The notes beneath the pieces are model-generated. The model was not told where the DNA came from, did not search any database, and was given only the letters and a program-made list of their open reading frames with translations. From assembly GCF_024223415.1 (NCBI RefSeq), contig NZ_CP100502.1: a stretch of 64,000 nt of DNA; one strand, given 5' to 3'. The position numbers were made by a program, and so were the translations under genes. This stretch comes from Escherichia coli (GTDB lineage Bacteria; Pseudomonadota; Gammaproteobacteria; Enterobacterales; Enterobacteriaceae). Of the stretch, positions 1-64,000 are shown piece by piece. How positions within the stretch are numbered: position 1 is the stretch's first letter; each line of letters begins with the position of its first letter.

Positions 1-1077
1 GTGTATAAATACACGGCACAATCGCTCCGCCATAAGCGACAGCTTGTGGCAGGTCTGAAGAATACTCCATATAACGCAGTACACTGGAGTCAGTTAGCAC
101 CCGAAGAGCAGATCCGTTTCTGGGAAGACTATGAAGCGGGAAGGGCGACCACTTTCCTGGTTGAACCGGAAAGGAAGCGCACGAAGCGTCGTCGTGGTGA
201 GCACTCCACCAAACCCAAATGCGAAAATCCGTCCTGGTATCGTCCTGAGCGCTATAAGGCGCTGAGCGGGCAGCTCGGGCACGCCTACAACCGTCTGGTG
301 AAAAAGGACCCGGTGACCGGCGAGCAGAGCCTGCGCATGCACATGTCTCTGCATCCTTTTTACGTGCAGAAACGAACGTATGCCGGTCGCAAATATGCTT
401 TCCGTCCGGAAAAACAACGCCTCCTCGATGCCGTCTGGCCGGTTCTGGTCAGCTTCAGTGATGCGGGCACACATACCGTAGGCATGAGTGTTTCCCGTCT
501 GGCCAGAGAAATCAGCCCGAAAGACAGCAAGGGGAAGGTTATTCCGGAACTGGAAGTGACGGTCTCCCGCCTTTCCCGTTTGCTGGCCGAACAGGTACGT
601 TTTGGTGTGCTGGGTGTTTCAGATGAAACCCTGTGGGACCGTGAAACCCGCCAGCGTCTGCCACGCTACGTCTGGATAACACCGGCAGGCTGGCAGATGC
701 TGGGCGTCGACATGGTAAAACTTCACGAACAGCAGCAGAAACGACTGCGTGAAAGTGAAATCCGCCAGCAGCTCATTCGGGAAGGTGTTCTGCGTGAGGA
801 TGAAGATATCTCCGTACATGCGGCCAGAAAACGCTGGTATCTGCAGCGCAGTCAGGATGCGCTGAAACACCGTCGTGCGAAAGCAGCAGCCAGTAAGCGC
901 GCCAGACGCCTGAAGAAACTGCCTGCCGACCAGCAGATTCATGAGATGGCAGAGTATCTCAGGAAGCGTCTGCCTCCGGATGAAGCCTATTTTTGTTCCG
1001 ATGACCATCTGAAGCGAATGGCCATCAGGGAGTTGCGTCAGCTTGAACTGACGCTGGCTGCCCCGCCACCGCACTAA
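1..1077 (+). CDS. Replication initiation protein, RepA/RepZ family (I-complex/IncFII-like replicon); ORF runs from the window edge so the true 5' end is probably upstream
   Basis: 358-aa ORF opening at position 1 with GTG; Arg/Lys-rich C-terminal half typical of RepA1/RepZ initiators; followed by hairpin-rich non-coding DNA; neighbouring backbone (cib, nikAB, trbABC, pnd) is IncI1-like. Confidence 0.55.
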   Translation: MYKYTAQSLRHKRQLVAGLKNTPYNAVHWSQLAPEEQIRFWEDYEAGRATTFLVEPERKRTKRRRGEHSTKPKCENPSWYRPERYKALSGQLGHAYNRLVKKDPVTGEQSLRMHMSLHPFYVQKRTYAGRKYAFRPEKQRLLDAVWPVLVSFSDAGTHTVGMSVSRLAREISPKDSKGKVIPELEVTVSRLSRLLAEQVRFGVLGVSDETLWDRETRQRLPRYVWITPAGWQMLGVDMVKLHEQQQKRLRESEIRQQLIREGVLREDEDISVHAARKRWYLQRSQDALKHRRAKAAASKRARRLKKLPADQQIHEMAEYLRKRLPPDEAYFCSDDHLKRMAIRELRQLELTLAAPPPH

Positions 1078-1650
1078 ACAGCACCATTCCCTCAGCACTG
1101 AATCATCACCAGCCCCTCCGGGGCTTTCGGCGCTGGTTCCGCTCAGCCCAAAATCCGCAGTAATCACCTTAAATCCCCTCAGAGGGGCATATCTGCCCAT
1201 AAAACCACGCATCAGTCATCAGAACATGGCCACGTTGTTTCAGTTATCCACATAAATCCGCAAACAAAGAACTTTAAGAAGCTGCAAACCTGAAACAGCA
1301 AACCTGCAATATAGTCTTAACCCCATTATTTAATCCCCTGCGTTGCTTCGCCGCAGGGAAAATCTTTATCTCTGAGACCACTGTGAACAAATACAAAGAG
1401 GCCTTCGCTTGCAGCGGCCAAGGCCGCGCCGCTCAGAATCTAAAAGCACCTCCCACGCTGACGCGCGGGCCCCGAACCTCACCGTTCTGAAACCACAACA
1501 AAAAAACATCAGGAATAAAAACACCACACAAACGCAGCACCGTGCCCACCCCTCATAACTGAAAAGCGAGGCCGCCCCCGCCCAAAGGGCGGGAACAACA
1601 TCGCTTTTAATTATGAATGTTGTAACTACATTTTCATCGCTGTCAGTCTT
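1078..1650. other. Non-coding hairpin-rich region downstream of rep gene (candidate CIS/origin region)
   Basis: No convincing ORF; GC-rich stem-loops at about 1336-1358 (ccctgcg...cgcaggg) and 1577-1593 (cccgccc aaa gggcggg); position matches where I-complex replicons carry CIS/ori. Confidence 0.3.
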
Positions 1651-2099
1651 CTGGCTGGATGTTCTCAGTACACGCTCGTAAGCGGCCCTGACGGCCCGCT
1701 AACGCGGAGATACGCCCCGACTTCGGGTAAACCCTCGTCGGGACCACTCCGACCGCGCACAGAAACTGTCTCATGGCTGAAAGCGGGTATGGCTTAGCAG
1801 GGCTGGGGATGGGTAAGGTGAAATCTATCAATCAGTACCGGCTGACGCCGGGCTTCGGCGGTTTTACTCCGGTATCACATGTAACCACAGCGTGCCGCCT
1901 TCCATGCCGCTGGCGCGGCATATCCTGGACGTATAGGAAATTGAAAAACCAGACGATACCGCTGTCCACGCCTTATGCCACGTGAGCCTTTCTGCTTTTC
2001 CCTCCACTCCGGTGGTTTCTCTCTCTGCATGGTCGATTTTTATACCGTAACAGGCTGTTTTTTATACCTGCACCGATTCCCGGGCACACTTAGCCTGTG

Positions 2100-2900
2100 T
2101 CAGGCCGGCATATACCTCAGCAGACTGATATCCCGCGCGTTTTTCTTCAGCCCTGATACATTCAGCCCCGCAATGGCCCGGCGGTATACCATCCGGCCGC
2201 CACACAGCACGCATTCGAACGGGTCACGACTCAGGAACTGTTTCACCATTTGTGCATAGCACACTTTCGCCACTGGTTCCGGCTTATCCATCCCCAGAGC
2301 ACGGTACACCTGCGGCAGCTTCTCTCCACACACCCGGTTGGCAAGGAACCCGAAGTATCTCACCATCTTAAAAAACTTCTCCGGGATGTGCTGTTTCAGC
2401 CTCGCGACCAGCTCCCGCTGTGTCAGCGTTTCCGTCGCCGTTTCTCCCGTTTTGTGGTCCAGGTAACGGAAGCTCAGACTCGCTCCTCCGTTGTAATGCG
2501 CCAGCCGGGAAGCCGCTATTGGTGGCTTCTTCAGATAACGACCCAGGTAGCGTGCCGTATTCCGCCCTCCGGCTGTCTTCTTCGACATGTACACATGCCA
2601 GTATTTTCCGCCGGCTTTCAGCACCAGGCTTCTCCACTGTGATTCCGTCGTGATATGTGACAACGATTCCGGCATCGCCAGACCTTCTGACCACGCTTTC
2701 AGAAGCAGCTGCCGCATATTCCACATCCACCGCGAACGCATCGCGTCTTTCAGGAAGCTCAGCTTTTTCCAGTGTCCGTGTTTATTCAGACCTCCGCAGG
2801 TCACTGACACATGCACATGCGGATGCCAGTTGAGACGACGGCCATACGTATGGATGGCGCAGAAGATACCGGGTTCCAGACCCCGTTTCCGGGCTGCATA
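2100..2900 (-). pseudogene. tnpA: IS91-family (rolling-circle, ISCR-like) transposase, C-terminal segment of a gene split by the Tn2-bounded insertion
   Basis: Reading frame continues upstream of the listed ORF to the insertion point; contains HTYGRRLNWHPHVH (HUH) and ARYLGRY (tyrosine) motifs; joins in frame with the 14248-14660 segment across the target duplication. Confidence 0.8.
2896..2900. repeat. 5-bp target site duplication GCATA (left copy)
   Basis: Identical pentamer directly flanks the outer ends of the two Tn2-type terminal inverted repeats (2896-2900 and 14248-14252). Confidence 0.8.
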
Positions 2901-2965
2901 GGGGTCTGACGCTCAGTGGAACGAAAACTCACGTTAAGGGATTTTGGTCATGAGATTATCAAAAA
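2901..2965. mobile_element. Tn2/Tn3 IRR-end fragment (38-bp inverted repeat at 2901-2938 plus 27 bp of adjacent Tn2 sequence)
   Basis: GGGGTCTGACGCTCAGTGGAACGAAAACTCACGTTAAG followed by GGATTTTGGTCATGAGATTATCAAAAAGG, identical to the bla-proximal end at 9298-9362. Confidence 0.85.
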
Positions 2966-3003
2966 GGGGAGCCCGCAGAATTCGGAAAAAATCGTACGCT
3001 AAG
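2966..3003. repeat. 38-bp terminal inverted repeat of a Tn21-subgroup transposon (Tn1721/Tn501-like, contains GAATTC)
   Basis: GGGGAGCCCGCAGAATTCGGAAAAAATCGTACGCTAAG overlapping the tnpA stop codon, as in Tn21-family elements. Confidence 0.7.
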
Positions 3004-5965
3004 GTTTTCCGGGCATCCGTAAGGGCCGAAACTTCCCGTCTTCCAGTCTGCGGCTCTGCCGCCAGACGTAATCGCCGGTTAGGTTGATGTGCTCCCAGCC
3101 CAGCGGCGACAGGAATTGCAGCAGCTCGCCGTCCACCGGCTTGCCGGCCTCGACCAACCCCTGGGTGGCGCGTTCCAGGTACACCGTGTTCCACAGCACG
3201 ATAGCCGCCGTCACCAGGTTGAGGCCGCTGGCCCGGTAGCGCTGCTGCTCGAAGCTCCGATCCCTGATTTCCCCAAGGCGGTTGAAGAACACCGCCCTGG
3301 CCAGCGAGTTGCGCGCCTCACCTTTGTTCAGGCCGGCATGCACGCGGCGGCGCAGTTCAACACTTTGCAGCCAGTCCAGGATGAACAGCGTGCGCTCGAT
3401 CCGGCCCAGCTCGCGCAGGGCCACGGCCAGTCCGTTCTGGCGCGGGTAGCTGCCGAGCTTGCGCAGCATCAGCGAGGCGGTGACGGTGCCCTGCTTGATC
3501 GAGCTGGCCAGGCGCAGGATGTCGTCCCAGTGGGCACGCACGTGCTTGATGTTCAGGGTGCCGCCGATCAGCGGGCGCAACGTCGGGTAGGCTTGCACGC
3601 CCTGCGGCACGTACAGCTTGGTTTCGCCGAGGTCGCGGATGCGCGGCGCGAAGCGGAAGCCTAGCAGGTGCATCAGGGCAAAGACGTGATCGGTGAAGCC
3701 GGCCGTGTCGGTGTAGTGCTCCTCGATCCGCAGGTCGGACTCGTGGTACAGCAGGCCGTCGAGCACATAGGTGGAATCGCGGACGCCGACATTCACCACG
3801 CGGGTGCTGAACGGCGCGTACTGGTCGGAGATATGGGTATAGAACAGCCGTCCCGGCTCGCTACCGTACTTCGGGTTGACGTGCCCGGTGCTCTCGCCCC
3901 GGCCACCCGCGCGGAAGCGCTGGCCATCGGAGGATGAGGTCGTGCCGTCGCCCCAGTGGGCGGCAAAGGCGTGGCGATACTGGTGGTTGACCAGCTCGGC
4001 CAAGGCCGCCGAATAGGTTTCGTCGCGGATGTGCCAGGCTTGCAGCCAGGACAGCTTGGCGTAGGTCAGGCCGGGGCTCGACTCGGCCATCTTGGTCAGC
4101 CCGAGGTTGATCGCATCACCGAGGATTGCGGACAGCAGCAACGTCCTGTCTTTGGCCTCGGCCCCGTCCTTCAAGTGGGTGAAGTGGCGGCTGAAGCCCG
4201 TCCAGTCGTCCACGTCCATCAGCAGTTCGGTGATCTTGATGCGCGGCAGTAACTGGCTGGTTTGGTCGATCAGCGCCTGCGCCCGATCCGGCACCGCCGC
4301 ATCCAGCGGGGTGATTTTCAGCCCTGACTCGGTGAGGATGGCATCGGGCAGCTCGTTGTCCTTGGCCAGGCGGGTGACGGTGGCCAACTGCTCGTCCAGC
4401 AGCTGCAAACGCTCTTCCAGGTACTGGTCGCTGTTCGGGTTGATCGCCAGGGGCAGGGCCTGCTCGCGCTTGAGTGCGGCGAACTTCTCGGCCGGCAGCA
4501 GGTAGTCGTCGAAGTCGCGGAACTGCCGCGAGCCCTTGACCCAGATGTCGCCGGAGCGCAGGGCGTTCTTCAGCTCGGACAGGGCGCAGATTTCGTAGAA
4601 TTTCCGGTCGAGGCCTTCCGGGGTGATCACCAGCGGCTTCCAGCGCGGCTTGATGAAGGCCGTGGGTGCATCGGCCGGCACCTTGCGCAGGTTGTCGGCG
4701 TTCATCTCACGCAGGGTCTGCACGGCTGCCAGCACGCCTTGCGCGGCCGGCGCGGCGCGCAGTTCCAGCACCTCCAGCAAGGCCGGCGTGTAACGGCGCA
4801 GGGTGGCGAAGTTCTCGCCGACCAGGTGCAGGTGGTCGAAGCCTTCCGGCCGGGCCAGCAGCTCGGCCTCGCTGACGCTCTCGGTGAACTCGTCCCAGGG
4901 AATCACCGCCTCGATGGCGGCATAGGGGTCGCTGCCGCTTTCCTTCGCTTCCAGCAGCGCCTGGCCGATCCTGGAGTACAGGCGCACCTTGTCGTTGATC
5001 GCCTTGCCCTGCTTCTGGAACTGCTGCTGATGCTTGTGCTTCGCGCCGCTGAACAGCTTGACCAGGATGCGGTCATGCAGATCGACCAGCTCATCGATCA
5101 CGGTCGCGGTGCTCTCCAGCACCACGGCGGCCAGGGTCGCGTAGCGGCGCTGCGGCTCGAACTTACCGAGGTCTTTGGGCGTCATCTGCCCACCCTCGCG
5201 GGCCAGCTTGAGCAGGCGGTTCTGGTGGATGTGCCGGCCCAGGCCTTCGGGCAAGTCCACCAACTGAAATGTCTTCAGCCGCTCGATGTGTTCCAGCATG
5301 TGCCGAGAGTTGGGTTTCAGCGGTGCCTGGCGCAGCCAGGTCAACCAGGTGATGCTGCTGCCGGCCTTGAGCTTCAACAGCTCGTCCAGCTTGGCCCGAT
5401 GCGAGTCCGTGAGTGGTTCGACCAGGGCGCGGTAGACCCGCCGATTGGCTCGCGCAATGGCTTCCGAGCAGGCCCGGTCAATCACGCTCAGCGCCGGCAG
5501 GATGCGTCGTTTCTGCCGTAGGCTCTCCAGGGCCTGACCGGCCAGCAGCAAGCCTTTGTCGGTCTGCTGGGCCAGCTCGGTTAGCTCGCGCACCAGGGCG
5601 CGGAAGTCGGACAGGCCGAACGGGGCCAGTTGCAGGTAGGTGCGCAGTTCCTGGGCATGCTCGCGACGGGTCACGTCGCGCTCGCCGTACTTTGCCCAGC
5701 TCGCCGGCTCGGCCTGGACTTGCTTCGCCACCCACAGGATGACCGGCTCGGGCAGCTCGCTGTCGGTTCCCAGCGCGTAACCGGGGTAGCGCAGCAGGCA
5801 GAGCTGCACGGCGAAGCCGAGGCGGTTGGCGTCGCCGCGTCGCTGGCGGATCAGCGACAGGTCGGAGTCGTTGAAGGTGTAGTAGCGGATCAGGTCATCC
5901 TGGCTTTCCGGCAGCGCAAGCAGGGTGTCCCGCTCCGTGGCCGAGAGGATCAAGCGACGCGGCAT
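2999..5965 (-). CDS. tnpA: Tn3-family transposase, Tn21 subgroup
   Basis: 988-aa ORF, recognised as Tn21/Tn1721-type TnpA by recall; immediately upstream of tnpR and res. Confidence 0.9.
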
Positions 5966-5968
5966 GTG

Positions 5969-6529
5969 TCAGTCGTCCGTGCGGAGGTACTGGTAGAGGG
6001 TTTCCCGGCTGATGTTGAACTCGCGGGCAAGCTGCGCCTTGGGCTCGCCGGCCGTCGCTCGCTGCCGCAGGGTAGCAGCCTGCTCATCGGACAGGGCTTT
6101 CTTGCGGCCCCGGTACGCGCCACGCTGCTTGGCCAAGGCGATGCCCTCACGCTGCCGCTCGCGGATCAGGGCGCGCTCGAACTCAGCGAAGGCCCCCATC
6201 ACCGACAGCATCAGGTTGGCCATCGGCGAGTCCTCGCCAGTGAACACCAGGCCCTCCTTCAGGAACTCGATGCGCACGCCGCGCTGAGTCAGCTTCTGTA
6301 CCAAGCGACGCAGGTCATCGAGGTTGCGGGCCAGCCGATCCATGCTGTGCACCACCACTGTATCGCCTTCGCGGACGAAGCTCAGCAGCGCTTCGAGCTG
6401 GGGGCGCTGGGTGTCCTTGCCCGATGCCTTGTCGGTGAACACCTTGCTCACCTGGGTTTGTTCCAGCTGGCGTTCCGGGTTCTGGTCAAAGCTGCTGACC
6501 CGGACGTAGCCGATGCGGTGCCCCTGCAC
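5969..6529 (-). CDS. tnpR: Serine resolvase of Tn21-subgroup transposon
   Basis: 186-aa ORF beginning MQGHRIGYVRVSS with catalytic serine motif and C-terminal HTH. Confidence 0.9.
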   Translation of the reverse strand: MQGHRIGYVRVSSFDQNPERQLEQTQVSKVFTDKASGKDTQRPQLEALLSFVREGDTVVVHSMDRLARNLDDLRRLVQKLTQRGVRIEFLKEGLVFTGEDSPMANLMLSVMGAFAEFERALIRERQREGIALAKQRGAYRGRKKALSDEQAATLRQRATAGEPKAQLAREFNISRETLYQYLRTDD

Positions 6530-6704
6530 GATGTCTCCTTGGTTGAAGGCGGCTTAAGTGCACTTTCTGTTCCGTTGTGCCTCAAAGCCCATTTCTGTCA
6601 GGCTGAAATCTATAACCTTCGCGGGCATGTGTCAAAAAATGGGAAAGCAGACTCTATTCTGACGAAGCGGCGCGGCCCTGCCTGACATCAAGTTAGGGTA
6701 TGCC
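6530..6704. promoter_or_regulatory. res (resolution) site region of the Tn21-like transposon
   Basis: Position between tnpR start and tnpM, as in Tn21; subsites not mapped. Confidence 0.5.
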
Positions 6705-7055
6705 TCAACCTGACGGCGGCGAATCACAAGCGTCCGGTTTGACGCTGGTTTCGGTCGCAGTGCTGGCCCGCGCCTGGAAGCGCTGATAGCACTCCAGCCC
6801 GCAGAAATGCTCCACGTACTCGGCCCCTTCCGGCGTGAAGGCGGCATCGAGCGGGATTTCCTTGCAGCACACGCAGCAACTGGTGCTCGGTTCATTGGCG
6901 TTCATGGTGGTGTTCCTCCATTGGTTGACGAAGCCGACGAAGGCCGCCGCCGGCATCGGCCTGGCGAACAGGAAACCCTGCACCGTGTCGCAACCCGCCT
7001 GCCGCAACCACGCAAGGCAGTCGGGTGTTTCCACACCCTCGGCTACCACCTCCAT
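6705..7055 (-). CDS. tnpM: TnpM (urf2M) of Tn21, start codon abutting integron IRi
   Basis: 116-aa C-terminal part of listed ORF beginning [21 protein letters not shown]; start lies directly against IRi at 7056. Confidence 0.6.
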
Positions 7056-7080
7056 TGTCGTTTTCAGAAGACGGCTGCAC
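7056..7080. repeat. IRi, 25-bp inverted repeat marking the intI1 end of a class 1 integron
   Basis: TGTCGTTTTCAGAAGACGGCTGCAC. Confidence 0.8.
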
Positions 7081-7257
7081 TGAACGTCAGAAGCCGACTG
7101 CACTATAGCAGCGGAGGGGTTGGATCCATCAGGCAACGACGGGCTGCTGCCGGCCATCAGCGGACGCAGGGAGGACTTTCCGCAACCGGCCGTTCGATGC
7201 GGCACCGATGGCCTTCGCGCAGGGGTAGTGAATCCGCCAGGATTGACTTGCGCTGCC

Positions 7258-8271
7258 CTACCTCTCACTAGTGAGGGGCGGCAGCGCATCAAGCGGTGAG
7301 CGCACTCCGGCACCGCCAACTTTCAGCACATGCGTGTAAATCATCGTCGTAGAGACGTCGGAATGGCCGAGCAGATCCTGCACGGTTCGAATGTCGTAAC
7401 CGCTGCGGAGCAAGGCCGTCGCGAACGAGTGGCGGAGGGTGTGCGGTGTGGCGGGCTTCGTGATGCCTGCTTGTTCTACGGCACGTTTGAAGGCGCGCTG
7501 AAAGGTCTGGTCATACATGTGATGGCGACGCACGACACCGCTCCGTGGATCGGTCGAATGCGTGTGCTGCGCAAAAACCCAGAACCACGGCCAGGAATGC
7601 CCGGCGCGCGGATACTTCCGCTCAAGGGCGTCGGGAAGCGCAACGCCGCTGCGGCCCTCGGCCTGGTCCTTCAGCCACCATGCCCGTGCACGCGACAGCT
7701 GCTCGCGCAGGCTGGGTGCCAAGCTCTCGGGTAACATCAAGGCCCGATCCTTGGAGCCCTTGCCCTCCCGCACGATGATCGTGCCGTGATCGAAATCCAG
7801 ATCCTTGACCCGCAGTTGCAAACCCTCACTGATCCGCATGCCCGTTCCATACAGAAGCTGGGCGAACAAACGATGCTCGCCTTCCAGAAAACCGAGGATG
7901 CGAACCACTTCATCCGGGGTCAGCACCACCGGCAAGCGCCGCGACGGCCGAGGTCTTCCGATCTCCTGAAGCCAGGGCAGATCCGTGCACAGCACCTTGC
8001 CGTAGAAGAACAGCAAGGCCGCCAATGCCTGACGATGCGTGGAGACCGAAACCTTGCGCTCGTTCGCCAGCCAGGACAGAAATGCCTCGACTTCGCTGCT
8101 GCCCAAGGTTGCCGGGTGACGCACACCGTGGAAACGGATGAAGGCACGAACCCAGTGGACATAAGCCTGTTCGGTTCGTAAGCTGTAATGCAAGTAGCGT
8201 ATGCGCTCACGCAACTGGTCCAGAACCTTGACCGAACGCAGCGGTGGTAACGGCGCAGTGGCGGTTTTCAT
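7258..8271 (-). CDS. intI1: Class 1 integron integrase
   Basis: 337-aa ORF beginning [49 protein letters not shown]. Confidence 0.95.
8156..8184 (+). promoter_or_regulatory. Integron cassette promoter Pc, weak variant (-35 TGGACA, 17-bp spacer, -10 TAAGCT); P2 inactive (14-bp spacer between TTGTTA and TACAGT)
   Basis: Hexamers read directly inside the intI1 coding region; no GGG insertion between TTGTTA and TACAGT near 8290. Confidence 0.7.
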
Positions 8272-8289
8272 GGCTTGTTATGACTGTTT

Positions 8290-8410
8290 TTTTGTACAGT
8301 CTATGCCTCGGGCATCCAAGCAGCAAGCGCGTTACGCCGTGGGTCGATGTTTGATGTTATGGAGCAGCAACGATGTTACGCAGCAGGGCAGTCGCCCTAA
8401 AACAAAGTTA
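8290..8410. other. attI1 recombination site region
   Basis: Sequence ending CCCTAAAACAAAGTTA at the cassette boundary upstream of dfrA1. Confidence 0.6.
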
Positions 8411-8427
8411 ACCTCTGAGGAAGAATT

Positions 8428-8901
8428 GTGAAACTATCACTAATGGTAGCTATATCGAAGAATGGAGTTATCGGGAATGGCCCTGATATTCCATGGAGTG
8501 CCAAAGGTGAACAGCTCCTGTTTAAAGCTATTACCTATAACCAATGGCTGTTGGTTGGACGCAAGACTTTTGAATCAATGGGAGCATTACCCAACCGAAA
8601 GTATGCGGTCGTAACACGTTCAAGTTTTACATCTGACAATGAGAACGTAGTGATCTTTCCATCAATTAAAGATGCTTTAACCAACCTAAAGAAAATAACG
8701 GATCATGTCATTGTTTCAGGTGGTGGGGAGATATACAAAAGCCTGATCGATCAAGTAGATACACTACATATATCTACAATAGACATCGAGCCGGAAGGTG
8801 ATGTTTACTTTCCTGAAATCCCCAGCAATTTTAGGCCAGTTTTTACCCAAGACTTCGCCTCTAACATAAATTATAGTTACCAAATCTGGCAAAAGGGTTA
8901 A
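8428..8901 (+). CDS. dfrA1: Trimethoprim-resistant dihydrofolate reductase DfrA1 (gene cassette)
   Basis: 157-aa ORF with GTG start, [52 protein letters not shown]. Confidence 0.9.
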
Positions 8902-8993
8902 CAAGTGGCAGCAACGGATTCGCAAACCTGTCACGCCTTTTGTACCAAAAGCCGCGCCAGGTTTGCGATCCGCTGTGCCAGGCGTTAAACATC
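8902..8993. other. attC (59-be) of the dfrA1 cassette
   Basis: Between dfrA1 stop and aadA1 start, ending GTTAAAC core. Confidence 0.5.
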
Positions 8994-9297
8994 ATGAGGG
9001 AAGCGGTGATCGCCGAAGTATCGACTCAACTATCAGAGGTAGTTGGCGTCATCGAGCGCCATCTCGAACCGACGTTGCTGGCCGTACATTTGTACGGCTC
9101 CGCAGTGGATGGCGGCCTGAAGCCACACAGTGATATTGATTTGCTGGTTACGGTGACCGTAAGGCTTGATGAAACAACGCGGCGAGCTTTGATCAACGAC
9201 CTTTTGGAAACTTCGGCTTCCCCTGGAGAGAGCGAGATTCTCCGCGCTGTAGAAGTCACCATTGTTGTGCACGACGACATCATTCCGTGGCGTTATC
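8994..9297 (+). pseudogene. aadA1: aadA1 streptomycin/spectinomycin adenylyltransferase, 3'-truncated (about 101 of 263 codons) by Tn2 IRR
   Basis: Begins MREAVIAEVSTQLSEVVGVIERHLEPTLLAVHLYGSAVDGGLKPHSDIDLL; reading frame runs straight into the Tn2 inverted repeat at 9298. Confidence 0.85.
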
Positions 9298-9335
9298 GGG
9301 GTCTGACGCTCAGTGGAACGAAAACTCACGTTAAG
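9298..9335. repeat. Tn2/Tn3 38-bp terminal inverted repeat (IRR, bla end)
   Basis: GGGGTCTGACGCTCAGTGGAACGAAAACTCACGTTAAG. Confidence 0.9.
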
Positions 9336-9444
9336 GGATTTTGGTCATGAGATTATCAAAAAGGATCTTCACCTAGATCCTTTTAAATTAAAAATGAAGT
9401 TTTAAATCAATCTAAAGTATATATGAGTAAACTTGGTCTGACAG

Positions 9445-10317
<873 letters not shown>

Positions 10318-10487
10318 TCAATATTATTGAAGCATTTACCAGGGTTATTGTCTCATGAGCGGATACATATTTGAATGTATTTAGAAAAATAAACAAATAG
10401 GGGTTCCGCGCACATTTCCCCGAAAAGTGCCACCTGACGTCTAAGAAACCATTATTATCATGACATTAACCTATAAAAATAGGCGTA

Positions 10488-11208
<721 letters not shown>

Positions 11209-14200
11209 ATGCCCGTTGACTTTCTGACCACTGAGCAGACTGAAAGCTATGGCAGATTCACCGGTGAACCGGATGAGCTTCAGCTGGCACGATATTTTCA
11301 CCTTGATGAAGCAGACAAGGAATTTATCGGAAAAAGCAGAGGTGATCACAACCGTCTGGGCATTGCCCTGCAAATTGGATGTGTCCGTTTTCTGGGCACC
11401 TTCCTCACCGATATGAATCATATTCCTTCCGGCGTCCGGCATTTTACCGCCAGACAGCTCGGGATTCGTGATATCACCGTTCTTGCAGAATACGGTCAGA
11501 GGGAAAATACCCGCCGTGAGCATGCAGCGCTGATACGTCAGCACTATCAGTATCGTGAATTTGCCTGGCCCTGGACATTTCGCCTTACCCGTCTTTTATA
11601 TACCCGGAGCTGGATAAGCAACGAACGTCCTGGCCTGCTTTTCGATCTGGCGACAGGGTGGCTTATGCAACATCGTATTATTCTCCCCGGAGCCACTACG
11701 CTGACCCGGTTGATTTCAGAGGTAAGGGAAAAGGCGACGTTGCGCCTGTGGAACAAACTGGCACTGATACCGTCAGCCGAACAGCGTTCACAGCTGGAGA
11801 TGCTGCTGGGGCCAACTGATTGCAGCCGCCTGTCTTTACTGGAATCACTGAAAAAGGGCCCTGTGACCATCAGTGGTCCGGCGTTTAATGAAGCAATTGA
11901 ACGCTGGAAAACTCTGAACGATTTTGGCCTGCATGCTGAAAACCTGAGTACACTCCCGGCTGTGCGCCTGAAAAATCTCGCACGTTATGCTGGTATGACT
12001 TCGGTGTTCAATATTGCCAGGATGTCACCGCAGAAAAGGATGGCGGTTCTGGTTGCCTTTGTCCTTGCATGGGAAACGCTGGCGCTGGATGATGCATTGG
12101 ACGTTCTGGACGCCATGCTGGCCGTTATCATCCGTGACGCCAGAAAGATTGGGCAGAAAAAACGGCTCCGCTCGCTGAAGGATCTGGATAAATCTGCATT
12201 GGCGCTCGCCAGCGCATGTTCGTACCTGCTGAAAGAAGAAACACCGGACGAATCGATTCGTGCTGAGGTGTTCAGCTACATCCCAAGGCAAAAGCTGGCT
12301 GAAATCATCACGCTTGTCCGTGAAATTGCCCGGCCCTCAGACGATAATTTTCATGAAGAAATGGTGGAGCAGTACGGGCGCGTTCGTCGTTTCCTGCCCC
12401 ATCTGCTGAATACCGTTAAATTTTCATCCGCACCTGCCGGGGTTACCACTCTGAATGCCTGTGACTACCTCAGCCGGGAGTTCAGCTCACGGCGGCAGTT
12501 TTTTGACGACGCACCAACGGAAATTATCAGTCGGTCATGGAAACGGCTGGTGATTAACAAGGAAAAACATATCACCCGCAGGGGATACACGCTCTGCTTT
12601 CTCAGTAAACTGCAGGATAGTCTGAGGCGGAGGGATGTCTACGTTACCGGCAGTAACCGGTGGGGAGATCCTCGTGCAAGATTACTACAGGGTGCTGACT
12701 GGCAGGCAAACCGGATTAAGGTTTATCGTTCTTTGGGGCACCCGACAGACCCGCAGGAAGCAATAAAATCTCTGGGTCATCAGCTTGATAGTCGTTACAG
12801 ACAGGTTGCTGCACGTCTTTGCGAAAATGAGGCTGTCGAACTCGATGTTTCTGGCCCGAAGCCCCGGTTGACAATTTCTCCCCTCGCCAGTCTTGATGAG
12901 CCGGACAGTCTGAAACGACTGAGCAAAATGATCAGTGATCTACTCCCTCCGGTGGATTTAACGGAGTTGCTGCTCGAAATTAACGCCCATACCGGATTTG
13001 CTGATGAGTTTTTCCATGCTAGTGAAGCCAGTGCCAGAGTTGATGATCTGCCCGTCAGCATCAGCGCCGTGCTGATGGCTGAAGCCTGCAATATCGGTCT
13101 GGAACCACTGATCAGATCAAATGTTCCTGCACTGACCCGACACCGGCTGAACTGGACAAAAGCGAACTATCTGCGGGCTGAAACTATCACCAGCGCTAAT
13201 GCCAGACTGGTTGATTTTCAGGCAACGCTGCCACTGGCACAGATATGGGGTGGAGGAGAAGTGGCATCTGCAGATGGAATGCGCTTTGTTACGCCAGTCA
13301 GAACAATCAATGCCGGACCGAACCGCAAATACTTTGGTAATAACAGAGGGATCACCTGGTACAACTTTGTGTCCGATCAGTATTCCGGCTTTCATGGCAT
13401 CGTTATACCGGGGACGCTGAGGGACTCTATCTTTGTGCTGGAAGGTCTTCTGGAACAGGAGACCGGGCTGAATCCAACCGAAATTATGACCGATACAGCA
13501 GGTGCCAGCGAACTTGTCTTTGGCCTTTTCTGGCTGCTGGGATACCAGTTTTCTCCACGCCTGGCTGATGCCGGTGCTTCGGTTTTCTGGCGAATGGACC
13601 ATGATGCCGACTATGGCGTGCTGAATGATATTGCCAGAGGGCAATCAGATCCCCGAAAAATAGTCCTTCAGTGGGACGAAATGATCCGGACCGCTGGCTC
13701 CCTGAAGCTGGGCAAAGTACAGGTTTCAGTGCTGGTCCGTTCATTGCTGAAAAGTGAACGTCCTTCCGGACTGACTCAGGCAATCATTGAAGTGGGGCGC
13801 ATCAACAAAACGCTGTATCTGCTTAATTATATTGATGATGAAGATTACCGCCGGCGCATTCTGACCCAGCTTAATCGGGGAGAAAGTCGCCATGCCGTTG
13901 CCAGAGCCATCTGTCACGGTCAAAAAGGTGAGATAAGAAAACGATATACCGACGGTCAGGAAGATCAACTGGGCACACTGGGGCTGGTCACTAACGCCGT
14001 CGTGTTATGGAACACTATTTATATGCAGGCAGCCCTGGATCATCTCCGGGCGCAGGGTGAAACACTGAATGATGAAGATATCGCACGCCTCTCCCCGCTT
14101 TGCCACGGACATATCAATATGCTCGGCCATTATTCCTTCACGCTGGCAGAACTGGTGACCAAAGGACATCTGAGACCATTAAAAGAGGCGTCAGAGGCAG

Positions 14201-14214
14201 AAAACGTTGCTTAA
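11209..14214 (+). CDS. tnpA: Tn2/Tn3 transposase
   Basis: About 1001 aa from MPVDFLTTEQTESYGRFTGEPDEL; stop codon lies inside the terminal repeat. Confidence 0.95.
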   Translation: MPVDFLTTEQTESYGRFTGEPDELQLARYFHLDEADKEFIGKSRGDHNRLGIALQIGCVRFLGTFLTDMNHIPSGVRHFTARQLGIRDITVLAEYGQRENTRREHAALIRQHYQYREFAWPWTFRLTRLLYTRSWISNERPGLLFDLATGWLMQHRIILPGATTLTRLISEVREKATLRLWNKLALIPSAEQRSQLEMLLGPTDCSRLSLLESLKKGPVTISGPAFNEAIERWKTLNDFGLHAENLSTLPAVRLKNLARYAGMTSVFNIARMSPQKRMAVLVAFVLAWETLALDDALDVLDAMLAVIIRDARKIGQKKRLRSLKDLDKSALALASACSYLLKEETPDESIRAEVFSYIPRQKLAEIITLVREIARPSDDNFHEEMVEQYGRVRRFLPHLLNTVKFSSAPAGVTTLNACDYLSREFSSRRQFFDDAPTEIISRSWKRLVINKEKHITRRGYTLCFLSKLQDSLRRRDVYVTGSNRWGDPRARLLQGADWQANRIKVYRSLGHPTDPQEAIKSLGHQLDSRYRQVAARLCENEAVELDVSGPKPRLTISPLASLDEPDSLKRLSKMISDLLPPVDLTELLLEINAHTGFADEFFHASEASARVDDLPVSISAVLMAEACNIGLEPLIRSNVPALTRHRLNWTKANYLRAETITSANARLVDFQATLPLAQIWGGGEVASADGMRFVTPVRTINAGPNRKYFGNNRGITWYNFVSDQYSGFHGIVIPGTLRDSIFVLEGLLEQETGLNPTEIMTDTAGASELVFGLFWLLGYQFSPRLADAGASVFWRMDHDADYGVLNDIARGQSDPRKIVLQWDEMIRTAGSLKLGKVQVSVLVRSLLKSERPSGLTQAIIEVGRINKTLYLLNYIDDEDYRRRILTQLNRGESRHAVARAICHGQKGEIRKRYTDGQEDQLGTLGLVTNAVVLWNTIYMQAALDHLRAQGETLNDEDIARLSPLCHGHINMLGHYSFTLAELVTKGHLRPLKEASEAENVA

Positions 14215-14247
14215 CGTGAGTTTTCGTTCCACTGAGCGTCAGACCCC
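14210..14247. repeat. Tn2/Tn3 38-bp terminal inverted repeat (IRL, tnpA end)
   Basis: CTTAACGTGAGTTTTCGTTCCACTGAGCGTCAGACCCC. Confidence 0.9.
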
Positions 14248-14252
14248 GCATA
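14248..14252. repeat. 5-bp target site duplication GCATA (right copy)
   Basis: Matches 2896-2900. Confidence 0.8.
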
Positions 14253-14660
14253 CAGCAGATTCTCCACCGCCAGACGGCACACGTCATTCAGCAGCCAGCG
14301 GTTGCTTTCGAACACCGGCCACAGCGTGTCCGGCAGGGTGAAGACCAGGTGCACCCAGTCGCAGTCAGGAAGACGATTCAGCTGTGTCGCTATCCACAGG
14401 TCTGTGGCCTTTTTTCCGCAGGACGGGCAGGCACGGCTGCCACATGAGTTAGTGACGTATCTGACGTGGGGGCACTCAGGTTTATCGCAGTTGTATTCCT
14501 TCACACCCAGTATCCGCGTGCCGCAGGCCAGCATTTTTGTGACAGCCTCAACCTCGATATCGCGCAGGCCGCCCGCATCCAGGAAGGATGTCCAGCACTG
14601 GTTGGCTGTGAACAGGCGTTTCAGCGGTCGGGGCTGAAAATCACCACCACTTCGGGTCAT
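14248..14660 (-). pseudogene. tnpA: IS91-family transposase, N-terminal zinc-binding segment of the gene split by the Tn2-bounded insertion
   Basis: CPHVRYVTNSCGSRACPSCGKK zinc-ribbon-like motif; frame joins 2100-2900 across the target duplication. Confidence 0.75.
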
Positions 14661-14913
14661 CCGCCTTCATCTCCGCTTCAGTTTCGTATAAATCAAAACG
14701 ACGGCAGGTATGGCAGAACGTGACGTATTCGTACGGTGAATCCGGGTACATTTTGTGGAAGGTTTCCCAGAAACAGACCGTACAGGAGGGATGACCGGCG
14801 ATAAAGTCTGTAAATACAGACTGATAAGGGTGATTATTGGCCCTGGCGACGGCTTTCAGAACCTCTTTCACCATTCTGGTGTGGACTTTCTGGTGCTCCA
14901 GGTTGTGTGACAT
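14641..14913 (-). CDS. Cys/His-rich ORF upstream of and overlapping the IS91-family tnpA start in another frame (upstream accessory ORF or frameshifted N-terminus)
   Basis: 90-aa ORF with HPSCTVCFWETFHKMY...CHTCRRF; overlaps tnpA by 20 nt in a different frame. Confidence 0.35.
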   Translation of the reverse strand: MSHNLEHQKVHTRMVKEVLKAVARANNHPYQSVFTDFIAGHPSCTVCFWETFHKMYPDSPYEYVTFCHTCRRFDLYETEAEMKADDPKWW

Positions 14914-15127
14914 GGGAACTCATTCTGGATGGTTACTCTGAAAGCTCATATTCTGCCACACCACGATTTGCAGCCGCCAGGCTGCCGTGGTTCATGGTTA
15001 GGTTTTGCGATAGTATATTTACGAGCTGATTAAGGTTTGGCATAGTGTGGTTCGTAAGAAAAATTACTATTATGCCTTGTCCTTAGTCAGCTTTTTTGTT
15101 TTTTGTCGTGTACAGAGAGAAGCCCCC

Positions 15128-15943
15128 ATGAATAAATCGCTCATCATTTTCGGCATCGTCAACATAACCTCGGACAGTTTCTCCGATGGAGGCCGGTATC
15201 TGGCGCCAGACGCAGCCATTGCGCAGGCGCGTAAGCTGATGGCCGAGGGGGCAGATGTGATCGACCTCGGTCCGGCATCCAGCAATCCCGACGCCGCGCC
15301 TGTTTCGTCCGACACAGAAATCGCGCGTATCGCGCCGGTGCTGGACGCGCTCAAGGCAGATGGCATTCCCGTCTCGCTCGACAGTTATCAACCCGCGACG
15401 CAAGCCTATGCCTTGTCGCGTGGTGTGGCCTATCTCAATGATATTCGCGGTTTTCCAGACGCTGCGTTCTATCCGCAATTGGCGAAATCATCTGCCAAAC
15501 TCGTCGTTATGCATTCGGTGCAAGACGGGCAGGCAGATCGGCGCGAGGCACCCGCTGGCGACATCATGGATCACATTGCGGCGTTCTTTGACGCGCGCAT
15601 CGCGGCGCTGACGGGTGCCGGTATCAAACGCAACCGCCTTGTCCTTGATCCCGGCATGGGGTTTTTTCTGGGGGCTGCTCCCGAAACCTCGCTCTCGGTG
15701 CTGGCGCGGTTCGATGAATTGCGGCTGCGCTTCGATTTGCCGGTGCTTCTGTCTGTTTCGCGCAAATCCTTTCTGCGCGCGCTCACAGGCCGTGGTCCGG
15801 GGGATGTCGGGGCCGCGACACTCGCTGCAGAGCTTGCCGCCGCCGCAGGTGGAGCTGACTTCATCCGCACACACGAGCCGCGCCCCTTGCGCGACGGGCT
15901 GGCGGTATTGGCGGCGCTGAAAGAAACCGCAAGAATTCGTTAA
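15128..15943 (+). CDS. sul2: Sulfonamide-resistant dihydropteroate synthase Sul2
   Basis: 271 aa from MNKSLIIFGIVNITSDSFSDGGRYLAPDAAIAQARKLMAEGADVIDLG. Confidence 0.95.
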   Translation: MNKSLIIFGIVNITSDSFSDGGRYLAPDAAIAQARKLMAEGADVIDLGPASSNPDAAPVSSDTEIARIAPVLDALKADGIPVSLDSYQPATQAYALSRGVAYLNDIRGFPDAAFYPQLAKSSAKLVVMHSVQDGQADRREAPAGDIMDHIAAFFDARIAALTGAGIKRNRLVLDPGMGFFLGAAPETSLSVLARFDELRLRFDLPVLLSVSRKSFLRALTGRGPGDVGAATLAAELAAAAGGADFIRTHEPRPLRDGLAVLAALKETARIR

Positions 15944-16029
15944 CTGCACATTCGGGATATTTCTCTATATTCGCGGTTCAGCAGGCATGTCCCCTTTGAG
16001 GGCGACCCGACGACAGGATAATCGACCTT

Positions 16030-16275
16030 ATGGTGCGCAAATATTTCGGCACAGACGGTATTCGTGGCAAAGCCAACGAAGGCGCGATGACGGCGGAAAC
16101 CGCCTTGCGCGTCGGCATGGCGGCTGGCCGTGTCTTTCGTCGCGGTGACCACCGCCATCGTGTCGTGATCGGCAAGGATACGCGCCTGTCGGGCTATATG
16201 CTTGAACCCGCGCTCACAGCCGGTTTCACCTCGATGGGCATGGACGTATTCCTTTTTGGCCCGCTGCCGACAACG
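16030..16275 (+). pseudogene. glmM: Truncated phosphoglucosamine mutase fragment, the usual sul2-associated relic
   Basis: [36 protein letters not shown]... then loss of similarity. Confidence 0.8.
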
Positions 16276-16507
16276 TATAGGAAGAATAAACGCCCTTTTC
16301 ACCCAAGTCCAACAGCTTTGGACCGCAGTTGACTCTTTCGACACCCCTGCGATGCAACCCAATCCGGCTGACGGGGAGCCAGCAACGCTGAAAATTTACC
16401 CTCCTCTTTCCCACTAGCGGCTCCTTTTCCGACAACCAGCACGGCGGATCCCTGCCGCGGCGCTGTGAACGCAGCATTTTGATTGGTATCGTTGGCCTTC
16501 AGGCTCG

Positions 16508-17644
16508 TCAGTCAAACAGACCCAGGAGCAGCTCAGCCGGTGGCGCCCGGCTTTCGGGTAACGCCCTGGTCCCGCTGGTTTCGGCTTTGTGCTTCAGGTG
16601 ATCAAGGATCTGCTTGATCACTATAGGGTCTTCAATGCAGGCGATGACTTTCATGGCGCCGCCGCAGCCGCTGCAGGTCTCGATGTCGATATTGAAAACA
16701 CGCTTGAGCCGTTGCGCCCATGTCATCGACGCTCGCCGTTGTGCTGGTGTTGCCGGTTCATCAGCCACCCTGACCTTGTTGCCCCTGCCCCGTTTTGCCG
16801 GCGTGACCAACGCCCGGTGCCGACTGTTGGGTGCGAACACCCCGTGGAAGCGGGTTAGGTTGACTCTGGGCTTCGGTACCAGGGCGGCCAGCCTTGCAAT
16901 GAAATCCAATGGTTCGAAAATGACGTGCGTGGTGCCGTCCCGGTACGGCGTCTTGAGCTGGTAGCGCACGTTGCCGCCTCGTGTTAACGACAGCCGCTTC
17001 TCGGATACCGCCGGGCGGCTGATGTACCGGCACAGCCGTTCGAGCTTCTTGCGTTCATCGGCCCTGGCCGCCACGCCGGCGTGCAGGCTGGACCCGGCTA
17101 CCTTGCCAATCCCGTCACCGAACGGATCACCACTGGTCGGCAGAGTTTGCAAAGTGAACACCTTTCGCCCCGCCTGTGAACCGACAGCGATACGGTAAGT
17201 GATCGAGTGCCCCAGCAGGGGTGTCATCGGGTCGTCATCCACCGCATCCGAGGCCAGATAGCTGTTTTCGACATCCCGTTCCAGCAGGCCTTGCCGTTCC
17301 AGATAGCGACCCACCCGGTGGGCGATGGTGTGCGTCAGCTGGGTGAGCTCTGGGGTGGTCGGCGCCTTGACCCAGCGGAAACGCGCTGAGCCGTGGGATT
17401 GCTCGACATACACACCGTCGAGAAACAGCATGTGGAAGTGAACATTCAGATTGAGCGCCGATCCAAAACGCTGGATCAGGGTGACCGCGCCCGTCTTGGC
17501 CACTTGGTGGGTATGGCCCGCTTTCTTGACCAGGTGCGTGGCAATGACGCGGTAAACGATGCCCAGCACCCACCCCATGATCTCGGGCCGGCTGGCAAAC
17601 AGGAAACGCAGCTGAAACGGGAAGCTCAACACCCACTGACGCAT
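16508..17644 (-). CDS. IS91-family ISCR2-like transposase, probably lacking the N-terminal zinc-binding region
   Basis: 378-aa ORF with HFH (HUH) and YxxxY motifs and ISCR-type C-terminus IDIETCSGCGGAMKVIACIEDPIVIKQILDHL; adjacent to sul2 and truncated glmM. Confidence 0.7.
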   Translation of the reverse strand: MRQWVLSFPFQLRFLFASRPEIMGWVLGIVYRVIATHLVKKAGHTHQVAKTGAVTLIQRFGSALNLNVHFHMLFLDGVYVEQSHGSARFRWVKAPTTPELTQLTHTIAHRVGRYLERQGLLERDVENSYLASDAVDDDPMTPLLGHSITYRIAVGSQAGRKVFTLQTLPTSGDPFGDGIGKVAGSSLHAGVAARADERKKLERLCRYISRPAVSEKRLSLTRGGNVRYQLKTPYRDGTTHVIFEPLDFIARLAALVPKPRVNLTRFHGVFAPNSRHRALVTPAKRGRGNKVRVADEPATPAQRRASMTWAQRLKRVFNIDIETCSGCGGAMKVIACIEDPIVIKQILDHLKHKAETSGTRALPESRAPPAELLLGLFD

Positions 17645-17971
17645 GGGTTGTTCGTCCTGGACGGCGAACCCGGCAAAGCTCCTGTAACATTGCTTCTTCC
17701 TGTTTTGTTAGCGTGACTGTCACGCTAGCGCCTTCCTCTTTGAGTCGCGCGCGGCGCCGGGCCTGGCGAATACGGGCTTGTTCACGCTGTCGGTCATTCA
17801 TATTTTTCCTCCACGTGACTGTCACGTTGAATTAAACTGGGCATTACCCCTGCGGGGCCGTTCTGCCGTGCTGCGCATCGAGCCGCTACGCGTCTCGCCC
17901 CTTCGGGCGGCGGCCACTAATGCCTCCGGCCTGCGGCCTCCGCGCTTCGCTTGTGACGATATCTGAATCGT

Positions 17972-17988
17972 TATATACTGTGTATATA
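17972..17988. promoter_or_regulatory. Palindromic operator-like site TATATAC-N3-GTATATA upstream of the toxin-antitoxin operon
   Basis: Perfect 7-bp inverted arms about 25 bp upstream of the antitoxin start. Confidence 0.4.
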
Positions 17989-18010
17989 CGTAGTAATGAC
18001 GAGGTGATAA

Positions 18011-18280
18011 ATGGCACAGGTTAATATGAGTTTAAGAATCGACGCTGAACTGAAGGATGCTTTTATGGCCGCTGCAAAAAGCATGGACCGTAATGGCTCT
18101 CAGTTAATTCGGGATTTTATGCGCCAGACCGTTGAACGGCAGCATAATACCTGGTTCCGTGACCAGGTTGAGGCAGGACGTCAGCAACTCGAGCGCGGCG
18201 ATGTGCTTCCCCATGACATGGTCGAATCTTCCGCTGCTGCATGGCGGGATGAAATGAGCAGGAAGGTTGCCGGTAAATGA
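18011..18280 (+). CDS. Antitoxin, ParD/RelB-like (YacA-like of IncI plasmids)
   Basis: 89-aa ORF with ribbon-helix-helix-like N-terminus; 4-nt overlap with downstream toxin gene. Confidence 0.7.
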   Translation: MAQVNMSLRIDAELKDAFMAAAKSMDRNGSQLIRDFMRQTVERQHNTWFRDQVEAGRQQLERGDVLPHDMVESSAAAWRDEMSRKVAGK

Positions 18281-18558
18281 TGGAGATATTCTGGACCATG
18301 CTGGCCAGCCAGGACAGGAAGCGCATTCGTAAGTACATTGCGGAGCAGAACCTGATGGCCGCCATTGAACTGGACGAACGGATTGGTTATTCAGCCAGCA
18401 GCCTGGCCGGGCAGCCGTATAAAGGCCGCAACGGTCGTGTGGAAGGTACCCGGGAACTGGTTATTCACCCGCATTTTGTTCTGGTTTATGAGGTCGACAG
18501 CCAGTGGGGAAAAGTGTATATCCTGCGCGTGTTGCATACTGCACAGAAGTGGCCATAG
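18277..18558 (+). CDS. Toxin, RelE/ParE superfamily (YacB-like)
   Basis: 93-aa ORF translationally coupled to the antitoxin; typical RelE/ParE size and composition. Confidence 0.7.
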   Translation: MMEIFWTMLASQDRKRIRKYIAEQNLMAAIELDERIGYSASSLAGQPYKGRNGRVEGTRELVIHPHFVLVYEVDSQWGKVYILRVLHTAQKWP

Positions 18559-18597
18559 AGGGGCTGTCCGGATATAAGGAAAGGAGATGCAATAACC

Positions 18598-19446
18598 ATG
18601 AATAATGATGAGCTGGCCACCAGACGTGCGCAGGCGATTGCCGAAGACAGGTGTTTCTCGAAAGGACGTTTGCGCGATGAATTCAGAATGAAACCAGCCC
18701 CCGGTGCTGAGCCGGTTAAGTGGTATAAAAATAGTTATGGTGGCAGGTTCGCTGTATACCGAATTGCAGACTGTGTTCCGATGCGTGAGAAACGCCCTCT
18801 GACGAGTAAACAACAGCTGGCTGGCCAGCGGCTTTCCGTTTTATCCCGACTAAACAGCACCAGTGGCCGGATGGCACGGCAGGCATATGACTGGCTGAGT
18901 CTGGCACCACTCTTTCTGGATACTGAAACGACAGGACTGGATAATACCGCGGAAGCCCTGGAAATCGGCCTGACCGATGCGGCCGGTCAGGTGGTATTTG
19001 AAACCAGGCTGAAGCCCACGGTCGCCATCGGGGCGCAGGCCGCCGCCGTGCATGGTATCAGTGAGCAGGCTCTCTGCGGCGCACCATCATGGACAGATGT
19101 GGCGCGGCAACTGCGTCATGCAATCGGGGACCGACCAGTAATTATCTTTAATGCCCGGTTCGACATCCGCATTCTGAAACAGACTGCTGCCGCACATAGC
19201 GATCCGGCTGACTGGCTGGAAGAACTGACGGTATATTGTGCGATGGAGCTGGCTGCAGGATATTATGGGGCCACCAACCGCTATGGCACGATTTCACTGG
19301 CCTGTGCTGCCAGTCAGGCCGGACTGACCTGGGAAGGGCAGGCACACTCAGCGATCGCCGACGCACGGATGACGGCAGGGGTGGTAAACGCTATTGCTGC
19401 ATATCATCTGGAACTGCTGCAGGAACAGGCACGGCTGAAAATCTGA
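18598..19446 (+). CDS. DEDD-family 3'-5' exonuclease (DnaQ-like) with N-terminal extension
   Basis: Exo I motif FLDTETTGL; 282 aa; strong SD AAGGAGA. Confidence 0.75.
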   Translation: MNNDELATRRAQAIAEDRCFSKGRLRDEFRMKPAPGAEPVKWYKNSYGGRFAVYRIADCVPMREKRPLTSKQQLAGQRLSVLSRLNSTSGRMARQAYDWLSLAPLFLDTETTGLDNTAEALEIGLTDAAGQVVFETRLKPTVAIGAQAAAVHGISEQALCGAPSWTDVARQLRHAIGDRPVIIFNARFDIRILKQTAAAHSDPADWLEELTVYCAMELAAGYYGATNRYGTISLACAASQAGLTWEGQAHSAIADARMTAGVVNAIAAYHLELLQEQARLKI

Positions 19447-19517
19447 CCGCCTGGCCTGTATACCGCAATCATTTACGTTATCCAGACGTAAATCCGCCGC
19501 TTGTTGCTGTCAGCATG

Positions 19518-19549
19518 TTAATGCTAATGTATGTGTACATTAGCATTAA
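19518..19549. repeat. 32-bp perfect palindrome TTAATGCTAATGTAT-GTG-TACATTAGCATTAA (copy 1)
   Basis: Read directly; near-identical copy at 20069-20108. Confidence 0.8.
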
Positions 19550-19562
19550 TGAGGGATGATAT

Positions 19563-20036
19563 GTGAGAGACAAAACCAGGGAGGCCATGCGGCTTTTTTT
19601 AGGCGGCAGGTGCTACACGGCTGAAAAACTTGAAAAGGATTATCTGGCTGAAGTGGCTAATTACAGTAACGACCGCTGGGAAGCACCGCAACGTGCCTCA
19701 CGCCTGGCTGCCAGCGTAAAGCGTTACAAGACATCAGAAATGCTGCGCTTTATTTTTGCTACCATTGCCTACGATCCCGATCCAGATTTAACCCCGCTAA
19801 CTGTGAGACGTTTGTGCAAGGCATTGTTCGGCAGAACCGGAAGCCAGTGGCTGGTTGTTGAAGTTTTTGGGGAGAAGGGGCGTCAGCACCGCAGCGCGGA
19901 CAGCAATCCGGAGATGGTGGAAAAAATGGCTGCCAGATATCGTCATGCCGCCGAACTACACTGGTCCGCAACGCTGGCAGAAATTGAACGGGTAAAGCGG
20001 CTTTATCAGACGAAAATTAAGAAATCCAAAAAATAA
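19563..20036 (+). CDS. Hypothetical protein bracketed by two copies of a long palindrome
   Basis: 157-aa ORF (GTG, or ATG at 19587); no recognisable domain. Confidence 0.5.
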   Translation: MRDKTREAMRLFLGGRCYTAEKLEKDYLAEVANYSNDRWEAPQRASRLAASVKRYKTSEMLRFIFATIAYDPDPDLTPLTVRRLCKALFGRTGSQWLVVEVFGEKGRQHRSADSNPEMVEKMAARYRHAAELHWSATLAEIERVKRLYQTKIKKSKK

Positions 20037-20068
20037 GTGGGTTGACTGCCATTGTTGTTCTTCTCCTT

Positions 20069-20108
20069 CATCATTAATGTTAATGTATGCATACATTAGC
20101 ATTAATGA
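20069..20108. repeat. Near-perfect palindrome (copy 2) downstream of the 19563-20036 ORF
   Basis: TCATTAATGTTAATGTATGCATACATTAGCATTAATGATG. Confidence 0.8.
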
Positions 20109-20170
20109 TGGTGCGTTAAAGTATCACTGGTATAATCTGGTAAAGAACATATTGAGAATGAGAACTTATC

Positions 20171-20404
20171 ATGTCGTCACGCAACTCTGTACATGATTTT
20201 ATAATGCTGCTCCCGGCGCTGCTGTTGGTTGGGTGGTTAGTTTTGGTGATAATTCTCATGTTTAGGGATGATAAATGTGACAAAACTTACCGTGAAGGTT
20301 CGTTTCCCGAATTTATTTGTCTCCATTCTGATCGCTCGTCACTTCGAGAAACCGATTCTGAGAGACTCATTGTCAAATATACAGAAATAAAATCACAAAA
20401 ATAG
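20171..20404 (+). CDS. Small predicted membrane protein (uncertain)
   Basis: 77-aa ORF with hydrophobic N-terminal helix; AT-rich; weak SD. Confidence 0.3.
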   Translation: MSSRNSVHDFIMLLPALLLVGWLVLVIILMFRDDKCDKTYREGSFPEFICLHSDRSSLRETDSERLIVKYTEIKSQK

Positions 20405-20778
20405 GTAAAACCAATAATACTATAGCTAAAAAATAGTTACTTTTCTGTATCACCCTGTCTCTCTCTGCTTTTTCATGGCTACTGTCATATTTATGTCTGT
20501 TGCGCGGTTTTGTTACTTTTTCATGACCGAACCCGAAATTTTGCGCGTCAATAAGAGACGTTGTGTAAACTCAGTCCTTTTATCTGGCAGGTTAACCCCT
20601 ATCAATCTTAGGATGAAACCACGCCATCCTCTGTTTGCCTGGTTATTAATTTCATAAAGACGATTGTTTTCCTCTCGTAGTTTTGTCCACTCTAAACAAA
20701 GTGTTATATCATCCAGTTCTGTGATGTGTTTCACTTTTCCATTGACAGTTACAGTGTTTATTCCATTTCCTGTGAGCA

Positions 20779-21312
20779 TCATCTTATGCCTTTTTTATCT
20801 TCATTTGGGACCGTGCTTTTCTTCGGAGTATCACTATTCGTTAACTGCTGTTTATCAATAAAATTCCTGATGTTATCAAGTGCTTCCTTTGTTTTTAGAA
20901 TGCGCTTGATATCCATTTCATCCCGCCCGGTCATTCTTTTTCCGGACAAAAGACGCTCAAGAAGCTCCTGTTTCGCATCAGGAGAATCTTTGGCGAGATC
21001 CATCAGGTTAAGCAAATCTTCACGATCGAGAGGAAAGAAGTATTTTACAAAATACTTGAAAAGCGAAAGAAAGTAGTATGCTGTCCATGCAATACAGAAA
21101 CCGATTCTGAGAAACTCATTGTCAACTATACAGAAATACAGGTATACAATCAGGAGAATAGGTAAAATCCATAATACTATAGCTAAAAAAATATATACGG
21201 GGATCAGGCGTCTGTATGCCCGTTCATGTTTATTCAGGATGAATAAAATCTTCTCCGCTTCTGAATCACACATAACATTCTCTTCCCATTTTTTCTGATA
21301 CGTAATGTCCAC
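20779..21312 (-). CDS. Predicted two-helix membrane protein
   Basis: 177-aa AT-rich ORF; hydrophobic stretch LIPVYIFLAIVLWILPILLIVYLYFCIV; contains one copy of a roughly 90-bp direct repeat. Confidence 0.5.
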   Translation of the reverse strand: MDITYQKKWEENVMCDSEAEKILFILNKHERAYRRLIPVYIFLAIVLWILPILLIVYLYFCIVDNEFLRIGFCIAWTAYYFLSLFKYFVKYFFPLDREDLLNLMDLAKDSPDAKQELLERLLSGKRMTGRDEMDIKRILKTKEALDNIRNFIDKQQLTNSDTPKKSTVPNEDKKGIR

Positions 21313-21328
21313 CTGTTATCAGGAGTGT

Positions 21329-21931
21329 TTATTGCCCAGAAATATTCTCCTGCTGTGCCTGCGTCCTGAGCCACTTTTGTTCTAATGTCGCCAGTCTGCG
21401 ACCGGCACTCTGTGCTTCAGAGTCTGAGACCTGCCCTTTGGGGTGACCATCCAGGCCATAACGTGGGACGCCGGCGACAGCTGTCCGCTGCAGATATACG
21501 CGGCGGGATGTGATGCAGGACACTGCACAGAGCCATTCGTCCATGGTCAGTTCTGTCTCCGGGTGTTCTGCCAGAAATGCCGAAATATCATTGCTTATGC
21601 CAATTTTCAGGGGAATAAATCCACCACCTTCAGCACGAAGATGAGGAAACAGGGCCTTTATTTTTTCCACGCACTCGTGAGTATACTCACGGGTCCAGTG
21701 GGAGGGACGTGGAAAACGGTGTCTTTTCTTTTTCTTCTTCCTGGCTGGCGCTTCGGGGATATGTGTTTCGACGGCAGATGAATTTATTCCGGCGGGGGCT
21801 GATTCTGCCGTCTGTTCAGTAAATACAGGTGCGATAATATCTGTTTTTTCGGATAAGGACGGTGGCGAAAAAGTACGACGTTTTTTCACCACAATGACGG
21901 GAGTTTTCCTTTCTTCCTGATTTTTTCCCAT
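21329..21931 (-). CDS. FinO/ProQ-domain RNA-binding protein (FopA-like)
   Basis: 200-aa ORF; basic N-terminus; C-terminal region resembling the FinO fold (KIKALFPHLRAEGGGFIPLKIGISNDISAFLAEHPE). Confidence 0.55.
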   Translation of the reverse strand: MGKNQEERKTPVIVVKKRRTFSPPSLSEKTDIIAPVFTEQTAESAPAGINSSAVETHIPEAPARKKKKKRHRFPRPSHWTREYTHECVEKIKALFPHLRAEGGGFIPLKIGISNDISAFLAEHPETELTMDEWLCAVSCITSRRVYLQRTAVAGVPRYGLDGHPKGQVSDSEAQSAGRRLATLEQKWLRTQAQQENISGQ

Positions 21932-22287
21932 AAATACCTCGGCTGGCTGGTTTTACTCTTTAATAATATCACAATCCATAAATTAGTAAATTTCCCATCA
22001 GGTGATTTTTCATGGCTAATAAGTCCATTCTCTGAATATTTATACTCGAGGTAGTTACAGTTATGGCGTGACAGTCGAATTGATATTCTACTGAACCCTG
22101 ACAGAAACATGGTTGATATATTCTATCACTTTAATGTTGTCATGATATAAATAAAAACAATTCATTTGAAAGGATATCAGAAGAAGATATCGGGGCGCAC
22201 AGTTCATCTCTGCCTTTGTTTCATGGGGGGTTCTTTGTATATTTTACTTACTGTTTAAGCATGTACATAAGGAGTGCTTTCATTATG

Positions 22288-23631
22288 CCAATGATACTTG
22301 TAAAGAAGAATCCCCGGGGCAAAGTGATTCGGGAGCTTAGCAGTGAGGAAGAGACTGCAGTAAAGACGGTCTGTGGACTGAAAAGGCCAGCAACCATGGC
22401 ACAACATAACCTGGCCAATGATCTTCTCCGGGAAATGCGTGAGTATGATGCATGGTTACAGTGTGACTGTATTCCGGGAGATTCGCCGGCCATGAATTTT
22501 GCTGCTCTTAAAAACAATACGGGTACTCTTTATCTGTCCAGTTTTAATCATGAGCATGCACCTGAATGCCCCATGTATCGTCAGTTATCCGGAAATGAAG
22601 AGGAAACATCCTTCGGAGCAAGCCGGCATCCCGTTAGCACCCGTATAAATTACAGAAACTTTTTACCACCTGATGACAGTAATTCTGTTATCAGACTGCA
22701 GGCCCGCTCTGCTTACCATAATGGTGAGCGCTCCTCCGTTCGCAAGAAACGTCCGCGCCTTGGCCGTTTACTCCTGTCGCTTATTGAAGATGCAGGGCTG
22801 AATAAACTGGATTCCCTGGCTAATCCCCGTATCCGGACTAATTATCGTGAGTGTCTTGATGCCATACGGCAGGTTACACTACAGCAGGAGTATATTCGGG
22901 GAAGAGCCTTATCTGAAATTATCCATTTCCGGCCAGGAATGTCTGAAAGGTCTCAGGAGCGGTTAATGGAAACGCTGGAGAATTCAGAACGACACTGGCC
23001 TGCCAGAAGAAAGCATATGTTCTTTCAGATTTTTATGGCGCAGCACATCTGTCGTGATGCTGTGGAAATTCACTGGGCGAACGGTAATATTCAGGTCATC
23101 AGACCTGTGCGGGGGATCAGTATTAATGGTGAAGCGCAGGGCGGAATACGTCCCCCTTACTGGGTTATTCTTGCTTTTTGCCGGAGTGCCGATGGCAGAA
23201 TCATCTGCAGTGAAGGGTATGCTCATGCTCTTTATCAACTGACATGTCCGGTGCCTGTGGACAGCAAACTGGAACGAAACACGCTCACTGCTCTTCTGAA
23301 TGTGGCCAGCTGGCTTAAAAGAAAGCCAGGTACGCCGGAATTAAGTCTGGAAAGGCCCCTGTTTGATACAGAAGTTTATGTTAATGGTGAAAAGAAATAT
23401 GTACTGCCGGATTTCATTGTCACAGCAAGGGCTCCTGACGGAAAGACGGCCAGAGTGGTCATCGAAACGATGGGATATGAAGACAGTGATTACTGCGCGA
23501 GAAAATCCAGGCAGCATACCGGCATGAAGCAGATTGGTGTTCTGCATACCGATCCACCGAAATGGCTGGATAACGATCATCCCCCTTTTAAGAAACATAT
23601 GTACGGTGTTTTTATGCATCTCAGGTACTGA
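22288..23631 (+). CDS. Hypothetical 447-aa protein, Cys/His-rich N-terminus and possible PD-(D/E)xK-like C-terminal motif
   Basis: Start MPMILVKKNPRG with SD; CDCIPG...HEHAPEC; C-terminal LPDFIV...VVIETMGYEDSDYCARK. Confidence 0.6.
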   Translation, partial: PMILVKKNPRGKVIRELSSEEETAVKTVCGLKRPATMAQHNLANDLLREMREYDAWLQCDCIPGDSPAMNFAALKNNTGTLYLSSFNHEHAPECPMYRQLSGNEEETSFGASRHPVSTRINYRNFLPPDDSNSVIRLQARSAYHNGERSSVRKKRPRLGRLLLSLIEDAGLNKLDSLANPRIRTNYRECLDAIRQVTLQQEYIRGRALSEIIHFRPGMSERSQERLMETLENSERHWPARRKHMFFQIFMAQHICRDAVEIHWANGNIQVIRPVRGISINGEAQGGIRPPYWVILAFCRSADGRIICSEGYAHALYQLTCPVPVDSKLERNTLTALLNVASWLKRKPGTPELSLERPLFDTEVYVNGEKKYVLPDFIVTARAPDGKTARVVIETMGYEDSDYCARKSRQHTGMKQIGVLHTDPPKWLDNDHPPFKKHMYGVFMHLRY

Positions 23632-23807
23632 GATATTTTGTGGCTCAGTTCTGTAACTTTTCCCGTAACATTGTCTGTTGTTACGGGAAAGTCCGGTTTT
23701 TGTATTGCACCAGAGAATACCCAGACTGTGATGCTGCCACAGTGTCAGCAGGCTTTCTGAACGGTATAACACCACTTCATGTTAATGATAATTACTATCA
23801 TTAAATC

Positions 23808-23868
23808 TTGACATGCCATTTTCTCCTTAATAAATTAGTACTGTATATGTATCCATATACGTAAGCAG
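23808..23868 (+). promoter_or_regulatory. Colicin promoter (-35 TTGACA) with overlapping LexA/SOS operator
   Basis: TTGACA at 23808-23813; TACTGTATATGTATCCATATACGTAAGCAGT at 23838-23868. Confidence 0.6.
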
Positions 23869-23909
23869 TTAATTCATTTGTTTTCCTCAGAGGATGAAGG
23901 AGATACCGA

Positions 23910-25790
23910 ATGTCTGACCCTGTACGTATTACAAATCCCGGTGCAGAATCGCTGGGATATGATTCAGATGGCCATGAAATTATGGCCGTTGATATTTATG
24001 TAAACCCTCCACGTGTCGATGTCTTTCATGGTACCCCGCCTGCATGGAGTTCCTTCGGGAACAAAACCATCTGGGGTGGAAACGAGTGGGTCGATGATTC
24101 CCCAACCCGAAGTGATATCGAAAAAAGGGACAAGGAAATCACAGCGTACAAAAACACGCTCAGCGCGCAGCAGAAAGAGAATGAGAATAAGCGTACTGAA
24201 GCTGGAAAACGCCTTTCTGCGGCAATTGCTGCAAGGGAAAAAGATGAAAACACACTGAAAACACTCCGTGCCGGAAACGCAGATGCCGCTGATATTACAC
24301 GACAGGAGTTCAGACTCCTGCAGGCAGAGCTGAGAGAATACGGATTCCGTACTGAAATCGCCGGATATGATGCCCTCCGGCTGCATACAGAGAGCCGGAT
24401 GCTGTTTGCTGATGCTGATTCTCTTCGTATATCTCCCCGCGAGGCCAGGTCGTTAATCGAACAGGCTGAAAAACGGCAGAAGGATGCGCAGAACGCAGAC
24501 AAGAAGGCCGCTGATATGCTTGCTGAATACGAGCGCAGAAAAGGTATTCTGGACACGCGGTTGTCAGAGCTGGAAAAAAATGGCGGGGCAGCCCTTGCCG
24601 TTCTTGATGCACAACAGGCCCGTCTGCTCGGGCAGCAGACACGGAATGACAGGGCCATTTCAGAGGCCCGGAATAAACTCAGTTCGGTGACGGAATCGCT
24701 TAAGACGGCCCGTAATGCATTAACCAGAGCTGAACAACAGCTGACGCAACAGAAAAACACGCCTGACGGCAAAACGATAGTTTCCCCTGAAAAATTCCCG
24801 GGGCGTTCATCAACAAATCATTCTATTGTTGTGAGTGGTGATCCGAGGTTTGCCGGTACGATAAAAATCACAACCAGCGCGGTCATCGATAACCGTGCAA
24901 ACCTGAATTATCTTCTGACCCATTCCGGTCTGGACTATAAACGCAATATTCTGAATGACCGGAATCCGGTGGTGACAGAGGATGTGGAAGGTGACAAGAA
25001 AATTTATAATGCTGAAGTTGCTGAATGGGATAAGTTACGGCAACGATTGCTTGATGCCAGAAATAAAATCACCTCTGCTGAATCTGCGATAAATTCGGCG
25101 AGAAATAACGTCAGTGCCAGAACAAATGAACAAAAGCATGCAAATGACGCTCTTAATGCCCTGTTGAAGGAAAAAGAGAATATCCGTAGCCAGCTTGCTG
25201 ACATCAATCAGAAAATAGCTGAAGAGAAAAGAAAAAGGGATGAAATAAATATGGTAAAGGATGCCATAAAACTCACCTCTGATTTCTACAGAACGATATA
25301 TGATGAGTTCGGTAAACAAGCATCCGAACTTGCTAAGGAGCTGGCTTCTGTATCTCAAGGGAAACAGATTAAGAGTGTGGATGATGCACTGAACGCTTTT
25401 GATAAATTCCGTAATAATCTGAACAAGAAATATAACATACAAGATCGCATGGCCATTTCTAAAGCCCTGGAAGCTATTAATCAGGTCCATATGGCGGAGA
25501 ATTTTAAGCTGTTCAGTAAGGCATTTGGTTTTACCGGAAAAGTTATTGATCGTTATGATGTTGCTGTGGAGTTACAAAAGGCTGTAAAAACGGACAACTG
25601 GCGTCCATTTTTTGTAAAACTTGAATCACTGGCAGCAGGAAGAGCTGCTTCAGCAGTTACAGCATGGGCGTTTTCCGTCATGCTGGGAACCCCTGTAGGT
25701 ATTCTGGGTTTTGCAATTATTATGGCGGCTGTGAGTGCGCTTGTTAATGATAAGTTTATTGAGCAGGTCAATAAACTTATTGGTATCTGA
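23910..25790 (+). CDS. cib: Pore-forming colicin of the Ia/Ib group (immunity partner favours Ib)
   Basis: 626-aa ORF MSDPVRITNPGAESLGYDSDGHEIMAVDIYVNPPRVDVFHG...; hydrophobic channel domain at C-terminus. Confidence 0.9.
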   Translation: MSDPVRITNPGAESLGYDSDGHEIMAVDIYVNPPRVDVFHGTPPAWSSFGNKTIWGGNEWVDDSPTRSDIEKRDKEITAYKNTLSAQQKENENKRTEAGKRLSAAIAAREKDENTLKTLRAGNADAADITRQEFRLLQAELREYGFRTEIAGYDALRLHTESRMLFADADSLRISPREARSLIEQAEKRQKDAQNADKKAADMLAEYERRKGILDTRLSELEKNGGAALAVLDAQQARLLGQQTRNDRAISEARNKLSSVTESLKTARNALTRAEQQLTQQKNTPDGKTIVSPEKFPGRSSTNHSIVVSGDPRFAGTIKITTSAVIDNRANLNYLLTHSGLDYKRNILNDRNPVVTEDVEGDKKIYNAEVAEWDKLRQRLLDARNKITSAESAINSARNNVSARTNEQKHANDALNALLKEKENIRSQLADINQKIAEEKRKRDEINMVKDAIKLTSDFYRTIYDEFGKQASELAKELASVSQGKQIKSVDDALNAFDKFRNNLNKKYNIQDRMAISKALEAINQVHMAENFKLFSKAFGFTGKVIDRYDVAVELQKAVKTDNWRPFFVKLESLAAGRAASAVTAWAFSVMLGTPVGILGFAIIMAAVSALVNDKFIEQVNKLIGI

Positions 25791-25807
25791 CACATAATGA
25801 TGCCCTT

Positions 25808-26155
25808 TCATTTTCCTGAAAGGGCTTTGCAGAGTATAAAAATTAAGTAAATGGCAACCACAGGAACTGATATAACGAAACAGAATAATTCAAATATTGC
25901 AGTTAAGCTTCCGCCAACTGGATTTGTAAAGAAGTCTTTTTGCCAGAATTCTTTCCCTGTAAACCTTATTACCATTTTCTGTATTATCCTCATTGAAAAA
26001 GGAAAAGTAATGGCACTGATAATGCATCCGATGAACGCATAAAACATTCTTGCATTTTCCTGGTTATCTTTCCATCCCAGATAAAAAACTGTAAGAATAA
26101 TGAGGATTGGTATCAGGCTTTTCAGTAAATACTTTACAGATATATCCAGTTTCAT
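25808..26155 (-). CDS. imm: Colicin Ib-type immunity protein (inner membrane)
   Basis: 115-aa hydrophobic ORF convergent with the colicin gene. Confidence 0.8.
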   Translation of the reverse strand: MKLDISVKYLLKSLIPILIILTVFYLGWKDNQENARMFYAFIGCIISAITFPFSMRIIQKMVIRFTGKEFWQKDFFTNPVGGSLTAIFELFCFVISVPVVAIYLIFILCKALSGK

Positions 26156-26273
26156 CTGGTTTCTCCTTTATTGTTATCGTGTACCGGTGCGTGATAACAT
26201 AATCACAGCATGATAATAATAATCAATAACAATAAGCTGTGTCACGTTTACATCATGGAACGGAGGTGCTCCT

Positions 26274-26594
26274 GTGACCTTTGAGCAGAAAAAAGCTCGG
26301 GCCATTGCCCTGATGGACAGCAAAAAGATGTGGCGGAGCAATTATGCCCCTCCTCTTCTGCGTATTCTCTGGCGGCTGGGTATCCGGCTTCCGCCATTAC
26401 CCTTTATGCCGTTCTGGCAGGTCACGGTGCTGACGGGGGGCTTATGGGGCATTTCCTGGGGATGTGCAATGTGGTTTATCTACTGGGGGCCGTCAGGAAT
26501 GGTGGCAGGTGAGGCCATTATTATAAGTATCACGGGGGGGGGTTTTGTCCGGACTGTGCATGGCCTCTTTCCACTGGTGGCGCAGGAAAGTTAA
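26274..26594 (+). CDS. Small predicted membrane protein
   Basis: 106-aa ORF with two Trp-rich hydrophobic segments. Confidence 0.45.
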   Translation: MTFEQKKARAIALMDSKKMWRSNYAPPLLRILWRLGIRLPPLPFMPFWQVTVLTGGLWGISWGCAMWFIYWGPSGMVAGEAIIISITGGGFVRTVHGLFPLVAQES

Positions 26595-26641
26595 CCGGCT
26601 GCCACCATGGGATGATGTGTAAACCGTGCACAGGCGTGTTC

Positions 26642-27232
26642 TTACGGAGCGGCACTTTCATTTATCTGTACGCGAACCTCCATTCCTGCATCGTGACAGG
26701 CCTGCAGCCACTGCGCCACTTCCAGCGGATCGCCCTCCCGGCGTACCACCCTGCCTTCTTTATTCCATAACTGCAGACAGGTGCTGCCGTCTAGACGCAC
26801 CACAAAATCCCCACGGCAGGCCTGATACGTTATGCCGTTCAGTTGCACCGCCAGATCAGTGGCAGAAGTGCCATCTGCGGGCAGACCTGCTGCCGGGACC
26901 AGCGGCAGTACGACGACTTCTGCCGCACGCTGTTCTGCCCGGAGGCGGTCCTGTTCTGCCAGCAGCAGAGGCTGTGCCACGGCCCGGCCGGCGTCCGTCA
27001 GCTCTACTGCCAGCTGCAGGTTCGGAGCGCGCAGGGTACGCAGCCAGCCGGCATCCTCCAGACGACGGCAGGAGGCGCGCAGGTTTGGCCCGTAGACCGG
27101 GGCTTCCCCGCTTCGCTCCAGCACCCGTTCTATGTCCCGCGTCAGCACGGGTCCTGGCCGTTTTTCATCAAGGGCAGCCAGCACAATCAGCACTCTCCGC
27201 TGCAGTGGCGACGGTCGGCGGCTCTGGGTCAT
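26642..27232 (-). CDS. Hypothetical protein with winged-helix-like N-terminus; markedly GC-rich gene
   Basis: 196-aa ORF; noticeably more GC-rich than flanking DNA; start overlaps stop of upstream ORF. Confidence 0.55.
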   Translation of the reverse strand: MTQSRRPSPLQRRVLIVLAALDEKRPGPVLTRDIERVLERSGEAPVYGPNLRASCRRLEDAGWLRTLRAPNLQLAVELTDAGRAVAQPLLLAEQDRLRAEQRAAEVVVLPLVPAAGLPADGTSATDLAVQLNGITYQACRGDFVVRLDGSTCLQLWNKEGRVVRREGDPLEVAQWLQACHDAGMEVRVQINESAAP

Positions 27233-27489
27233 TACCTGTCATCCTCCGGCCAGATGAGGTTTCTGAGGCGCTGAAAGTCGGCGTCAATGAGCTCCTGTCT
27301 CTTTATGGCATTCATTGAGGCATAGCCATTTATGGCCAGTTCATGCCAGAAGATCAGCACGGCTCCGGCTTTGGCTGACTCGCAGAGATAAATCGCGCCC
27401 TGGCTGTCCAGATTGCATTCCCGGATGCGTCGTTCCGCAAACCGGGTCAGTTGTTCATAGCTGAGTGAAAACGTCATTTCCTGATCCAT
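27232..27489 (-). CDS. Hypothetical small protein, first gene of a two-gene operon
   Basis: 85-aa ORF translationally coupled to the downstream gene. Confidence 0.5.
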   Translation of the reverse strand: MDQEMTFSLSYEQLTRFAERRIRECNLDSQGAIYLCESAKAGAVLIFWHELAINGYASMNAIKRQELIDADFQRLRNLIWPEDDR

Positions 27490-27839
27490 CCTGCACGCTC
27501 CATCTGATAATATTCTGACAGGTAATAATCATATCCTGAATGATTTGTGTGCTCCTGATTTCTGATAATATCAGATATGGTTTTATCATCAATGATGAAA
27601 ATCATATCTGATATGATTTTATGTGTATTTTTTATTATCATATCATTTGCGTCTTTTCTGCCGCGCAGATCCGGTTTCCGGCGGTTCCGGAGATTTAAAT
27701 TCCATCGGTACTGACAGGGCGTTAAACACAGGTATTATCGAACGGTTCTGTTTTCTAATGCTAAGCTTCAAACCAGCTGCCCATGCCGTCAATACAGATG
27801 CACCGATGCGCTTGCGTGGCTTTTCAGGGAGATAAAGTT

Positions 27840-28841
27840 ATGGCCGATCCATTCAATCTGCAGACCGATGTGGTCAGGCAGCATACGGTTCCCCGTTTTT
27901 TACTGAAGCATTTCAGTACGCCGGGAAAGGGTAAGCGGCAGCGCTTATACGCCTTTGACAAGGCTGCCGGGCGCGCCTATGCCACCACGCCGGATGACGC
28001 GACCGTCCGCAACACGTTCTACAACCTCGATAATCACCCGGACCGTCTGAGTCTTGAACCACTGCTGGGGATTTACGAGCACCACGCGGCACCGGTAATT
28101 GCAGCCCTGCTGGCGCACAGGGATATTCGCAGGCTGACAGATGATGAACGCTACAGGCTGGCCGTGTTTGTTGCCGTGCAGCGCGCACGAACCTTCGGTG
28201 AACTGGAGCGTATCTCAGGCATGATTTCGGTGCTTACCGATAAGATGGAGGCCATCGGCTCGACTAAAGAGCAGGCCATGGAAACCCTGGGCCTGTCGTC
28301 CGGGGGCGATACCAAGGATATTTTTCTGCGGCAGCTCGTCCAGCAGGTGTCACATATTGATCTCCTGCTGAAAAAGGACTGGTACCTTCTGGAAACCAGG
28401 CCAGAACGTCCGTTTTACGTATCAGACAATCCCGTAGTGCTTAAGAACAGCAATGACTTCGGTCCGTACGGTAATCTTGGTCTGGCCGTTCGCGGGATAC
28501 AGATTTACCTCCCCCTGTCATCGACGCTGATGCTGGCCATGTATTGCCCCTCCATCCGTGAACAGATGGTTCGTCAAAAGCAGCATCTTCAACATCTGCT
28601 CGCCAGGGCGCCGCATCTTATCCCCCGTCACATTCGGCCTTTTGAAAGACTGGAACATATCCGGAGGTATACGGACTATCTTCTTATGCCGCTTACCCCG
28701 GAGCATGTCACGCATTACAATTCCCTGCAGGTGGAGTTCGCGGAGCAGTACGTGTTCTGCGGTGAAAAGGATTTCTCTCTGGTTGAGAGAATGCTGGCCG
28801 ATAGTGAACGCTACCGGACTGGCCCGCGGTTTACGTTTTAG
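27840..28841 (+). CDS. DUF4238-family protein, candidate single-gene anti-phage defence
   Basis: N-terminal HTVPRFLLKHF matching the DUF4238 signature; 333 aa from MADPFNLQT with SD GGGAG. Confidence 0.65.
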   Translation: MADPFNLQTDVVRQHTVPRFLLKHFSTPGKGKRQRLYAFDKAAGRAYATTPDDATVRNTFYNLDNHPDRLSLEPLLGIYEHHAAPVIAALLAHRDIRRLTDDERYRLAVFVAVQRARTFGELERISGMISVLTDKMEAIGSTKEQAMETLGLSSGGDTKDIFLRQLVQQVSHIDLLLKKDWYLLETRPERPFYVSDNPVVLKNSNDFGPYGNLGLAVRGIQIYLPLSSTLMLAMYCPSIREQMVRQKQHLQHLLARAPHLIPRHIRPFERLEHIRRYTDYLLMPLTPEHVTHYNSLQVEFAEQYVFCGEKDFSLVERMLADSERYRTGPRFTF

Positions 28842-29016
28842 TCCGAATTCCGGCCTCACCTGTGCCGGAAAATGACGGCGGGAGCCCCTGTTGTACAGAG
28901 GAGTTTTGCCGTGTTGCACCCACGCGAAAGCGGCAGTGGTCACAGGGACCACCGCCGTAAGGAGATGGTGAGTATCTGTTGACATTCACCATCAGTTCGT
29001 GTAGCGTTGCGGCTAC

Positions 29017-29361
29017 TTACTTTAGCAGAGTAAATCTTCGGCAAGTGGCGGTAACCACTTTACCGATACCCCAGAGTAGTCCGCGCTTTACTGGCGTGAC
29101 CCATAGTGCCGAAACCGCAAATTTCGACACTATAAAGGCCTTCAGCCAGGGCACTACAAACCAGACCACCGCAGCACAGAGACCCACATAGGCCATAAGA
29201 AGCAAAATACAGAGACAGGCGCTCCAGTATTGCTTCTGGCAAATATGGTCCCTGGTTCCGATAACCAGGCGTTTAACGGTGGAGAAAATCGTCCAAATAA
29301 AATGGATTTCAGTCTGGAATGGGAATAGAACCGTTCCCTCGGTGTCTAACAAGTTTTTCAT
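29017..29361 (-). CDS. Predicted small membrane protein
   Basis: 114-aa ORF with SD GGGAGG 7 nt upstream; two hydrophobic helices. Confidence 0.4.
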   Translation of the reverse strand: MKNLLDTEGTVLFPFQTEIHFIWTIFSTVKRLVIGTRDHICQKQYWSACLCILLLMAYVGLCAAVVWFVVPWLKAFIVSKFAVSALWVTPVKRGLLWGIGKVVTATCRRFTLLK

Positions 29362-29859
29362 AGAACCCTCCCGGGTAAGTATTTACAAAAGTAACTGTCT
29401 TGATTTTGGTCATCTCAATAACCTCGTTTTTAAGTCAAAAGGCACCCGGCGCCTCACACACGTGAACGCTGTTAATGCCGTACAGAATGTTTTATCTTTC
29501 AGCTCTGTTATGATGTGTTCATTCGCATCCTCCTGTTTGTCATACCGATTTTAAGCTCGTTCCGGGGGCTCCCCGGAAAAAAATCCAAAAAAATCCGGGC
29601 CGGAATGGTGATAACCAGTCTGGCGGGAAATAAACGGATCTTGTTGGGGTGGAGCGGGACGGAACAATACTATGAGAGTAATGTTAACAGAAATCACCGC
29701 CTTTGTCAAGGCGCACTTATCCATTAAAGCAACTATAGCATAGTAATACTGATGTCAATTTAGCAAAAAGTGCTATCCGTCGTTCTGCTGTATGTCTATT
29801 TTCCTTCACCTCCGGGCAACCTGGCGAATACATTTTTACTTTTTTTGCCCCCTGCCCCC

Positions 29860-30114
29860 TCAGAGTACCGAGACGAAGAGATGTGTGGCCACGCCCTGCC
29901 GGCGTCCGGTAAACGGCCCCTGCGCCGTACCCGCTGACAGCCGGCATTTTCGCCCGGAACGGGTGAAGGCTGACTTGAGCGATTTGGAGGCCTCCCGCAG
30001 CGCATCCTCAAGACCGGTGTTCAGACAGAGCCTCACCACCGCCCCTGAAGGGAGACGGGCAATCTCCGCGAAACTCTCTCCGCCGGTAACATAGCGGCTC
30101 TGTCGTCCTTTCAT
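29860..30114 (-). CDS. Small GC-rich ORF downstream of the 308-aa gene
   Basis: 84-aa ORF with SD AGGAGG. Confidence 0.35.
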   Translation of the reverse strand: MKGRQSRYVTGGESFAEIARLPSGAVVRLCLNTGLEDALREASKSLKSAFTRSGRKCRLSAGTAQGPFTGRRQGVATHLFVSVL

Positions 30115-30158
30115 TGTATCCTCCTGATGATGCAGTTGTGCCCGCAGATCCGGGTCCG

Positions 30159-31085
30159 TTACAGCAGGTTTTCTTCCACCACGTTGATCAGCGCCTGAGC
30201 GACATCCCCGAGCGGGGTGGGATTGTGATCTTCTTCCACACCGTTGGTGTAAAGGTGAAGCTCACACACCCCGTCCACAAAACGGAAGGCCTTGTCCCAC
30301 CTGTCGGGTTCGGCGCTGATCAGGGCGCTGTAGCCCGGATCGGCGGTAAAGAGGCGGTATTCAAGCTCCGGGAACGGGATGTTCCACATCTGGGTGGCGT
30401 AATTTTCCGGGAGGCTCAGTGTAACGCGCCATGCGCCGCGGGCGTAATTTTCCGGGCGGTAGATACGCACCGTGATGCCATCCCGCGTCCAGCTGTCGCC
30501 GGTGAGGGCAGGCAGTTTTTTCAGGGCGCGGATGGCCTCGATATCTTGGTAAAAGCGGTGTTTTTTTTCCCTCAGTTGCGAGTAGAAGATATTTTTCCAG
30601 GCCTGGTCGATGGTTTCCCTGTCCCGGCCGGCGATCTCGGCAAACAGGGAGAAGGTCAGGGAGATCCCGCGCGGGATATTTTTCCACCCCTTAAGCACCT
30701 GGTCGGCACGGACCTGCAGGAAGGGGGTGTTGTTCAGTACCAACCGGCGGAGCTCCTCTTCCGTCGAGATCCCCAGCAGCTTCTGGTATTCCTGATTCCA
30801 GCGGGTGATAAAATGGCTCTGGTAGCGCTGCTCCATGACCTTAGCGTCCAGATAACTGGCCAGCTCCTCATCCAGGGAGGCGATGAGCGGGTTCTTCAGG
30901 GCAAAGCTGTCGATGACGTCGCGGAAGCTGTCTTCCAGGAACTCACGCAGAAACGTCGCCTTTGGCTTACGGGCGTGGCTTGCCAGGTCGGTGATCACCC
31001 GGTCGGTGTCAGCGGGGATGTTCCGCAGGGTATACGTTACGCTCTCTCCACCGTCGTTTGTCATGTCATGTTCTTTTTCACTCAT
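30159..31085 (-). CDS. Hypothetical protein with ribbon-helix-helix-like N-terminus and uncharacterised C-terminal domain
   Basis: 308-aa ORF; N-terminal VTYTLRNIPADTDRVITDLASHARKPKATFLREFL. Confidence 0.55.
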   Translation of the reverse strand: MSEKEHDMTNDGGESVTYTLRNIPADTDRVITDLASHARKPKATFLREFLEDSFRDVIDSFALKNPLIASLDEELASYLDAKVMEQRYQSHFITRWNQEYQKLLGISTEEELRRLVLNNTPFLQVRADQVLKGWKNIPRGISLTFSLFAEIAGRDRETIDQAWKNIFYSQLREKKHRFYQDIEAIRALKKLPALTGDSWTRDGITVRIYRPENYARGAWRVTLSLPENYATQMWNIPFPELEYRLFTADPGYSALISAEPDRWDKAFRFVDGVCELHLYTNGVEEDHNPTPLGDVAQALINVVEENLL

Positions 31086-31616
31086 CCCGCGTACCTTTTC
31101 ATGTGAGGGGGCATTGCTGCAATACTTATACTCTATCCTGGTTTTGAGTGTCTTTAAATACTGCGAAGCATACGTTTTTATAATTCGTATGCTTCGCTGT
31201 CTGTTTTCTGTTCACTTCCTTTTCTGAGATCCGAAAACCCCAGGTCACGGATCTTCCTCTCCCCCCACACAACGCCACCTCCTGTAAGCACAATATGTAG
31301 TGCTGCATTCAGCTGCTGATGACACTATATGTTGTGTTATTTCCCTTGCCTGTGATGCGCCGTGCAGGGGCGGAAAACAGCGATATGATTATTTCCTCAT
31401 CGTGGTACACTTCCGGAAAGTTGTGATATTCCGGAAAGTCGGATCTGACGGAAACGGCTCTCCGGTAATTTAACTGCGTGGTTATATGGATGCTTGTTAT
31501 CATGGTGATGATGATAACGGCATGATGTTATCAGACGGCGTGACGGTAAGGGCAGTGATGATGGATGACGTTATCGCATGACCGTCCCTGCCCGGAAAAG
31601 AAAAAAGGAGTCACCC

Positions 31617-32030
31617 ATGTTTTTTATTGAGAATGAAGGTCAGGCTGTCGCCAGAACGGATTACTGGCAGTCTGTACAGGCGCAGGCCGGATATGTCTAC
31701 CTCAGCTGGAATGCCGGCGCAGCCAGGCTGCTTGTCCCGGATGCGGCAAAACATTTACTCAGGGAGATGCGGGGAGCTGAGTACGTCATCATCAGTAAGG
31801 GAACGCTCCATGGCCGCGATGCGCTGGAACTGGTATTTGAAGACGGCAGCGATGCGCCGTTCGTGATCCACATGCTGAGTGAGCAGTGCGATCGCCTGCT
31901 CCCCGAAAACAACCAGGGAGGGGGTTTTGTTGTCACCGTCTGGACGCGTGGCGGTAACCAGCTCCGTTATCCGGGAAAATACCGGGTTGTGGAAAACCTG
32001 CCCGACGTTTCCCCGTGGAGTGAACACTGA
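31617..32030 (+). CDS. Hypothetical protein co-transcribed with tyrosine recombinase
   Basis: 137 aa from MFFIENEGQ with SD AAGGAG; stop overlaps recombinase start. Confidence 0.5.
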   Translation: MFFIENEGQAVARTDYWQSVQAQAGYVYLSWNAGAARLLVPDAAKHLLREMRGAEYVIISKGTLHGRDALELVFEDGSDAPFVIHMLSEQCDRLLPENNQGGGFVVTVWTRGGNQLRYPGKYRVVENLPDVSPWSEH

Positions 32031-32031
32031 T

Positions 32032-32811
32032 ATGCAGCACCTGCCGGCACCGATCCACCATGCCCGGGATGCCGCTCAGCTTCCTGTTGCCATCGATTAT
32101 CCGGCAGCGCTGGCACTCCGCCAGATGTCGATGGTTCATGATGAACTGCCCAAATACCTGCTGGCCCCTGAAGTGAGCGCCCTGCTCCATTACGTCCCGG
32201 ATCTGCGCCGCAAGATGCTGCTGGCCACACTGTGGAACACCGGTGCGCGCATTAATGAAGCACTGGCGCTGACGCGGGGGGATTTTTCGCTCACGCCTCC
32301 GTATCCGTTTGTGCAGCTTGCGACCCTGAAACAACGGACCGAAAAAGCCGCCAGGACGGCAGGAAGAACGCCCGCCGGGCAGCAGACTCACCGGCTGGTT
32401 CCGCTCTCCGACTCCTGGTACGTCAGCCAGCTGCAGACGATGGTGGCCACACTGAAAATCCCCATGGAACGGCGTAATAAACGAACAGGCAGGACAGAGA
32501 AAGCGCGGATCTGGGAAGTGACGGACAGAACGGTCAGGACCTGGATTGGGGAGGCGGTTGCCGCCGCTGCCGCTGATGGAGTGACGTTCTCTGTCCCGGT
32601 CACGCCACATACGTTCCGCCATTCCTATGCGATGCATATGCTGTATGCCGGTATACCGCTGAAGGTCCTGCAGAGTCTGATGGGGCATAAGTCCATCAGC
32701 TCAACGGAGGTCTACACGAAGGTGTTTGCACTGGATGTGGCTGCACGGCACCGGGTGCAGTTTTCGATGCCTGAGTCCGATGCGGTGTCTATGCTCAAAA
32801 GAATTCCATAA
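32032..32811 (+). CDS. Tyrosine site-specific recombinase (XerC/D-like; probable multimer-resolution enzyme)
   Basis: 259 aa; C-terminal HTFRHSYAMHMLYAGIPLKVLQSLMGHKSISSTEVYTKV (R-H-R-Y motif region). Confidence 0.8.
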   Translation: MQHLPAPIHHARDAAQLPVAIDYPAALALRQMSMVHDELPKYLLAPEVSALLHYVPDLRRKMLLATLWNTGARINEALALTRGDFSLTPPYPFVQLATLKQRTEKAARTAGRTPAGQQTHRLVPLSDSWYVSQLQTMVATLKIPMERRNKRTGRTEKARIWEVTDRTVRTWIGEAVAAAAADGVTFSVPVTPHTFRHSYAMHMLYAGIPLKVLQSLMGHKSISSTEVYTKVFALDVAARHRVQFSMPESDAVSMLKRIP

Positions 32812-32990
32812 GCTCTGACTTTTTTAAATCCCTTTCGGATATCTCATGGATATATTATCGGTATTTCATATTCTGTTGACATGCAGGACCGGTATAGAGT
32901 AAAAAAACATCTATTGAGTACCTCTTGGATATCCGAAAGGTGTCTTATGGGGTCTTTATGGGTATTACATGTGGATTCTGGAGATACACT

Positions 32991-33635
32991 ATGCCTGTTA
33001 TTGCTAATACGCATCCCAAAGGTGGTGTGGGTAAGACAACTTCATCCGTAAACATTGTTGGTGAAATGAAGTCTGATACAGTTGATCTGGATACTCATAC
33101 CGGGCTTTCTATCATTCTGGGGCTGAGACCTGAAGGAAAAGAAATTTCCGTGAAAGTACCCAAAACAGTGGATGAGTTAATCGAAATTATGACTCCCTAC
33201 AAGAACAGCGATAAGACGTTACTTATTGACTGTGGGGGATTTGACTCAGATCTTACCCGTACTGCGATTGCCTTTGCAGACTGCGTTATTGTTCCTTCAA
33301 AAGACTCCCTGACTGAACGTATTGGTTTGATGCATTTTGATGGAGTACTGGACGAAATCAGCTCTATCATGGGGACCGATATAACTGCTCACCTGTATCT
33401 CTGTAAAGTTAATCCTAACAAGAAGAAATTCCCTAAGCTTGATGCAATCCTGCCATCGTTCAAACATCTGAAGCTGATGAAGAGCCGCATTTCTGCTCGT
33501 GCAGAATTTGAGGATGTCATTGAGACTGGGATGGGAATCACTGAGTCTGTTCATGGGCGCTATTCGGCAGGAGGTAAGGAAGTTATTGCCCTGATCGAAG
33601 AAATCAATCATCTGATTGAAAATAACAAACAGTAA
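32991..33635 (+). CDS. ParA/ParF-like partition ATPase (small type Ib ParA)
   Basis: Deviant Walker A KGGVGKTT; 214 aa. Confidence 0.8.
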   Translation: MPVIANTHPKGGVGKTTSSVNIVGEMKSDTVDLDTHTGLSIILGLRPEGKEISVKVPKTVDELIEIMTPYKNSDKTLLIDCGGFDSDLTRTAIAFADCVIVPSKDSLTERIGLMHFDGVLDEISSIMGTDITAHLYLCKVNPNKKKFPKLDAILPSFKHLKLMKSRISARAEFEDVIETGMGITESVHGRYSAGGKEVIALIEEINHLIENNKQ

Positions 33636-33721
33636 GGTGTGTCTATTGGGTATCCATATAGTATCCTTTGGGCTTTTAATGGATATCTTTTAAGTATCTA
33701 ACAAACATCCTGGGTTATCTC

Positions 33722-34030
33722 ATGAGCAAAGCGAAATTTAGTGCACAGGCTGAAAAACTGAAAAACCTGGTGGATTCTGCCAGATTACAAACTTCTTCTT
33801 CTGCCGTAACAGCAACAGCCCCGTCTCAGCCAAATGAAGGTGCAGAGGAAGTTTCAGGTCGTCCCGTGGCTGCCAGGACGAAGGCTAAGAATCTTAAGGC
33901 CATACCGCTGTCGTATTTTGAAGCTCATGCGGAACTTAAAGCGACCAGTAAAACATCTCTGGATTTTAGCTCATATATTATTGAGGCTATAAGAGAGAAG
34001 CTTGAACGTGATGGTGCAATAGGTCAATAA
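33722..34030 (+). CDS. ParG/ParB-like small centromere-binding protein
   Basis: 102-aa ORF downstream of ParA; flanked by GGATATC/GGTATC-type repeats. Confidence 0.55.
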   Translation: MSKAKFSAQAEKLKNLVDSARLQTSSSAVTATAPSQPNEGAEEVSGRPVAARTKAKNLKAIPLSYFEAHAELKATSKTSLDFSSYIIEAIREKLERDGAIGQ

Positions 34031-34139
34031 ACTATCGGATACCTTAAGGGTATCTGATGTGTGTCTTTTAAATGCGTTATGGGGATTCTTCACGTACCTA
34101 AAGAGTCCCCATTAGACATCTTTCTGTTTATGGTGACAT

Positions 34140-34440
34140 GATTCGTCACCGCTTTCCTTTCCTCTCAGTTTCACCATTTCATTCCTTTTCCCTTAACCTG
34201 AACCATGATGTCCACGATGTTTTTATATTGCATTTATGTATCACATATAACCTTCATAATGTTTTTGTATCTATGATTTCCTCTGGTCTTAAAGTTGTGT
34301 GTACAATGTACATGCAATTTATCGTGTTTTTATGTTACATTTGTCCTTTCAAAAAGACCGTTTTTTCATTATAATTGAATATACATTGCATGTATGAAGC
34401 ATGTTTGTTTTTTCTATTTGTTTATGAGCAACGGAGACTG
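34140..34440. promoter_or_regulatory. parC-like centromere/promoter region upstream of parM
   Basis: AT-rich with reiterated short motifs. Confidence 0.4.
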
Positions 34441-34443
34441 GTT

Positions 34444-35424
34444 ATGAAAATCTTTATTGATGATGGTTCTACCAACATTAAACTTGCCTGGTTGGAGGAT
34501 GGTGACGTGAAAACGTTAATCAGCCCTAACAGCTTTAAACCGGAATGGTCTTTTAGTTTACTGGATGATGCTGCTCCGGCTAATTACGAGATCGACGGCG
34601 AGAAGTTTTCATTTGATCCATTAAGTGCTGATGCTGTCGTAACGACTGAAACACGCTATCAGTACAGTGATGTGAATGTTGTGGCCATTCAGCATGCGCT
34701 ACAGCAGACCGGCCTGAAAGCGCAGCCTGTTGATGTCATCGTCACATTGCCGATCTCTGAATACCTTGACGCCAACAATCAGAAAAATAAGCAAAACATT
34801 GAAAGAAAGAAAAAAAATGTGATGCGTGAAGTACGGGTGCAGGGGAGTGATGCATTTGTTATTCGCAGTGTTTCCGTTCTTCCTGAAAGTATTCCCGCTG
34901 GTTTCAGTGTTCTTGCGGGGCTTGAGGATGATGAATCCCTTTTGATCGTAGATCTCGGTGGTACAACTCTTGATGTGTCGCATGTTCGTAGCAAAATGAC
35001 AGGGATTACAAAAACCTGGTGTGATCCGAATATCGGCGTGTCCCTGATTACATCCGGGGTTAAGGAACAGATGGCTGTACATGCTAATACAAGAGTGAGC
35101 TCATTCCAGGCTGACAATATCATTGTGCACCGTAATGAACCTGACTACCTTTCCCGTCGCATTTATAATGCTGAACAGCGTGAGTCTATCATTAATGTTA
35201 TCAATGAACGGCAGAAGTTGCTTATTAAACGAGTTAATGATGTCATCAGCCGTTTCACCGACTATACACATGTAATGTGTGTTGGTGGTGGGGCTGAAAT
35301 TGTGGCCGAGGCTGTGAAGAACCTGACTAAGGTTCCTGATGAGCGCTTTTATCTGAGCTCATCCCCGCAGTTTGATTTAGTCATGGGAATGATAAAAATG
35401 AAAGGTGGTGTGACTAATGAGTGA
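34444..35424 (+). CDS. parM: ParM/StbA actin-like segregation ATPase
   Basis: MKIFIDDGSTNIKLAW...DLGGTTLDV, close similarity to R1 ParM. Confidence 0.9.
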   Translation: MKIFIDDGSTNIKLAWLEDGDVKTLISPNSFKPEWSFSLLDDAAPANYEIDGEKFSFDPLSADAVVTTETRYQYSDVNVVAIQHALQQTGLKAQPVDVIVTLPISEYLDANNQKNKQNIERKKKNVMREVRVQGSDAFVIRSVSVLPESIPAGFSVLAGLEDDESLLIVDLGGTTLDVSHVRSKMTGITKTWCDPNIGVSLITSGVKEQMAVHANTRVSSFQADNIIVHRNEPDYLSRRIYNAEQRESIINVINERQKLLIKRVNDVISRFTDYTHVMCVGGGAEIVAEAVKNLTKVPDERFYLSSSPQFDLVMGMIKMKGGVTNE

Positions 35425-35833
35425 TGAAAATAAATCCAGACGCTGCTCATTTGAACTTTTCCCGGATGAACGGACAGGAGATAAGATAGCAGATGAGCTC
35501 ATTGCAAATGAAAAACTGAAGGAGCGGGGACGTTTCATGCGCGCGATGTTAGTTACTGGTGCGGCGTTTGCAGCTATAGATAAACGTCTTCCTTTGCTGA
35601 TATCGGAGTTACTGACAGAAAATACGACTCTGGATGATATTAATAAGGTGATTTCCAGCGTAATACCAGGTGCTTTTTCGGTTGAAAAGAAATTGCTTGA
35701 ATTACTGGAAAAACAATCTGGTCTCCATACGTCTGTGGATTGCAGTACTCCTCTTACAGAGCAGAGTCTGTCGAGAAATGACGGTGAAGACCAGACCAGA
35801 AGAAACGCTGAAAATATGTTCGGAGATGACTGA
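35417..35833 (+). CDS. parR: ParR/StbB centromere-binding adaptor
   Basis: 138-aa ORF overlapping parM stop; resembles R1 ParR. Confidence 0.8.
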   Translation: MSDENKSRRCSFELFPDERTGDKIADELIANEKLKERGRFMRAMLVTGAAFAAIDKRLPLLISELLTENTTLDDINKVISSVIPGAFSVEKKLLELLEKQSGLHTSVDCSTPLTEQSLSRNDGEDQTRRNAENMFGDD

Positions 35834-35834
35834 A

Positions 35835-37109
35835 CTAACCCAGCCTGGCCAGGGGAATATCTCGCCATTTAGTTGTATAACACTGACTCAACATTTCCCG
35901 TTTCATTTGCCATTCAGGGGCGGTTCCTCGCCCCGCAAACCACACTTTCCCTTTTCCCGACTGGTTCAGTTCATCGAGTGTTTTCATTAACTTTTCACTG
36001 TTTTTACGGGGCTGGATTTCATCAAATAATCCCGGCTGCGCTATACCCGATGGTGTGAAATCAGCCAGCATGACACCTGCCTTCATATAGCGGTACCCTT
36101 CACGCCAGACATGGTTTAAGGCTCTGCATGCGGCGGCAATAATGTCCCGGCTGTCCTGTGTGGGCAATGGAAGCTTTTCCACAGCGGCATTGCTGTAACA
36201 GGGTTCTTTTACTGCAAAGGGTGATGTCCGTACAAATGTCGTCACCTGCCGGCAATACTGACGCTCCCCACGTAGTTTCTCTGCGGCCCGCTCTGCATAC
36301 TGAACAACAGCCTGGTGCATGGCATCTTTGTCTGTGATTCGTTCACCAAAACTGCGACTACAGACAATCTGCTGTTTTGCCGGTGGTGCTTCTTCCAGGG
36401 ATATGCAGGACTCGCCGTTGAGTTCGCGTACCGTACGCTCAAGAATGACGCTGAAGTTTTTCCGGATGAATGCCGTGTTAGCCTGCGCCAGCTGCAGTGC
36501 TGTGTTAATACCCAGCGCATTCAGCTTTTCCGTCAGTCTGTGTCCTACTCCCCAGACCTCACCAACTGGCTGCAGCCCCAGTAGCTTCAAGATCCGATTA
36601 CGGTTTTCTGCCGTCAGCGCGACCACTCCGGAAAACTGTGGCCATTGCTTTGTTGCCCACTGTGCACTTTTAGCCAGCGTTTTTGTAGGCGCAATGCCCA
36701 CCCCCATGGTGAGTCCTGTCCAGCTCTTTACCTGTTTCCTGAGCTGATGACCAAAAAACTCCGGAGAGATGCAATGATTTATCCCCCGCAAATCAATGAA
36801 CATTTCATCAATTGAGTAGGGCTCAACTGCGGGAGAAAGCGACTCCAGAACAGCCATAACCCGTTGGCTCATGCTGTGGTACAGCGCATAATTGCTGGAA
36901 AATACATGTATTTTCTTCTCCAGGCGCATTTGTCTCACCTGAAACCAGGGCTGCCCCATTCTGATGCCAAGGGCTTTTGCCTCCGGGCTGCGCGCGATCA
37001 CACAGCCATCGTTATTGCTGAGTACGATGACCGGTTCGTTGCGAAGGTCCGGGCGGAAAACTTTTTCACATGAGGCGTAGAAACTGTTGATATCAGCCAG
37101 TGCAAACAT
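35835..37109 (-). CDS. impB: Error-prone polymerase subunit, UmuC homologue
   Basis: 424-aa Y-family polymerase ORF (MFALADINSFYASCE). Confidence 0.9.
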   Translation of the reverse strand: MFALADINSFYASCEKVFRPDLRNEPVIVLSNNDGCVIARSPEAKALGIRMGQPWFQVRQMRLEKKIHVFSSNYALYHSMSQRVMAVLESLSPAVEPYSIDEMFIDLRGINHCISPEFFGHQLRKQVKSWTGLTMGVGIAPTKTLAKSAQWATKQWPQFSGVVALTAENRNRILKLLGLQPVGEVWGVGHRLTEKLNALGINTALQLAQANTAFIRKNFSVILERTVRELNGESCISLEEAPPAKQQIVCSRSFGERITDKDAMHQAVVQYAERAAEKLRGERQYCRQVTTFVRTSPFAVKEPCYSNAAVEKLPLPTQDSRDIIAAACRALNHVWREGYRYMKAGVMLADFTPSGIAQPGLFDEIQPRKNSEKLMKTLDELNQSGKGKVWFAGRGTAPEWQMKREMLSQCYTTKWRDIPLARLG

Positions 37110-37546
37110 CAGCGTAACTCCCGCGTCCTGTGTATCACGTGAGTGACAACACCAAAAATACAGATGTTTTCCGGATACAGTGTGCGGAACTCCGGGCTGT
37201 CTGAAACCGGCTCCAGTGCCGGGCGTGGGCGCAACAGCAGTCGTTTGACGGTGAACTCACCGTCGATCTCAGCGATAACGATGTCCCCGTGTTGTGGTTT
37301 TTCGGCCCTGTCCACTACCAGCAGATCACCATTCTGCACGCCAGCCTGGTTCATCGATTCACCGCTGGCGCGCAGAAAGAAGGTGGCTGCAGGTCTGCTG
37401 ATGCAATAGCTGTTCAGATCCAGTTCCTGCTCAGCATAATCAGTGGCAGGCGAAGGAAAACCGGCCTGGCAACGATCGGCAAACAACGGTCGCACGTAAC
37501 TGTCATCGCCTGAAGGGTCAGCCGGACGGTGATAAACGGTACTCAT
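37109..37546 (-). CDS. impA: UmuD homologue
   Basis: 145-aa ORF with LexA-like self-cleavage domain. Confidence 0.85.
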   Translation of the reverse strand: MSTVYHRPADPSGDDSYVRPLFADRCQAGFPSPATDYAEQELDLNSYCISRPAATFFLRASGESMNQAGVQNGDLLVVDRAEKPQHGDIVIAEIDGEFTVKRLLLRPRPALEPVSDSPEFRTLYPENICIFGVVTHVIHRTRELR

Positions 37547-37791
37547 GCTGCAGGCAGCCAGCTGTCGTCCTGCCAGATTTCTTCCAGCAGAGACAGGATA
37601 CGTTCTTTATCCTTGTCGTTGCGGGCTCCTGTGACAGATACAGACGGGGCGCTGCCCTGGTCTATACGCAGCCAGATTTCCGGGTAGTGTGGTTTCAGAC
37701 GTTGTTCGATTTCATTCTGTAGCGCCTGAAGTGTGCCTGATTTGAGGTTTTTTGTGCTCTGGCGGTCGAAAAGAATTTCAATGCGGATCAT
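37543..37791 (-). CDS. impC: ImpC, small first gene of the impCAB operon
   Basis: 82-aa ORF upstream of and overlapping impA. Confidence 0.75.
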   Translation of the reverse strand: MIRIEILFDRQSTKNLKSGTLQALQNEIEQRLKPHYPEIWLRIDQGSAPSVSVTGARNDKDKERILSLLEEIWQDDSWLPAA

Positions 37792-37814
37792 GTTCTCATC
37801 TCCCTTTTCTTTTG

Positions 37815-37830
37815 CTGTATGTATATACAG
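37815..37830. promoter_or_regulatory. LexA box (CTGT-N8-ACAG) in the impCAB promoter
   Basis: CTGTATGTATATACAG just upstream of impC. Confidence 0.8.
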
Positions 37831-38184
37831 TATTCTAATAACTGAATCCGCACACAGTCAAATGTCATTGTTGTGACTAAAAAACGCTCAATTCTCTGAG
37901 TGTGTGGCTGTATGCCTGCTGTGGGCTGCTGTGTCCAGCTTATCCACAGCATTTTGTGCACGGTTCTGTGGACAAAATACCTGGTTACCCAGGCCGTGCC
38001 GGCACGTTAACCGGGCTGCATCCGATGCAAGTGTGTCGCTGTCGCCGGCCTCCTCACCCGGTCACGTTTCGTCGTTCCTCCTCCACGCGCTGCGGCTTCG
38101 GGGCCGCACCTGCATTCGTATGCGGTCGCCCGGTAACAGGTGCGGCACGGCCTGATGGAGGCCGCATGTGAGAGGAGAATTCCC

Positions 38185-39111
38185 ATGCCAAACTGGTGCT
38201 CGAATCGTATGTATTTTTCTGGTGAACCGGCACAGATCGCTGAGATTAAACGACTGGCCAGCGGTGCAGTTACACCGCTTTATCGCCGCGCCACAAATGA
38301 AGGTATTCAGCTGTTTCTGGCCGGAAGTGCCGGACTTCTGCAGATCACTGAAAATATCCGCTCTGAACAGTGCCCCGGAGTGACGGCTGCCGGACGTGGT
38401 GCTGTATCGACGGAAAATATCGCGTTCACCCGCTGGCTGACACACCTGCAGAACGGTGTACTGCTGGATGAGCAAAACTGCCTGATGCTGCATGAACTCT
38501 GGCTGCAGAGCGGTACTGGACAGCGTCGCTGGGAAGGATTACCGGATGATGTCAGGGAAACCATCACTGTGCATTTCACCGCAAAAAGAGGTGACTGGTG
38601 TGACATCTGGGGTAGCGAGGATGTATCGGTGTGGTGGAACCGTCTGTGTGACAACGTAGTGCCGGAAAAAACCATGCCGTTTGACCTGCTGACGGTTCTG
38701 CCGACCCGCCTGGATGTTGAAGTGAATGGCTTTAATGGTGGTGTTCTGAACGGTGTTCCTTCTGCATATCACTGGTATACAGAACGGTATGGCGTGAAGT
38801 GGCCTTGTGGGTATGACCTGAATATCAGTAGTCAGGGAGACAACTGCATTCAGGTGGATTTCGACACGCCGTGGTGTCAGCCGGAAAGCGACGTTGTTGC
38901 AGCATTAAGCCGCCGTTTCGGCTGCACGCTGGAGCACTGGTACGCCGAACAGGGCTGCAATTTCTGTGGCTGGCAGTTGTATGAGCGCGGAGAGCTCGTT
39001 GATGTGCTCTGGGGGGAACTGGAATGGTCTTCCCCGACAGATGACGATGAGCTGCCGGAAGTCACCGGACCTGCGTGGATAGTCGACAAGGTGGCGCATT
39101 ACGGGGGATGA
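38185..39111 (+). CDS. Hypothetical leading-region protein
   Basis: 308 aa from MPNWCSNRMYF with SD GAGGAG. Confidence 0.55.
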   Translation: MPNWCSNRMYFSGEPAQIAEIKRLASGAVTPLYRRATNEGIQLFLAGSAGLLQITENIRSEQCPGVTAAGRGAVSTENIAFTRWLTHLQNGVLLDEQNCLMLHELWLQSGTGQRRWEGLPDDVRETITVHFTAKRGDWCDIWGSEDVSVWWNRLCDNVVPEKTMPFDLLTVLPTRLDVEVNGFNGGVLNGVPSAYHWYTERYGVKWPCGYDLNISSQGDNCIQVDFDTPWCQPESDVVAALSRRFGCTLEHWYAEQGCNFCGWQLYERGELVDVLWGELEWSSPTDDDELPEVTGPAWIVDKVAHYGG

Positions 39112-39495
39112 AGTATGACGGAGACGGGCGGGCAACCGCCCGTTTCTTTTCCGACAAAGGATGTCGCCGTGCTCCTCTGTTTACTGCGCCGGCTGATGCG
39201 GCGCGGCATAAACGCTGCCTGTGGTCAGTGTCCCGCGTCCGGCGGGCACGGGACGGGCGCTTTTACCGCTCCCGGCTGGCGTCGGTGACAGTGTACGCCA
39301 GCCTGTCGCCCTTTTCTGATGAACGCCCTTCAAGCCGCTTTCGCGGCATATTCTCGCCGTCAAAAAGACGACGGCTGCGATATTCCACGGTCGGCCTGAC
39401 CCGTTACCGGACGCGGTGAACAGCCCACAGGCAGCGGGGAACGGGCACCACAGGGGTGCCCTCCCGGTGCCCTCTGAGAAAGAAGGAGTGTTGTT

Positions 39496-40179
39496 ATGTC
39501 CCGTTTTGTCCTCGGTAACTGCATTGATGTTATGGCGCGTATTCCTGATAACGGCATTGATTTCATACTGACTGACCCGCCATACCTCGTCGGTTTTCGT
39601 GACCGACAGGGGCGTACCATCGCCGGCGATAAAACCGATGAATGGCTGCAACCAGCCTGTAATGAAATGTATCGCGTACTCAAAAAAGATGCGCTGATGG
39701 TCAGCTTCTACGGCTGGAACCGCGTCGATCGCTTTATGGCCGCCTGGAAAAATGCGGGATTCAGTGTGGTTGGGCACCTGGTCTTCACCAAAAACTACAC
39801 ATCGAAGGCCGCATATGTGGGTTATCGCCACGAATGCGCCTACGTTCTGGCAAAAGGCCGTCCGGCGCTGCCTCAGAAGCCATTACCCGACGTGCTGGGC
39901 TGGAAATATTCAGGCAATCGTCATCACCCGACGGAAAAGCCTGTTACCAGCCTGCAACCACTGATTGAGAGCTTCACACATCCGAACGCGATTGTGCTGG
40001 ACCCGTTTGCAGGCAGCGGCTCAACCTGCGTGGCTGCCCTTCAGTCCGGACGCCGGTATATCGGTATCGAGCTGCTTGAGCAGTATCACCGTGCCGGACA
40101 GCAACGTCTGGCTGCCGTACAGCGGGCCATGCAGCAGGGGGCCGCAAATGATGACTGGTTTATGCCGGAGGCTGCGTAA
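39496..40179 (+). CDS. Orphan DNA methyltransferase (N6-adenine/N4-cytosine type, DPPY motif)
   Basis: 227-aa ORF; DPPY motif and FAGSGST AdoMet-binding motif. Confidence 0.85.
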   Translation: MSRFVLGNCIDVMARIPDNGIDFILTDPPYLVGFRDRQGRTIAGDKTDEWLQPACNEMYRVLKKDALMVSFYGWNRVDRFMAAWKNAGFSVVGHLVFTKNYTSKAAYVGYRHECAYVLAKGRPALPQKPLPDVLGWKYSGNRHHPTEKPVTSLQPLIESFTHPNAIVLDPFAGSGSTCVAALQSGRRYIGIELLEQYHRAGQQRLAAVQRAMQQGAANDDWFMPEAA

Positions 40180-40401
40180 ATGAACTATGCCGGACATGAA
40201 AAACTTCGCGCCGAAGTGGCGGAGGTGGCCAATGCCATGTGCGACCTGCGTACAACCATGAATGAGATGGAGCGGCGGTACAGCTTTAATGCTGACACCC
40301 TGCCGGAACGTCTGGTGCGTCAGACGTTGTTTCGCGCAAACCGCCTCCTGATGGAGGCATATACCGAAATTCTGGAACTGGATTCCTGCTTCAAAGATTG
40401 A
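40180..40401 (+). CDS. Hypothetical small protein
   Basis: 73-aa ORF starting at the methylase stop. Confidence 0.45.
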   Translation: MNYAGHEKLRAEVAEVANAMCDLRTTMNEMERRYSFNADTLPERLVRQTLFRANRLLMEAYTEILELDSCFKD

Positions 40402-40412
40402 GGGGAGAGAGT

Positions 40413-40847
40413 ATGTACGGAACATGCGAAATACTCTGCCGGGAGCTGGCAGCAAAGTATCCGGCAGACACGCCACTGATGCTGGTTGTCTGGTCCCCTG
40501 AAGAGATTCAGGCCCTCGCTGACGGAATGGATATTTCCCTGTCCGATCATGAAATCAGGACCGTCCTGGCGCGCCTGGAGGACATCCCGGAAGACCAGCG
40601 GATTGAGTCCGGTATTTCTTCCGGCGTGGCGATGGAGATTATCAGCAACGTGAGAGAAAACCGCCAGGTGACCGTCCCTGCTGAACTGCTGGCGTCCCTG
40701 ATTCAGACCGCTGAACAGGCACTGTGGAAACGTGAATGGGCCGCCCGTGATAACGGCCTTGCCGTCCCGGAATGTGTTACCCGCCGTCAGGCAGTGATTA
40801 ATCAGGCCCGCACCCTGCTGAAAAACAACACACACGAAAACAACTGA
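40413..40847 (+). CDS. Hypothetical leading-region protein
   Basis: 144 aa from MYGTCEIL with SD. Confidence 0.5.
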
Positions 40848-40897
40848 TGTTATCGCCGCCTGCCCTGCGGGCGGCGATACAGGGAGAACGCTTAATC

Positions 40898-41668
40898 ATG
40901 AACAAAACGCTGAATGCACTGGTTTGTCGTCACGCCCGTAACCTGCTGCTGGCGCAGGGCTGGCCGGAAGAGACGGATGTTGACCAGCGAAATCCGAACT
41001 ATCCGGGCTGGATCAGCATTTACGTGCGGCTGGATGCGCCCCGGCTGGCGACGTTACTTATCAACCGTCACGGCGGCGTACTGCCGCCGCTCCTGGCCTC
41101 CGCCATTCAGAGACTGACCGGAACCGGGGCGGAACTGGTACTGTCCGGCAGTCAGTGGCAGTCGCTGCCGGTACTTCCGGCAGACGGAACGCAGGTGTCT
41201 TTCCCGTATGCCGGAGAATGGCTGACCGAAGACGAAATCAGGGCTGTTCTTGATGCGGTGCACGATGCGGTACGAAGCATCTGTTACCAGGTGGCAGAAG
41301 ATGCGCGGCGTATCCGTGCGGCGCTGACCACCACCGGTCAGACGTTGCTGACCCGCCAGACGCGCCGCTTTCGCCTGGTCGTGAAGGAAAGCGATCACCC
41401 CTGCTGGCTCGATGAAGATGACGAAAACCTGCCCGTGGTGCTCGATGCCATCGTGAACCGGGGAGCACGTTTTTCGTCGGTGGAAATGTACCTGGTCAGC
41501 GATTGTATTGAGCATATCCTGTCCTGTGGGCTGGCCTGCGATGTGCTGCGTATACCCGATGAACCGCCCCGCCGCTGGTTTGACCGTGGTGTTCTGCGGG
41601 AGGTGGTCCGGGAAGCCCGGACCGAAATCCGCAGCATGGCGGATGCCCTGGCAAAAATCCGGAAATGA
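40898..41668 (+). CDS. Hypothetical leading-region protein
   Basis: 256 aa from [10 protein letters not shown] with SD AGGGAGAA. Confidence 0.5.
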
Positions 41669-41726
41669 TGACACTGGCGGGGTAAATCCCCGCCTTTTTC
41701 CTGCCGGTCCCCGGACAGAGCACAAA

Positions 41727-42058
41727 GGAAGTCGCCGCCGGCTCCGCTTTACCCGGCCATGCGGGGCATGGCCTTGTGGGTTTTCAGTTATGTGGCCACC
41801 GTGTCGTGTGCGGGCTGTGCCGTGCCTCCATCTTAGCCGGGCTGGCAGGGATGCAAGGGTACGCTTCGCCGCTGCGGTCACCCGGTCCCTCCTTCCCGTC
41901 TGCCGTGATTTTCCGGTCGTTCACCCGCTCAGATTTCGCGGTCTCACCCTCCAACTCCCGCCAGCCGTGTGCGTCAGGCTGCGGCTTCCCTTGCGCCCTG
42001 TGCATCCCCGCCTTATCGCCCGGCTTTTATGGAGGCACGGCACCGCCCGGTGTCGCGG
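41727..42058. repeat. Leading-region GC-rich repeat, family B copy 1 (Frpo/ssi-like single-strand promoter candidate)
   Basis: About 330 bp nearly identical to 48711-49040; directly upstream of klcA/ardB-like gene. Confidence 0.7.
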
Positions 42059-42085
42059 AATATGTGAACAACGGAGGAATACATC

Positions 42086-42511
42086 ATGCAATATGCGAAA
42101 CCTGTCACTCTGAATGTTGAAGAGTGCGACCGTCTGTTTTTTCTGCCTTACCTGTTTGGCCAGGATTTTCTGTATGTCGAAGCGTCTGTGTACGCGCTGG
42201 CGAAAAAAATGATGCCGGAATATGAAGGCGGATTCTGGCACTTCATCCGCCTGCCGGACGGTGGCGGCTACATGATGCCGGATGGCGACCGTTTCCACAT
42301 AGTGAACGGTGCAAACTGGTTTGACCGTACCGTGAGTGCTGATGCCTGCGGCATCATTCTGACTTCCCTTGTGATTAACCGCCAGTTGTGGCTGTACCAC
42401 GACAGCGGTGATGCAGGACTGACCCAGCTTTACCGGATGCGCGATGCGCAGTTGTGGCGTCACATCGAATTTCACCCTGAATGCAACGCGATTTACGCGG
42501 CTCTGGACTGA
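42086..42511 (+). CDS. klcA: Antirestriction protein, KlcA/ArdB family
   Basis: 141 aa; [17 protein letters not shown] and C-terminal NAIYAALD motifs recalled from KlcA. Confidence 0.75.
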
Positions 42512-42557
42512 TTAACGGACGGGGCGGCAATGCCGCCCCTGTAAAGGAGACGAGAAA

Positions 42558-42980
42558 ATGTACTGTACTGTTAAAGAAATTATCCGCGAAGTGCTGGATA
42601 CAGACGTGCCGGACAGTGAATGCGTTTTTGCCGTGGTGCTGACCCGTGGGGATGTGCGTCACATAGCCCAGGACTGGAACCTGTCAGACGATGAGCTGGA
42701 AACCGTCATGCAGCGGCTGGACGATGCCTTTGAGCATGGTGCGGATGTCAGCGTTGTTCACGACGTTGTTCGTGAACTGATGGAAGAAAAGCGCGCCAGC
42801 CGTCATGTGACAGTCCCGGCGATGATGCTGGAAAAAGTGATGGCGCTGGCAGGCAGTGAAATGAAGCGCCTGTATGCCGTCGGAAGTGAGAACGGGGGCG
42901 ACGGTGACGCATTCGTCAGGGAGGAACGCGAAGCAATGGACGTTGTGTTACAGGCGCTGGACGGGGAGACGATGTCATGA
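42558..42980 (+). CDS. Hypothetical acidic leading-region protein
   Basis: 140-aa ORF with SD AAGGAGA. Confidence 0.5.
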   Translation: MYCTVKEIIREVLDTDVPDSECVFAVVLTRGDVRHIAQDWNLSDDELETVMQRLDDAFEHGADVSVVHDVVRELMEEKRASRHVTVPAMMLEKVMALAGSEMKRLYAVGSENGGDGDAFVREEREAMDVVLQALDGETMS

Positions 42981-43168
42981 ATATCAGCACAGAAACCCGC
43001 GAAATTCTGCGTAATTACAGGGCCGTGATTAATGCGCGGCGTCGTGAAATGGGGCAGAAACCGCTCACCACCGCGCAGATTGTTGATGAAATCTGCGATT
43101 TTGTGGCGAATCAGCAGGCGGTTTTCCTGGGCGGTCACTACATCTTACAGGGCAGCAGAAACAGGTGA
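42977..43168 (+). CDS. Hypothetical small protein
   Basis: 63-aa ORF overlapping upstream stop. Confidence 0.4.
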   Translation: MNISTETREILRNYRAVINARRREMGQKPLTTAQIVDEICDFVANQQAVFLGGHYILQGSRNR

Positions 43169-43404
43169 TACAGGGGCAGGCGGTGGAGGCCGCCTGTCAG
43201 CCCGCGCGAAAACCCCTGGCAGGCTGACGCCTGCCGGAAGGGAAGCGGGCCACGCTGGCGCGTCGCCCGTTACCCTTCCCGTCTGTGATGTGTCTGACTC
43301 AGGAGTGTTTCTTTCTTATGTTATGGAACTGTTCCTGATGTTGTTGTTCCTTTATCTGCTGCTCTGATTCTGACTACTGCAGTGTTGTTCTGTCTGCCGG
43401 GCGC

Positions 43405-43920
43405 ACCTTCGGCTCCCGGCTGCCTGGCGGCATCCGGTCGTCAGGCCCGACTCCGACAGGCAGCTGCTGGCGCACCCGCCAGTCTCCGCCGAACCCGCTG
43501 GCGCGGTTTCGGGCTGTCGCTACGGTCCGATGCGTGAAAACCCGGGCTTGCAGCGACCGTTCCGGTCGCGCCGCCTCTGTCGCGCCGTGACCTGCGCTCC
43601 CTGCACACCTGACGGTGTGTGAGGAAACTGCGCCTGATGGCGCAGCAGTCCTCCCTCCTGCCGCCACCTCTGCGGCCTGTTTCCCGCTGTGGACTTTCCG
43701 GGGGGCAGACGTAACCCCCTCCCGTTCCATCTGTCCAGGGTGAGATGCACCGGCCACAAAATTTTTAGCCATGAACCCGGCAAAAAATTTTGCGTCCGCC
43801 CCCGGACAGCTGTCCCGTGAGGCGGTAAACGGGCCCCCATCGGAAAGGTCCACTGCGGGGAGAAACCCCTGTGAAGTGGACGGCAGGAGGAGCTTTCGCT
43901 CCTCTGAAGGGGCACATGAA
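43405..43920. repeat. Leading-region GC-rich repeat, family A copy 1 (Frpo/ssi-like)
   Basis: About 515 bp highly similar to 49739-50255 and, in part, 52815-53150; directly upstream of ssb. Confidence 0.7.
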
Positions 43921-43973
43921 CGTCCCGTCTCCGGTATCCGGTTTATCTCACATCTTTCAGTCAGGAGGTTCTT

Positions 43974-44501
43974 ATGAGTGCACGTGGTATCAACAAGGTC
44001 ATCCTCGTCGGGCGTCTGGGCAATGATCCGGAGGTCCGTTACATCCCCAACGGTGGCGCAGTGGCAAACCTGCAGGTGGCCACGTCAGAAAGCTGGCGCG
44101 ACAAACAGACGGGGGAGATGCGGGAGCAGACGGAATGGCACCGTGTTGTGCTGTTCGGCAAGCTCGCGGAAGTGGCAGGTGAATATCTGCGCAAGGGCGC
44201 GCAGGTCTACATCGAGGGGCAACTCCGTACCCGTAGCTGGGACGACAACGGCATCACCCGCTACATCACTGAAATTCTTGTTAAGACCACGGGCACCATG
44301 CAGATGCTGGGGAGTGCACCACAGCAGAACGCTCAGGCGCAACCGAAGCCTCAGCAGAATGGGCAGCCACAGAGTGCTGACGCGACGAAAAAAGGTGGCG
44401 CGAAAACGAAAGGCCGTGGACGTAAGGCCGCGCAGCCCGAGCCTCAGCCGCAAACGCCGGAGGGGGAGGATTACGGGTTTTCAGACGACATCCCGTTCTG
44501 A
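43974..44501 (+). CDS. ssb: Plasmid single-stranded DNA-binding protein
   Basis: 175 aa; OB-fold N-terminus, Gln/Pro-rich linker, acidic tail DDIPF. Confidence 0.95.
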
Positions 44502-44516
44502 TCGGGCTGACTGTGA

Positions 44517-44792
<276 letters not shown>

Positions 44793-44850
44793 GAGAGGTG
44801 CCGGACGCGCGAACGTCCGGCAGGACATAAGCAATTATAAGGGGATGATT

Positions 44851-46809
44851 ATGCCTGTAACGAAGTGTGAACCAGAAACCACCCGCAAAGCAAGCCGTAA
44901 ATCTGCAAAAACGCAGGAAACTGCCCTGTCTGCCCTGCTGGCGCAGACGGAGGAAGTGAGCGTGCCGCTGGCCTCACTGATTAAATCACCGCTGAATGTG
45001 CGCACGGTGCCGTATTCTGTGGAGTCCGTCAGCGAACTGGCTGGGTCCATTAAGGGCGTTGGCCTGTTGCAGAATCTGGTCGTGCATACCCTGCCTGGTG
45101 ACCGTTACGGTGTCGCCGCAGGTGGTCGCCGACTGGCTGCACTCAACATGCTGGCAGAGCGCAACATCCTTCCGGCTGACTGGCCTGTCCGTGTGAAGGT
45201 CATCCCGCAGGAACTGGCGACTGCCGCATCGATGACCGAGAACGGTCATCGTCGGGATATGCACCCTGCCGAACAGATTGCCGGATTCCGCGCATTGGCG
45301 CAGGAAGGCAAAACACCTGCACAGACTGGCGACCTGCTGGGCTATTCACCCCGCCACGTTCAGCGAATGCTGAAACTGGCAGACCTTGCGCCTGTCATCC
45401 TCGATGCGCTGGCAGAGGACCGCATCACCACCGAGCACTGTCAGGCGCTGGCGCTGGAGAGCGACACCGCGCGTCAGGTGCAGGTGTTTGAAGCGGCCTG
45501 CCAGTCAGGATGGGGCGGTAAACCGGATGTGCGGGTTATCCGCAACCTGATTACGGAAAGTGAAGTGGCAGTGAAGGACAACACTAAATTCCGCTTTGTG
45601 GGGGCTGATGCCTTCTCGCCAGACGAATTGCGCACCGATTTGTTCAGCGATGACGGGGACGGTTATGTCGACCGCGTGGCGCTCGATGCCGCCCTGCTGG
45701 AAAAACTCCAGGCTGTTGCAGAGTTCCTTCGGGAAGCCGAAGGCTGGGAATGGTGCGCCGGGCGCATGGAGCCTGTCGGTGAGTGCCGTGAGGATGCCGG
45801 AACATACCGCTGTCTGCCGGAGCCGGAAGCGGTGCTGACGGAGGCGGAAGACGAACGCCTGAACGAACTGATGACGCGTTACGACGCGCTGGAAAACCAG
45901 TGTGAGGAATCCGACCTGCTGGAAGCAGAAATGAAGCTGATGCGCTGCATGGCGAAGGTCAGAGCGTGGACGCCGGAGATACGTGCCGGAAGCGGTGTGG
46001 TGGTGTCCTGGCGTTATGGCAACGTATGTGTCCAGCGTGGTGTGCAGTTGCGCAGTGAAGATGACGCGACTGACGACGCTGACCGCACGGAACAGGTGCA
46101 GGAGAAAGCGTCAGTGGAGGAAATCAGCCTGCCGTTGCTGACGAAAATGTCCTCAGAGCGCACGCTGGCAGTCCAGGCGGCACTCATGCAGCAGCCGGAC
46201 AAATCTCTGGCACTGCTGGCATGGACGCTCTGCCTGAATGTGTTTGGCAGCGGGGCGTACAGTAAACCAGCACAAATCAGCCTGGAATGTGAACATTATT
46301 CGCTGACCAGCGATGCGCCATCGGGGAAGGAAGGTGCCGCATTCATGGCGCTGATGGCAGAAAAATCCCGTCTTGCAGCCCTGCTGCCGGAGGGATGGTC
46401 ACGGGACATGACGACATTCCTGTCCCTCAGTCAGGAGGTGCTGTTATCCCTGCTCAGTTTCTGCACCGCATGCAGCCTTAACGGTGTCCAGACCCGTGAG
46501 TGTGGTCACACGTCACGCAGTCCGCTTGACTCGCTGGAAAGCGCTATCGGATTCCACATGCGCGACTGGTGGCAGCCGACAAAAGCAAACTTCTTCGGAC
46601 ACCTGAAAAAGCCGCAGATTATCGCAGCCCTGAATGAGGCCGGACTGTCCGGTGCCGCACGGGACGCGGAGAAGATGAAGAAAGGTGATGCGGCTGAACA
46701 TGCAGAGCACCATATGAAAGACAACCGCTGGGTTCCAGGCTGGATGTGTGCACCACATCCACAGACAGATGCCACTGAACGCACCGATAACCTGGCTGAT
46801 GCCGCCTGA
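44851..46809 (+). CDS. ParB-like nuclease-domain protein of the leading region
   Basis: 652 aa from MPVTKCEP; N-terminal ParB/Srx-like region. Confidence 0.75.
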   Translation: MPVTKCEPETTRKASRKSAKTQETALSALLAQTEEVSVPLASLIKSPLNVRTVPYSVESVSELAGSIKGVGLLQNLVVHTLPGDRYGVAAGGRRLAALNMLAERNILPADWPVRVKVIPQELATAASMTENGHRRDMHPAEQIAGFRALAQEGKTPAQTGDLLGYSPRHVQRMLKLADLAPVILDALAEDRITTEHCQALALESDTARQVQVFEAACQSGWGGKPDVRVIRNLITESEVAVKDNTKFRFVGADAFSPDELRTDLFSDDGDGYVDRVALDAALLEKLQAVAEFLREAEGWEWCAGRMEPVGECREDAGTYRCLPEPEAVLTEAEDERLNELMTRYDALENQCEESDLLEAEMKLMRCMAKVRAWTPEIRAGSGVVVSWRYGNVCVQRGVQLRSEDDATDDADRTEQVQEKASVEEISLPLLTKMSSERTLAVQAALMQQPDKSLALLAWTLCLNVFGSGAYSKPAQISLECEHYSLTSDAPSGKEGAAFMALMAEKSRLAALLPEGWSRDMTTFLSLSQEVLLSLLSFCTACSLNGVQTRECGHTSRSPLDSLESAIGFHMRDWWQPTKANFFGHLKKPQIIAALNEAGLSGAARDAEKMKKGDAAEHAEHHMKDNRWVPGWMCAPHPQTDATERTDNLADAA

Positions 46810-46863
46810 TGAACAACCACACCGCCCCGCCGGAGACGGGGCGGCAGCAAGGGAGATACCGTG

Positions 46864-47298
46864 ATGAAAACTGAACTGACCCTGAATGCCCTGCAGTCCA
46901 TGAACGCACAGGAATATGAAGATATCCGTGCTGCGGGAAGCGATATGCGCCGTAATCTCACTCACGAGGTGATGCGTGAAGTGGACGCACCGGCTAACTG
47001 GATGATGAATGGCGAGTATGGCAGTGAGTTCGGGGGCTTTTTCCCCGTCCAGGTTCGTTTCACGCCAGCCCACGAACGTTTCCACCTGGCATTATGTTCG
47101 CCGGGAGACGTCTCTCAGCTCTGGATGCTGGTTCTGGTGAATTGTGGTGGACAGCCTTTCGCCGTCGTTCAGGTGCAACATATCTTCACGCCTGTCGCTA
47201 TCAGTCACACGCTGGCGCTTGCCGCGACACTTGATGCGCAGGGGTACAGTGTTAACGACATCATCCATATCCTGATGGCAGAAGGAGGTCAGGCATGA
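46864..47298 (+). CDS. psiB: Plasmid SOS inhibition protein PsiB
   Basis: 144 aa [32 protein letters not shown]. Confidence 0.9.
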
Positions 47299-48014
47299 GC
47301 GCACGTTCACGGGCACTGATCCCCCTCAGCGCAGAGCAACAGGCCGCCATGCAGGCTGTGGCTGTCACCGAACAACGTCGTCGTCAGGGACGCACACTTT
47401 CAGCATGGCCTTATGCCAGCGCTTTCTTTCGCTGCCTGAATGGCAGTCGCCGGATTTCGCTGACCGATCTCCGCTTTTTTGCTCCTGCGCTGACGAAGGA
47501 GGAATTTCATGGCAACCGTCTCCTGTGGCTGGCTGCCGTGGATAAACTGATTGAAAGTTTTGGTGAAGTCTGTGTTCTTCCCCTGCCATCCGATGCGGGG
47601 CATCGTCTGTTCCCGTCCGTTCCTTTTCGTGAAGGTGAGCGGCGTCGTCAGAAAACCACGCTGACAGAGCAGAAATACAGCCGCCAGCGGGAACGTGAGG
47701 CAGAACGACGGGAACTGGAATACCAGACATGTTTTGCTCAGGCGCAGATTGACCTTGCGTTTCATACTCCCGCCACGGTCGGAAGCTGGTTGTCCCGCTG
47801 GTCTGGTGTTGTTGAGGAGCATGATCTGGAAACGATTTTCTGGGGGTGGTGCGGGCGTTTTCCATCACTGTCATCATTTGACCGGTTTTTCTGGCAGGAG
47901 GAACCACTCTGGCGGCTGATTTTTGAAGCCGGTGAGGCCGGTCGTGGTGCACCGGTACAGGTACGTGCACTTGAGCAGTGGATGATCCCGAACAAGCTGG
48001 AGAACGCAATATGA
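47295..48014 (+). CDS. psiA: PsiA
   Basis: 239-aa ORF overlapping psiB stop. Confidence 0.85.
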
Positions 48015-48607
48015 TGAAATCAGACGAACAATATCAGGTTCCCGTGTGGATGCGACCTCTGTTGCCGTTGCTCTGCAATACCGGTGGTAATGATCCGGAG
48101 GAACTGCTGAATGATACAGAAACCACCGCCAGTGCGAATATTGTCCGTTATGTACTGATAGTTGCAGTGCGGTCGCAGATTGATCTGCTGCAGCTACTGT
48201 ACAGGAAAGGACTGTTGCGCACAGAGATACCAGGTGGCTTTTCACCGGAAGAAGCGCAGGAACTCCTGGATAATCTGGTGCGCAGCCATATCAGCAAGGC
48301 GTTGTCGGGTGAGCGAATGGCAGCCCGTGACAGAAATGCCGATCTGACCTGGATTCGCCAGCAACTGGTCGATGCCGCCTGGTTTGTCCGTGCCACACTG
48401 GAAGCGCATGGGATGGGCGTCGGAAATGAGAGTCCCTCTGCTCCGCCGGAGACAATGCCGGACATACAGACACGGGAACTGGTTATGTTGATCAAGCGAC
48501 TGGCATCATCGCTGAAAGCGGTGAAACCCGACAGTAGCGTGGTGCGTGAAGCGCAGGACTGGCTGTGCGACAGAAAACTTGTGGATATCACAGATATTCT
48601 CCGGTGA
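48011..48607 (+). CDS. Hypothetical leading-region protein
   Basis: 198-aa ORF overlapping psiA stop. Confidence 0.5.
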   Translation: MMKSDEQYQVPVWMRPLLPLLCNTGGNDPEELLNDTETTASANIVRYVLIVAVRSQIDLLQLLYRKGLLRTEIPGGFSPEEAQELLDNLVRSHISKALSGERMAARDRNADLTWIRQQLVDAAWFVRATLEAHGMGVGNESPSAPPETMPDIQTRELVMLIKRLASSLKAVKPDSSVVREAQDWLCDRKLVDITDILR

Positions 48608-48710
48608 ACCAGACATGTATATTTTACGCAGGGACACGCCGATCATGATCGTTTCATATCAGGGGTGGTCTGGAGGTCATGCGGCGTGTCCTCTGCACTC
48701 GCCGGAATAA

Positions 48711-49040
48711 GGAAGTCGCCGGCGGCTCCGCTTTTACCCGGCCATGCGGGGCATGGCCTTGTGGGTTTTCAGCTCTGTGGCCTCAGCGTCGTGTGCGGGC
48801 TGTGCCGTGCCTCCATCTTAGCCGGGCTGGCAGGGATGCAAGGGTACGCTTCGCCGCTGCGGTCACCCGGTCCCTCCTTCCCGTCTGCCGTGATTTTCCG
48901 GTCGTTCACCCGCTCAGATTTCGCGGTCTCACCCTCCAACTCCCGCCAGCCGTGTGCGTCAGGCTGCGGCTTCCCTTGCGCCCTGTGCATCCCCGCCTTA
49001 TCGCCCGGCTTTTATGGAGGCACGGCACCGCCCGGTGTCG
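48711..49040. repeat. Leading-region repeat, family B copy 2 (Frpo/ssi-like)
   Basis: Nearly identical to 41727-42058; directly upstream of ardA. Confidence 0.7.
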
Positions 49041-49069
49041 CAGAACATGTGACTATGGAGGATTCGGGA

Positions 49070-49570
49070 ATGTCTGTTGTTGCACCTGCTGTATACGTTG
49101 GAACCTGGCACAAATACAACTGTGGAAGCATCGCTGGCCGCTGGTTTGACCTGGCCACGTTTGATGATGAACGCGACTTTTTCGCCGCCTGCCGCTCTCT
49201 TCACCAGGATGAAGCCGATCCTGAACTGATGTTTCAGGATTATGAGGGATTCCCGGGGAATATGGCCTCAGAATGCCATATCAACTGGGCCTATGTTGAA
49301 GGCTTCCGCCAGGCGCGGGATGAAGGCTGCGAAGAGGCTTATCGTCTCTGGGTGGATGATACCGGTGAGACGGATTTTGACACCTTCCGCGATGCCTGGT
49401 GGGGCGAGGCTGACAGTGAGGAGGCTTTTGCGGTTGAGTTCGCCAGTGATACCGGCCTGCTGGCTGACGTGCCGGAGACGGTGGCGCTCTATTTTGACTA
49501 TGAGGCGTATGCGCGGGATTTATTCCTGGACTCCTTCACCTTTATTGACGGTCATGTGTTCCGTCGGTGA
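49070..49570 (+). CDS. ardA: Antirestriction protein ArdA (DNA mimic)
   Basis: 166-aa highly acidic protein [28 protein letters not shown]. Confidence 0.9.
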
Positions 49571-49738
49571 TTTACTCCCCCGCTCCGGCGGGGGTATGGC
49601 CTGCCAGGCCGCCGGAAAACCCTGGCAGGCTTACGCCTGCCTGAAATGCAGGAGGGCCGCGCCTGCGGCGCTGCCCTTCCTGCCCGTCATGGTGTGAGGC
49701 ATTTTTCTGTTATGTCGTTTCTGTTGTTCTGATTTCCG

Positions 49739-50255
49739 GAGGCGGGGACACCTTCGGCTCCCGGCTGCCTGGCGGCATCCGGTCGTCAGGCCCGACTCCG
49801 ACAGGCAGCTGCTGGCGCACCCGCCAGTCTCCGCCGAACCCGCTGGCGCGGTTTCGGGCTGCCGCTACGGTCCGATGTCTGAAAAACCAGGCTTGCAGCG
49901 ACCGTTCCGGTCGCGCCGCCCCTGTCGCGCCGGAAACGGCGCTCCCTGCACACCTTACGGTGTGTAAGGCAACTGCGCCTGATGGCGCAGTCAACCCTTC
50001 CGCCGCCACCCCTGCGGCCTGTTTCCCGCTGTGGACTTTCCGGGGGCTGGAGTAACCACATCCCGTTTCAGCAGTCCAGGGGAAGATATACCGTCCACAA
50101 AATTTTTAGCCATAAACCCGGCAAAAAATTTTGCGTCCGCCCCCGGACAGCTGCCCCGTGACGTGGTGACGGACGCCCCATCGGAAAGGTCCACTGCGGG
50201 GAGAAACCCCGAAGAAGTGGACGGCAGAAGGGGCTTTCGCCCCTCCGGGGAGCAA
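49739..50255. repeat. Leading-region repeat, family A copy 2 (Frpo/ssi-like)
   Basis: Highly similar to 43405-43920. Confidence 0.7.
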
Positions 50256-50298
50256 CCGGTCGGCCCGGCGACCTGATTCAGCAGAAGGAGATGTTTTC

Positions 50299-50733
50299 AT
50301 GACAGTCAGCAGCACGATTTCCGTTTTTTGCCGCGACGGGGTGTTCCGTACCGTTTACTGCCACCTGCACGGGGAGCCGACCTGGAACGGTCGCATCCTG
50401 CATACTCACTATGCCACCGGTCAGCAGGCCGAAGCCCTGGTTGAACACGGTGATATCCGTTGCCTCGGTCCCCGTTGTGACAAACCCGCCGGGCATACGC
50501 TTCAGAACCCGGTGGACGGTGTGACGGCTTATTACGGACGTGACAGTGGTTTCCGGATGGACAGTGAGGCGCGTGAGTACCGTTCTTTCAGGGAGGCTAT
50601 TGCCACTGAAAGCACTGAAGAGGTGCGCTTCCATTATGTGTTCATCGACGGCTACTGGAAGGTGATGTACCGCACGCCGGAAGGCTGGAAGATGAAAGCG
50701 CTCGCGCTGGCACTGCGTCGCTGTCCGAAATGA
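50299..50733 (+). CDS. Hypothetical protein directly downstream of a family A repeat
   Basis: 144-aa ORF with SD AGGAGA. Confidence 0.55.
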   Translation: MTVSSTISVFCRDGVFRTVYCHLHGEPTWNGRILHTHYATGQQAEALVEHGDIRCLGPRCDKPAGHTLQNPVDGVTAYYGRDSGFRMDSEAREYRSFREAIATESTEEVRFHYVFIDGYWKVMYRTPEGWKMKALALALRRCPK

Positions 50734-50824
50734 AAAAAAGGCAGGGCGATAAACCCTGCCTCTCTCCGCCGTTACTTCCCCGCCAGGAAGAGCGGCAGTC
50801 ATCAACAACATAAGGAGTAATATT

Positions 50825-51091
50825 GTGAGACCATCAATTATCTTCGCAACCGCCGAGTATGTAAAGCGTCTGCGTGAAGAGTGCCTGCGGGAGAATAAAC
50901 CCCTGCACCGCCATACCCGCTTCAGACGTCAGGAGCTGGCACAGGATGAGATTAACCCGGACGTCCTGGCGATGAGCGGCCATATCGCCAGACGCTGCAG
51001 TGAGCAGAAGCGGGTGCGTATCCCCGCTATGAAAGTCAGCGAATGGGGCCACCTGCTCCGCGCGCTTGAAATTGAGCGGGTCTGCCACTGA
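50825..51091 (+). CDS. Hypothetical small basic protein
   Basis: 88-aa ORF, GTG start, SD AAGGAG. Confidence 0.45.
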   Translation: MRPSIIFATAEYVKRLREECLRENKPLHRHTRFRRQELAQDEINPDVLAMSGHIARRCSEQKRVRIPAMKVSEWGHLLRALEIERVCH

Positions 51092-51155
51092 TTAACCCTT
51101 GCCGTCTGCCTGTGCAGGCGGCAGGATACGTTCAGACATCTCACCAGGAGGAACC

Positions 51156-52097
51156 GTGAGTAAGAAGAAAAACACCACAACGCCCACGCCGCATGATGCC
51201 GCGTTCCGGTCGTTCCTGGCGAATCCCGACGTCGCCAGAGATTTTCTGGAACTGCATCTTCCTGCGGAGTACCGGCAGTTGTGCGACCTGTCCACGCTGA
51301 AGCTGGAACCCGCCACCTTTGTTGAGCCGGACCTGCATCAGTACGCCAGCGATATCCTCTGGAGCGTGAAAACCACCGGGGGTGAAGATGGTTATGTTTA
51401 TACGCTCATCGAGCACCAGAGCACCGAAAATCTGTACATGCCTTTTCGCATGTTACGCTACAGTGTGGCGGCGATGCAGAGACATCTGGAGCAGCACAAA
51501 ACGTTGCCACTGGTCATTCCGGTGCTGTTCTATCACGGTGAGCGCAGCCCGTACCCGTACAGCATGAACTGGCTGGACTGTTTTGAGAATCCGGCGCTTG
51601 CGGCTAAAATATACACAAAGCCGTTTCCGCTGGTTGATATCACTGTCGTTGATGACAATGAAATCATGAACCATCGCCGGATGGCCGCACTGACGCTGCT
51701 GATGAAGCATATCCGTCAGCGGGATATGCTGATGTGTCTGGACAACCTGGTCAGAGCACTGCAGGACATCCAGGATGAAGAGCAGATTACAGTTCTTTTC
51801 AACTATCTGCTTAATGGCAGCGAACATGTAACGGTTGAATTTTTGCAGACGCTGGCGCAGCGACTGCCGCAGCACGAGGACAGCATTATGACACTGGCAG
51901 AACGTCTTAAGCAGGAAGGTATCCAGCAAGGTATCCAGCAGGGTATCCAGCAGGGTATCCAGCAGGGAGTTCAGCAGGGGGCGCTTCAAAAAGCACGGGA
52001 AATCGCCCGGGAGCTCCGGAACGCGGGAATGCCGGCAGCACAAATCTGTCAGCTGACCGGACTTTCTGAAGCTGAACTGAAGAACATCACTCACTGA
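51156..52097 (+). CDS. Rpn-family (YhgA-like) recombination-promoting nuclease
   Basis: 313 aa from GTG; PD-(D/E)xK-type N-terminal region, C-terminal QQGIQQG repeat. Confidence 0.75.
   Translation: MSKKKNTTTPTPHDAAFRSFLANPDVARDFLELHLPAEYRQLCDLSTLKLEPATFVEPDLHQYASDILWSVKTTGGEDGYVYTLIEHQSTENLYMPFRMLRYSVAAMQRHLEQHKTLPLVIPVLFYHGERSPYPYSMNWLDCFENPALAAKIYTKPFPLVDITVVDDNEIMNHRRMAALTLLMKHIRQRDMLMCLDNLVRALQDIQDEEQITVLFNYLLNGSEHVTVEFLQTLAQRLPQHEDSIMTLAERLKQEGIQQGIQQGIQQGIQQGVQQGALQKAREIARELRNAGMPAAQICQLTGLSEAELKNITH
51918..51977 (+). repeat. Five tandem 12-bp repeats (GGTATCCAGCAG-like) encoding (QQGI)n within the Rpn gene
   Basis: Read directly. Confidence 0.85.
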
Positions 52098-52158
52098 TGA
52101 GAGCCAAAAGGCCCGGCAAAATGCCGGGCCTTTTGCCAGCAGGAGCAGAGAAAACAGT

Positions 52159-52329
52159 ATGACGATTGCAGAACGTCTTATACAGAAAGGTTTTGAAAAA
52201 GGTGCTCTTGAAGTGGCGCGGGAAATAGCCTGCCGGCTTCGGGATATGGGCTGGACGCCGGAACGGATTCAGGAGGCCACGGGACTTTCCGGTGAAGAAC
52301 TGAAAAAACTGTTTCCTGATGAGCAGTAG
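52159..52329 (+). CDS. Small ORF resembling the C-terminal domain of the adjacent Rpn protein (RpnS-like)
   Basis: 56-aa MTIAERLIQKGFEKGALEVAREIACRLRDMGWTPERIQEATGLSGEELKKLFPDEQ; parallels Rpn C-terminus; SD AGGAGCAGAG. Confidence 0.5.
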   Translation: MTIAERLIQKGFEKGALEVAREIACRLRDMGWTPERIQEATGLSGEELKKLFPDEQ

Positions 52330-52359
52330 CCTGGCATTCTGCCAGGCTGTGAACCACGC

Positions 52360-52611
52360 TCACACATCCTCTGCCGTTTCCCCCAGTTCATTTTCCAGAC
52401 GCCTGATGATATCTGCCTTGCGCATCCCCTGCATGTGAGGCAGCAGGTCACGGACTGAAAGTGCCTGGGTGGTCCTCCAGACGGTGACATCCACCTGTTC
52501 CGCATTTTCCCAGGCGTGCCATGTTCTCTGTGTCACGCCAAATTCTCTGGCCGCTTTTTCGCGTGACCAGAGCATGCTTTTTCGCCAGATTCGCAGTTCC
52601 CAGCCGGTCAT
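52360..52611 (-). CDS. Small helix-turn-helix regulator (XRE-like)
   Basis: 83-aa ORF with HTH-like segment. Confidence 0.5.
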   Translation of the reverse strand: MTGWELRIWRKSMLWSREKAAREFGVTQRTWHAWENAEQVDVTVWRTTQALSVRDLLPHMQGMRKADIIRRLENELGETAEDV

Positions 52612-52814
52612 AAAACACCTTTGAAAAAGTGAAAAAACTTCACTTTATTTTATCACCATAACCACCAAATCAGCGCGAAAAATAAGTGTGAAAAAGTGAA
52701 GGAATTTCACTTTTTTTGATTGTAGGTGTCGTGCTGTTTTCTCTGTTTTCACCTGTGCGGGAGTGGTGTGCCAGTGACCACCACATGCCATTGTTGCGCC
52801 GTCGTTTTTCTTCA

Positions 52815-53150
52815 GTCGCGCCGGATGCGGCGCTCCCTGCACACCTTACGGTGTGTAAGGCCACTGCGCCTGATGGCGCAGCTGTCTCTGCCTGTCTGCC
52901 GCCGCACTGCGGCCTGTTCTCCGCAGATGGACTTTCCGGGGGTACATACACGACCACATCCCGTTTCAGTCGTCCAGGGGAGAGATGTACCAGCCACAAA
53001 ACTTTTTGCCGCAGGCGTCAAAAACTTTTGCGTCTGCCCCCGGACAACTGCCCCGTGACGTGGTGAGCGTCCCCCGTCGGAAAGGTCCACTGCGGGGAAA
53101 TCCCCGAAGACCCGGACGGCAGAAGGAGCTTCGCTCCTCCGGGAAATGAC
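52815..53150. repeat. Leading-region repeat, family A copy 3 (partial)
   Basis: Aligns with the distal two-thirds of the family A repeats. Confidence 0.65.
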
Positions 53151-53187
53151 CTGGCTGACCCGGCAGTCGTGACGATGAGGAGACAAT

Positions 53188-54039
53188 GTGATGAATCAGA
53201 CTTTACCCACTGCTGACCTGAATACTGCCGGCACGACAGATGTTATTCCGTCTGTGGCCATCGACCGCATCATCGCGCAGCGTAACGAAGGTATTGCACT
53301 GTTCATGCAGGCGATGGAATGCCTGGCGACAGCGCGCAGGATTCTGCTTGATGCGTCAGGTGATATTTTTCTTTACGGTTTTGAAGACTGCGTGACCGAC
53401 TCCGTTCGGTGCATGGATAAACCGGAAGAAGCGAAAAGGAATATCACCCGTCTTGCCGACCGGAAAATCTGGGACCGCCTGATGACGGATACGGGGATGT
53501 ACACCTTCATGAGTTCATGTCAGCGTGATGAGTGGAACAGCCAGCTGATGAGCGACACCTGTCCTGAAATCACCCTGGACAATGTACTGGCAACTTTTCG
53601 CCATCTGAATGCCAGTAAGATGCAGACATTTGAACAGGGACTGATTGATGTCTACCGGAAATTGTCATGGGATTACAGAACCAATAATCCCTGCCGTCTG
53701 GGCAAGAGAATCATTATTGAAAACCTGCTGTACCGCTGGAGTAACGGGCGTGTTACGCTGGACTGCAGCGGACGGGAGGCACTGGATGACCTGGTACGTC
53801 CGTTTTATCTGCTGGAGGGGCGCAACGTTCCTGACTTCCGGAGCAGCATCGGGGCGCAGTACGGTGAATTTATCGGGAACGGCGACAATGTCGGTAAGCT
53901 GTTAGAAGGGGAATATTTTACGGTGCGTGGCTACCAGAAAGGGACCGTACACATTGTCTTTAAGCGTCCTGACCTTGTTGAAAAACTGAATGATATTATT
54001 GCACGGCATTATCCTGGTTCATTGCCGCCACGAGTCTGA
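53188..54039 (+). CDS. Hypothetical protein directly downstream of the partial family A repeat
   Basis: 283-aa ORF with SD GAGGAG. Confidence 0.55.
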   Translation: MMNQTLPTADLNTAGTTDVIPSVAIDRIIAQRNEGIALFMQAMECLATARRILLDASGDIFLYGFEDCVTDSVRCMDKPEEAKRNITRLADRKIWDRLMTDTGMYTFMSSCQRDEWNSQLMSDTCPEITLDNVLATFRHLNASKMQTFEQGLIDVYRKLSWDYRTNNPCRLGKRIIIENLLYRWSNGRVTLDCSGREALDDLVRPFYLLEGRNVPDFRSSIGAQYGEFIGNGDNVGKLLEGEYFTVRGYQKGTVHIVFKRPDLVEKLNDIIARHYPGSLPPRV

Positions 54040-54123
54040 TTAAACAGAAAAGCCCTGGTATTTATGCCGGGGCTTTTTTTCTGTAATCATCATAATATCA
54101 GAACATGATGTGACATTGTCACA

Positions 54124-54465
54124 TCAATTGTTGTTCATATCGATGCCATCTTTCCTGGCTGAATCTGTCTTTTTAGATGCTGTTTTAGAGGAAGAACGGC
54201 GGGATGGCTTTTTCGATTCTGCTTCCCGAATAATGTCACGAAGTGCCTTCTCTCCTACTTCATACCCTGCATTTTTGAGCGTATCACGAACATCTGCCAG
54301 TGTATAACCCTTTGTCCTTACCAGAACAATAATGTCATCACGAATGGCATCAAGAAAATCACGCAATGTTTTCCGTTGAGCGGTGAGATCTGGCAATTCC
54401 GATAAAGCAGCTTTTGCCAGCTGGATGTCATCATCTGAGTAAAATTTTTTAGAAGCCATTGGCAC
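54124..54465 (-). CDS. Hypothetical protein transcribed divergently from nikA next to oriT
   Basis: 113-aa ORF with Lys/Ser-rich C-terminal tail. Confidence 0.45.
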   Translation of the reverse strand: MPMASKKFYSDDDIQLAKAALSELPDLTAQRKTLRDFLDAIRDDIIVLVRTKGYTLADVRDTLKNAGYEVGEKALRDIIREAESKKPSRRSSSKTASKKTDSARKDGIDMNNN

Positions 54466-54559
54466 TTTCTCTCCGTTTCATGTTGAAGTCTGATTTTATC
54501 ATCAAAAACTGACTCCTGGCAGGGCTGCGCCCTGCCTCTGCCGTCTGCATAAGACTATG

Positions 54560-54692
54560 ATGCACAAAAATAACAGGCTATAATGGCCTGAAAAACGGGA
54601 CAGGATGTGCAATTGTAATACCGTCACACGCGACGCTATTACAATTGCCATCTGGTCAGGGCTTCGCCCCGACACCCCGTAAGGAGCCTGAA
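54560..54692. other. Putative origin of transfer (oriT)
   Basis: Immediately upstream of nikA; inverted repeat GCAATTGTAATAC ... TATTACAATTGC around 54609-54658. Confidence 0.5.
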
Positions 54693-55025
54693 GTGAGTGA
54701 TAGTGCGGTAAGAAAGAAAAGTGAGGTACGGCAAAAGACAGTTGTCAGGACACTCAGATTCTCTCCTGTTGAGGATGAAACCATCAGGAAAAAAGCTGAA
54801 GATTCCGGACTTACTGTATCTGCTTACATCCGAAATGCAGCACTGAATAAGCGAATTAACTCCCGTACAGATGATGCTTTTCTGAAGGAGTTAATGAGAC
54901 TGGGAAGGATGCAGAAGCATCTGTTTGTTCAGGGAAAAAGAACCGGTGACAAGGAATACGCAGAAGTGCTTGTTGCCATAACCGAACTTACAAATACATT
55001 GCGTAAACAGTTAATGGAAGGTTGA
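54693..55025 (+). CDS. nikA: Relaxosome accessory protein NikA (ribbon-helix-helix)
   Basis: 110 aa from GTG, MSDSAVRKKSEVRQKTVVRTLRFSPVEDETIRKK. Confidence 0.85.
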   Translation: MSDSAVRKKSEVRQKTVVRTLRFSPVEDETIRKKAEDSGLTVSAYIRNAALNKRINSRTDDAFLKELMRLGRMQKHLFVQGKRTGDKEYAEVLVAITELTNTLRKQLMEG

Positions 55026-55035
55026 GGATTCTCCG

Positions 55036-57735
55036 GTGAATGCAGTCATTCCGAAAAAGAGAAGGGACGGCAAGTCTTCGTTCGAAGACCTGGTATCCTA
55101 CGTCTCTGTCCGGGATGACATGACCGATGAGGAACTGGATTTATCTTCTTCTTCGCAGGCTGAACAACCGCACCGAAGCCGTTTCAGTCGCCTTGTTGAT
55201 TATGCGACACGTCTTCGAAATGAGTCATTCGTGGCGCTGGTTGATGTCATGAAGGACGGCTGCGAATGGGTCAACTTTTATGGTGTCACCTGCTTTCATA
55301 ACTGTACTTCTCTTGAAACTGCCGCTGCAGATATGGAGTACATTGCCCGGCAGGCACACTATGCAAAAGATGACACTGATCCTGTTTTTCACTACATCCT
55401 TTCCTGGCAGTCACATGAAAGCCCGCGTCCGGAACAGATTTATGACAGTGTACGTCATACGCTGAAATCACTCGGCCTTGCCGACCATCAGTATGTCTCT
55501 GCCGTGCATACTGATACAGATAATCTGCACGTCCATGTGGCTGTTAACCGGGTACACCCTGAAACGGGTTATCTGAACCGGTTATCCTGGAGTCAGGAAA
55601 AACTCAGTCGTGCCTGCCGTGAGCTTGAACTGAAGCATGGTTTTGCTCCGGATAACGGTTGCTGGGTCCATGCACCGGGAAATCGTATCGTTCGCAAAAC
55701 CGCCGTTGAACGTGATCGCCAGAACGCGTGGACACGCGGGAAAAAACAAACTTTTCGCGAGTATGTCGCGCAGACAGCGGTCGCTGGTTTACGCAGTGAA
55801 CCTGTAAATGACTGGTTATCCCTGCATCGTCGTCTTGCGGAAGATGGTCTGTACCTGTCTCAGATGGACGGAAAATTTCTGGTGATGGATGGCTGGGATC
55901 GCAACAGGGAAGGTGTACAGCTTGACTCGTTTGGTCCCTCCTGGTGTGCAGAAAAACTCATGAAAAAAATGGGTGACTACACGCCAGTACCAAAAGACAT
56001 TTTCAGCCAGGTGGAAGCACCAGGACGCTATAATCCGGACTTCATTGCCGCTGATGTTCGCCCGGAAAAAATCGCTGAAACAGAAAGTCTGCAGCAGTAT
56101 GCCTGTCGTCATCTTGGAGAACGTCTGCCGGAAATGGCACGGGAAGGACGGCTGGAAAACTGCCAGGCTATTCACCGCACACTGGCTGAAGCGGGATTAT
56201 GGATGCGTGTTCAGCATGGTCACCTGGTTATCTGTGACGGTTATGATCATAACCAGACTCCCGTTCGTGCTGACAGCGTATGGTCGCTGCTGACGCTCGA
56301 CAATGTGAATCAACTCGATGGTGGCTGGCAGCCTGTACCAACAGATATTTTCCGCCAGGTTACGCCAACAGAACGCTTCCGTGGTCGTCGTATGGAGAGC
56401 TGTCCTGCGACCGATAAAGAATGGCACCGTATGCGTACAGGCACGGGGCCGCAGGGGGCTATCAAACGCGAACTGTTTTCTGACAAAGAAAGTCTGTGGG
56501 GATACAGCATCAGCCATTGTAGCCCTCAGATTGAAGAAATGATCACACAGGGTGAGTTTACCTGGCAGCGTTGTCATGAGCTGTTTGCACAACAGGGACT
56601 GATGCTACAGAAACAACATCACGGGCTTGTTGTCGTTGATGCCTTTAATCATGAGCAAACGCCGGTGAAGGCCAGCAGCATTCATCCTGATCTGACACTG
56701 GGGCGTGCAGAGCCACAGGCCGGACCTTTTGTGAGTGCCCCAGCAGATTTGTTTGACAGGGTGCAACCTGAAAGTCGCTATAACCCGGAGCTGGCTGTCA
56801 GTGACAGGTACGGGGTCAGCAGTAAACGTGACCCAATGCTGCGCCGGCAGCGACGTGAAGCCAGAGCTGAGGCCCGTGCTGACCTGCGTGCCCGCTATCT
56901 GGCATGGCGTGAACAATGGCGTAAACCAGATCTGCGTTATGGGGAACGTTGTCGGGAAATTCATCAGGCATGCCGTCTGCGGAAGTCACACATTCGTGCG
57001 CAGTACGATGATCCGGCATTACGTAAGCTGCATTATCACATTGCAGAAGTTCAGCGAATGCAGGCATTGATCAGGCTGAAAGAAGACATCAGGGATGAGC
57101 GACAGAAACTTATTGCTGATGGGAAATGGTATCCACCCTCTTACCGTCAGTGGGTCGAAATTCAGGCTGCTCAGGGAGACAGGGCTGCTGTATCGCAGCT
57201 GAGAGGCTGGGATTATCGCGATCGCCGTAAAGACAGGTCACGCACAACGACGACAGACCGCTGTGTCGTGCTTTGTGAACCGGGCGGAACGCCGGTATAC
57301 GGTAATACCGGTGATCTCGAGGCCCGTCTGCAGAAGAACGGGAGTGTTCGTTTCCGTGACCGTCGGACGGGAGAGTTTGTCTGTACGGATTATGGTGACA
57401 GGGTTGTTTTCCGTAATCACCATGACCGCAATGCGCTGGCAGATAAACTGGATTTGATTGCACCGGTATTATTCGGGCGTGATCCACGCATGGGTTTTGA
57501 ACCAGAAGGAAACGACAAACAATTTAACCAGGTCTTTGCTGAAATGGTTGCCTGGCATAATGTGACAGGCCGTACCGGTCACGAAGACTACAGGATTACG
57601 CGACCGGACGTGGATCATCACCGTGAAGGAAGTGAACGCTACTACCGCGATTATATCGCGGCGAACAGCAACAATGACGCATCACTGCCTCCGCCGGAGC
57701 AGGATAAACGCTGGGAACCGCCTTCTCCAGGTTAA
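55036..57735 (+). CDS. nikB: Relaxase NikB
   Basis: 899-aa ORF with relaxase histidine motif HVHVAVNRVHPETG. Confidence 0.9.
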   Translation: MNAVIPKKRRDGKSSFEDLVSYVSVRDDMTDEELDLSSSSQAEQPHRSRFSRLVDYATRLRNESFVALVDVMKDGCEWVNFYGVTCFHNCTSLETAAADMEYIARQAHYAKDDTDPVFHYILSWQSHESPRPEQIYDSVRHTLKSLGLADHQYVSAVHTDTDNLHVHVAVNRVHPETGYLNRLSWSQEKLSRACRELELKHGFAPDNGCWVHAPGNRIVRKTAVERDRQNAWTRGKKQTFREYVAQTAVAGLRSEPVNDWLSLHRRLAEDGLYLSQMDGKFLVMDGWDRNREGVQLDSFGPSWCAEKLMKKMGDYTPVPKDIFSQVEAPGRYNPDFIAADVRPEKIAETESLQQYACRHLGERLPEMAREGRLENCQAIHRTLAEAGLWMRVQHGHLVICDGYDHNQTPVRADSVWSLLTLDNVNQLDGGWQPVPTDIFRQVTPTERFRGRRMESCPATDKEWHRMRTGTGPQGAIKRELFSDKESLWGYSISHCSPQIEEMITQGEFTWQRCHELFAQQGLMLQKQHHGLVVVDAFNHEQTPVKASSIHPDLTLGRAEPQAGPFVSAPADLFDRVQPESRYNPELAVSDRYGVSSKRDPMLRRQRREARAEARADLRARYLAWREQWRKPDLRYGERCREIHQACRLRKSHIRAQYDDPALRKLHYHIAEVQRMQALIRLKEDIRDERQKLIADGKWYPPSYRQWVEIQAAQGDRAAVSQLRGWDYRDRRKDRSRTTTTDRCVVLCEPGGTPVYGNTGDLEARLQKNGSVRFRDRRTGEFVCTDYGDRVVFRNHHDRNALADKLDLIAPVLFGRDPRMGFEPEGNDKQFNQVFAEMVAWHNVTGRTGHEDYRITRPDVDHHREGSERYYRDYIAANSNNDASLPPPEQDKRWEPPSPG

Positions 57736-57771
57736 AAAAAAGGCCGCGCCAGAATCCGGCGCGGCCACTGT

Positions 57772-60063
57772 TCAGTACATTCCGTCCCAGTCCGGACGGT
57801 TGGTTTTTTTATGATGAAACCCGTTTACAGGACGCCCTGTCGGGTGGTTATTGTCCTGTGGAAGCGTTAACAGGTTTATACCTGCTCTTTCTGCTCTCAC
57901 TGATATCTGATTTTCCTCTTTTGTTTCAGGTAGTTCTGGTCTGTTCAGCGTGATATAGCGAATTCGTCGCTCTTCCCGTGTGGTCGTTTTAAGCGTATTC
58001 ACCGCTGTTTCCCACAAGGCACTTTCACGTGCGTTGATATCTGTGTCGTACTCTTCCAGCATTGCCATAGCCGCCTGACGTCCTGCAATGCGTTGCTGGA
58101 ATGTATCCACGATCGTGTGCGGCTCTGTGCGAATTTTTCGTCTTTTTCTGGAGGGTTTTGCAGTCAGGACGCCAATGATGGCACTGACATTTTCCGGTGA
58201 CGGTATTCGACGTTGAGTAGTACGGGGAACAAGACGGCGGAGACGGTCCAGGCGTGGCGCATCCACGCTGATATACCTGTTTATAACAACGGGATCGCTG
58301 CTGCAGCTTTTCTCATCGTCAGGGATGAAGAATGATGCTGATGGTACGGTTTCTCCCCGGAAAATAGAAAAGAACTCGCCAGGATGAAGTTCAATCAACT
58401 CCTGAACATTTATCTTGCTTTCCATCAGGATGCTGATTTGTGGGCTGTCAATCCATGATTCACCAAATATGCCGTCCTGACGCTGCAGGTTGTTCATTCT
58501 CGCCCTGGCTTCTTCACCGGCGGCGCTTTTCAGCGTTCTGGCCGTACTACCCTCGCTGACAATCCTGCCGGCAAATTTTGTCCCCGTGTTCTGCATCAGT
58601 GTTGCAGTATTCGTGGCTGTTGTCTGTCCTTCTATACGTTCCTGGTCCTGTGCCATCAAAATCAGAGCAAAATCCAGTGAACGCACCTGAGTGGCTTCCA
58701 CAGCAATACGGTCCGTATAGTATGCCCCCACTTCATCAAGGAAACACAGATAAGGGAAACGCCCCTTATATTTTTTGACTTCCAGTGCATCGGAATCAGT
58801 TCCTTCGAGGCGGTAGCCCAAATCACGGGCGAGAATCATACTTTTCTGGGTGATAAACATTCGTCCAAGAGCAGACGTTGTATGCGCTGATGTATCCAGA
58901 GCGGGGATCATTACCATCAGAATCCTGTCGCTGTGAATGCTGTCACGGATATCGATATCACCGGAATCTTCAGCAAAAATATCCCCGAATGCTTCCGTGA
59001 ATGTGCTGAAAGTTTCAGAAAACTGCCCGGAGAGATAAGCATGTTGTTTTCTGGGTTCTTCCGTCCAGGCTGATGGTGTCCTGACCAGCGACAGGTCGAA
59101 ACCGGGAACGTCCTGAAGGTAGTTACGTAACGGTGCGATAGCTTCTTCCGGCCACTGATCATCGAGGCCACGACAGTAAAGTTTGGCCATCCCTTCGAGA
59201 GTCATATGTTCACGGAGCATCTGCAGCGACATTGTTTTGCCTTCGCGCACACACCAGAATTTAGTACCAAATACTAGTGCCTTATTCATGGCAATGGCCC
59301 GGGACTGCCACTCGCCCCCCTGGACGTTCTGGGGCAGCATTGACTGCATTGTCTCCGCTGTGAATGCCTCAGTGCTGTAACAGAAGGGATTCCAGGTATT
59401 TGACTGAGGACGCGTTTTTTCACCACTCAGAATGATTTCACTGCGGGATTTTCCTCCGTTCATGAAGTTAATGACTTCCACATCGTCTTCACGTCCAAAG
59501 CGTCTGGCCAGATACCAGATCGTTCTTGCCGTATCATTCTGTGCCTTGCCATCGACAAGGGTGAATCCTCTTGCCCAGCAAAGTGGGTTAATCGCCCAGG
59601 CAAAGATGGTTTCCGTTTTACCGCCACCGGTGGTGGCGAAAAACATTATATGGCGGGTCAGATCGTCCATACTCAGCCATAACTCCCTGCCAATATCCCT
59701 GACGCGTTGATAACCAACATAGAATATGCCGCTGGCCGGTGATTCCAGAATGACCTCATACTGGAACAGGGTTGGCCAGAAGCTGAAAAGACTTCTTTTA
59801 ATCATTCTGTCCTGTGACGGGTCAGCACATTCCAGCGTCATGGGCATACGAAGAGGGCAGCGCCATCGCTGCAGACTAAATACCAGCATTGTTATCAGTG
59901 TGAACAACAGACATGCCGGTAATGCAAGTGGCCAGATAAAACTGGCCACAAGACTTGCCACCAGGCAAAAGCCATAGATATTGAGACTCTGGAGTGCATT
60001 CCAGACAGGATTTCCCCAGGCTGTACGGTGTAAAAGCTCGGGGTTAACGCGATGTTCACTCAT
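57772..60063 (-). CDS. trbC: Conjugation protein TrbC (Walker A ATPase)
   Basis: 763-aa ORF; N-terminal membrane helices; FATTGGGKTE. Confidence 0.8.
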   Translation of the reverse strand: MSEHRVNPELLHRTAWGNPVWNALQSLNIYGFCLVASLVASFIWPLALPACLLFTLITMLVFSLQRWRCPLRMPMTLECADPSQDRMIKRSLFSFWPTLFQYEVILESPASGIFYVGYQRVRDIGRELWLSMDDLTRHIMFFATTGGGKTETIFAWAINPLCWARGFTLVDGKAQNDTARTIWYLARRFGREDDVEVINFMNGGKSRSEIILSGEKTRPQSNTWNPFCYSTEAFTAETMQSMLPQNVQGGEWQSRAIAMNKALVFGTKFWCVREGKTMSLQMLREHMTLEGMAKLYCRGLDDQWPEEAIAPLRNYLQDVPGFDLSLVRTPSAWTEEPRKQHAYLSGQFSETFSTFTEAFGDIFAEDSGDIDIRDSIHSDRILMVMIPALDTSAHTTSALGRMFITQKSMILARDLGYRLEGTDSDALEVKKYKGRFPYLCFLDEVGAYYTDRIAVEATQVRSLDFALILMAQDQERIEGQTTATNTATLMQNTGTKFAGRIVSEGSTARTLKSAAGEEARARMNNLQRQDGIFGESWIDSPQISILMESKINVQELIELHPGEFFSIFRGETVPSASFFIPDDEKSCSSDPVVINRYISVDAPRLDRLRRLVPRTTQRRIPSPENVSAIIGVLTAKPSRKRRKIRTEPHTIVDTFQQRIAGRQAAMAMLEEYDTDINARESALWETAVNTLKTTTREERRIRYITLNRPELPETKEENQISVRAERAGINLLTLPQDNNHPTGRPVNGFHHKKTNRPDWDGMY

Positions 60064-61126
60064 GGCCAGACTCGCTGTCGGTGGTTTTCAGGAATAAATT
60101 AAGCGTGCCAGTTTCCTGCAGAATTCCTGTAGGCAGATGCCAGCCGGTGTCGGACAGCACCCATGGGGTACCGGCAAATCCGAACTTACGGAAGGCGACA
60201 TTGTTAACATCAATCGCAGCTCTGGCTGCTTTCAGGCATGTTTCATCTGCAGGCGTTGTTTCTTCTGATGGCGTCATCATTCCGTTATCTGCGGAATACA
60301 GTCGGTGCCAGCCGGCAGCACGTTTCTGAGCATCTTTTTCACACAGCAGTGGTGCCACACGGTCGGTGGATTCCTCTCCACCAATAACTGAAACCGGGTA
60401 GATAACGACATTGAAGTCGCTGGCCAGGCGTTTTAAGGCCGGCTCCAGAAGTCTGCAGTTAGGACAGGCAGGATCGAGAAATGCGAACAGGGTTCGTTCA
60501 TGACCGGATGACAGGTTGATGGTAAACATGCCCCGATCGGCGTTCCGCTTCAGAACAGTAGCCAGATTATGTCGCGCAGCTGCGGCTTCCGGATTTTTGC
60601 TTGTGATTGTTTTCTCCGGGACCTGGACGTCTTTTTTCGGGGGAACCGGGAGTTGAATGCCTTCATTTAATGGCACAGTGTGATTCAGGTGAGGGGGTAG
60701 CAGTCGTGGCTCACCTGCTGTCTGTACTGCTTCGGGCGTTGTATCATCCCAGAATACACGATCAACATAGCGGAACAGAGAGAAGCCAATCGTTGCCATT
60801 ACGAACAGCACAACGCTGGCGATTATGCCACGGAACAAAGGTGTTCTGCTGAAGCGGCGTTCCATCAGATATTCAAGGCGCAGGCAGGAATCAATAGCTG
60901 TAAGTATCTGGTCAGCGTTATGCTCCTGTTTATCAATCAGGACGGTTTCTCTGTTACGGGTGCCCATGGCGTCAAAGGCTATATGAATCAGTTGATTATT
61001 TCGTGTTACCAGCCCTGACAGGGCATCCCGTGGAAGGACGGCAATAATTTCTGTCCTGCCATCCGGCCAGATTGCCTGCACGGAAATATGTTTTGCAATG
61101 CGTGTTGCAAAGTACTCGATTGTCAT
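60056..61126 (-). CDS. trbB: Conjugation protein TrbB, thioredoxin-fold disulfide isomerase-like
   Basis: 356-aa ORF with CPNC motif. Confidence 0.8.
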   Translation of the reverse strand: MTIEYFATRIAKHISVQAIWPDGRTEIIAVLPRDALSGLVTRNNQLIHIAFDAMGTRNRETVLIDKQEHNADQILTAIDSCLRLEYLMERRFSRTPLFRGIIASVVLFVMATIGFSLFRYVDRVFWDDTTPEAVQTAGEPRLLPPHLNHTVPLNEGIQLPVPPKKDVQVPEKTITSKNPEAAAARHNLATVLKRNADRGMFTINLSSGHERTLFAFLDPACPNCRLLEPALKRLASDFNVVIYPVSVIGGEESTDRVAPLLCEKDAQKRAAGWHRLYSADNGMMTPSEETTPADETCLKAARAAIDVNNVAFRKFGFAGTPWVLSDTGWHLPTGILQETGTLNLFLKTTDSESGHE

Positions 61127-61144
61127 TTTCAGTTCTCCGGATAA

Positions 61145-62353
61145 TCAGAATTCGTTGTCTGTAGCAGGTGTGCGGGGCAGGATGTCGTCGGTGAGGGACC
61201 AGTTGGTCAGGATGCGGCGTTTCCGGTCGCGATCTGGTTGTGGTTCATCCCAGATAAGACCGAGACTGAGCATATCCCGCCGTAAGCCTTCCACCGCTTC
61301 ATCAACACAGGGTTCAGGGCAGGGAAGACCAAAACGCATGGCTTCGGCCTCTGCACGTGCAACGGCCACCACGCCAGCGCCTTCAATAAATCCTTTCGTG
61401 GTATTGGCGCGGTGTAATGCATAAAACAGCGTCCTGTCCACGCCTTTCAGCCAAATCCAGTTGGGTGGCGTAAGCCGCAGGTCATGTGCATACAGCCAGA
61501 CCAGCCCACTGCGGACGTAGCGATGTTGTTTCAGCCATTGCTGTGCTCCGTTGCTTTTAATCACTCTCTGGAAAGCTGATTTGGCCAGTGAATAAACAGG
61601 GGTACAGAATTTCCCACTGTCCCGTTTGCTTTTAATTCTGCATGAGAGGTTCAGTGTATCCATGAGCTTTAATGCTGCCTTACGATCATCCAGGAAATAC
61701 TGAAGACCAAATATGGCAAAGAGCGCTTTTTCATGTGGTGCCATGTCTTTCCAGGACGTTAAAGGTTTACCCAACTGGGCCATGAAACATCGTCTTGCAG
61801 CTGCAACATCGAGCTGCATATTGGTGATGAGAGTATGCTGCTCGACAAATGCTTCCGGGGTGAGAGCAACCCGCCGTTCAGGTCGTTTGCCACCATGAAA
61901 GAGTTTTTCCGGATCACCATCTGCCAGTACAGGGGCGATAGCAGGGGACAACGAAGCAAAGATGTGTGGCAGTCGGGTAATATCTACTGGTCTGCGGGTG
62001 AAACGACTTTGTCCCGGATGTTGATACCACTCCCACAAACACCAGAGTGTCACAGGTAAGAGGTACATCCACAGAATACCTATGGTCTGCTCCATGACAT
62101 TAACCCACTGGCTATAGCTTATGTTGGCGGCGTTGTTACCGGTCATGGCAAGCAGGTTGTATCGTGGTGCTGCATAGTTATGAAATGGTCCCCAGTCAAC
62201 CAGTCCCCATAAGGTATGAAGAATCAGGCAGCTGGCGTAAACCACTTCCGGCAAGAATAACCATATAACGAATAGCAGCAGGATAAGAAGGACACCAACA
62301 GCGCCCCATATCTGCATAGGATCTTCTGCGACAGGCTGTCGATTGTAAGACAT
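61145..62353 (-). CDS. trbA: Conjugation protein TrbA
   Basis: 402-aa ORF with N-terminal membrane segment. Confidence 0.75.
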   Translation of the reverse strand: MSYNRQPVAEDPMQIWGAVGVLLILLLFVIWLFLPEVVYASCLILHTLWGLVDWGPFHNYAAPRYNLLAMTGNNAANISYSQWVNVMEQTIGILWMYLLPVTLWCLWEWYQHPGQSRFTRRPVDITRLPHIFASLSPAIAPVLADGDPEKLFHGGKRPERRVALTPEAFVEQHTLITNMQLDVAAARRCFMAQLGKPLTSWKDMAPHEKALFAIFGLQYFLDDRKAALKLMDTLNLSCRIKSKRDSGKFCTPVYSLAKSAFQRVIKSNGAQQWLKQHRYVRSGLVWLYAHDLRLTPPNWIWLKGVDRTLFYALHRANTTKGFIEGAGVVAVARAEAEAMRFGLPCPEPCVDEAVEGLRRDMLSLGLIWDEPQPDRDRKRRILTNWSLTDDILPRTPATDNEF

Positions 62354-62644
62354 GACAAAGTCTCCATTTCTGGAATTTAAATCAAACGGAAAGGTTAAAA
62401 ATTTATTTGCAGGCGATAAGAGCTAACCAGAGGAATTAGCCGTGCGATAAAAGGATTGTTGCAGATACGAAAGTCGTTAGAATAGCTGCGGGCGCTTGAG
62501 GCTGTATGCCGAAAGCGTTTTGTGGACGGTATACAGCAGAAAGCCCCTGGAGATTTTTTTATCAATCAACCAAGGGCTCTACTGTAATGCCTAGACAACA
62601 TTATAGTAGCCCGATAACCGCCGTAAGGCAATGGAGGGGCTATG

Positions 62645-62797
62645 ATGCCACAGCGAACGTTTTTAATGATGTTAATCGTCATCTGTGTGACGATTCTGTG
62701 TTTTGTCTGGATGGTGAGGGATTCGCTTTGCGGACTCCGGCTCCAGCAGGGAAACACAGTGCTTGTGGCAACGTTAGCCTACGAAGTTAAACGTTAA
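62645..62797 (+). CDS. pndA: Hok-family toxin PndA (type I toxin-antitoxin); overlapping pndC-like frame and antisense RNA expected upstream
   Basis: 50-aa MPQRTFLMMLIVICVTILCFVWMVRDSLCGLRLQQGNTVLVATLAYEVKR; below the size cutoff of the ORF track. Confidence 0.85.
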   Translation: MPQRTFLMMLIVICVTILCFVWMVRDSLCGLRLQQGNTVLVATLAYEVKR

Positions 62798-62868
62798 CGG
62801 GCAACACGGCGGCAGGTTTTCTGCCGCCGCTTTGTTGCGAAGGCTGACCTCATTGCGCCCTTTCTTCT

Positions 62869-63120
62869 TCAATGAAGCGTATCCGGTATTGTTTCATTTT
62901 CCCTGAAGCCGATTAGCTCCAGCCGAATGCCTTTGCCATCGGGGGCCACGTTCTGCATTTCGCAGATACCACGTCGGGTCATGAGTGTGAAGGCTGTCAT
63001 TGCCAGCATGGCTAACGCGTTTTCCTCGCTTCCGCTGCGTTTCTCGAGAGCATCGGCAATTTCTTCTATGCTCCCCACCTGAAAGCAAGAGTCGAATTCT
63101 TTACTCCACTTTTCTGACAT
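62869..63120 (-). CDS. Hypothetical small protein
   Basis: 83-aa ORF. Confidence 0.4.
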   Translation of the reverse strand: MSEKWSKEFDSCFQVGSIEEIADALEKRSGSEENALAMLAMTAFTLMTRRGICEMQNVAPDGKGIRLELIGFRENETIPDTLH

Positions 63121-63606
63121 CGGATTTTCTCTCTGTATTTATGGGTAGTTATCGAACTGAATGTGCCAGTTTTTTCAGGAGACGGCAAAGTTGAGATGAT
63201 TGGTTCTGATTCAGAGCATGAGTTTCCTCGGTGTGACGGGCATGTCGGGCGGATTTTGAGAAACAACAGATGTAAAAAAACCGACTGGTGAGGTCGGTTT
63301 TTTTACTGTTCCGTTACAGAGTGGGTGGCCCTGACCGGAGGAAATCTCTTTTCAACTAACGTTCTTATAATAGCGAGCTGTTCATTTGATAGCAACCATC
63401 CTTATAATCCGCAGGTTAGCTCTGTCTGGCGACACTTCTGCCGTGATATCCATCGGGACTATGGATGCAAGATTTTAAGTCCTGGCTGAACAAACAGGTG
63501 GTGCTGTGTTCAGTGCTCTGGCAGGAGGAAGTCTCTTTTCAACTAACACTGAAAGTGCCGTTGTGACAGGCAATGTAAGAGTAAGCAACGGTGATTTCCT
63601 CCAGTG

Positions 63607-63714
63607 ATGGAGAAGCGGATGATTAATCTGTTAATCATCGTTCTCAGGGCAGTAGTTGCCGTTGCAAACGCGCTGATTGCTGTTCTGGAACTGATCCGGG
63701 AACTTGTCGACTGA
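63607..63714 (+). CDS. Candidate small hydrophobic peptide
   Basis: MEKRMINLLIIVLRAVVAVANALIAVLELIRELVD; followed by a hairpin at about 63735-63762; not in ORF track (<60 aa). Confidence 0.3.
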   Translation: MEKRMINLLIIVLRAVVAVANALIAVLELIRELVD

Positions 63715-63778
63715 TAAGCCTGGAAACGTAACTAAGGGCAGGGAGTTACCGCTTCCTGCCCTTTAACAAAAAGAGATC

Positions 63779-63955
63779 TCACGTTAAAAATTTGTACCCT
63801 TCTTTAACTTCCAGTGCCTGCTCCTTTGACTCAAACATCAGTCTTGTTTTCCCGGGAACGCCCCATGAAATGTATTCAACATCTATCCACCATTTTCCAT
63901 ATTCTTTATATGGCCCGGATATTACTTTTTTGACAAAGGCGTCTACCAGATTCAT
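63779..63955 (-). CDS. Candidate small protein convergent with the hydrophobic peptide ORF
   Basis: 58-aa MNLVDAFVKKVISGPYKEYGKWWIDVEYISWGVPGKTRLMFESKEQALEVKEGYKFLT with SD AAGGA; not in ORF track. Confidence 0.3.
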   Translation of the reverse strand: MNLVDAFVKKVISGPYKEYGKWWIDVEYISWGVPGKTRLMFESKEQALEVKEGYKFLT

Positions 63956-64000
63956 TATTTTTTCCTTTTTGTGTTGAAAATAATTAATGCCAGAGCACAG

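Follow-up and report, generated by a model that had tools for sequence, protein, structure and literature searches.

Genes behind class 1 single-stranded DNA promoters at the oriT-proximal end of an IncI1 leading region: YdfA and YdiA as candidate early-acting proteins

Genes and operons of the oriT-proximal leading region

The window analysed here, a 64,000-nt stretch of Escherichia coli DNA, is part of an IncI1-complex plasmid, and the segment under study is a 100% match to NZ_CP100546. Plasmids of the IncI1 type rank among the main vehicles of resistance genes, ESBL genes included. Positions 50299-54039 form the oriT-proximal end of the leading region, whose genes run in the order psiB, psiA, ardA, ORF144, Rpn, DUF4942, nikA and nikB; the segment continues into oriT and the relaxosome gene nikA (54693..55025, plus strand), which delimits the leading region toward oriT and precedes nikB (55036-57735). 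The window also holds ssb (43974-44501; NF010292, 6.5e-116), the antirestriction genes ardA (49070-49570) and klcA-like (42086-42511), and, in the same leading region, an orphan DNA methylase gene (39496-40179; NF010253, 6.8e-151). The transferred strand is the minus strand, which serves as template for all plus-strand genes of the segment. For many leading-region genes that enter early, a biological function has yet to be assigned (Wen et al. 2025, PMC12672017).

The two open reading frames singled out by the sequence-only reading are both present on the plus strand. ORF144 (ydfA; WP_000218863; 50299..50733) starts with ATG and encodes 144 aa, and ORF283 (ydiA; WP_001077047; 53188..54039) starts with GTG and encodes a stand-alone DUF4942 protein of 283 aa, for which RefSeq places the start one codon later (ATG 53191, 282 aa). 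Good Shine-Dalgarno sites precede both (AAGGAG for ORF144, GAGGAG for ORF283). ydfA is the first cistron of an operon that continues with an 88-aa ORF (50825..51091, plus strand), a gene for an Rpn-family (YhgA-like) recombination-promoting nuclease (51156..52097, plus strand; TIGR01784, 4.4e-52), the start of which was set at 51156 within a mechanical ORF beginning at 51099, and a 56-aa ORF that duplicates the C-terminal domain of Rpn in diverged form (52159..52329, plus strand). The Rpn nuclease gene is not an obvious anti-defence gene.

The second operon consists of ydiA, the last plus-strand gene before oriT and therefore the first to enter the recipient. Between the two operons lies the gene of an 83-aa helix-turn-helix regulator (52360..52611) which, being encoded on the minus strand, cannot be read from the entering strand. 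Two copies of a AAAGTGAA-N5-TTCACTTT palindrome adjoin it (52612..52720, centres near 52636 and 52703) and are probably its operators. A perfect, terminator-like palindrome (54106..54126) separates ydiA from a convergent 113-aa ORF.

Single-stranded DNA promoter hairpins upstream of ydfA and ydiA

Directly upstream of both genes, as the sequence-only reading had proposed, lies a copy of a repeat of about 330 nt (family A) found three times in the window: upstream of ssb (43576..43904), of ydfA (49924..50249) and of ydiA (52815..53143), in each case with the hairpin on the minus strand. Pairwise identities of 81-90% (E values from 1e-67 to below 1e-100) place the likeness far above chance, and the first two copies share about 500 nt, their similarity beginning at 43398 and 49743, respectively. 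The distance from repeat end to start codon is 70 nt for ssb, 50 nt for ORF144 and 45-48 nt for ORF283. The arrangement had been thought common to ssb and the antirestriction genes; it holds for ssb, whereas ardA and the klcA-like gene are preceded by a different repeat family (48709-49062 and 41725-42078, 96.6% identical to each other) that corresponds to a class 2 hairpin.

Each family A repeat is predicted to form a long imperfect hairpin, and to do so only on the strand that is transferred (template, minus). The minimum free energy is -118 kcal/mol (z = -9.3) for the copy upstream of ydfA and -110.7 kcal/mol (z = -8.5) for that upstream of ydiA, none of 100 shuffled sequences being equally stable in either case. 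BLAST comparison with the F plasmid returned matches upstream of ssb and of ygeA, in keeping with the homology of the repeats to Frpo1 and Frpo2, and the central stem persists in all five copies (three from IncI1, two from F), compensatory pairs, changed on both sides, occurring at 17 positions. The repeats may thus rightly be called Frpo-like. Each precedes, within the leading region, genes that share its orientation and are read toward oriT. The hairpins carry an apex rich in A/T and an unpaired bulge reading GTATATC, GTACATC or GTGCATC. A consensus scan found no sigma-70 promoter on the plus strand upstream of ORF144 or ORF283, and a simple scan of the hairpin arms found no canonical -35/-10 hexamers that could be assigned with confidence.

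By sequence and position, the family A repeats are identified as the ssi1-3 (Frpo) class 1 single-stranded DNA promoters published for ColIb-P9, pESBL and F (Masai & Arai 1997; Bates et al. 1999; Couturier et al. 2023; Wen et al. 2025), with no material difference. Benz et al. (bioRxiv 10.1101/2022.07.06.498992) already described the three ssi operons; by their numbers, the copy nearest oriT, upstream of ydiA, is ssi1, that upstream of ydfA is ssi2 and that upstream of ssb is ssi3. In pESBL, RNA-seq revealed the induction of six leading-region operons by up to ~500-fold, and 5'RACE mapped transcription starts at ssi1-3 and at class 2 and class 3 hairpins, class 1 promoters being reported as stronger than those of the two other classes (Wen et al. 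2025, PMC12672017); from the text on these six operons we infer that ydfA and ydiA are among the genes induced. The layout of pESBL-EA11 is identical to that described here, its hairpins being 99.4%, its YdfA 99.3% and its YdiA 97.9% identical to those of the present plasmid. Since the pESBL hairpins are 99% identical and were mapped as single-stranded DNA promoters, the two operons would be expected, by analogy with these orthologous elements, to be transcribed from the entering single strand in the recipient. Frpo hairpins are further described, in a preprint, as roadblocks to complementary-strand synthesis (bioRxiv 10.64898/2026.01.09.698686).

The promoter-gene arrangement is thus already known, and the positional inference of the sequence-only reading is not new, having been published by Benz et al., Samuel et al. 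2024 and Wen et al. 2025. In the ranking of the 25 most leading-region-enriched families (Samuel et al. 2024, PMC11541004, Supplementary Table 1), DUF4942 holds rank 24, and the family labelled "PndC" at rank 23 is probably the 144-aa YdfA.

A large family of phage and plasmid proteins includes YdfA

That no domain could be assigned proved correct for ORF144: no Pfam or NCBIfam model matches the family, an unnamed group of ~140-aa phage and plasmid proteins of which 1,981 relatives were collected (50% clusters, E <= 1e-3). The AF2 model of YdfA is confident (pLDDT 96.2) and predicts a compact alpha/beta fold that has no neighbour in the PDB and whose neighbours in the AFDB are all uncharacterised. 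Twenty-seven columns of the family alignment are conserved at 75% or more, among them a polar set comprising His22, His66 and Arg81-Asp82, with Asp24 present in most members. The closest described relatives, phrog_1987 and phrog_23089 (including KVP40.0229 and GAP32_348, the latter annotated as "similar to YdfA"), align with YdfA over its full length (5.3e-21 and 4.8e-19); KVP40.0229 and GAP32_348 lie within blocks of hypothetical genes of their phages. Compared with the family consensus, the IncI1 protein is substituted at four near-invariant polar positions (T3V, D24H, S54R and R83S) and may therefore be a diverged, catalytically inactive member of the family. On plasmid-like contigs, YdfA homologues adjoin ArdC or DUF932 genes, and two long homologues, each a single sequence, carry a gp32-like single-stranded DNA-binding or a WYL_2 domain. 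Among plasmids, YdfA was found in 2,014 records, 98% of them at 95% identity or more, and is nearly confined to one backbone.

YdiA is a stand-alone DUF4942 module

For ORF283, a domain was readily assigned: YdiA matches DUF4942 (PF13708) with an E value of 5.7e-51 over model positions 5-189 of 190. In phage and plasmid methyltransferase fusions such as Marinomonas phage P12026 gp32, Salmonella phage SSU5_095, Pseudomonas phage phiPSA1 gp22 and many metagenomic relatives, this module is fused to the N-terminal side of a catalytic domain with the motifs QFYPTP, EPSAGxG and NPPF. YdiA aligns with the fusions over the entire DUF4942 module, including the ERVDGIFRxLSxxHVTNxPxGFxKRMI core and, at the module end, KGTxHxxxHPxxxxxLNxxLAxxYP, and its sequence stops precisely at the start of their linker and catalytic domain. 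On this evidence YdiA is best described as the complete N-terminal, non-catalytic module of a phage and plasmid gamma-class N6-adenine methyltransferase family; within the fused enzymes, DUF4942 may serve in DNA recognition or in another capacity. The common label of YdiA as a DNA methyltransferase was rejected. All three motifs found in the fused relatives, QFYPTP, EPSAGxG (SAM motif I) and NPPF (catalytic motif IV), are absent from its sequence, which stops before that domain, the predicted fold matches no methyltransferase and DUF4942 is the only domain detected; lacking the catalytic motifs, YdiA cannot itself be a methyltransferase.

Other MOBP and MOBF plasmids carry, in their leading regions and with the orientation kept, YdiA homologues sharing 51-57% identity. 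Despite divergence to about 50% identity, these proteins remain full-length, have 34 columns without any variation and hold a leading-region place on unrelated backbones. At least 5,000 plasmids in PLSDB have a YdiA homologue, and 92% of these plasmids are conjugative.

Protection, establishment or neither

The sequence-only reading had named a match to housekeeping families as the result that would speak against an anti-defence role; none was found for either protein. Of the structure prediction and fold search that it had proposed, the former gave the confident YdfA fold, and the latter no informative match for YdfA or YdiA, neither of which resembles solved anti-defence proteins or enzymes in structure. 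ArdA, KlcA/ArdB and ArdC share no sequence or fold similarity with YdfA or YdiA, and acidic DNA mimicry of the ArdA/Ocr type is absent, the two proteins having pI values of 8.3 (YdfA) and 5.75 (YdiA) compared with 4.08 for ArdA. No PADLOC model matched YdfA and a single one partially matched YdiA (0.0043); the literature searched held no functional data on either. An anti-defence role for these candidates by position, whether anti-restriction, anti-CRISPR or anti-SOS, is a plausible guess.

We tentatively favour, at somewhat less than even confidence, a reading in which ydfA and ydiA form early operons driven by single-stranded DNA promoters whose products protect or establish incoming DNA. 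Both operons would be read from the entering single strand, ahead of complementary-strand synthesis, and would switch off when the DNA becomes duplex, such that YdfA and YdiA would act in the recipient within the first minutes. YdiA might use the same nucleic-acid- or partner-binding surface as the fusions, with no methylation, to blunt a restriction-type attack on the new DNA, and YdfA might be a small enzyme or ligand-binding protein acting on a host factor or signal. A more specific form of this proposal, in which YdfA represents a widespread enzyme or ligand-binding fold used by lytic phages and conjugative plasmids alike within minutes of entry to neutralise a host immune pathway, and YdiA a "headless" methyltransferase module that blocks restriction with no methylation, we consider unlikely; if true, either protein would stand for a mechanistically new class of counter-defence proteins, present on thousands of resistance plasmids.

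The rival that best survives, to which we give a lesser though appreciable chance, is that YdfA and/or YdiA act in establishment or in DNA processing and not in anti-defence, by 5' end protection, recircularisation with NikB, priming or the timing of complementary-strand synthesis, and thus matter in recipients without defence systems. The F plasmid provides the precedent. Its ygeA/ygeB genes (DUF932), in the Frpo1 operon adjoining oriT, share the position and orientation of ydiA and a homologous single-stranded DNA promoter, are the first to enter and are expressed early and transiently (PMC9849209); efficient conjugation depends on them even when donor and recipient are isogenic laboratory strains (3.9% for delta-ygeA versus 92.6%; PMC9849209). 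The place of ydiA nearest oriT, its leading-region position kept on other backbones, the block to complementary-strand synthesis that the preprint cited above ascribes to Frpo hairpins, and the gp32-like or WYL_2 domains of the two long YdfA homologues are suggestive of such a role as well. Yet the YgeA and YgeB proteins are unrelated to YdiA and YdfA, and F has no homologue of either, which rules both out as general requirements of Frpo-type establishment; lytic phages, where conjugation plays no part in entry, moreover commonly carry YdfA homologues, and the fused-domain homologues are single sequences.

It is also conceivable, though quite improbable, that YdiA acts in trans as a methylation targeting subunit for the plasmid's single-stranded DNA methylase or a host enzyme, allowing the DNA to escape restriction. 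In the phage and plasmid enzymes, DUF4942 and a methyltransferase domain are parts of one polypeptide, and the orphan methylase of this leading region belongs to a class that is a major one in such regions (PMC11541004). That methylase, however, is of the beta class (DPPY precedes the SAM motif) and does not meaningfully resemble the gamma-class domain found in the fusions, and no small stand-alone gamma-class methylase lies beside ydiA, here or in the other plasmids examined.

We similarly see little likelihood that ydfA and ydiA are passengers or decaying genes of a conserved IncI1 backbone, transcribed by virtue of their location. The substituted residues and near clonality of YdfA among plasmids, the missing catalytic half of YdiA and the truncation of several database relatives of both would accord with decay; against it stand the intact reading frames of both genes in thousands of plasmids, the constraint on diverged YdiA homologues in sequence, length and position, the strong ribosome-binding sites and the reported strength of class 1 promoters (PMC12672017).

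Finally, that ORF144 is PndC, a part of the pnd (hok/sok-type) post-segregational killing system, a name carried by its exact sequence in NCBI and UniProt records and used by Samuel et al. for family 23, is highly improbable, as ORF144 is a soluble alpha/beta protein with phage homologues and no Hok, Mok or sok features, and as the true pnd locus lies beside trbA, some 12 kb away. That locus comprises a sok RNA (62490-62647; Rfam, 134 bits), a Hok-family toxin gene (pndA, 62642-62797) and an overlapping leader frame (62506-62790), its position being confirmed by the IncI1 pMLST locus "trbA-pndC" (PMC2887853); the database label of ORF144 is thus wrong on grounds of both position and sequence.

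The analysis adds no new element to the leading region; it sharpens two candidates and removes two wrong labels, YdfA not being PndC and YdiA not being a methyltransferase. For YdfA it provides a confident predicted fold without PDB precedent and a short list of conserved residues. Should the counter-defence reading hold, at least 2,000 (YdfA) or at least 5,000 (DUF4942) sequenced plasmids would be concerned.

Leading-region location and promoters of ydfA and ydiA

The region around ydfA (50299-50733, + strand, 144 aa) and ydiA (53188-54039, + strand, 283 aa), two open reading frames confirmed as the sequence-only reading gave them, is the leading region of a plasmid. Many IncI1-complex plasmids from E. 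coli, Salmonella and Shigella match the 5 kb from 49600 to 54600 at 100% identity, and the gene order in NZ_CP100546 is psiB, psiA, ardA, a 144-aa hypothetical protein, an Rpn nuclease, an HTH regulator on the opposite strand, a DUF4942 protein, nikA and nikB. Every + strand gene of the leading region is directed toward oriT, situated immediately upstream of nikA (54693-55025), which makes the - strand the transferred strand and the template of these genes. Elsewhere in the window, a block of 62-66% GC (3000-8500) that ends at an attI / aminoglycoside-leader Rfam match (8361-8432, 70.6 bits) has the appearance of a class 1 integron or a resistance island that was inserted into the plasmid.

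A single repeat family (family A), with three copies at 43576-43904, 49924-50249 and 52815-53143 that share 81-90% identity over ~330 nt (E-values of 1e-67 to below 1e-100 in repeat searches), precedes ssb, ydfA and ydiA at distances of 70, 50 and 45-48 nt, respectively, in agreement with the sequence-only reading. The extension of this arrangement to the antirestriction genes did not hold: a second, unrelated repeat stands directly upstream of ardA (48709-49062) and of a klcA-like gene (41725-42078), with 96.6% identity between copies. Its - strand folds as a long hairpin (z = -4.9), and F carries a copy with 95% identity. Folded as single-stranded DNA, the - strand of the second and third family A copies adopts in each case a long, imperfect hairpin (-118 and -111 kcal/mol; z = -9.3 and -8.5) whose stability no shuffled sequence equaled. 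Family A repeats share sequence with the two F sites upstream of ssb and ygeA, Frpo2 and Frpo1, and aligning the three IncI1 copies with the two from F revealed a retained central stem with compensatory changes at 17 pairs. A search for an ordinary sigma-70 promoter upstream of ydfA and ydiA found none, and no -35 or -10 boxes could be assigned in the hairpin.

Family A repeats are the published ssi1-3 elements, from which three operons of the leading region are transcribed (ssi3-1; Benz et al., bioRxiv 10.1101/2022.07.06.498992). Wen et al. 2025 (PMC12672017) describe the induction, by up to ~500-fold, of six operons in early transconjugants of pESBL, with start sites located by 5'RACE, and sort the promoters into class 1 (ssi1-3 with Frpo), class 2 (the ardA and klcA hairpins, to which our second repeat family corresponds) and class 3 (the M.EcoGIX hairpin). 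Since pESBL-EA11 has the same layout as the window, with 99.4% identity in the hairpins, 99.3% in YdfA and 97.9% in YdiA, the pESBL experiments apply to orthologous loci. Directly or in such orthologues, the hairpins have been demonstrated to form on the entering strand only and to recruit RNA polymerase; by orthology, the ydfA–orf88–rpn–orf56 and ydiA operons would be switched on within minutes and shut off once the DNA has become duplex.

L018, a Salmonella plasmid with a NikA-like relaxase, contains the 47-nt Frpo segment of highest conservation four times (6211-6257, 9042-9088, 12742-12788 and 14845-14891). Three of these segments lie upstream of leading-region genes, namely an operon containing a DUF4942 gene, ssb and a 148-aa open reading frame adjoining nikA, indicating that the same promoter type serves a different backbone. 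RefSeq 'hypothetical protein' open reading frames lie on the opposite strand, wholly within Frpo-like repeats, in the window (43398-43775, - strand) and in F (L002; 9808-10164, - strand), and in some database entries named 'PndC' (251 or 184 aa) the YdfA frame has been prolonged upstream across the hairpin; both look like annotation artefacts of GC-rich palindromic DNA.

YdiA is a stand-alone DUF4942 protein

YdiA matches DUF4942 from end to end (E = 5.7e-51), the only model returned by NCBIfam, Pfam, PADLOC and PDB-sequence searches, and belongs to a 9,732-member 90% cluster. Relatives at 49-78% identity are stand-alone proteins of ~285 aa found across Enterobacterales, with 34 invariant columns. 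Homologues occur in at least 5,000 PLSDB plasmids, ~3,000 of them with identity below 60%, in genera that include Klebsiella and Enterobacter. Three stand-alone relatives are leading-region genes of other MOBP and MOBF plasmids and have the same orientation; Frpo-like sequence lies upstream of the operon of one of the three. The AF2 model of YdiA (pLDDT 84.9), which consists of a helical N-terminal half and an alpha/beta C-terminal half, has no neighbour in the PDB (Z at most 5.1) and lacks a Rossmann fold.

In phages, DUF4942 forms the N-terminal half of 'DNA methyltransferases' of 520-560 aa (P12026 gp32, SSU5_095, phiPSA1 gp22). Metagenomic relatives carry DUF4942 followed by a linker and QFYPTP...EPSAGxG...NPPF, the motif order of a gamma-class N6-adenine methyltransferase. 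The alignment of YdiA to these fusions ends at the last conserved DUF4942 segment (KGTxH...LN...YP), and its sequence contains none of the catalytic methyltransferase motifs. The 'methyltransferase' label found in databases is therefore unsupported for YdiA, which has DUF4942 only, and was rejected; the protein corresponds to the half of such an enzyme that has no catalytic function. Also rejected was a Rosetta-stone link from YdiA to the orphan methylase of the plasmid itself (39496-40179), as the latter is a beta-class enzyme with no similarity to the fused gamma-class domain.

YdfA belongs to a large family and is not PndC

The exact YdfA sequence falls within a 1,578-member 90% cluster, many records of which name it 'post-segregation killing protein PndC'. 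This label was rejected on the basis that the genuine hok/sok-type pnd locus lies beside trbA at 62490-62797, where a sok RNA (Rfam, 134 bits), a 51-aa Hok-family toxin and an overlapping leader frame were found; the IncI1 pMLST locus trbA-pndC places pndC at that same position (PMC2887853). Some 600 nt beyond the pnd locus, an AgrB-type antisense RNA match (63272-63359) adjoins a DinQ-like toxin annotated in a matching plasmid. The R64-style name YdfA itself comes from a phage annotation.

No Pfam, NCBIfam or PADLOC model matched YdfA, a PDB-sequence search was uninformative, and Foldseek against AFDB50 retrieved only 'uncharacterized' or 'PndC' entries; two PHROG families matched, themselves of no assigned function. 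An exhaustive HMMER search yielded relatives of similar length in 1,981 50%-clusters at 30-50% identity. The conserved motifs in a 71-sequence alignment are an N-terminal MxTRS, YCHxDGY, GDxSxL, an invariant His66, YGRDRG, Tyr113 and Trp120. IncI1 YdfA retains His22, His66, Arg81 and Asp82 and carries non-consensus residues at four polar positions that are nearly invariant in the family (T3V, D24H, S54R, R83S); it may be a diverged or non-catalytic member of the family. DNA mimicry was rejected, the protein being mildly basic (pI 8.3). The C-terminal extensions of long homologues show no conservation; one contains WYL_2 and another a gp32-like domain.

The IncI1 form occurs in 2,014 PLSDB plasmids, 94% of them conjugative, and almost every copy shows at least 95% identity. 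In T4-like and jumbo phages, homologues are embedded in blocks of hypothetical genes, and in plasmid-like contigs they adjoin ArdC or DUF932 genes; the neighbourhoods of distant homologues revealed no recurrent partner among phage genes of no assigned function and plasmid leading-region genes. In a single case, GAP32, NMN adenylyltransferase and PnuC are encoded ~2 kb from the YdfA homologue.

Genes neighbouring ydfA and ydiA

Just 3' of the Rpn nuclease gene, a 56-aa open reading frame (52159-52329) is a diverged duplicate of the Rpn C-terminal domain (51879-52097), with 50% identity over 36 aa and 74% DNA identity over 54 nt. Antitoxin activity against Rpn toxins has been described for small products of the Rpn C terminus. 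Within 52360-52720, an 83-aa HTH regulator is encoded on the opposite strand and is thus expressible only after duplex conversion. Two AAAGTGAA-N5-TTCACTTT palindromes, probably operators, flank its start, between the regulator and the ydiA hairpin, and in established cells the regulator could act as a repressor of ydiA or of its own gene. It may correspond to an HTH family annotated 'anti-CRISPR-associated gene 6' (aca6) by Samuel et al., whose table entries seem to put the family near oriT on the opposite strand. Convergent with ydiA and adjoining oriT is a basic 113-aa open reading frame (54124-54465, - strand), with a perfect 21-nt palindrome (54106-54126) between the two; in pESBL it is annotated 'molybdopterin-guanine dinucleotide biosynthesis protein MobC', probably a wrong label for a MobC of the relaxosome type.

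Proposed functions

We propose that YdfA and YdiA would act in the recipient, YdiA in a non-catalytic binding role that would blunt restriction-type attack and YdfA as a putative small enzyme or ligand binder directed at a host factor; our confidence in these functions overall is moderate to low. The main rival explanation is that one or both proteins serve establishment or DNA processing; it draws support from F, where the operon at the equivalent position (ygeA/ygeB) is required even when donor and recipient are isogenic (PMC9849209). No functional study came up in literature searches on DUF4942, ydiA and ydfA, and the pESBL Tn-seq paper makes no statement on either gene.

Plasmids with an identical sequence have long been known, and YdiA matches the Shigella sonnei plasmid record NC_002122 at 100% identity. 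The promoter–gene layout has been published before, and Samuel et al. 2024 (PMC11541004, Supplementary Table 1) ranked the DUF4942/YdiA family 24th among leading-region-enriched families (size 2,171; apparent position and strand columns 1 and T-strand) and a family labelled 'PndC', probably YdfA, 23rd. Both the arrangement and the hypothesis therefore predate the present analysis, which adds the correction of two misleading labels, the domain logic of YdiA and, for the YdfA family, its scope, the confidence of its fold and its conserved residues.

Follow-up and report, generated by a model that had tools for sequence, protein, structure and literature searches.

Rpn proteins form a recently recognised toxin-antitoxin and antiphage system in which the antitoxin is encoded inside the toxin gene. 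The stretch of DNA analysed here, referred to as the window, comprises 64,000 nucleotides of Escherichia coli contig NZ_CP100502.1 (assembly GCF_024223415.1) and carries an rpn gene followed on the same strand by a small open reading frame (ORF). An initial annotation of this DNA described the small ORF, here called F, as a free-standing copy of the C-terminal domain of the upstream nuclease, and proposed that it is a trans-acting regulator or decoy of the adjacent gene. What does F encode, and on what does it act?

Plasmid setting of the locus

The window is an IncI1 plasmid, and the rpn locus lies in its leading region, ~3 kb from oriT. The gene order psiB-psiA-ardA-...-rpn-F-...-nikA/nikB was read in identical plasmids, and all leading-region genes from psiB to nikA/nikB, rpn and F included, are on the plus strand toward nikA. 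In its position within the first kilobases beside oriT, on the strand transcribed toward oriT, the locus has the placement of a leading-region early gene. Upstream of it lies an element that may serve as a single-strand promoter:

49880-50200, minus strand: candidate Frpo/ssi-like single-strand promoter, upstream of the orf144-orf88-rpn-F gene string

Folding of the minus strand of this element gives a long single-stranded DNA hairpin (dG -102.7 kcal/mol, z -10), and a related copy is found at 52770-53100 (direct-repeat families D1 and D2). The candidate identity as Frpo/ssi is suggested by the leading-region context. An Rfam scan of 44000-56000 returned zero matches.

The large gene is rpnP2

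51156-52097, plus strand: rpnP2 long product RpnP2L, a PD-(D/E)XK nuclease toxin of 313 aa (Pfam, TIGR01784, published DNA)

The large ORF runs from a GTG start at 51156 to a TGA stop at 52095-52097, and its description as an Rpn-like nuclease in the initial annotation is confirmed by matches to Pfam Transposase_31 (PF04754; E 4.3e-78, residues 11-209, an N-terminal YhgA-like domain) and to NCBIfam TIGR01784 Rpn (178 bits, cut-off 52.1). The gene is rpnP2 of Zhong et al. 2023 (PNAS, PMC10400941), because the published gBlock AO591 is identical to window 50856-51254 (399/399 nt, 0 mismatches), the only clustered differences from gBlock AO714 are its designed RBS and ATG mutations, and primers AO671, AO672, AO705, AO739, and AO740 all map to the locus; primers AO733 and AO739 put the GTG start at 51156. 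A few positions, either silent or in the flanks, separate the window allele from rpnP2 of the E. coli ECOR13 plasmid, in which the downstream ORF has a GFDE repeat allele. The residues altered in the active-site mutant gBlock AO730, namely D (HDAA), D (ASDIL), and E and Q (IEHQ), are kept in the window protein in a comparison made by eye, and the catalytic residues thus appear to be intact. The toxicity and phage-defence assays of PMC10400941 were made with rpnP2 as the plasmid gene; they found RpnP2L to be toxic, RpnP2S to be its antitoxin, and the pair to protect against T-even phages. The rpnP2 locus is a toxin-antitoxin and antiphage system of IncI-complex plasmids. PADLOC has no Rpn system model, and its sole match was to a model named 'putative invertase', which falls on the C-terminal third of the Rpn protein.

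The internal antitoxin and its repeats

51876-51890, plus strand: internal RBS GAGGA (51876-51880) and internal start ATG (51888-51890), with bases altered in the RpnP2L* gBlock AO714
51888-52097, plus strand: rpnP2S, intragenic antitoxin module of 69 aa, 'Q type', beginning at the published internal start
51918-51979, plus strand: 12-nt tandem repeat coding (GIQQ)4 and GVQQ in helix 1 (TRF)

The gene yields two products, the RpnP2L nuclease toxin and the RpnP2S antitoxin, the latter from the internal ATG at 51888. The internal start and RBS of this gene within a gene are present in the window, and the published RpnP2L* gBlock AO714 alters bases 51876-78, 51883, 51888, and 51890 there; translation itself is taken from PMC10400941. 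The initial annotation, which presented an antitoxin-like role of Rpn C-terminal domains as a proposal, was more cautious than the literature, in which this role is experimentally demonstrated (Zhong et al. 2023, PMC10400941).

The tandem repeat that had been noted near the end of the Rpn ORF was recovered by TRF with a period of 12 nt, 5.2 copies, and 92% matches. Across plasmids, the internal module is of Q type with 3 or 5 repeats or of R type with 0-5, in keeping with the hypervariable 4-aa repeat of Rpn genes. According to PMC10400941, RpnS stops RpnL only if the number of 4-aa repeats matches, one additional repeat abolishing inhibition, a rule demonstrated there for RpnC only, and a non-cognate RpnS gives no block (RpnAS against RpnBL).

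F encodes a predicted RpnS-family protein

52159-52329, plus strand: free-standing RpnS-family gene of 56 aa, 'F type', with one GF(E/K)x unit (WP_000150325.1 in RefSeq, hypothetical protein)

F extends from an ATG at 52159 to a TAG ending at 52329 and begins 61 nt past the rpn stop; the coordinates of the initial annotation are confirmed. The relationship to the Rpn C-terminus was seen in the pairwise alignment that the initial annotation had suggested as a check, with 50% identity over 36 aa and E 1e-7 (BLASTP, single comparison), far more similarity than chance would give. Eight of the first 11 residues are shared with the Rpn C-terminal module (MTIAERLIQKG and MTLAERLKQEG), and the first 54 nt of the resident and F modules are 74% identical as DNA (repeat family D3). 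F also matches positions 225-273 of the 273 positions of the TIGR01784 profile (E 2.9e-7) and the C-terminal end of phrog_3300 (E 1.9e-5), and proteins near-identical to it carry precomputed matches to Pfam PF27070 HTH_Rpn_C. A Pfam scan of F itself, against a library without PF27070, gave noise only.

The MTIAERL of F aligns with the MTLAERL start of RpnP2S and with the MTIAERL starts of RpnES and YpaA, and F aligns from residue 1 of the RpnA-S chain in PDB 7TH0 (sequence match over full length, E 0.04). From these alignments, F begins at the residue equivalent to the internal start methionine. An AF2 model of F (pLDDT 75.8, moderate confidence) places helices at 3-29, 34-41, and 45-51, and its best PDB match is the crystal structure 7TH0, which likewise has three helices with a long first one (TM 0.61/0.71, rmsd 2.1 A over 48 columns, 44% identity); the Foldseek E is only 0.7 because the protein is small. 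Free-standing homologues of F are 52, 56, 60, 64, 68, 72, and 76 aa long, corresponding to 0-6 GFKE-type units. Judged by sequence and predicted fold, the 56-aa ORF is a separately encoded RpnS-family protein with an HTH_Rpn_C domain, of the published 'rpnSs' class (ypaA/rpnESs, rpnCSs).

The fold also brings in the possibility that F is a DNA-binding regulator, whose HTH-like bundle controls transcription of the rpn operon, or of leading-region genes nearby, whether or not F binds RpnL. Structural matches after 7TH0 are HTH domains (DeoR, Hin and resolvase, Fis, TrpR-like), weak Pfam HTH matches point the same way, and PMC10400941 notes an HHpred relation to HTH motifs and that many antitoxins autoregulate. 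However, these HTH matches are all weak (E > 0.7), a level that any small helical bundle would be expected to reach, and a look for operator-like repeats beside the rpn promoter region found none. PMC10400941 reports no DNA binding by any RpnS, and we consider such a regulator improbable.

Detached downstream rpnS genes ("rpnSs", e.g., ypaA) are known on chromosomes and plasmids, vary in their 4-aa repeats as internal modules do, and can be lost by fusion, as described in PMC10400941. This class is thus already known, and what is added here is a third module type, the selection on it, its near-universal linkage to rpnP2, and module exchange. Like F, ypaA (rpnESs), which follows rpnE in E. coli K-12, and rpnCSs are separate small same-strand genes directly downstream with an RpnS module beginning at MTIAERL. 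Unlike F, ypaA repeats the RBS and RpnS unit of its neighbour in tandem and almost exactly, starts 12 nt after the stop, and has no hairpin before it. F differs from both ypaA and rpnCSs in being heterotypic, in lying behind a terminator-like hairpin, and in that it may sit in arrays of two free modules.

The spacer between rpnP2 and F

52105-52135, plus strand: terminator-like hairpin with a 14-bp stem CAAAAGGCCCGGCA/TGCCGGGCCTTTTG and a T4 run in the window allele (RNA fold)
52097-52162, plus strand: 21-codon mini-ORF whose ATG overlaps the rpn stop (TGATG) and whose TGA overlaps the F ATG (ATGA)
52141-52145, plus strand: AGGAG Shine-Dalgarno-like motif, 13 nt before the F ATG, read from the sequence
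52329-52347, strand not assigned: hairpin GCCTGGCA-TTC-TGCCAGGC between the convergent F and HTH gene, read from the sequence

RNA folding of 52085-52175 gives -33.1 kcal/mol (z -4.5). Related loci have this hairpin behind each of their RpnS modules, where its T-run ranges from 4 to 7; a consensus terminator scan missed it because the window allele has only four T's. The block CAGCAGGAGCAGAG is kept in most spacers, with the variants CAGCAGGGGCAGAG and CAGCAGGAGCAGGG. A promoter scan found no sigma-70-like promoter between rpnP2 and F.

Annotated forms of the small ORF with 69-93 aa, whose starts lie in the hairpin or at the ATG that overlaps the rpn stop, were considered and rejected. The frame of these starts relative to the MT[IL]AERL start is not conserved, since the mini-ORF frame relative to F is 0, 1, or 2 among plasmids and one spacer is without an ATG.

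F is heterotypic to the resident module

Counted by hand over the non-repeat residues of the alignment, F shares ~53% identity with the resident Q module and ~67% with the R module of the alternative allele; whole-module alignment gives 51% and 64%, respectively. F has one repeat and the resident Q module five, and the repeat unit differs as well. Published RpnCSs and RpnESs cluster with the RpnS of their own upstream gene (PMC10400941), whereas F does not. In nearly all sampled loci, the internal module and F differ in repeat number (5/1, 3/4, 2/3, 4/1, 0/6), and only R1/F1 coincide. By these comparisons F is a third module type, heterotypic to the resident C-terminus. The detached relative of the Rpn C-terminus reported in the initial annotation is confirmed, and its description as a copy of that gene's own domain is replaced by that of a paralogue.

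The regulator or decoy role toward the adjacent gene is likewise doubtful given the repeat mismatch of 1 against 5 and given the published constructs. The RpnP2LS constructs end 101 nt after the rpn stop, equivalent to window 52198 in codon 14 of F, so that in RpnP2 of the ECOR13 plasmid the downstream ORF was cut after codon 13; the ECOR13 deletion left the ORF in place. These constructs are reported to be non-toxic and phage-protective (PMC10400941). Because constructs with a truncated F are non-toxic and specificity demands matching repeat numbers, F is probably not a required antitoxin of the adjacent nuclease.

F could still be an auxiliary antitoxin of its neighbour, binding RpnP2L in trans despite the different helix 1 and adding dosage, or buffering a burst of RpnL upon first leading-region transcription in the recipient. 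Its location on the same strand 61 nt downstream, its near-universal co-occurrence with rpnP2, the TGATG and ATGA stop-start overlaps that could couple translation, and the production of the K-12 analogue YpaA as a protein (PMC10400941) are all consistent with such a role, as is the constancy of F whichever internal module is present, which fits binding to the invariant N-terminal 187 residues. Against it stand the failure of a non-cognate RpnS to block and the loss of inhibition by one extra repeat in PMC10400941, the single repeat and ~53% identity of F, the non-toxic constructs without an intact F, and the coupling mini-ORF, whose frame is not conserved. The repeat-matching rule may not extend to pairs of different module type, nor to a contact of F with the invariant N-terminal domain. 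On balance, we regard an auxiliary role as rather unlikely.

Conservation, selection, and module exchange

The F core was found in 2,025 PLSDB plasmids from four genera, with DNA that is mostly full length. An rpnP2-type N-terminus at 95% identity or more is present in 2,006 PLSDB plasmids, an internal R-type core in 1,537, and an internal Q-type core in 418. Virtually all rpnP2-type genes, in ~2,000 plasmids, therefore have F with them, and their internal module is either Q or R. The constancy of F could equally mean that it acts on the conserved part of RpnL. F is intact in all 42 sampled loci, a sample biased toward intact F, as the loci were retrieved via F-type proteins.

The reading frame of F shows 15 synonymous and 12 non-synonymous minimal changes among 10 alleles, a ratio of ~0.25 (binomial p 4.5e-4; 27 changes, a parsimony lower bound), and the pairwise pN/pS values are 0 to 0.4. 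These counts show purifying selection on F. They bear on a reading of F as a silent cassette or decaying relic, an untranslated remnant of an old tandem duplication that serves as the terminal unit of an array and as a recombination substrate only. In favour of such a relic are the position behind a terminator-like hairpin, the sub-optimal Shine-Dalgarno spacing, the missing promoter match, the annotation of K-12 ypaA as a RefSeq pseudogene, a few disrupted F alleles (P0122, P0126, P0135), and fusions and arrays that reveal recombination at module boundaries. The synonymous excess, the intact ORF in 42/42 sampled loci, the mostly full-length DNA in the plasmids of four genera, the conserved start codon and upstream block, and the detection of YpaA by tagging (PMC10400941) speak against it, and an inert F seems to us a poor prospect.

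Recombination has left marks on these loci. Over nt 1-540, identity between the Q and R alleles of RpnL is 95-100%, and beyond that it is 28-70%. Q-R-F arrays occur in three sampled loci (L010, L012, L025), and another (L026) has an R-linker-F fusion without a free ORF. The protein WP_063117900.1 of plasmid pEC224_2 is a natural Rpn-F fusion with 3 repeats. An RpnL with an F-type C-terminus is present in an IncI-gamma/K1 plasmid; this form looks rare, at 1/60 spread-sampled plasmids, a single count that sets the estimate of fusion prevalence, as the 90% clustering in the linker-plus-F chimeric protein query merges RpnL alleles. Free R modules have the same amino acids as the internal modules of sister plasmids, save for repeat number. 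The three-module arrays and the Rpn-F fusion show that modules are exchanged.

Small proteins, together with spurious matches to IcmE/DotG-like repeat proteins, made up most of the results of a search of 1.8 billion representatives with F, at a 50% clustering that merges alleles. A Klebsiella plasmid Rpn locus (~70% identity) has no downstream RpnS-like ORF on the plus strand, and a Salmonella IncF Rpn locus (~70% identity) has none annotated, so the arrangement is not general to plasmid Rpn genes.

A model for F

The best explanation, with a probability of roughly 0.55, is the known rpnP2 system joined by a heterotypic RpnS-family protein F whose partner lies elsewhere and which is also a recombination module. 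Its transcripts would come from polymerase that passes the weak hairpin terminator, and its translation would begin at a start of its own. The protein would fold as a three-helix bundle and pair via its long first helix, as RpnA-S does. Since pairing needs a matching helix, the natural partner of F would be an F-type Rpn C-terminal domain with an equal repeat number, and not the adjacent Q5 nuclease. At the DNA level, the conserved ~45-nt 5' box and the conserved spacer would let F give or receive sequence in unequal recombination, by which C-terminal modules are exchanged or stacked. The terminator-like hairpin before F, the 13-nt distance of its Shine-Dalgarno-like motif from the ATG, and the lack of a sigma-70-like promoter match in the scan are points against this explanation, as are the apparent rarity of RpnL proteins with an F-type C-terminus and the demonstration of the repeat rule for RpnC only.

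A more specific and tentative proposal, which we would not expect to hold, concerns the opponents of F. The free F, together with the free R modules of three-module arrays, may act as leading-region orphan antitoxins early in a new host, against Rpn nucleases with matching modules from resident or competing IncI-complex plasmids. Repeat variation would then arise from an arms race of plasmid versus plasmid and not from phage alone, and the modules would also serve as cassettes through which a plasmid changes the specificity of its own nuclease by unequal recombination. The proposal draws on the identity of free R modules with internal R modules of sister plasmids, on the IncI-gamma/K1 RpnL with an F end, and on the finding that plasmid leading regions are enriched in orphan antitoxins (Samuel and Burstein 2024, PMC11541004). 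Like those orphan antitoxins, F is a small antitoxin-family gene on a strand that suits early single-strand transcription and is flanked by Frpo-like hairpins; unlike them, it has a cognate-family toxin gene adjacent to it and is an orphan only by module type. PMC11541004, like the other paper compared, makes no mention of the F gene in the portions covered.

Significance

Among plasmid Rpn loci, rpnP2 is the one with which phage defence was demonstrated, and it is among the first genes to enter the recipient on IncI-type plasmids, a common conjugative type in Escherichia, Salmonella, and Shigella. If F were only a spare copy, the finding would be ordinary. F merits attention because it is conserved and under purifying selection, because its module type differs from that of the resident C-terminus, and because the published constructs do not carry it intact. 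Its action, whether on its neighbour, on the nucleases of other plasmids, or solely as a recombination cassette, matters for explaining the hypervariability of the repeats, a question raised by the authors of the rpnP2 study and by the accompanying commentary.

Identity of the Rpn Gene

Rpn genes yield two products: RpnL, a nuclease that is toxic, and its antitoxin RpnS, for which translation begins at an internal start of the same gene (Zhong et al. 2023, PMC10400941). The RpnS fold is a bundle of three helices, the first of which is long, contains hypervariable 4-aa repeats, and mediates dimerisation. Inhibition by RpnS is specific: RpnBL is not blocked by RpnAS, and one additional repeat in RpnCS abolishes inhibition unless RpnCL has the same extra repeat (PMC10400941; the commentary concurs). 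Separately encoded downstream RpnS copies, ypaA (rpnESs) and rpnCSs, are also described; ypaA yields a protein product, and both deletion and fusion can eliminate copies of this kind (PMC10400941).

Features of the Rpn locus
51156-52097, + strand: Rpn-family PD-(D/E)XK nuclease ORF, GTG start, 313 aa (Pfam Transposase_31, E 4e-78; NCBIfam TIGR01784 above cut-off)
51918-51979: 12-nt tandem repeat, 5.2 copies, close to the rpn 3' end, encoding GIQQ x4 + GVQQ
52097-52162: 21-codon mini-ORF through the hairpin; its ATG overlaps the rpn stop (TGATG) and its TGA the small-ORF ATG (ATGA)
52105-52135: inter-module hairpin, 14-bp stem, four T's only (91-nt fold -33.1 kcal/mol, z -4.5)
52159-52329: 56-aa small ORF, RpnS family, F type, 61 nt after the rpn stop; RefSeq hypothetical protein WP_000150325.1

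By sequence, the large ORF is the rpnP2 gene on which the published experiments were done. Dataset S2 of the preprint contains the primers and synthetic DNA fragments for RpnP2, a plasmid gene of strain ECOR13, and these were mapped on the window. The portion of gBlock AO591 that is listed aligns to 50856-51254 with all 399 nt identical. gBlock AO714 is the same as 51527-51917 apart from three scattered substitutions and six designed mutations (51876-78, 51883, 51888, and 51890) that eliminate both the GAGGA RBS and the ATG, and the primers directed at the repeat region, C-terminus, and flanks map here too. From the published mutations, RpnP2S starts at ATG 51888. Because this DNA and these primers map on the window, it carries the gene for which experiments demonstrated toxicity in the absence of the internal antitoxin, as well as protection against T-even phages (Zhong et al. 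2023, PMC10400941). A promoter-like site within rpn (TTGAGA-16 nt-TAAAAT, 10/12, at 51583-51610) lies some 280 nt before the internal start and might drive an RpnS transcript from inside the gene, comparable to the internal promoters drawn for K-12 rpn genes (PMC10400941).

Homology of the Small ORF

The relationship of the small ORF to the Rpn C-terminus, claimed in the initial annotation, is not a chance resemblance. The two align with 50% identity over 36 aa (E 1e-7), 8 of the first 11 residues of the small ORF are identical to the Rpn module, Rpn profiles match it at their C-terminal end, and near-identical database proteins have precomputed hits to Pfam PF27070 (HTH_Rpn_C). An AF2 model (pLDDT 75.8) contains helices at residues 3-29, 34-41, and 45-51, and its best PDB match is RpnA-S, 7TH0 (TM 0.61/0.71, rmsd 2.1 A), which was also recovered over the full length by sequence search (E 0.04). 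As a ‘hypothetical protein’, the IncI plasmid ORF is under-annotated in the same way as E. coli K-12 ypaA (7817-8002 of the fetched K-12 locus), a RefSeq pseudogene whose protein was nevertheless detected in the 2023 paper.

Module Types and Arrangements

Forty related loci were sampled, mostly via variants of the small-ORF protein, and every MT[ILV]AE[RQ]L module was extracted, which yielded three module types at the rpnP2 locus.

Module types, defined by repeat unit
Q type: (GIQQ)n, followed by ...ALQKAREIARELRNAGMP.AQICQLTGLSEAELKNITH
R type: (GRQE/GRME)n, followed by ...ALEKALAIACQLQKMGMTPEQIKQATGLS..ELKKI.H
F type: (GFKE)n, followed by ...ALEVAREIACRLRDMGW.PERIQEATGLSGEELKKLFPDEQ

The window has a Q module with five repeats inside rpn and a free-standing F module with one. 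Over aligned non-repeat residues, by our own count, identity is about 53% for F-Q, 67% for F-R, and 63% for Q-R. The small ORF is thus a detached relative of the Rpn C-terminal domain, as first described, but it is not a copy of its own neighbor's domain, since it belongs to a distinct type. In this it differs from the published copies: RpnCSs and RpnESs group with their own upstream modules, and in the fetched K-12 rpnE-ypaA locus ypaA repeats the RBS-plus-RpnS unit in tandem with hardly a change, starting 12 nt past the rpnE stop.

Arrangements among the sampled loci (L numbers denote fetched related loci)
RpnL[Q]-F: window, ColIb-P9, L001, L003-L007
RpnL[R]-F: most sampled loci
RpnL[Q]-R-F, two free modules in tandem (R then F), the same hairpin spacer before each: L010 2781-3195, L012, L025 1312-1705
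Rpn fusion with R-type linker and F module (3 repeats), no free small ORF: L026 1720-2643 (NZ_CP018946.1, IncI-gamma/K1)
R module and 6-repeat F intact, rpn N-terminal half deleted with a DUF1281 fragment instead: L035 2300-3231

The F module of L025 has no repeat unit at all (52 aa). In PLSDB, an rpnP2-type N-terminus (at least 95% identity) was found in 2,006 plasmids and the F core in 2,025, with internal-type cores of R in 1,537 and of Q, the minority type present in the window, in 418. These counts indicate that hardly any rpnP2-type locus lacks F, that F is free-standing with very few exceptions, and that it is the internal module that alternates. Between Q-type and R-type RpnL alleles, identity is 95-100% up to nt 540 and drops to 28-70% beyond it, a pattern in which the whole C-terminal third is swapped. 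The arrangement is absent from the other plasmid Rpn families examined (~70% identity): at the Klebsiella locus no RpnS-like ORF follows rpn, and the Salmonella IncF locus has none annotated.

Ten distinct core F alleles differ by a minimum of 15 synonymous and 12 non-synonymous changes (37.7 and 118.3 sites), a non-synonymous/synonymous ratio of about 0.25 (binomial p 4.5e-4), in small counts from loci obtained via intact F proteins; a few disrupted F alleles exist. Pairwise pN/pS is 0-0.4, with eight synonymous and no non-synonymous differences between the window and L025, and F length varies from 52 to 76 aa in 4-aa steps only. At the level of sequence comparison, the small ORF is established as an RpnS-family gene that is heterotypic to the resident C-terminus, conserved, under selection, and party to module exchange.

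The Q-R-F arrays and the R-linker-F fusion resemble two reciprocal products of one unequal crossover, which would have joined a Q-F and an R-F locus at a conserved 45-nt 5' box.

Spacer and Expression

In the related loci, a common unit comes after each module: a stop, a hairpin GCCCGGCAAAATGCCGGGC with a T-run of 4-7, and then CAGCAGGAGCAGAG...ATG. Between rpn and the small ORF a scan revealed no sigma-70-like promoter; the small ORF may be expressed through read-through of the weak hairpin. By its overlaps, the mini-ORF might link translation of the small ORF to that of rpn, or might open the terminator hairpin; coupling is possible in many alleles, yet it is not a conserved feature. The upstream ATG is in frame with the small ORF, out of frame, or absent depending on the plasmid, which identifies the MT[IL]AERL ATG as the conserved start and accounts for the inconsistent database annotations of 56, 69, and 77-93 aa, the last arising where that ATG is in frame.

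Plasmid Setting

Many E. coli plasmids, among them the IncI1 prototype ColIb-P9 (NC_002122.1), contain the 1.7-kb region around the locus at 100% identity. The annotated order is parB-like, psiB, psiA, ardA, two hypothetical genes, rpn, small ORF, a convergent HTH gene, DUF4942, and nikA/nikB, which puts the locus in the leading region, roughly 3 kb away from oriT and on the strand whose transcription runs toward it.

Features of the leading region
49880-50200 and 52770-53100: two related ~300-nt elements, direct repeats 87-96% identical, single-strand DNA hairpins (z -10 and -7.9)
52360-52842, - strand: convergent pair, 83-aa HTH protein (phrog_6962) and 65-aa ORF; sole - strand genes of the leading-region stretch

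The hairpin elements immediately precede orf144 (50299) and the DUF4942 gene (53188), and fit as candidate Frpo/ssi-type single-strand promoters, a kind described from IncI1 leading regions. The DUF4942 protein (53188-54039, beside oriT) matches the phage DNA-methyltransferase family phrog_6263 (E 1e-18) as well as phrog_38825, and its gene may be a methyltransferase-like anti-restriction gene. The HTH gene is called in nearly all sampled loci, sometimes at 71 aa, and is uncalled in one (L038); two related AAAAAGTGAA...TTCACTTT palindromes (52612-52653 and 52679-52720) lie upstream of it.

Proposed Function

The RpnP2 constructs of the ECOR13 work included ‘101 bp downstream’ of the gene. Their reverse primer AO619/AO738 corresponds to 52177-52198, within codon 14 of the small ORF, so that every published RpnP2 construct carries a truncated small ORF; RpnP2LS is nonetheless non-toxic and protective. 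In the ECOR13 deletion, neither the hairpin nor the small ORF was removed (AO740). Internal and F repeat numbers are mismatched in almost all sampled loci (5/1, 3/4, 2/3, 4/1, 0/6) and coincide only in R1/F1 loci. Given the published repeat-matching rule and the non-toxic constructs lacking an intact small ORF, the adjacent Q5 nuclease probably does not depend on F as its antitoxin. Weighing most against this is the constancy of F where the internal module changes, which could mean that F acts on the invariant N-terminal domain of RpnL; F could in that way be an auxiliary antitoxin, in line with the trans-acting regulator suggested in the initial annotation. The F protein would take the RpnS fold and pair through helix 1 with a matching partner, for which the natural candidate would be an F-type C-terminal domain, such as is present in the fusion WP_063117900.1. 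A speculative and rather unlikely extension is that free RpnS modules serve as orphan antitoxins, expressed early and used in plasmid-against-plasmid conflict; this would agree with the reported over-representation of orphan antitoxins in leading regions.

The nuclease, its internal antitoxin, and the class of separate downstream RpnS genes were already known. Specific to the rpnP2 downstream copy are its heterotypic nature, its near-universal presence beside rpnP2 in IncI-complex plasmids, the possibility of multi-module arrays, and its position in the leading region.

Follow-up and report, generated by a model that had tools for sequence, protein, structure and literature searches.

Immediately upstream of nikA, in the 64,000-nucleotide stretch of Escherichia coli DNA analysed here (contig NZ_CP100502.1; hereafter "the window"), lie an inverted repeat and a small gene that is transcribed away from it (positions 54124-54692), and this arrangement raises the question of what the gene is and what its product might do to the DNA beside it. 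A 661-bp query (54040-54700) matches 2,716 plasmid records, three of them at 100% identity, and ColIb-P9 (NC_002122) is 99.8% identical over the query; by its sequence, the window belongs to an IncI1 resistance plasmid of the R64/ColIb-P9 type. The gene order in ColIb-P9 is psiB, psiA, ardA, several small genes, a DUF4942 gene and then a 111-aa ORF, and past this opposite-strand "hypothetical protein" come nikA, nikB and trbC-B-A. The IncI1 match, this neighbourhood and the domains of the nikA and nikB products (table 1) therefore identify the segment as the IncI1 transfer origin. The annotation of plasmid pESBL places the origin 137–219 bp upstream of the start of its homologue of the small gene, which corresponds to the 83 bp at 54596-54678 of the window, and TnSeq insertions in those 83 bp depressed transfer, with a "required for transfer" probability of 0.72 (PMC4288162). 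The initial annotation was thus right to assign the repeat to a transfer origin. This origin is already known in detail and is in substance the R64/ColIb-P9 oriT, and nothing about it is new. The gene, on the other hand, is not the unassigned one that the same annotation took it for: it is yggA of R64, listed in pESBL as "Protein YggA" and renamed Hp23 (PMC4288162), though it is uncharacterised in IncI1.

Table 1. Features of the transfer origin and its two flanks, in window coordinates (a slash marks the putative cut)
Feature	Position	Strand	Basis or remark
G+C-rich hairpin between A/T runs	54048..54077		inverted repeat I4, 14-nt arms, 86% complementary
yggA, 111 aa	54124..54459	-	WP_000157098 in ColIb-P9; named YggA/Hp23 in pESBL
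Predicted yggA sigma-70 promoter	54493..54522	-	CTGCCA, 18 nt, TG-TAAAAT; consensus scan 9/12, extended -10
Perfect 8-bp palindrome GGCAGGGC-TGC-GCCCTGCC	54518..54536		sequence reading; over predicted yggA -35
TATAAT, perfect; candidate -10 of nikA-nikB (oriT operon) promoter	54579..54584	+	sequence reading; conserved in L005
Nick region	54596..54608	-	CACATCCTG/TCCC; inside 83-bp pESBL-annotated origin; GGGACAGGRTRTG invariant in five lineages
Nick-proximal arm of 17-bp inverted repeat (R64 oriT NikA-binding arm)	54609..54625		GCAATTGTAATACCGTC; literature
Nick-distal arm of 17-bp inverted repeat	54632..54648		GACGCTATTACAATTGC
Second origin repeat, 8-bp arms GTCAGGGC / GCCCCGAC	54654..54672		7/8 paired, 3-nt loop
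nikA, ribbon-helix-helix relaxosome accessory protein	54693..55025	+	Pfam NikA-like 2.2e-22; NCBIfam MobA 1.3e-35; annotation
nikB, MOBP relaxase	55036..57735	+	Pfam Relaxase 5.6e-31 plus TraI_middle; annotation

The inverted repeat is real. Its arms are complementary at 16 of 17 positions across a 6-nt spacer, and the perfectly paired stretch is 12 nt long, the 13th base (a C) being the single mismatch. The 64-kb window has seven places where a perfect arm of 12 nt or more pairs across a loop no longer than 20 nt in the manner of a hairpin, whereas first-order Markov simulations of the window predict 0.1 seed matches, so this repeat is not a chance feature, yet it is not unique within the window. 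Its position and complementarity are kept in four other plasmid lineages in which the sequences of the arms are different, which indicates compensatory change in the arms across lineages. In the spacer alignment of all five lineages there are two invariant blocks, one in the nick region (GGGACAGGRTRTG) and the other, CTGGTCAGGGCTTCGCCCCGACACCCC, at 54651-54677 (this most conserved block of the origin contains the 8-bp repeat), and between them the repeat arms vary in sequence and remain complementary in every lineage. This pattern fits a relaxase target that is conserved and, beside it, a NikA site that is specific to each lineage.

An IncP-like nick motif (ATCCTG/Y) is present on the minus strand as GCAATTGC-ACATCCTG/TCCC, with ATCCTG at 54606-54601, 8 nt from the 17-bp repeat, a spacing that agrees with the published one, and the nick would accordingly lie between 54601 and 54600 with the minus strand as the transferred strand. 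Only this strand and this flank agree with the position of ssb, psiB and ardA, which are on the plus strand and must use the incoming strand as template, and also put the repeat on the 5' side of the nick in the transferred strand. RP4 has the same order, a 19-bp repeat to which TraJ binds, 8 bp and then nic (PMC7314908). The initial annotation called the repeat a relaxase recognition site, and this holds in so far as it is an origin repeat beside the relaxase nick. In R64-type origins, however, as described in papers that cite the original work, the repeat is bound by the accessory protein NikA and not by the relaxase (PMC4743918, PMC9282650, PMC3817090), and identity of sequence makes the repeat here the published 17-bp repeat of R64 oriT, that is, the NikA site. 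From this literature and the nick sequence 8 nt away, the label should be a site for the accessory protein NikA that adjoins the nick site of the relaxase.

At this origin NikA would bind the nick-proximal arm, NikB would cut the minus strand at ACATCCTG/TCCC (about 54601/54600), 8 nt off the repeat, and the cut strand would leave 5' end first toward yggA, ardA, psiB and ssb. We take the nick-proximal arm to be the one bound by NikA, and the core of R64 oriT to be 44 bp. The 17-bp and 8-bp repeats would travel last and could fold into hairpins; as single-stranded DNA the minus strand of the origin (54596-54680, 85 nt) is predicted to fold with -29.7 kcal/mol (z = -8.2) into two adjacent hairpins. 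These two repeats are presumably the ones tied to termination in the R64 literature. The origin core alone (~54592-54681), without nikB, is found at 78–94% identity on many plasmids of 1.5–11 kb (H53-H69), and 1,718 of the 3,777 records matched by the origin-core search are typed "mobilizable", which suggests that hitchhikers on I-complex relaxosomes are numerous.

The ORF that diverges from this origin spans 54124-54465 on the minus strand when it is started at GTG 54465; it then has 113 aa, with the Lys/Ser-rich tail and the direction away from the repeat that had been reported for it. The RefSeq-annotated ATG at 54459, which has a GGAG 9 nt upstream, is more likely to be the real start (111 aa). 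Transcription of yggA runs away from both the origin and nikA. In comparison with its homologue in an IncB/O/K/Z-type lineage (L005, 72% identity), pN is 0.14 and pS 0.85 (saturated) over codons 1–82, and pN is 0.41 in the tail; these values indicate that yggA is a real gene under purifying selection. A profile search of 1.8 billion representatives found a family of 123 proteins at E ≤1e-3, nearly all of 90–145 aa. By tblastn a homologue is present in 3,541 of 72,556 plasmids (~5%), in 1,462 of them at less than 60% identity, and these last include IncL/M, pOXA-48-size plasmids of Klebsiella. Full-length yggA is present in 1,961 plasmids, compared with 1,986 that have the complete spacer. In every context examined (the window, L005, L007, L008, L009 and L010, with 36–72% identity and including IncL and Yersinia plasmids) yggA is divergent from genes for a NikA-like protein and a MOBP relaxase, across the origin and 250–280 bp apart. 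[quoted passage not shown] A chance or decaying frame beside the origin might be imagined from an annotation that says only "hypothetical protein" and from the lack of a curated family, but such a non-functional ORF is extremely improbable; it is refuted by the conservation pattern, with strong purifying selection, 123 diverged representatives and synteny down to 36% identity, and the IncM homologue has a phenotype (PMC6112013).

The names under which these genes are filed deserve some caution. Hundreds of records of yggA homologues (H15, H30, H75-H92; P0002-P0047) carry the propagated misnomer [quoted passage not shown], which is a mangled mobilisation-gene name and has no tie to molybdopterin; newer PGAP records call the product "hypothetical protein". 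On the pOXA-48-like plasmid (L009) the annotated mobA, the nikA homologue (2909-3472, minus strand, 187 aa), abuts the start of the yggA homologue and leaves no room for an origin. NikA has 105 aa in the pCTX-M3 paper (PMC6112013), so that the mobA start in L009 is probably too far upstream and its CDS probably covers the origin.

On its other side yggA faces a convergent gene for a 283-aa DUF4942 protein (53188-54039, plus strand), and the hairpin listed first in table 1 sits between the ends of the two genes (54039 and 54124). Rfam gives only sub-threshold, weak matches to sRNA terminators there. The hairpin is probably a bidirectional terminator, in which case yggA would be monocistronic. 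A perfect 10-bp palindrome, TGATGTGACA-T-TGTCACATCA (54106-54126), overlaps the yggA stop codon; it was flagged in the scan as terminator-like on the plus strand, and in its look it resembles a protein operator more closely than a terminator. The synteny of the DUF4942 gene with yggA is kept in L005 and L006, and its product has PHROG matches that include a family annotated as DNA methyltransferase (1e-18) and has no NCBIfam name. Farther away, an ORF for an Rpn-family nuclease (51099-52097, plus strand) has a fivefold GIQQ repeat, and it is followed by a 56-aa ORF (52159-52329, plus strand) that resembles the C-terminal tail of that nuclease (AREIA..LR..G....I...TGLS..EL) and looks like a duplicated tail gene.

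The YggA protein consists of a conserved N-terminal helical domain (residues 1–85) and a variable Lys/Ser/Arg-rich tail (83–111) that is predicted to be disordered. AlphaFold models made from alignments of 52 and 43 sequences agree in having helices at residues 9–20, 32–48, 54–63 and 70–82, with pLDDT of 73–81 over residues 30–80 followed by the disordered basic tail, and in these models the near-invariant residues L19, P23, K50-G51-Y52 and L61 frame the last two predicted helices as a helix-turn-helix. Scans of YggA and 52 family members against Pfam, NCBIfam and PHROGs gave no family match, and the sub-threshold matches to IS3/DDE transposase HTH, Clr5 and Med9 are noise. Neither the full-length model nor the truncated one had a significant match in the PDB by Foldseek, whose best-ranked entries were calmodulin-like helical noise; among the entries listed for the truncated model, 7pc1 (StbA) has the top TM-scores (0.54/0.64) and the top probability (0.57), at an E-value that is not significant. 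In profile-profile comparisons P is 4.7e-4 for YggA against IncN StbA, and hhalign aligns YggA with IncP TraK over 72 columns that share a (K/A)GY motif (61% probability, P 7.9e-5). With the same alignments the accepted relatives StbA and TraK reach only P 0.017, which is weaker than YggA against TraK. On the other hand YggA has no match to Pfam PF17273 (TraK, DUF5338) at E ≤0.1, the precomputed Pfam column is empty for relatives of YggA (PF17273 and PF28167 absent) and filled for relatives of TraK, and NCBIfam StbA_2 is matched by R46 StbA (5e-65) and not by YggA. YggA is thus probably a remote relative that works like TraK and StbA and is not a member of either curated family. We found no paper that links yggA or orf35 with StbA or TraK, and the gene is already named; new here is only that yggA is placed with the origin-adjacent DNA-binding regulators of the TraK/StbA kind.

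If YggA is such a regulator, its likely target would be the spacer that separates the nick from the yggA start codon. Transcription from the perfect TATAAT in this spacer would start ~10 nt from the nick, toward the leading region, by analogy with RP4, where the traJ start is 24 nt from nic on the side that is transferred first (PMC7314908); the consensus scan for a nikA promoter found no acceptable -35, and hence did not report this TATAAT. The perfect 8-bp palindrome over the predicted yggA -35 is a direct near-copy of the 8-bp repeat block of the origin, and the motif CAGGGCTKCGCCC has exact matches within the window only at 54520 and 54657. This palindrome is conserved in L005 and not in more distant lineages, and it is a candidate operator. 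The two G+C-rich 8-bp palindromes, at 54518-54536 and 54654-54672, bracket the origin core in direct orientation, and in L005 the corresponding copies have 15 identical bases in common; the first of them lies within the first ~80 nt of the transferred strand. Candidate roles for this upstream copy are operator, second relaxase-related site or relic of a duplication. A stbDR-like octamer, TGCATCAT, stands at the expected position of the nikA -35 (54557-54564); because it is not enriched (5 found and 3.6 expected in the window) and not conserved outside the I-complex, we treat it as chance. The nick-to-yggA spacers of the five lineages have no direct repeats of 9 nt or more and no iterated repeats, and the region is covered by no Rfam family.

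We consider it about 60% probable that this segment is the IncI1 transfer origin with its leading-side gene yggA, and that YggA is a TraK-like repressor of the divergent oriT promoters which is not essential for transfer. YggA would be the IncI/IncL/IncM counterpart of RP4 TraK and R388 StbA. It would bind the ~140-bp spacer that holds the back-to-back yggA and nikA promoters and repress both, so that expression of the relaxosome genes would be low in established donors; a new cell would lack this repression until it has synthesised the complementary strand and built up YggA. YggA would then modulate transfer and not be required for it. The identity of the locus, its anatomy, conservation and synteny and the resemblance of the fold are shown by the present analysis, and for IncI1 we infer that YggA binds, that it has an operator and that it represses. 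Counting against this repressor are the lack of a TraL/StbB partner, a spacer with no iterated repeats and a nikA -10 with no -35.

The closest genetic information comes from two plasmids. In the pESBL TnSeq screen, Hp23 scored 0.99 for non-essential, 0.01 for transfer and 0.00 for maintenance (the screen was run under selection), and insertions in it gave neither transfer loss nor a reported gain (PMC4288162); yggA is therefore dispensable for transfer of this near-identical plasmid. In pCTX-M3, deletion of orf35, whose product is 32% identical to YggA and whose gene has the same divergent position, raised the nikA, nikB and traH transcripts 40-, 23- and 80-fold and the mobilisation of an origin plasmid >200-fold, and left self-transfer unchanged (PMC6112013). 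Its authors proposed orf35-dependent repression, found no known DNA-binding motif in the protein, described yggA as the first gene of the R64 leading region and noted that it was unstudied (PMC6112013); a review says the same. Assignment to the TraK/StbA kind gives a plausible molecular basis for this published repression phenotype. Since nikAB heads the tra operon in pCTX-M3 and is separate in IncI1, the Orf35 phenotype may not carry over. A TnSeq paper on pOXA-48 has no discussion of the yggA homologue.

These data also bear on the alternatives. YggA could be a positive component of the relaxosome, which wraps origin DNA to aid nicking by NikA and NikB and is needed for efficient transfer; TraK, a listed relaxosome auxiliary protein with which YggA shares its position and a distant similarity, would be the precedent, and the conserved place next to the origin is what one would expect. 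We think this unlikely, given the two TnSeq values for transfer and non-essentiality of Hp23 and the orf35 deletion, which leaves transfer unchanged and raises mobilisation. A minimal R64 origin, moreover, works with NikA and NikB alone. Slightly less likely again is a segregation or positioning protein of the StbA type, which would act at a centromere-like site by the origin, keep plasmid copies in the nucleoid and affect conjugation indirectly. The StbA DNA-binding domain is the best structural match of the YggA model, and both proteins have the same two-domain build, the variable tail being needed for positioning in StbA; against such a role, the spacer has no stbS-like direct-repeat array and no enrichment of the stbDR-like octamer, there is no stbB partner, the "essential for maintenance" score in pESBL is 0.00 (again under selection), and the ColIb-P9 backbone has an annotated partition gene of the ParB family at another place.

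The place of yggA as first leading-region gene of R64 (PMC6112013) suggests a further role, as an establishment or anti-defence factor that is active in the new host right after entry, as many leading-region genes serve establishment. The transferred strand is, however, the coding strand of yggA, so there should be no yggA expression from the incoming single-stranded DNA, and Hp23 is not among the six early-induced operons named in the main text of the pESBL early-conjugation study; together these points argue against an early establishment role. The predicted DNA-binding helix-turn-helix fold and the absence of a match to known defence families in Pfam, NCBIfam and PHROGs count in the same direction, and we regard this as the least probable of the three functional alternatives. 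The suggestion in the initial annotation of a relaxosome or leading-end factor survives, then, in the TraK/StbA-like position, architecture and distant homology of YggA, and sits poorly with its dispensability in pESBL, with the unchanged self-transfer of the orf35 deletion and with a coding strand that is the transferred one.

Beyond the repressor of the IncI1 origin, we tentatively propose, at somewhat less than even odds, that YggA and Orf35 make up an unrecognised branch which links TraK (IncP) with StbA (IncW/IncN) and serves as a local brake on the relaxosome genes without a StbB/TraL partner. If this is true, loss of YggA would de-repress nikAB and raise the mobilisation of small plasmids with R64-like origins. 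The >1,700 small mobilisable plasmids with such an origin could use the IncI1 or IncL/M relaxosome in trans, and a YggA that represses nikAB would set the supply of relaxase for these hitchhikers; the IncM homologue shifts mobilisation >200-fold (PMC6112013). IncI1 and IncL/M plasmids rank among the chief carriers of ESBL and OXA-48 genes, and the carriers of YggA/Orf35 include IncI1 ESBL plasmids and pOXA-48-type carbapenemase plasmids. The grouping with TraK and StbA would also supply a DNA-binding mechanism to proteins that were reported without such a motif.

Comparison with the known systems shows how far the parallels extend. The origin itself is 99.8–100% identical to R64/ColIb-P9 oriT, with the same 17-bp and 8-bp repeats, the nick 8 nt off and nikA and nikB adjoining. 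Orf35 of pCTX-M3 differs in its setting, because nikAB is there fused to the tra operon and Orf35 controls the whole transfer apparatus, whereas IncI1 nikAB is a separate two-gene operon. TraK of RP4 and R751 is, like yggA, the product of the first leading-side gene, divergent from a ribbon-helix-helix gene (traJ, parallel to nikA) and a MOBP relaxase gene, and both proteins are basic and about 110–135 aa long. The RP4 origin has divergent traJp and traKp promoters, and TraK binds a ~200-bp curved region beside traKp and represses both (PMC7314908). Unlike yggA, which would be monocistronic with a convergent DUF4942 gene downstream, traK leads a traK-traL-traM operon with the ParA-like ATPase TraL (cf. 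R751), and no such partner ATPase (TraL/StbB) is found at the yggA locus; TraK also helps to build the relaxosome, whereas transfer can do without YggA. StbA (R388 IncW and R46 IncN; PDB 7pc1, PF28167, NF041290) is the best structural match to the YggA model, at a non-significant E-value. Both proteins have a conserved N-terminal domain, with a helix-turn-helix that in YggA is predicted, and a variable disordered C-terminus, and both genes adjoin the origin and point away from the relaxase operon. StbA is a repressor of its own promoter, and it holds conjugation down 50-fold. It differs in having arrays of 9-bp stbDR/stbS repeats and the companions StbB and StbC, where the yggA spacer has no arrays and its locus neither StbB nor StbC, and in its role in stable inheritance, where YggA has no maintenance phenotype in a TnSeq screen that was run under selection. 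Guynet et al. listed StbA_R388, StbA_R46, TraK_RP4, MobC_pTF-FC2, YciA_R721 and TraD_NAH7, and no IncI1 protein, as similarly located homologues, each encoded by the gene nearest the origin on its leading side, and placing YggA and Orf35 beside them would extend the rule that the first leading-side gene encodes an origin-bound regulator from MPF-T to MPF-I plasmids.

Follow-up and report, generated by a model that had tools for sequence, protein, structure and literature searches.

The dinQ gene of Escherichia coli K-12 is controlled by a switch in the 5' untranslated region (UTR) of its mRNA. SHAPE, mutagenesis, and in vitro translation established that four elements of this 5' UTR pair in mutually exclusive ways (PMC5066626). 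The primary transcript is held inert by pairing of element 1 with element 2 (1:2) and of element 3 with element 4 (3:4). Removal of element 1 by processing leads to pairing of elements 2 and 3 (2:3) and opens the Shine-Dalgarno (SD) sequence (PMC5066626). Binding of the small RNA (sRNA) AgrB over element 2 closes the SD anew and triggers cleavage by RNase III (PMC5066626).

The dql (dinQ-like) genes, including dqlB, were defined in 2016 by Kristiansen et al. on Enterobacteriaceae chromosomes and plasmids, and the dinQ switch was proposed to be common to them (PMC5066626). T1TAdb predicted antisense RNAs matching dql genes. In 2025, DqlB of the IncL plasmid pOXA-48 was reported to be toxic and to be neutralised by agrB, with an addiction/stability function (PMC12365149). 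The same function was reported in that year for the IncX3 plasmid pOXA-484, where DqlB is toxic and agrB rescues the cells (PMC12317039). The gene dqlB is found in 67.4% of IncI1 plasmids (PMC12365149). In the literature searched, there is no experiment on the IncI1 copy of dqlB, and the only specific mention of it is a predicted LexA site in plasmid pTF2.

The hok/sok systems resemble the locus described here, which occupies positions 63272-63770 of the 64-kb stretch of DNA analysed (the window). They are plasmid type I toxin-antitoxin modules with an inert full-length mRNA that is activated by processing and with an unstable antisense RNA. Hok, however, is ~50 aa long and belongs to an unrelated family, and Sok is encoded in cis, overlapping the mok leader. 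The hok mRNA is locked by a fold-back of its 5' and 3' ends and is activated by 3' trimming (PMC5066626), and none of these features applies at 63272-63770. The tisB/istR-1, zorO/orzO, and shoB/ohsC modules are comparable in having a divergent sRNA 5' of the toxin, a target in a long 5' UTR, and activation by 5' processing, but their peptides and RNA families are different.

The agrB/dqlB locus of plasmid R64

The window matches the IncI1 plasmid R64 (NC_005014.1) with 100% identity. The region is very probably the R64 module for the type I toxin-antitoxin pair agrB/dqlB, one of the plasmid representatives of the DinQ/AgrB family (Table 1). The module is flanked by trbA/pndCA on one side and by excA on the other. 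Positions 63619-63714 are the RefSeq CDS WP_001303310.1 on R64, named dqlB and described as 'DinQ-like type I toxin DqlB'. The R64 locus is a canonical and intact agrB/dqlB member, and its gene was named and annotated before this analysis. It holds no new biology: the family dates from 2016, the annotation on R64 is that of RefSeq, and homologues were validated in 2025.

Table 1. Features of the agrB/dqlB module of R64, in window positions
Feature	Position	Strand	Details
AgrB sRNA gene	63272..63360	-	~89 nt; +1 at 63360 or 63359
AgrB intrinsic terminator	63272..63306	-	14-bp stem, A7/T7 flanks, bidirectional form; terminator scan and inverted repeat
Repeat copy 1	63328..63360	-	AgrB 5' interaction region, complementary to dqlB mRNA
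agrB promoter (predicted)	63367..63395	-	-35 TTGCTA (63395-63390), 17-nt spacer, -10 TATTAT (63372-63367); promoter scan
dqlB promoter (predicted)	63381..63408	+	-35 TTCATT, 16-nt spacer, perfect -10 TATAAT (63403-63408)
Full-length dqlB mRNA (predicted)	63415..63770	+	~355 nt; both ends placed by homology to K-12 dinQ
Element 1	63431..63443	+	5' lock sequence; pairs with element 2 in full-length mRNA
Repeat copy 2	63515..63547	+	AgrB target in dqlB 5' UTR; homologous to the agrB site of dinQ, G88-A119
Element 2	63519..63533	+	holds SD-like GGAGGAAGUC; lies in AgrB target; alternative partners element 1, element 3, and AgrB
SL4 of the dinQ model, conserved stem-loop	63557..63592	+	minimum free energy (MFE) pairs and RNAalifold
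Element 3, anti-SD GAUUUCCUCCA	63593..63603	+	partners: element 2 (SD open) or SD (SD closed)
Element 4, Shine-Dalgarno	63608..63612	+	GGAG 63609-63612, ATG 6 nt downstream
dqlB CDS	63619..63714	+	31 aa, MINLLIIVLRAVVAVANALIAVLELIRELVD; ATG 63619; NF041473.1 and RefSeq
3' hairpin, putative terminator of dqlB mRNA	63734..63763	+	12-bp stem, then UUUAAC

The peptide matches NCBIfam NF041473.1, the equivalog model for DqlB, at 66.3 bits (cutoff 35). The match covers residues 6-36 of a 36-aa ORF and the whole 31-position profile. Against the DinQ model NF041472, the R64 peptide scores 19.9 bits, under the cutoff of 30; assignment to dinQ proper was rejected on this score and on the lack of a LexA operator over the promoter. 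No Pfam model matches the DqlB peptide or the two flanking small ORFs. An initial annotation of the window had proposed a type I toxin-like hydrophobic peptide of the hok type. The toxin is borne out by the DqlB match and by RefSeq, so a genuine type I toxin locus was recognisable from raw sequence alone, but the family is dinQ/agrB (dql), with no Hok match in NCBIfam or Pfam. The anatomy also required correction: one repeat copy belongs to the antitoxin gene, the anti-SD works in the opposite sense, and a product of 31 aa is the most likely.

The antitoxin gene lies on the minus strand, where Rfam model RF02891 (AgrB) matches 63272-63359 over its full length (model 1-84) with 55.3 bits, against a gathering score of 40, and E=8e-8. 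The predicted fold of AgrB consists of a single-stranded 5' tail, an internal stem, and the terminator. Its putative promoter is a match to the sigma-70-like consensus, and its -10 is separated by 6 nt from the predicted +1. The search for an antisense promoter that had been suggested earlier is answered by this promoter-like site, which the scan found from 63395 to 63367 on the minus strand. The Rfam search across the whole 64-kb window returned a single AgrB match, and an agrA paralogue is absent, a difference from K-12 dinQ. AgrB is unlisted in the plasmid gene tables searched, which contain no RNA genes. Membership in zorO/orzO was rejected because the OrzO match is below the Rfam gathering score: RF02083 (OrzO-P) reaches only 33.6 bits against a gathering score of 60, and its alignment is mostly terminator. 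There are no IstR or OhsC matches.

The direct repeat connects the sRNA to the toxin mRNA. The 24-bp element described in the initial annotation, pattern GGAGGAARTCTCTTTTCAACTAAC or GGAGGAA(A/G)TCTCTTTTCAACTAAC, is exact at 63337-63360 and 63524-63547. It occurs nowhere else in the 64-kb window with up to 3 mismatches allowed, and the chance expectation for the 24-mer is 0.00 (100 shuffles). The repeat is longer than was stated, at 33 nt, with copies that are 88% identical and 187 bp apart from start to start. The AgrB model match around copy 1, with its own promoter and terminator, thus identifies this copy as the 5' end of a divergent antitoxin sRNA, and the two copies are not, as had been supposed, upstream elements of one transcript. 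AgrB pairs with copy 2 at 32 of 33 positions (29 Watson-Crick, 3 G.U, and 1 A.G mismatch opposite 63523), and the duplex has a predicted energy of -55.8 to -56.8 kcal/mol. The copies differ at 4 positions, three of which are transitions that give G.U wobbles. The target ends 62 nt upstream of the SD. The need for the 5' end of AgrB to complement a site in the toxin 5' UTR explains the 33-bp direct repeat. K-12 dinQ-agrAB has the same design, with a divergent trans-encoded sRNA and ~33 nt of 5' complementarity to the 5' UTR (PMC3567139, PMC5066626).

The predicted dqlB and agrB promoters overlap back to back. The dqlB -10 aligns with the (G)TATAAT/TATACT of all homologues and with the -10 of K-12 dinQ. 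The -35 (TTCATT) is weak, and a simple promoter scan gave no call for the dqlB promoter. The 5' end of the mRNA, GUUAGCUCUG, is homologous to the +1 of K-12 dinQ (numbering: PMC5066626). In K-12, the +1 is the G of GTTAGCTCTG, and the same motif in R64 begins at 63415, six bases past TATAAT; the R64 start would fall there by analogy.

The LexA repression of dinQ itself invites the reading that the R64 module is mainly an SOS- or stress-inducible membrane toxin rather than a constitutive plasmid-addiction module. A LexA-like site, CTG-N10-CAG, is present at 63482-63497 (20-mer 63480-63499), and the identical 20-mer is listed as a putative dqlB LexA site of the IncI1 plasmid pTF2, with a heterology index of 11.64 (PMC12211044). 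This is the sole CTG-N10-CAG at the locus, however, and it lies inside the 5' UTR, ~66-85 nt downstream of the predicted +1, in a stem-loop whose flanks are conserved for RNA reasons. The site departs from the 20-nt consensus at 9 positions, compared with 5 for the genuine dinQ box. The dinQ box overlaps its promoter, whereas no LexA box lies over the R64 promoter. In addition, DqlB was undetected in the proteome of the pTF2 study (PMC12211044), and the pOXA-48 and pOXA-484 homologues act as addiction/stability modules. A mainly SOS-inducible module is accordingly improbable. That the site adds SOS control is a possibility, but such control through an internal site is doubtful, given its position within the predicted transcript and a conserved stem-loop and the lack of a box over the promoter.

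The dqlB product most likely has 31 residues, not 35. Longer frames also exist, one of 36 aa from GTG 63604 to 63714 and one of 35 aa from ATG 63607, the latter being the ORF of the initial annotation. The 35/36-aa products were rejected because the upstream ATG lies across the SD, lacks one of its own, and is not conserved (CTGGAG in locus L013). In every homologue, the peptide begins with M(I/V)NLL and its start codon is preceded by GGAG at 6 nt. The 31-aa form is favoured because this start and its correctly spaced SD are conserved and the upstream ATG is not; it is also the annotated one. The dinQ gene, too, was once annotated with over-long ORFs before a downstream start proved real. DinQ of K-12 and DqlB of R64 are both small single-helix peptides with an ALIA(L/V)LELIR core in common, but R64 dqlB starts with ATG and encodes 31 aa, whereas K-12 dinQ starts with GTG and encodes 27 aa.

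Downstream of the ORF, the hairpin that had been read as a terminator is a conserved structure. Its stem co-varies and its TTTAA(C/T) tail is kept in all homologues, including K-12 dinQ. A simple terminator scan made no call at this hairpin because TTTAAC stands in place of a long T run.

Elements and predicted folds of the dqlB 5' UTR

In the predicted folds, all four switch elements are present in R64, with mutually exclusive 1:2, 2:3, and 3:4 pairing and an SD hairpin. R64 shares with K-12 dinQ the four-element switch, the 5' GUUAGC, SL2, SL4, and the 3' hairpin. The predicted duplex energies are -19.0 kcal/mol for 1:2, -18.9 kcal/mol for 2:3, and -8.0 kcal/mol for 3:4. The SD hairpin joins 63599-63603 to 63608-63612 across a GUGA loop (CUCCA-GUGA-UGGAG). 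Element 1 and the a/a' contact (63415-19 with 63543-47) together form the S1 lock.

The 2:3 duplex is contained in the MFE folds. In the unconstrained MFE fold of the full-length RNA, it is element 1 itself that pairs with the SD and closes it (1:4, -12.7 kcal/mol), and 2:3 is formed as well. This arrangement differs from the published 1:2 and 3:4, but the gap is only 1.5 kcal/mol: forcing the 5' GUUAG:CUAAC contact gives the complete published S1 lock, 1:2 with 3:4, at -137.4 kcal/mol versus -138.9 kcal/mol for the MFE. When 63515-63547 was masked in constrained folding as a mimic of AgrB, full-length and processed RNA alike formed the SD hairpin. For the full-length RNA, the SD has a predicted probability of ~0.05-0.08 of being unpaired; for the processed RNA the value is a modest ~0.2-0.3, and it falls to ~0 once the AgrB site is masked. 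These folds are consistent with the switch.

The sequence GATTTCCTCC (63593-63602) is the exact reverse complement of GGAGGAAATC in copy 1, as had been noted, and it also pairs with GGAGGAAGTC in copy 2 with one G.U included. It had been taken for the ribosome-binding site, sequestered by long-range pairing with the repeat. It is the anti-SD, however, and the true SD is GGAG at 63609-63612. The long-range pairing is real and control is at the RNA level, but its role is the opposite of the one proposed, because 2:3 pairing keeps the anti-SD off the SD and the SD is sequestered when that pairing is prevented.

A mechanism for R64 can be proposed by analogy with dinQ and the plasmid homologues. 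The two overlapping, back-to-back promoters would produce the untranslated AgrB RNA leftward and the dqlB mRNA rightward, the latter encoding a putative 31-aa single-helix membrane toxin. In the full-length mRNA, element 1 and the 5' GUUAG would hold element 2, and element 3 would fold onto the SD, leaving the mRNA inert. Processing of the 5' end, placed near 63473 by alignment, would allow element 2 to capture the anti-SD and the SD to open. AgrB bound to 63515-63547 would displace 2:3 so that the SD hairpin re-forms, and the AgrB:mRNA duplex would probably be cut by RNase III. Upon plasmid loss, the unstable AgrB would disappear first, and the stable toxin mRNA would be translated, resulting in post-segregational killing. 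Toxicity and a role of the R64 copy in plasmid addiction would thus match those of its homologues.

Conservation among homologous loci

The comparison was made up of K-12 dinQ-agrA-agrB and 17 plasmid loci from IncI/K/B/O, IncX3/4/5, IncL/M, and IncF replicons. Locus L016 was left out of the comparisons, its 5' UTR having been replaced by agrB through a deletion between the repeats. The alignment is collinear in all loci and includes the -10 box, the 5'-GUUAGC, two stem-loops, the AgrB target, the anti-SD/SD hairpin, the ORF, the 3' hairpin, and UUUAA(C/U). Rfam places AgrB beside dqlB in 10 of 11 plasmid loci. In the pOXA-48-type loci, Rfam misses AgrB; the logic of the repeat finds it, with the same terminator and a spacing of 188 bp (187 bp in R64).

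The RNAalifold consensus contains SL4 and the SD hairpin with compensatory changes. Examples of the pair counts in SL4 are UA:10 CG:4 UG:2 and UA:12 GC:2 AU:1 CG:1. An SD hairpin is predicted in 16/16 loci, as is a 1:2 duplex, at -17 to -25 kcal/mol. RNAalifold applied to the alignment from element 2 to the start codon returned no 2:3 duplex, because 2:3 excludes 3:4 and the MAFFT register is off by 1 nt in some sequences. For this reason, 2:3 was assessed by alignment-free matrices of cognate versus non-cognate duplexes. In 14/16 loci, element 2 pairs best with its own cognate element 3; the mean energy is -18.7 kcal/mol for cognate pairs versus -13.8 kcal/mol for non-cognate pairs. The complementarities and their co-variation are seen directly in the sequences: elements 2 and 3 change jointly, being GGAGGAAGUC/GAUUUCCUCC in R64, GGAGUGAGAGA/UUCUCACUCC in dinQ, GGAGAAGAAC/GUUCUUUCUCC in L003, and GGAGUGGGAAC/GUUCCUGCUC in the pOXA-48-type loci. 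In each row of the cross-pairing matrix, the cognate AgrB:target duplex ranks as the strongest or close to it.

Decayed versions of the module occur elsewhere, through the deletion between repeats in L016 and a truncated ORF in L012, and the R64 copy is known here from sequence. It could be imagined as another inactive relic, whose toxin is unexpressed or harmless although homology persists. That the R64 copy is such a relic is very unlikely, as all of its parts are intact (both promoters, the AgrB fold, the 32/33 pairing, the four elements, the SD spacing, the ORF, and the 3' hairpin), and the region is held at ≥99% identity by 748 plasmid records. The pairings co-vary between lineages, which indicates continued selection.

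Next to no weight falls on a hok-like mRNA that holds both repeat copies and sequesters its ribosome-binding site by pairing of the repeat with GATTTCCTCC. The complementarity is real, and long-range pairing does lock the full-length mRNAs of type I toxins such as dinQ. Copy 1, however, precedes the conserved -10 and +1 of the toxin mRNA and is inside the minus-strand sRNA gene, GATTTCCTCC is CU-rich as befits an anti-SD with the SD at GGAG 63609-12, predicted 2:3 pairing goes with a more open SD and its removal closes the SD, and no Hok model matches. The Rfam sok match (134 bits, 62490-62647) belongs to the neighbouring pndCA, next door at 62490-62797, which is a true hok/sok-type module. 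With pndCA beside agrB/dqlB, R64-type IncI1 plasmids have two type I addiction modules next to each other, and this has a bearing on plasmid-curing strategies.

Specificity of AgrB and its targets

The DqlB-agrB modules of pOXA-48 and pOXA-484 have, like the agrB/dqlB module of R64, a divergent AgrB whose 5' end repeats the target sequence at a distance of ~187-188 bp upstream, a 31-aa peptide, an SD hairpin, a 3' hairpin, and the RefSeq name dqlB. The R64 DqlB is 80.6% identical to the peptides of L009 (pOXA-48-type) and L008 (IncX3). The pOXA-48 and pOXA-484 modules differ from that of R64 in plasmid backbone and neighbours and in their AgrB/target and element 2/element 3 sequences, which places them in separate specificity classes. 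For the AgrB of K-12, predicted pairing with the R64 target is weak, at -32.5 kcal/mol versus -55.8 kcal/mol with the AgrB of R64.

A speculative reading, less likely than not, is that plasmid agrB/dqlB modules form discrete RNA specificity classes that are able to cross-talk. The predicted duplex of R64 AgrB is stronger with the dqlB mRNAs of L005 and L006, from other I-complex plasmids (-65.1 kcal/mol), than with the R64 mRNA itself (-55.8 kcal/mol). Predicted pairing is poor with the chromosomal AgrB and with other classes. If this held in vivo, the AgrB of a resident plasmid could disarm the addiction module of a competitor (anti-addiction), and inter-plasmid conflict would drive the diversification of classes. 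Plasmids with two tandem modules carry two different classes.

AgrB pairing and tandem modules

The AgrB antitoxin RNA of R64 (interaction sequence 63328-63360) has a predicted duplex energy of -65.1 kcal/mol with the dqlB targets of two homologous plasmid loci, L005 and L006, vs -55.8 kcal/mol with its own target. The weaker predicted pairing with its own target is due to a single A.G mismatch opposite 63523. These modelled duplexes hint at possible cross-neutralisation among related plasmids.

Some I-complex and IncF plasmids carry a tandem pair of agrB/dqlB modules. The interaction sequences differ between the paired AgrB copies of L006 and L012, the loci in which both copies were seen, and the copies of each locus therefore fall into different predicted specificity classes.

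Recognition and decay of the module

AgrB of the pOXA-48-type IncL/M loci (L009, L014, and L015), which are experimentally validated, gave no match to the Rfam AgrB model at E<=0.1. It is readily found as a direct repeat that precedes the target by 188 bp and is accompanied by a minus-strand terminator. The seed of the Rfam AgrB family appears too narrow. In R64, the OrzO-P antitoxin RNA model gives a sub-threshold match (33.6 bits vs 60; 63274-63339, minus strand), mostly from a near-identical terminator hairpin with the loop CUCACCAG. AgrB and OrzO may have a terminator module or an origin in common.

In L016, agrB is joined directly to dqlB sequence 3' of the target, as would be expected if the two 33-bp repeats had recombined and deleted the intervening DNA. 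This locus lacks the dqlB promoter along with most of the 5' UTR, and its dqlB coding sequence is annotated at just 84 nt. From its sequence, L016 looks like a disarmed module.

Features of R64 around agrB/dqlB

A second type I toxin-antitoxin module, pndCA of the hok/sok family, lies 0.5 kb left of agrB/dqlB. It contains a sok RNA (134 bits in Rfam) and a 50-aa Hok/Gef-family ORF (62645-62797). R64 thus has two unrelated type I addiction modules, adjacent to each other in the trbA-excA interval. Two small conserved hypothetical ORFs accompany agrB/dqlB in I-complex plasmids, and neither matched a Pfam or NCBIfam family. Further away, an Rfam match indicates a class 1 integron region.

The LexA-like site of R64 has exactly the sequence reported as a putative LexA site for dqlB on the IncI1 plasmid pTF2 (HI 11.64; PMC12211044). 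It is located at +66 to +85, within the predicted 5' UTR, and belongs to a conserved stem-loop, not the promoter.

Features of R64 (window coordinates) and of homologous plasmid loci (L numbers, own coordinates)
Feature	Location	Strand	Remarks
AAC_AAD_leader / attI site	window 8361-8432		Rfam 70.6 bits vs 56
pndCA	window 62490-62797		Rfam sok + Hok/Gef-family ORF
83-aa ORF	window 62869-63120	minus	flanks agrB/dqlB
LexA-like CTG-N10-CAG	window 63480-63499		sequence pattern
58-aa ORF	window 63779-63955	minus	flanks agrB/dqlB
Tandem agrB/dqlB	L006 299-386 + 1028-1115		
Tandem agrB/dqlB	L007 1-67 + 656-751		
Tandem agrB/dqlB	L012 505-592 + 1217-1304		
AgrB direct repeat	L009 553-588		pOXA-48-type
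AgrB direct repeat	L014 550-585		pOXA-48-type
AgrB direct repeat	L015 550-585		pOXA-48-type
agrB-dqlB fusion	L016 596-824		NZ_CP141238.1, IncK2/Z
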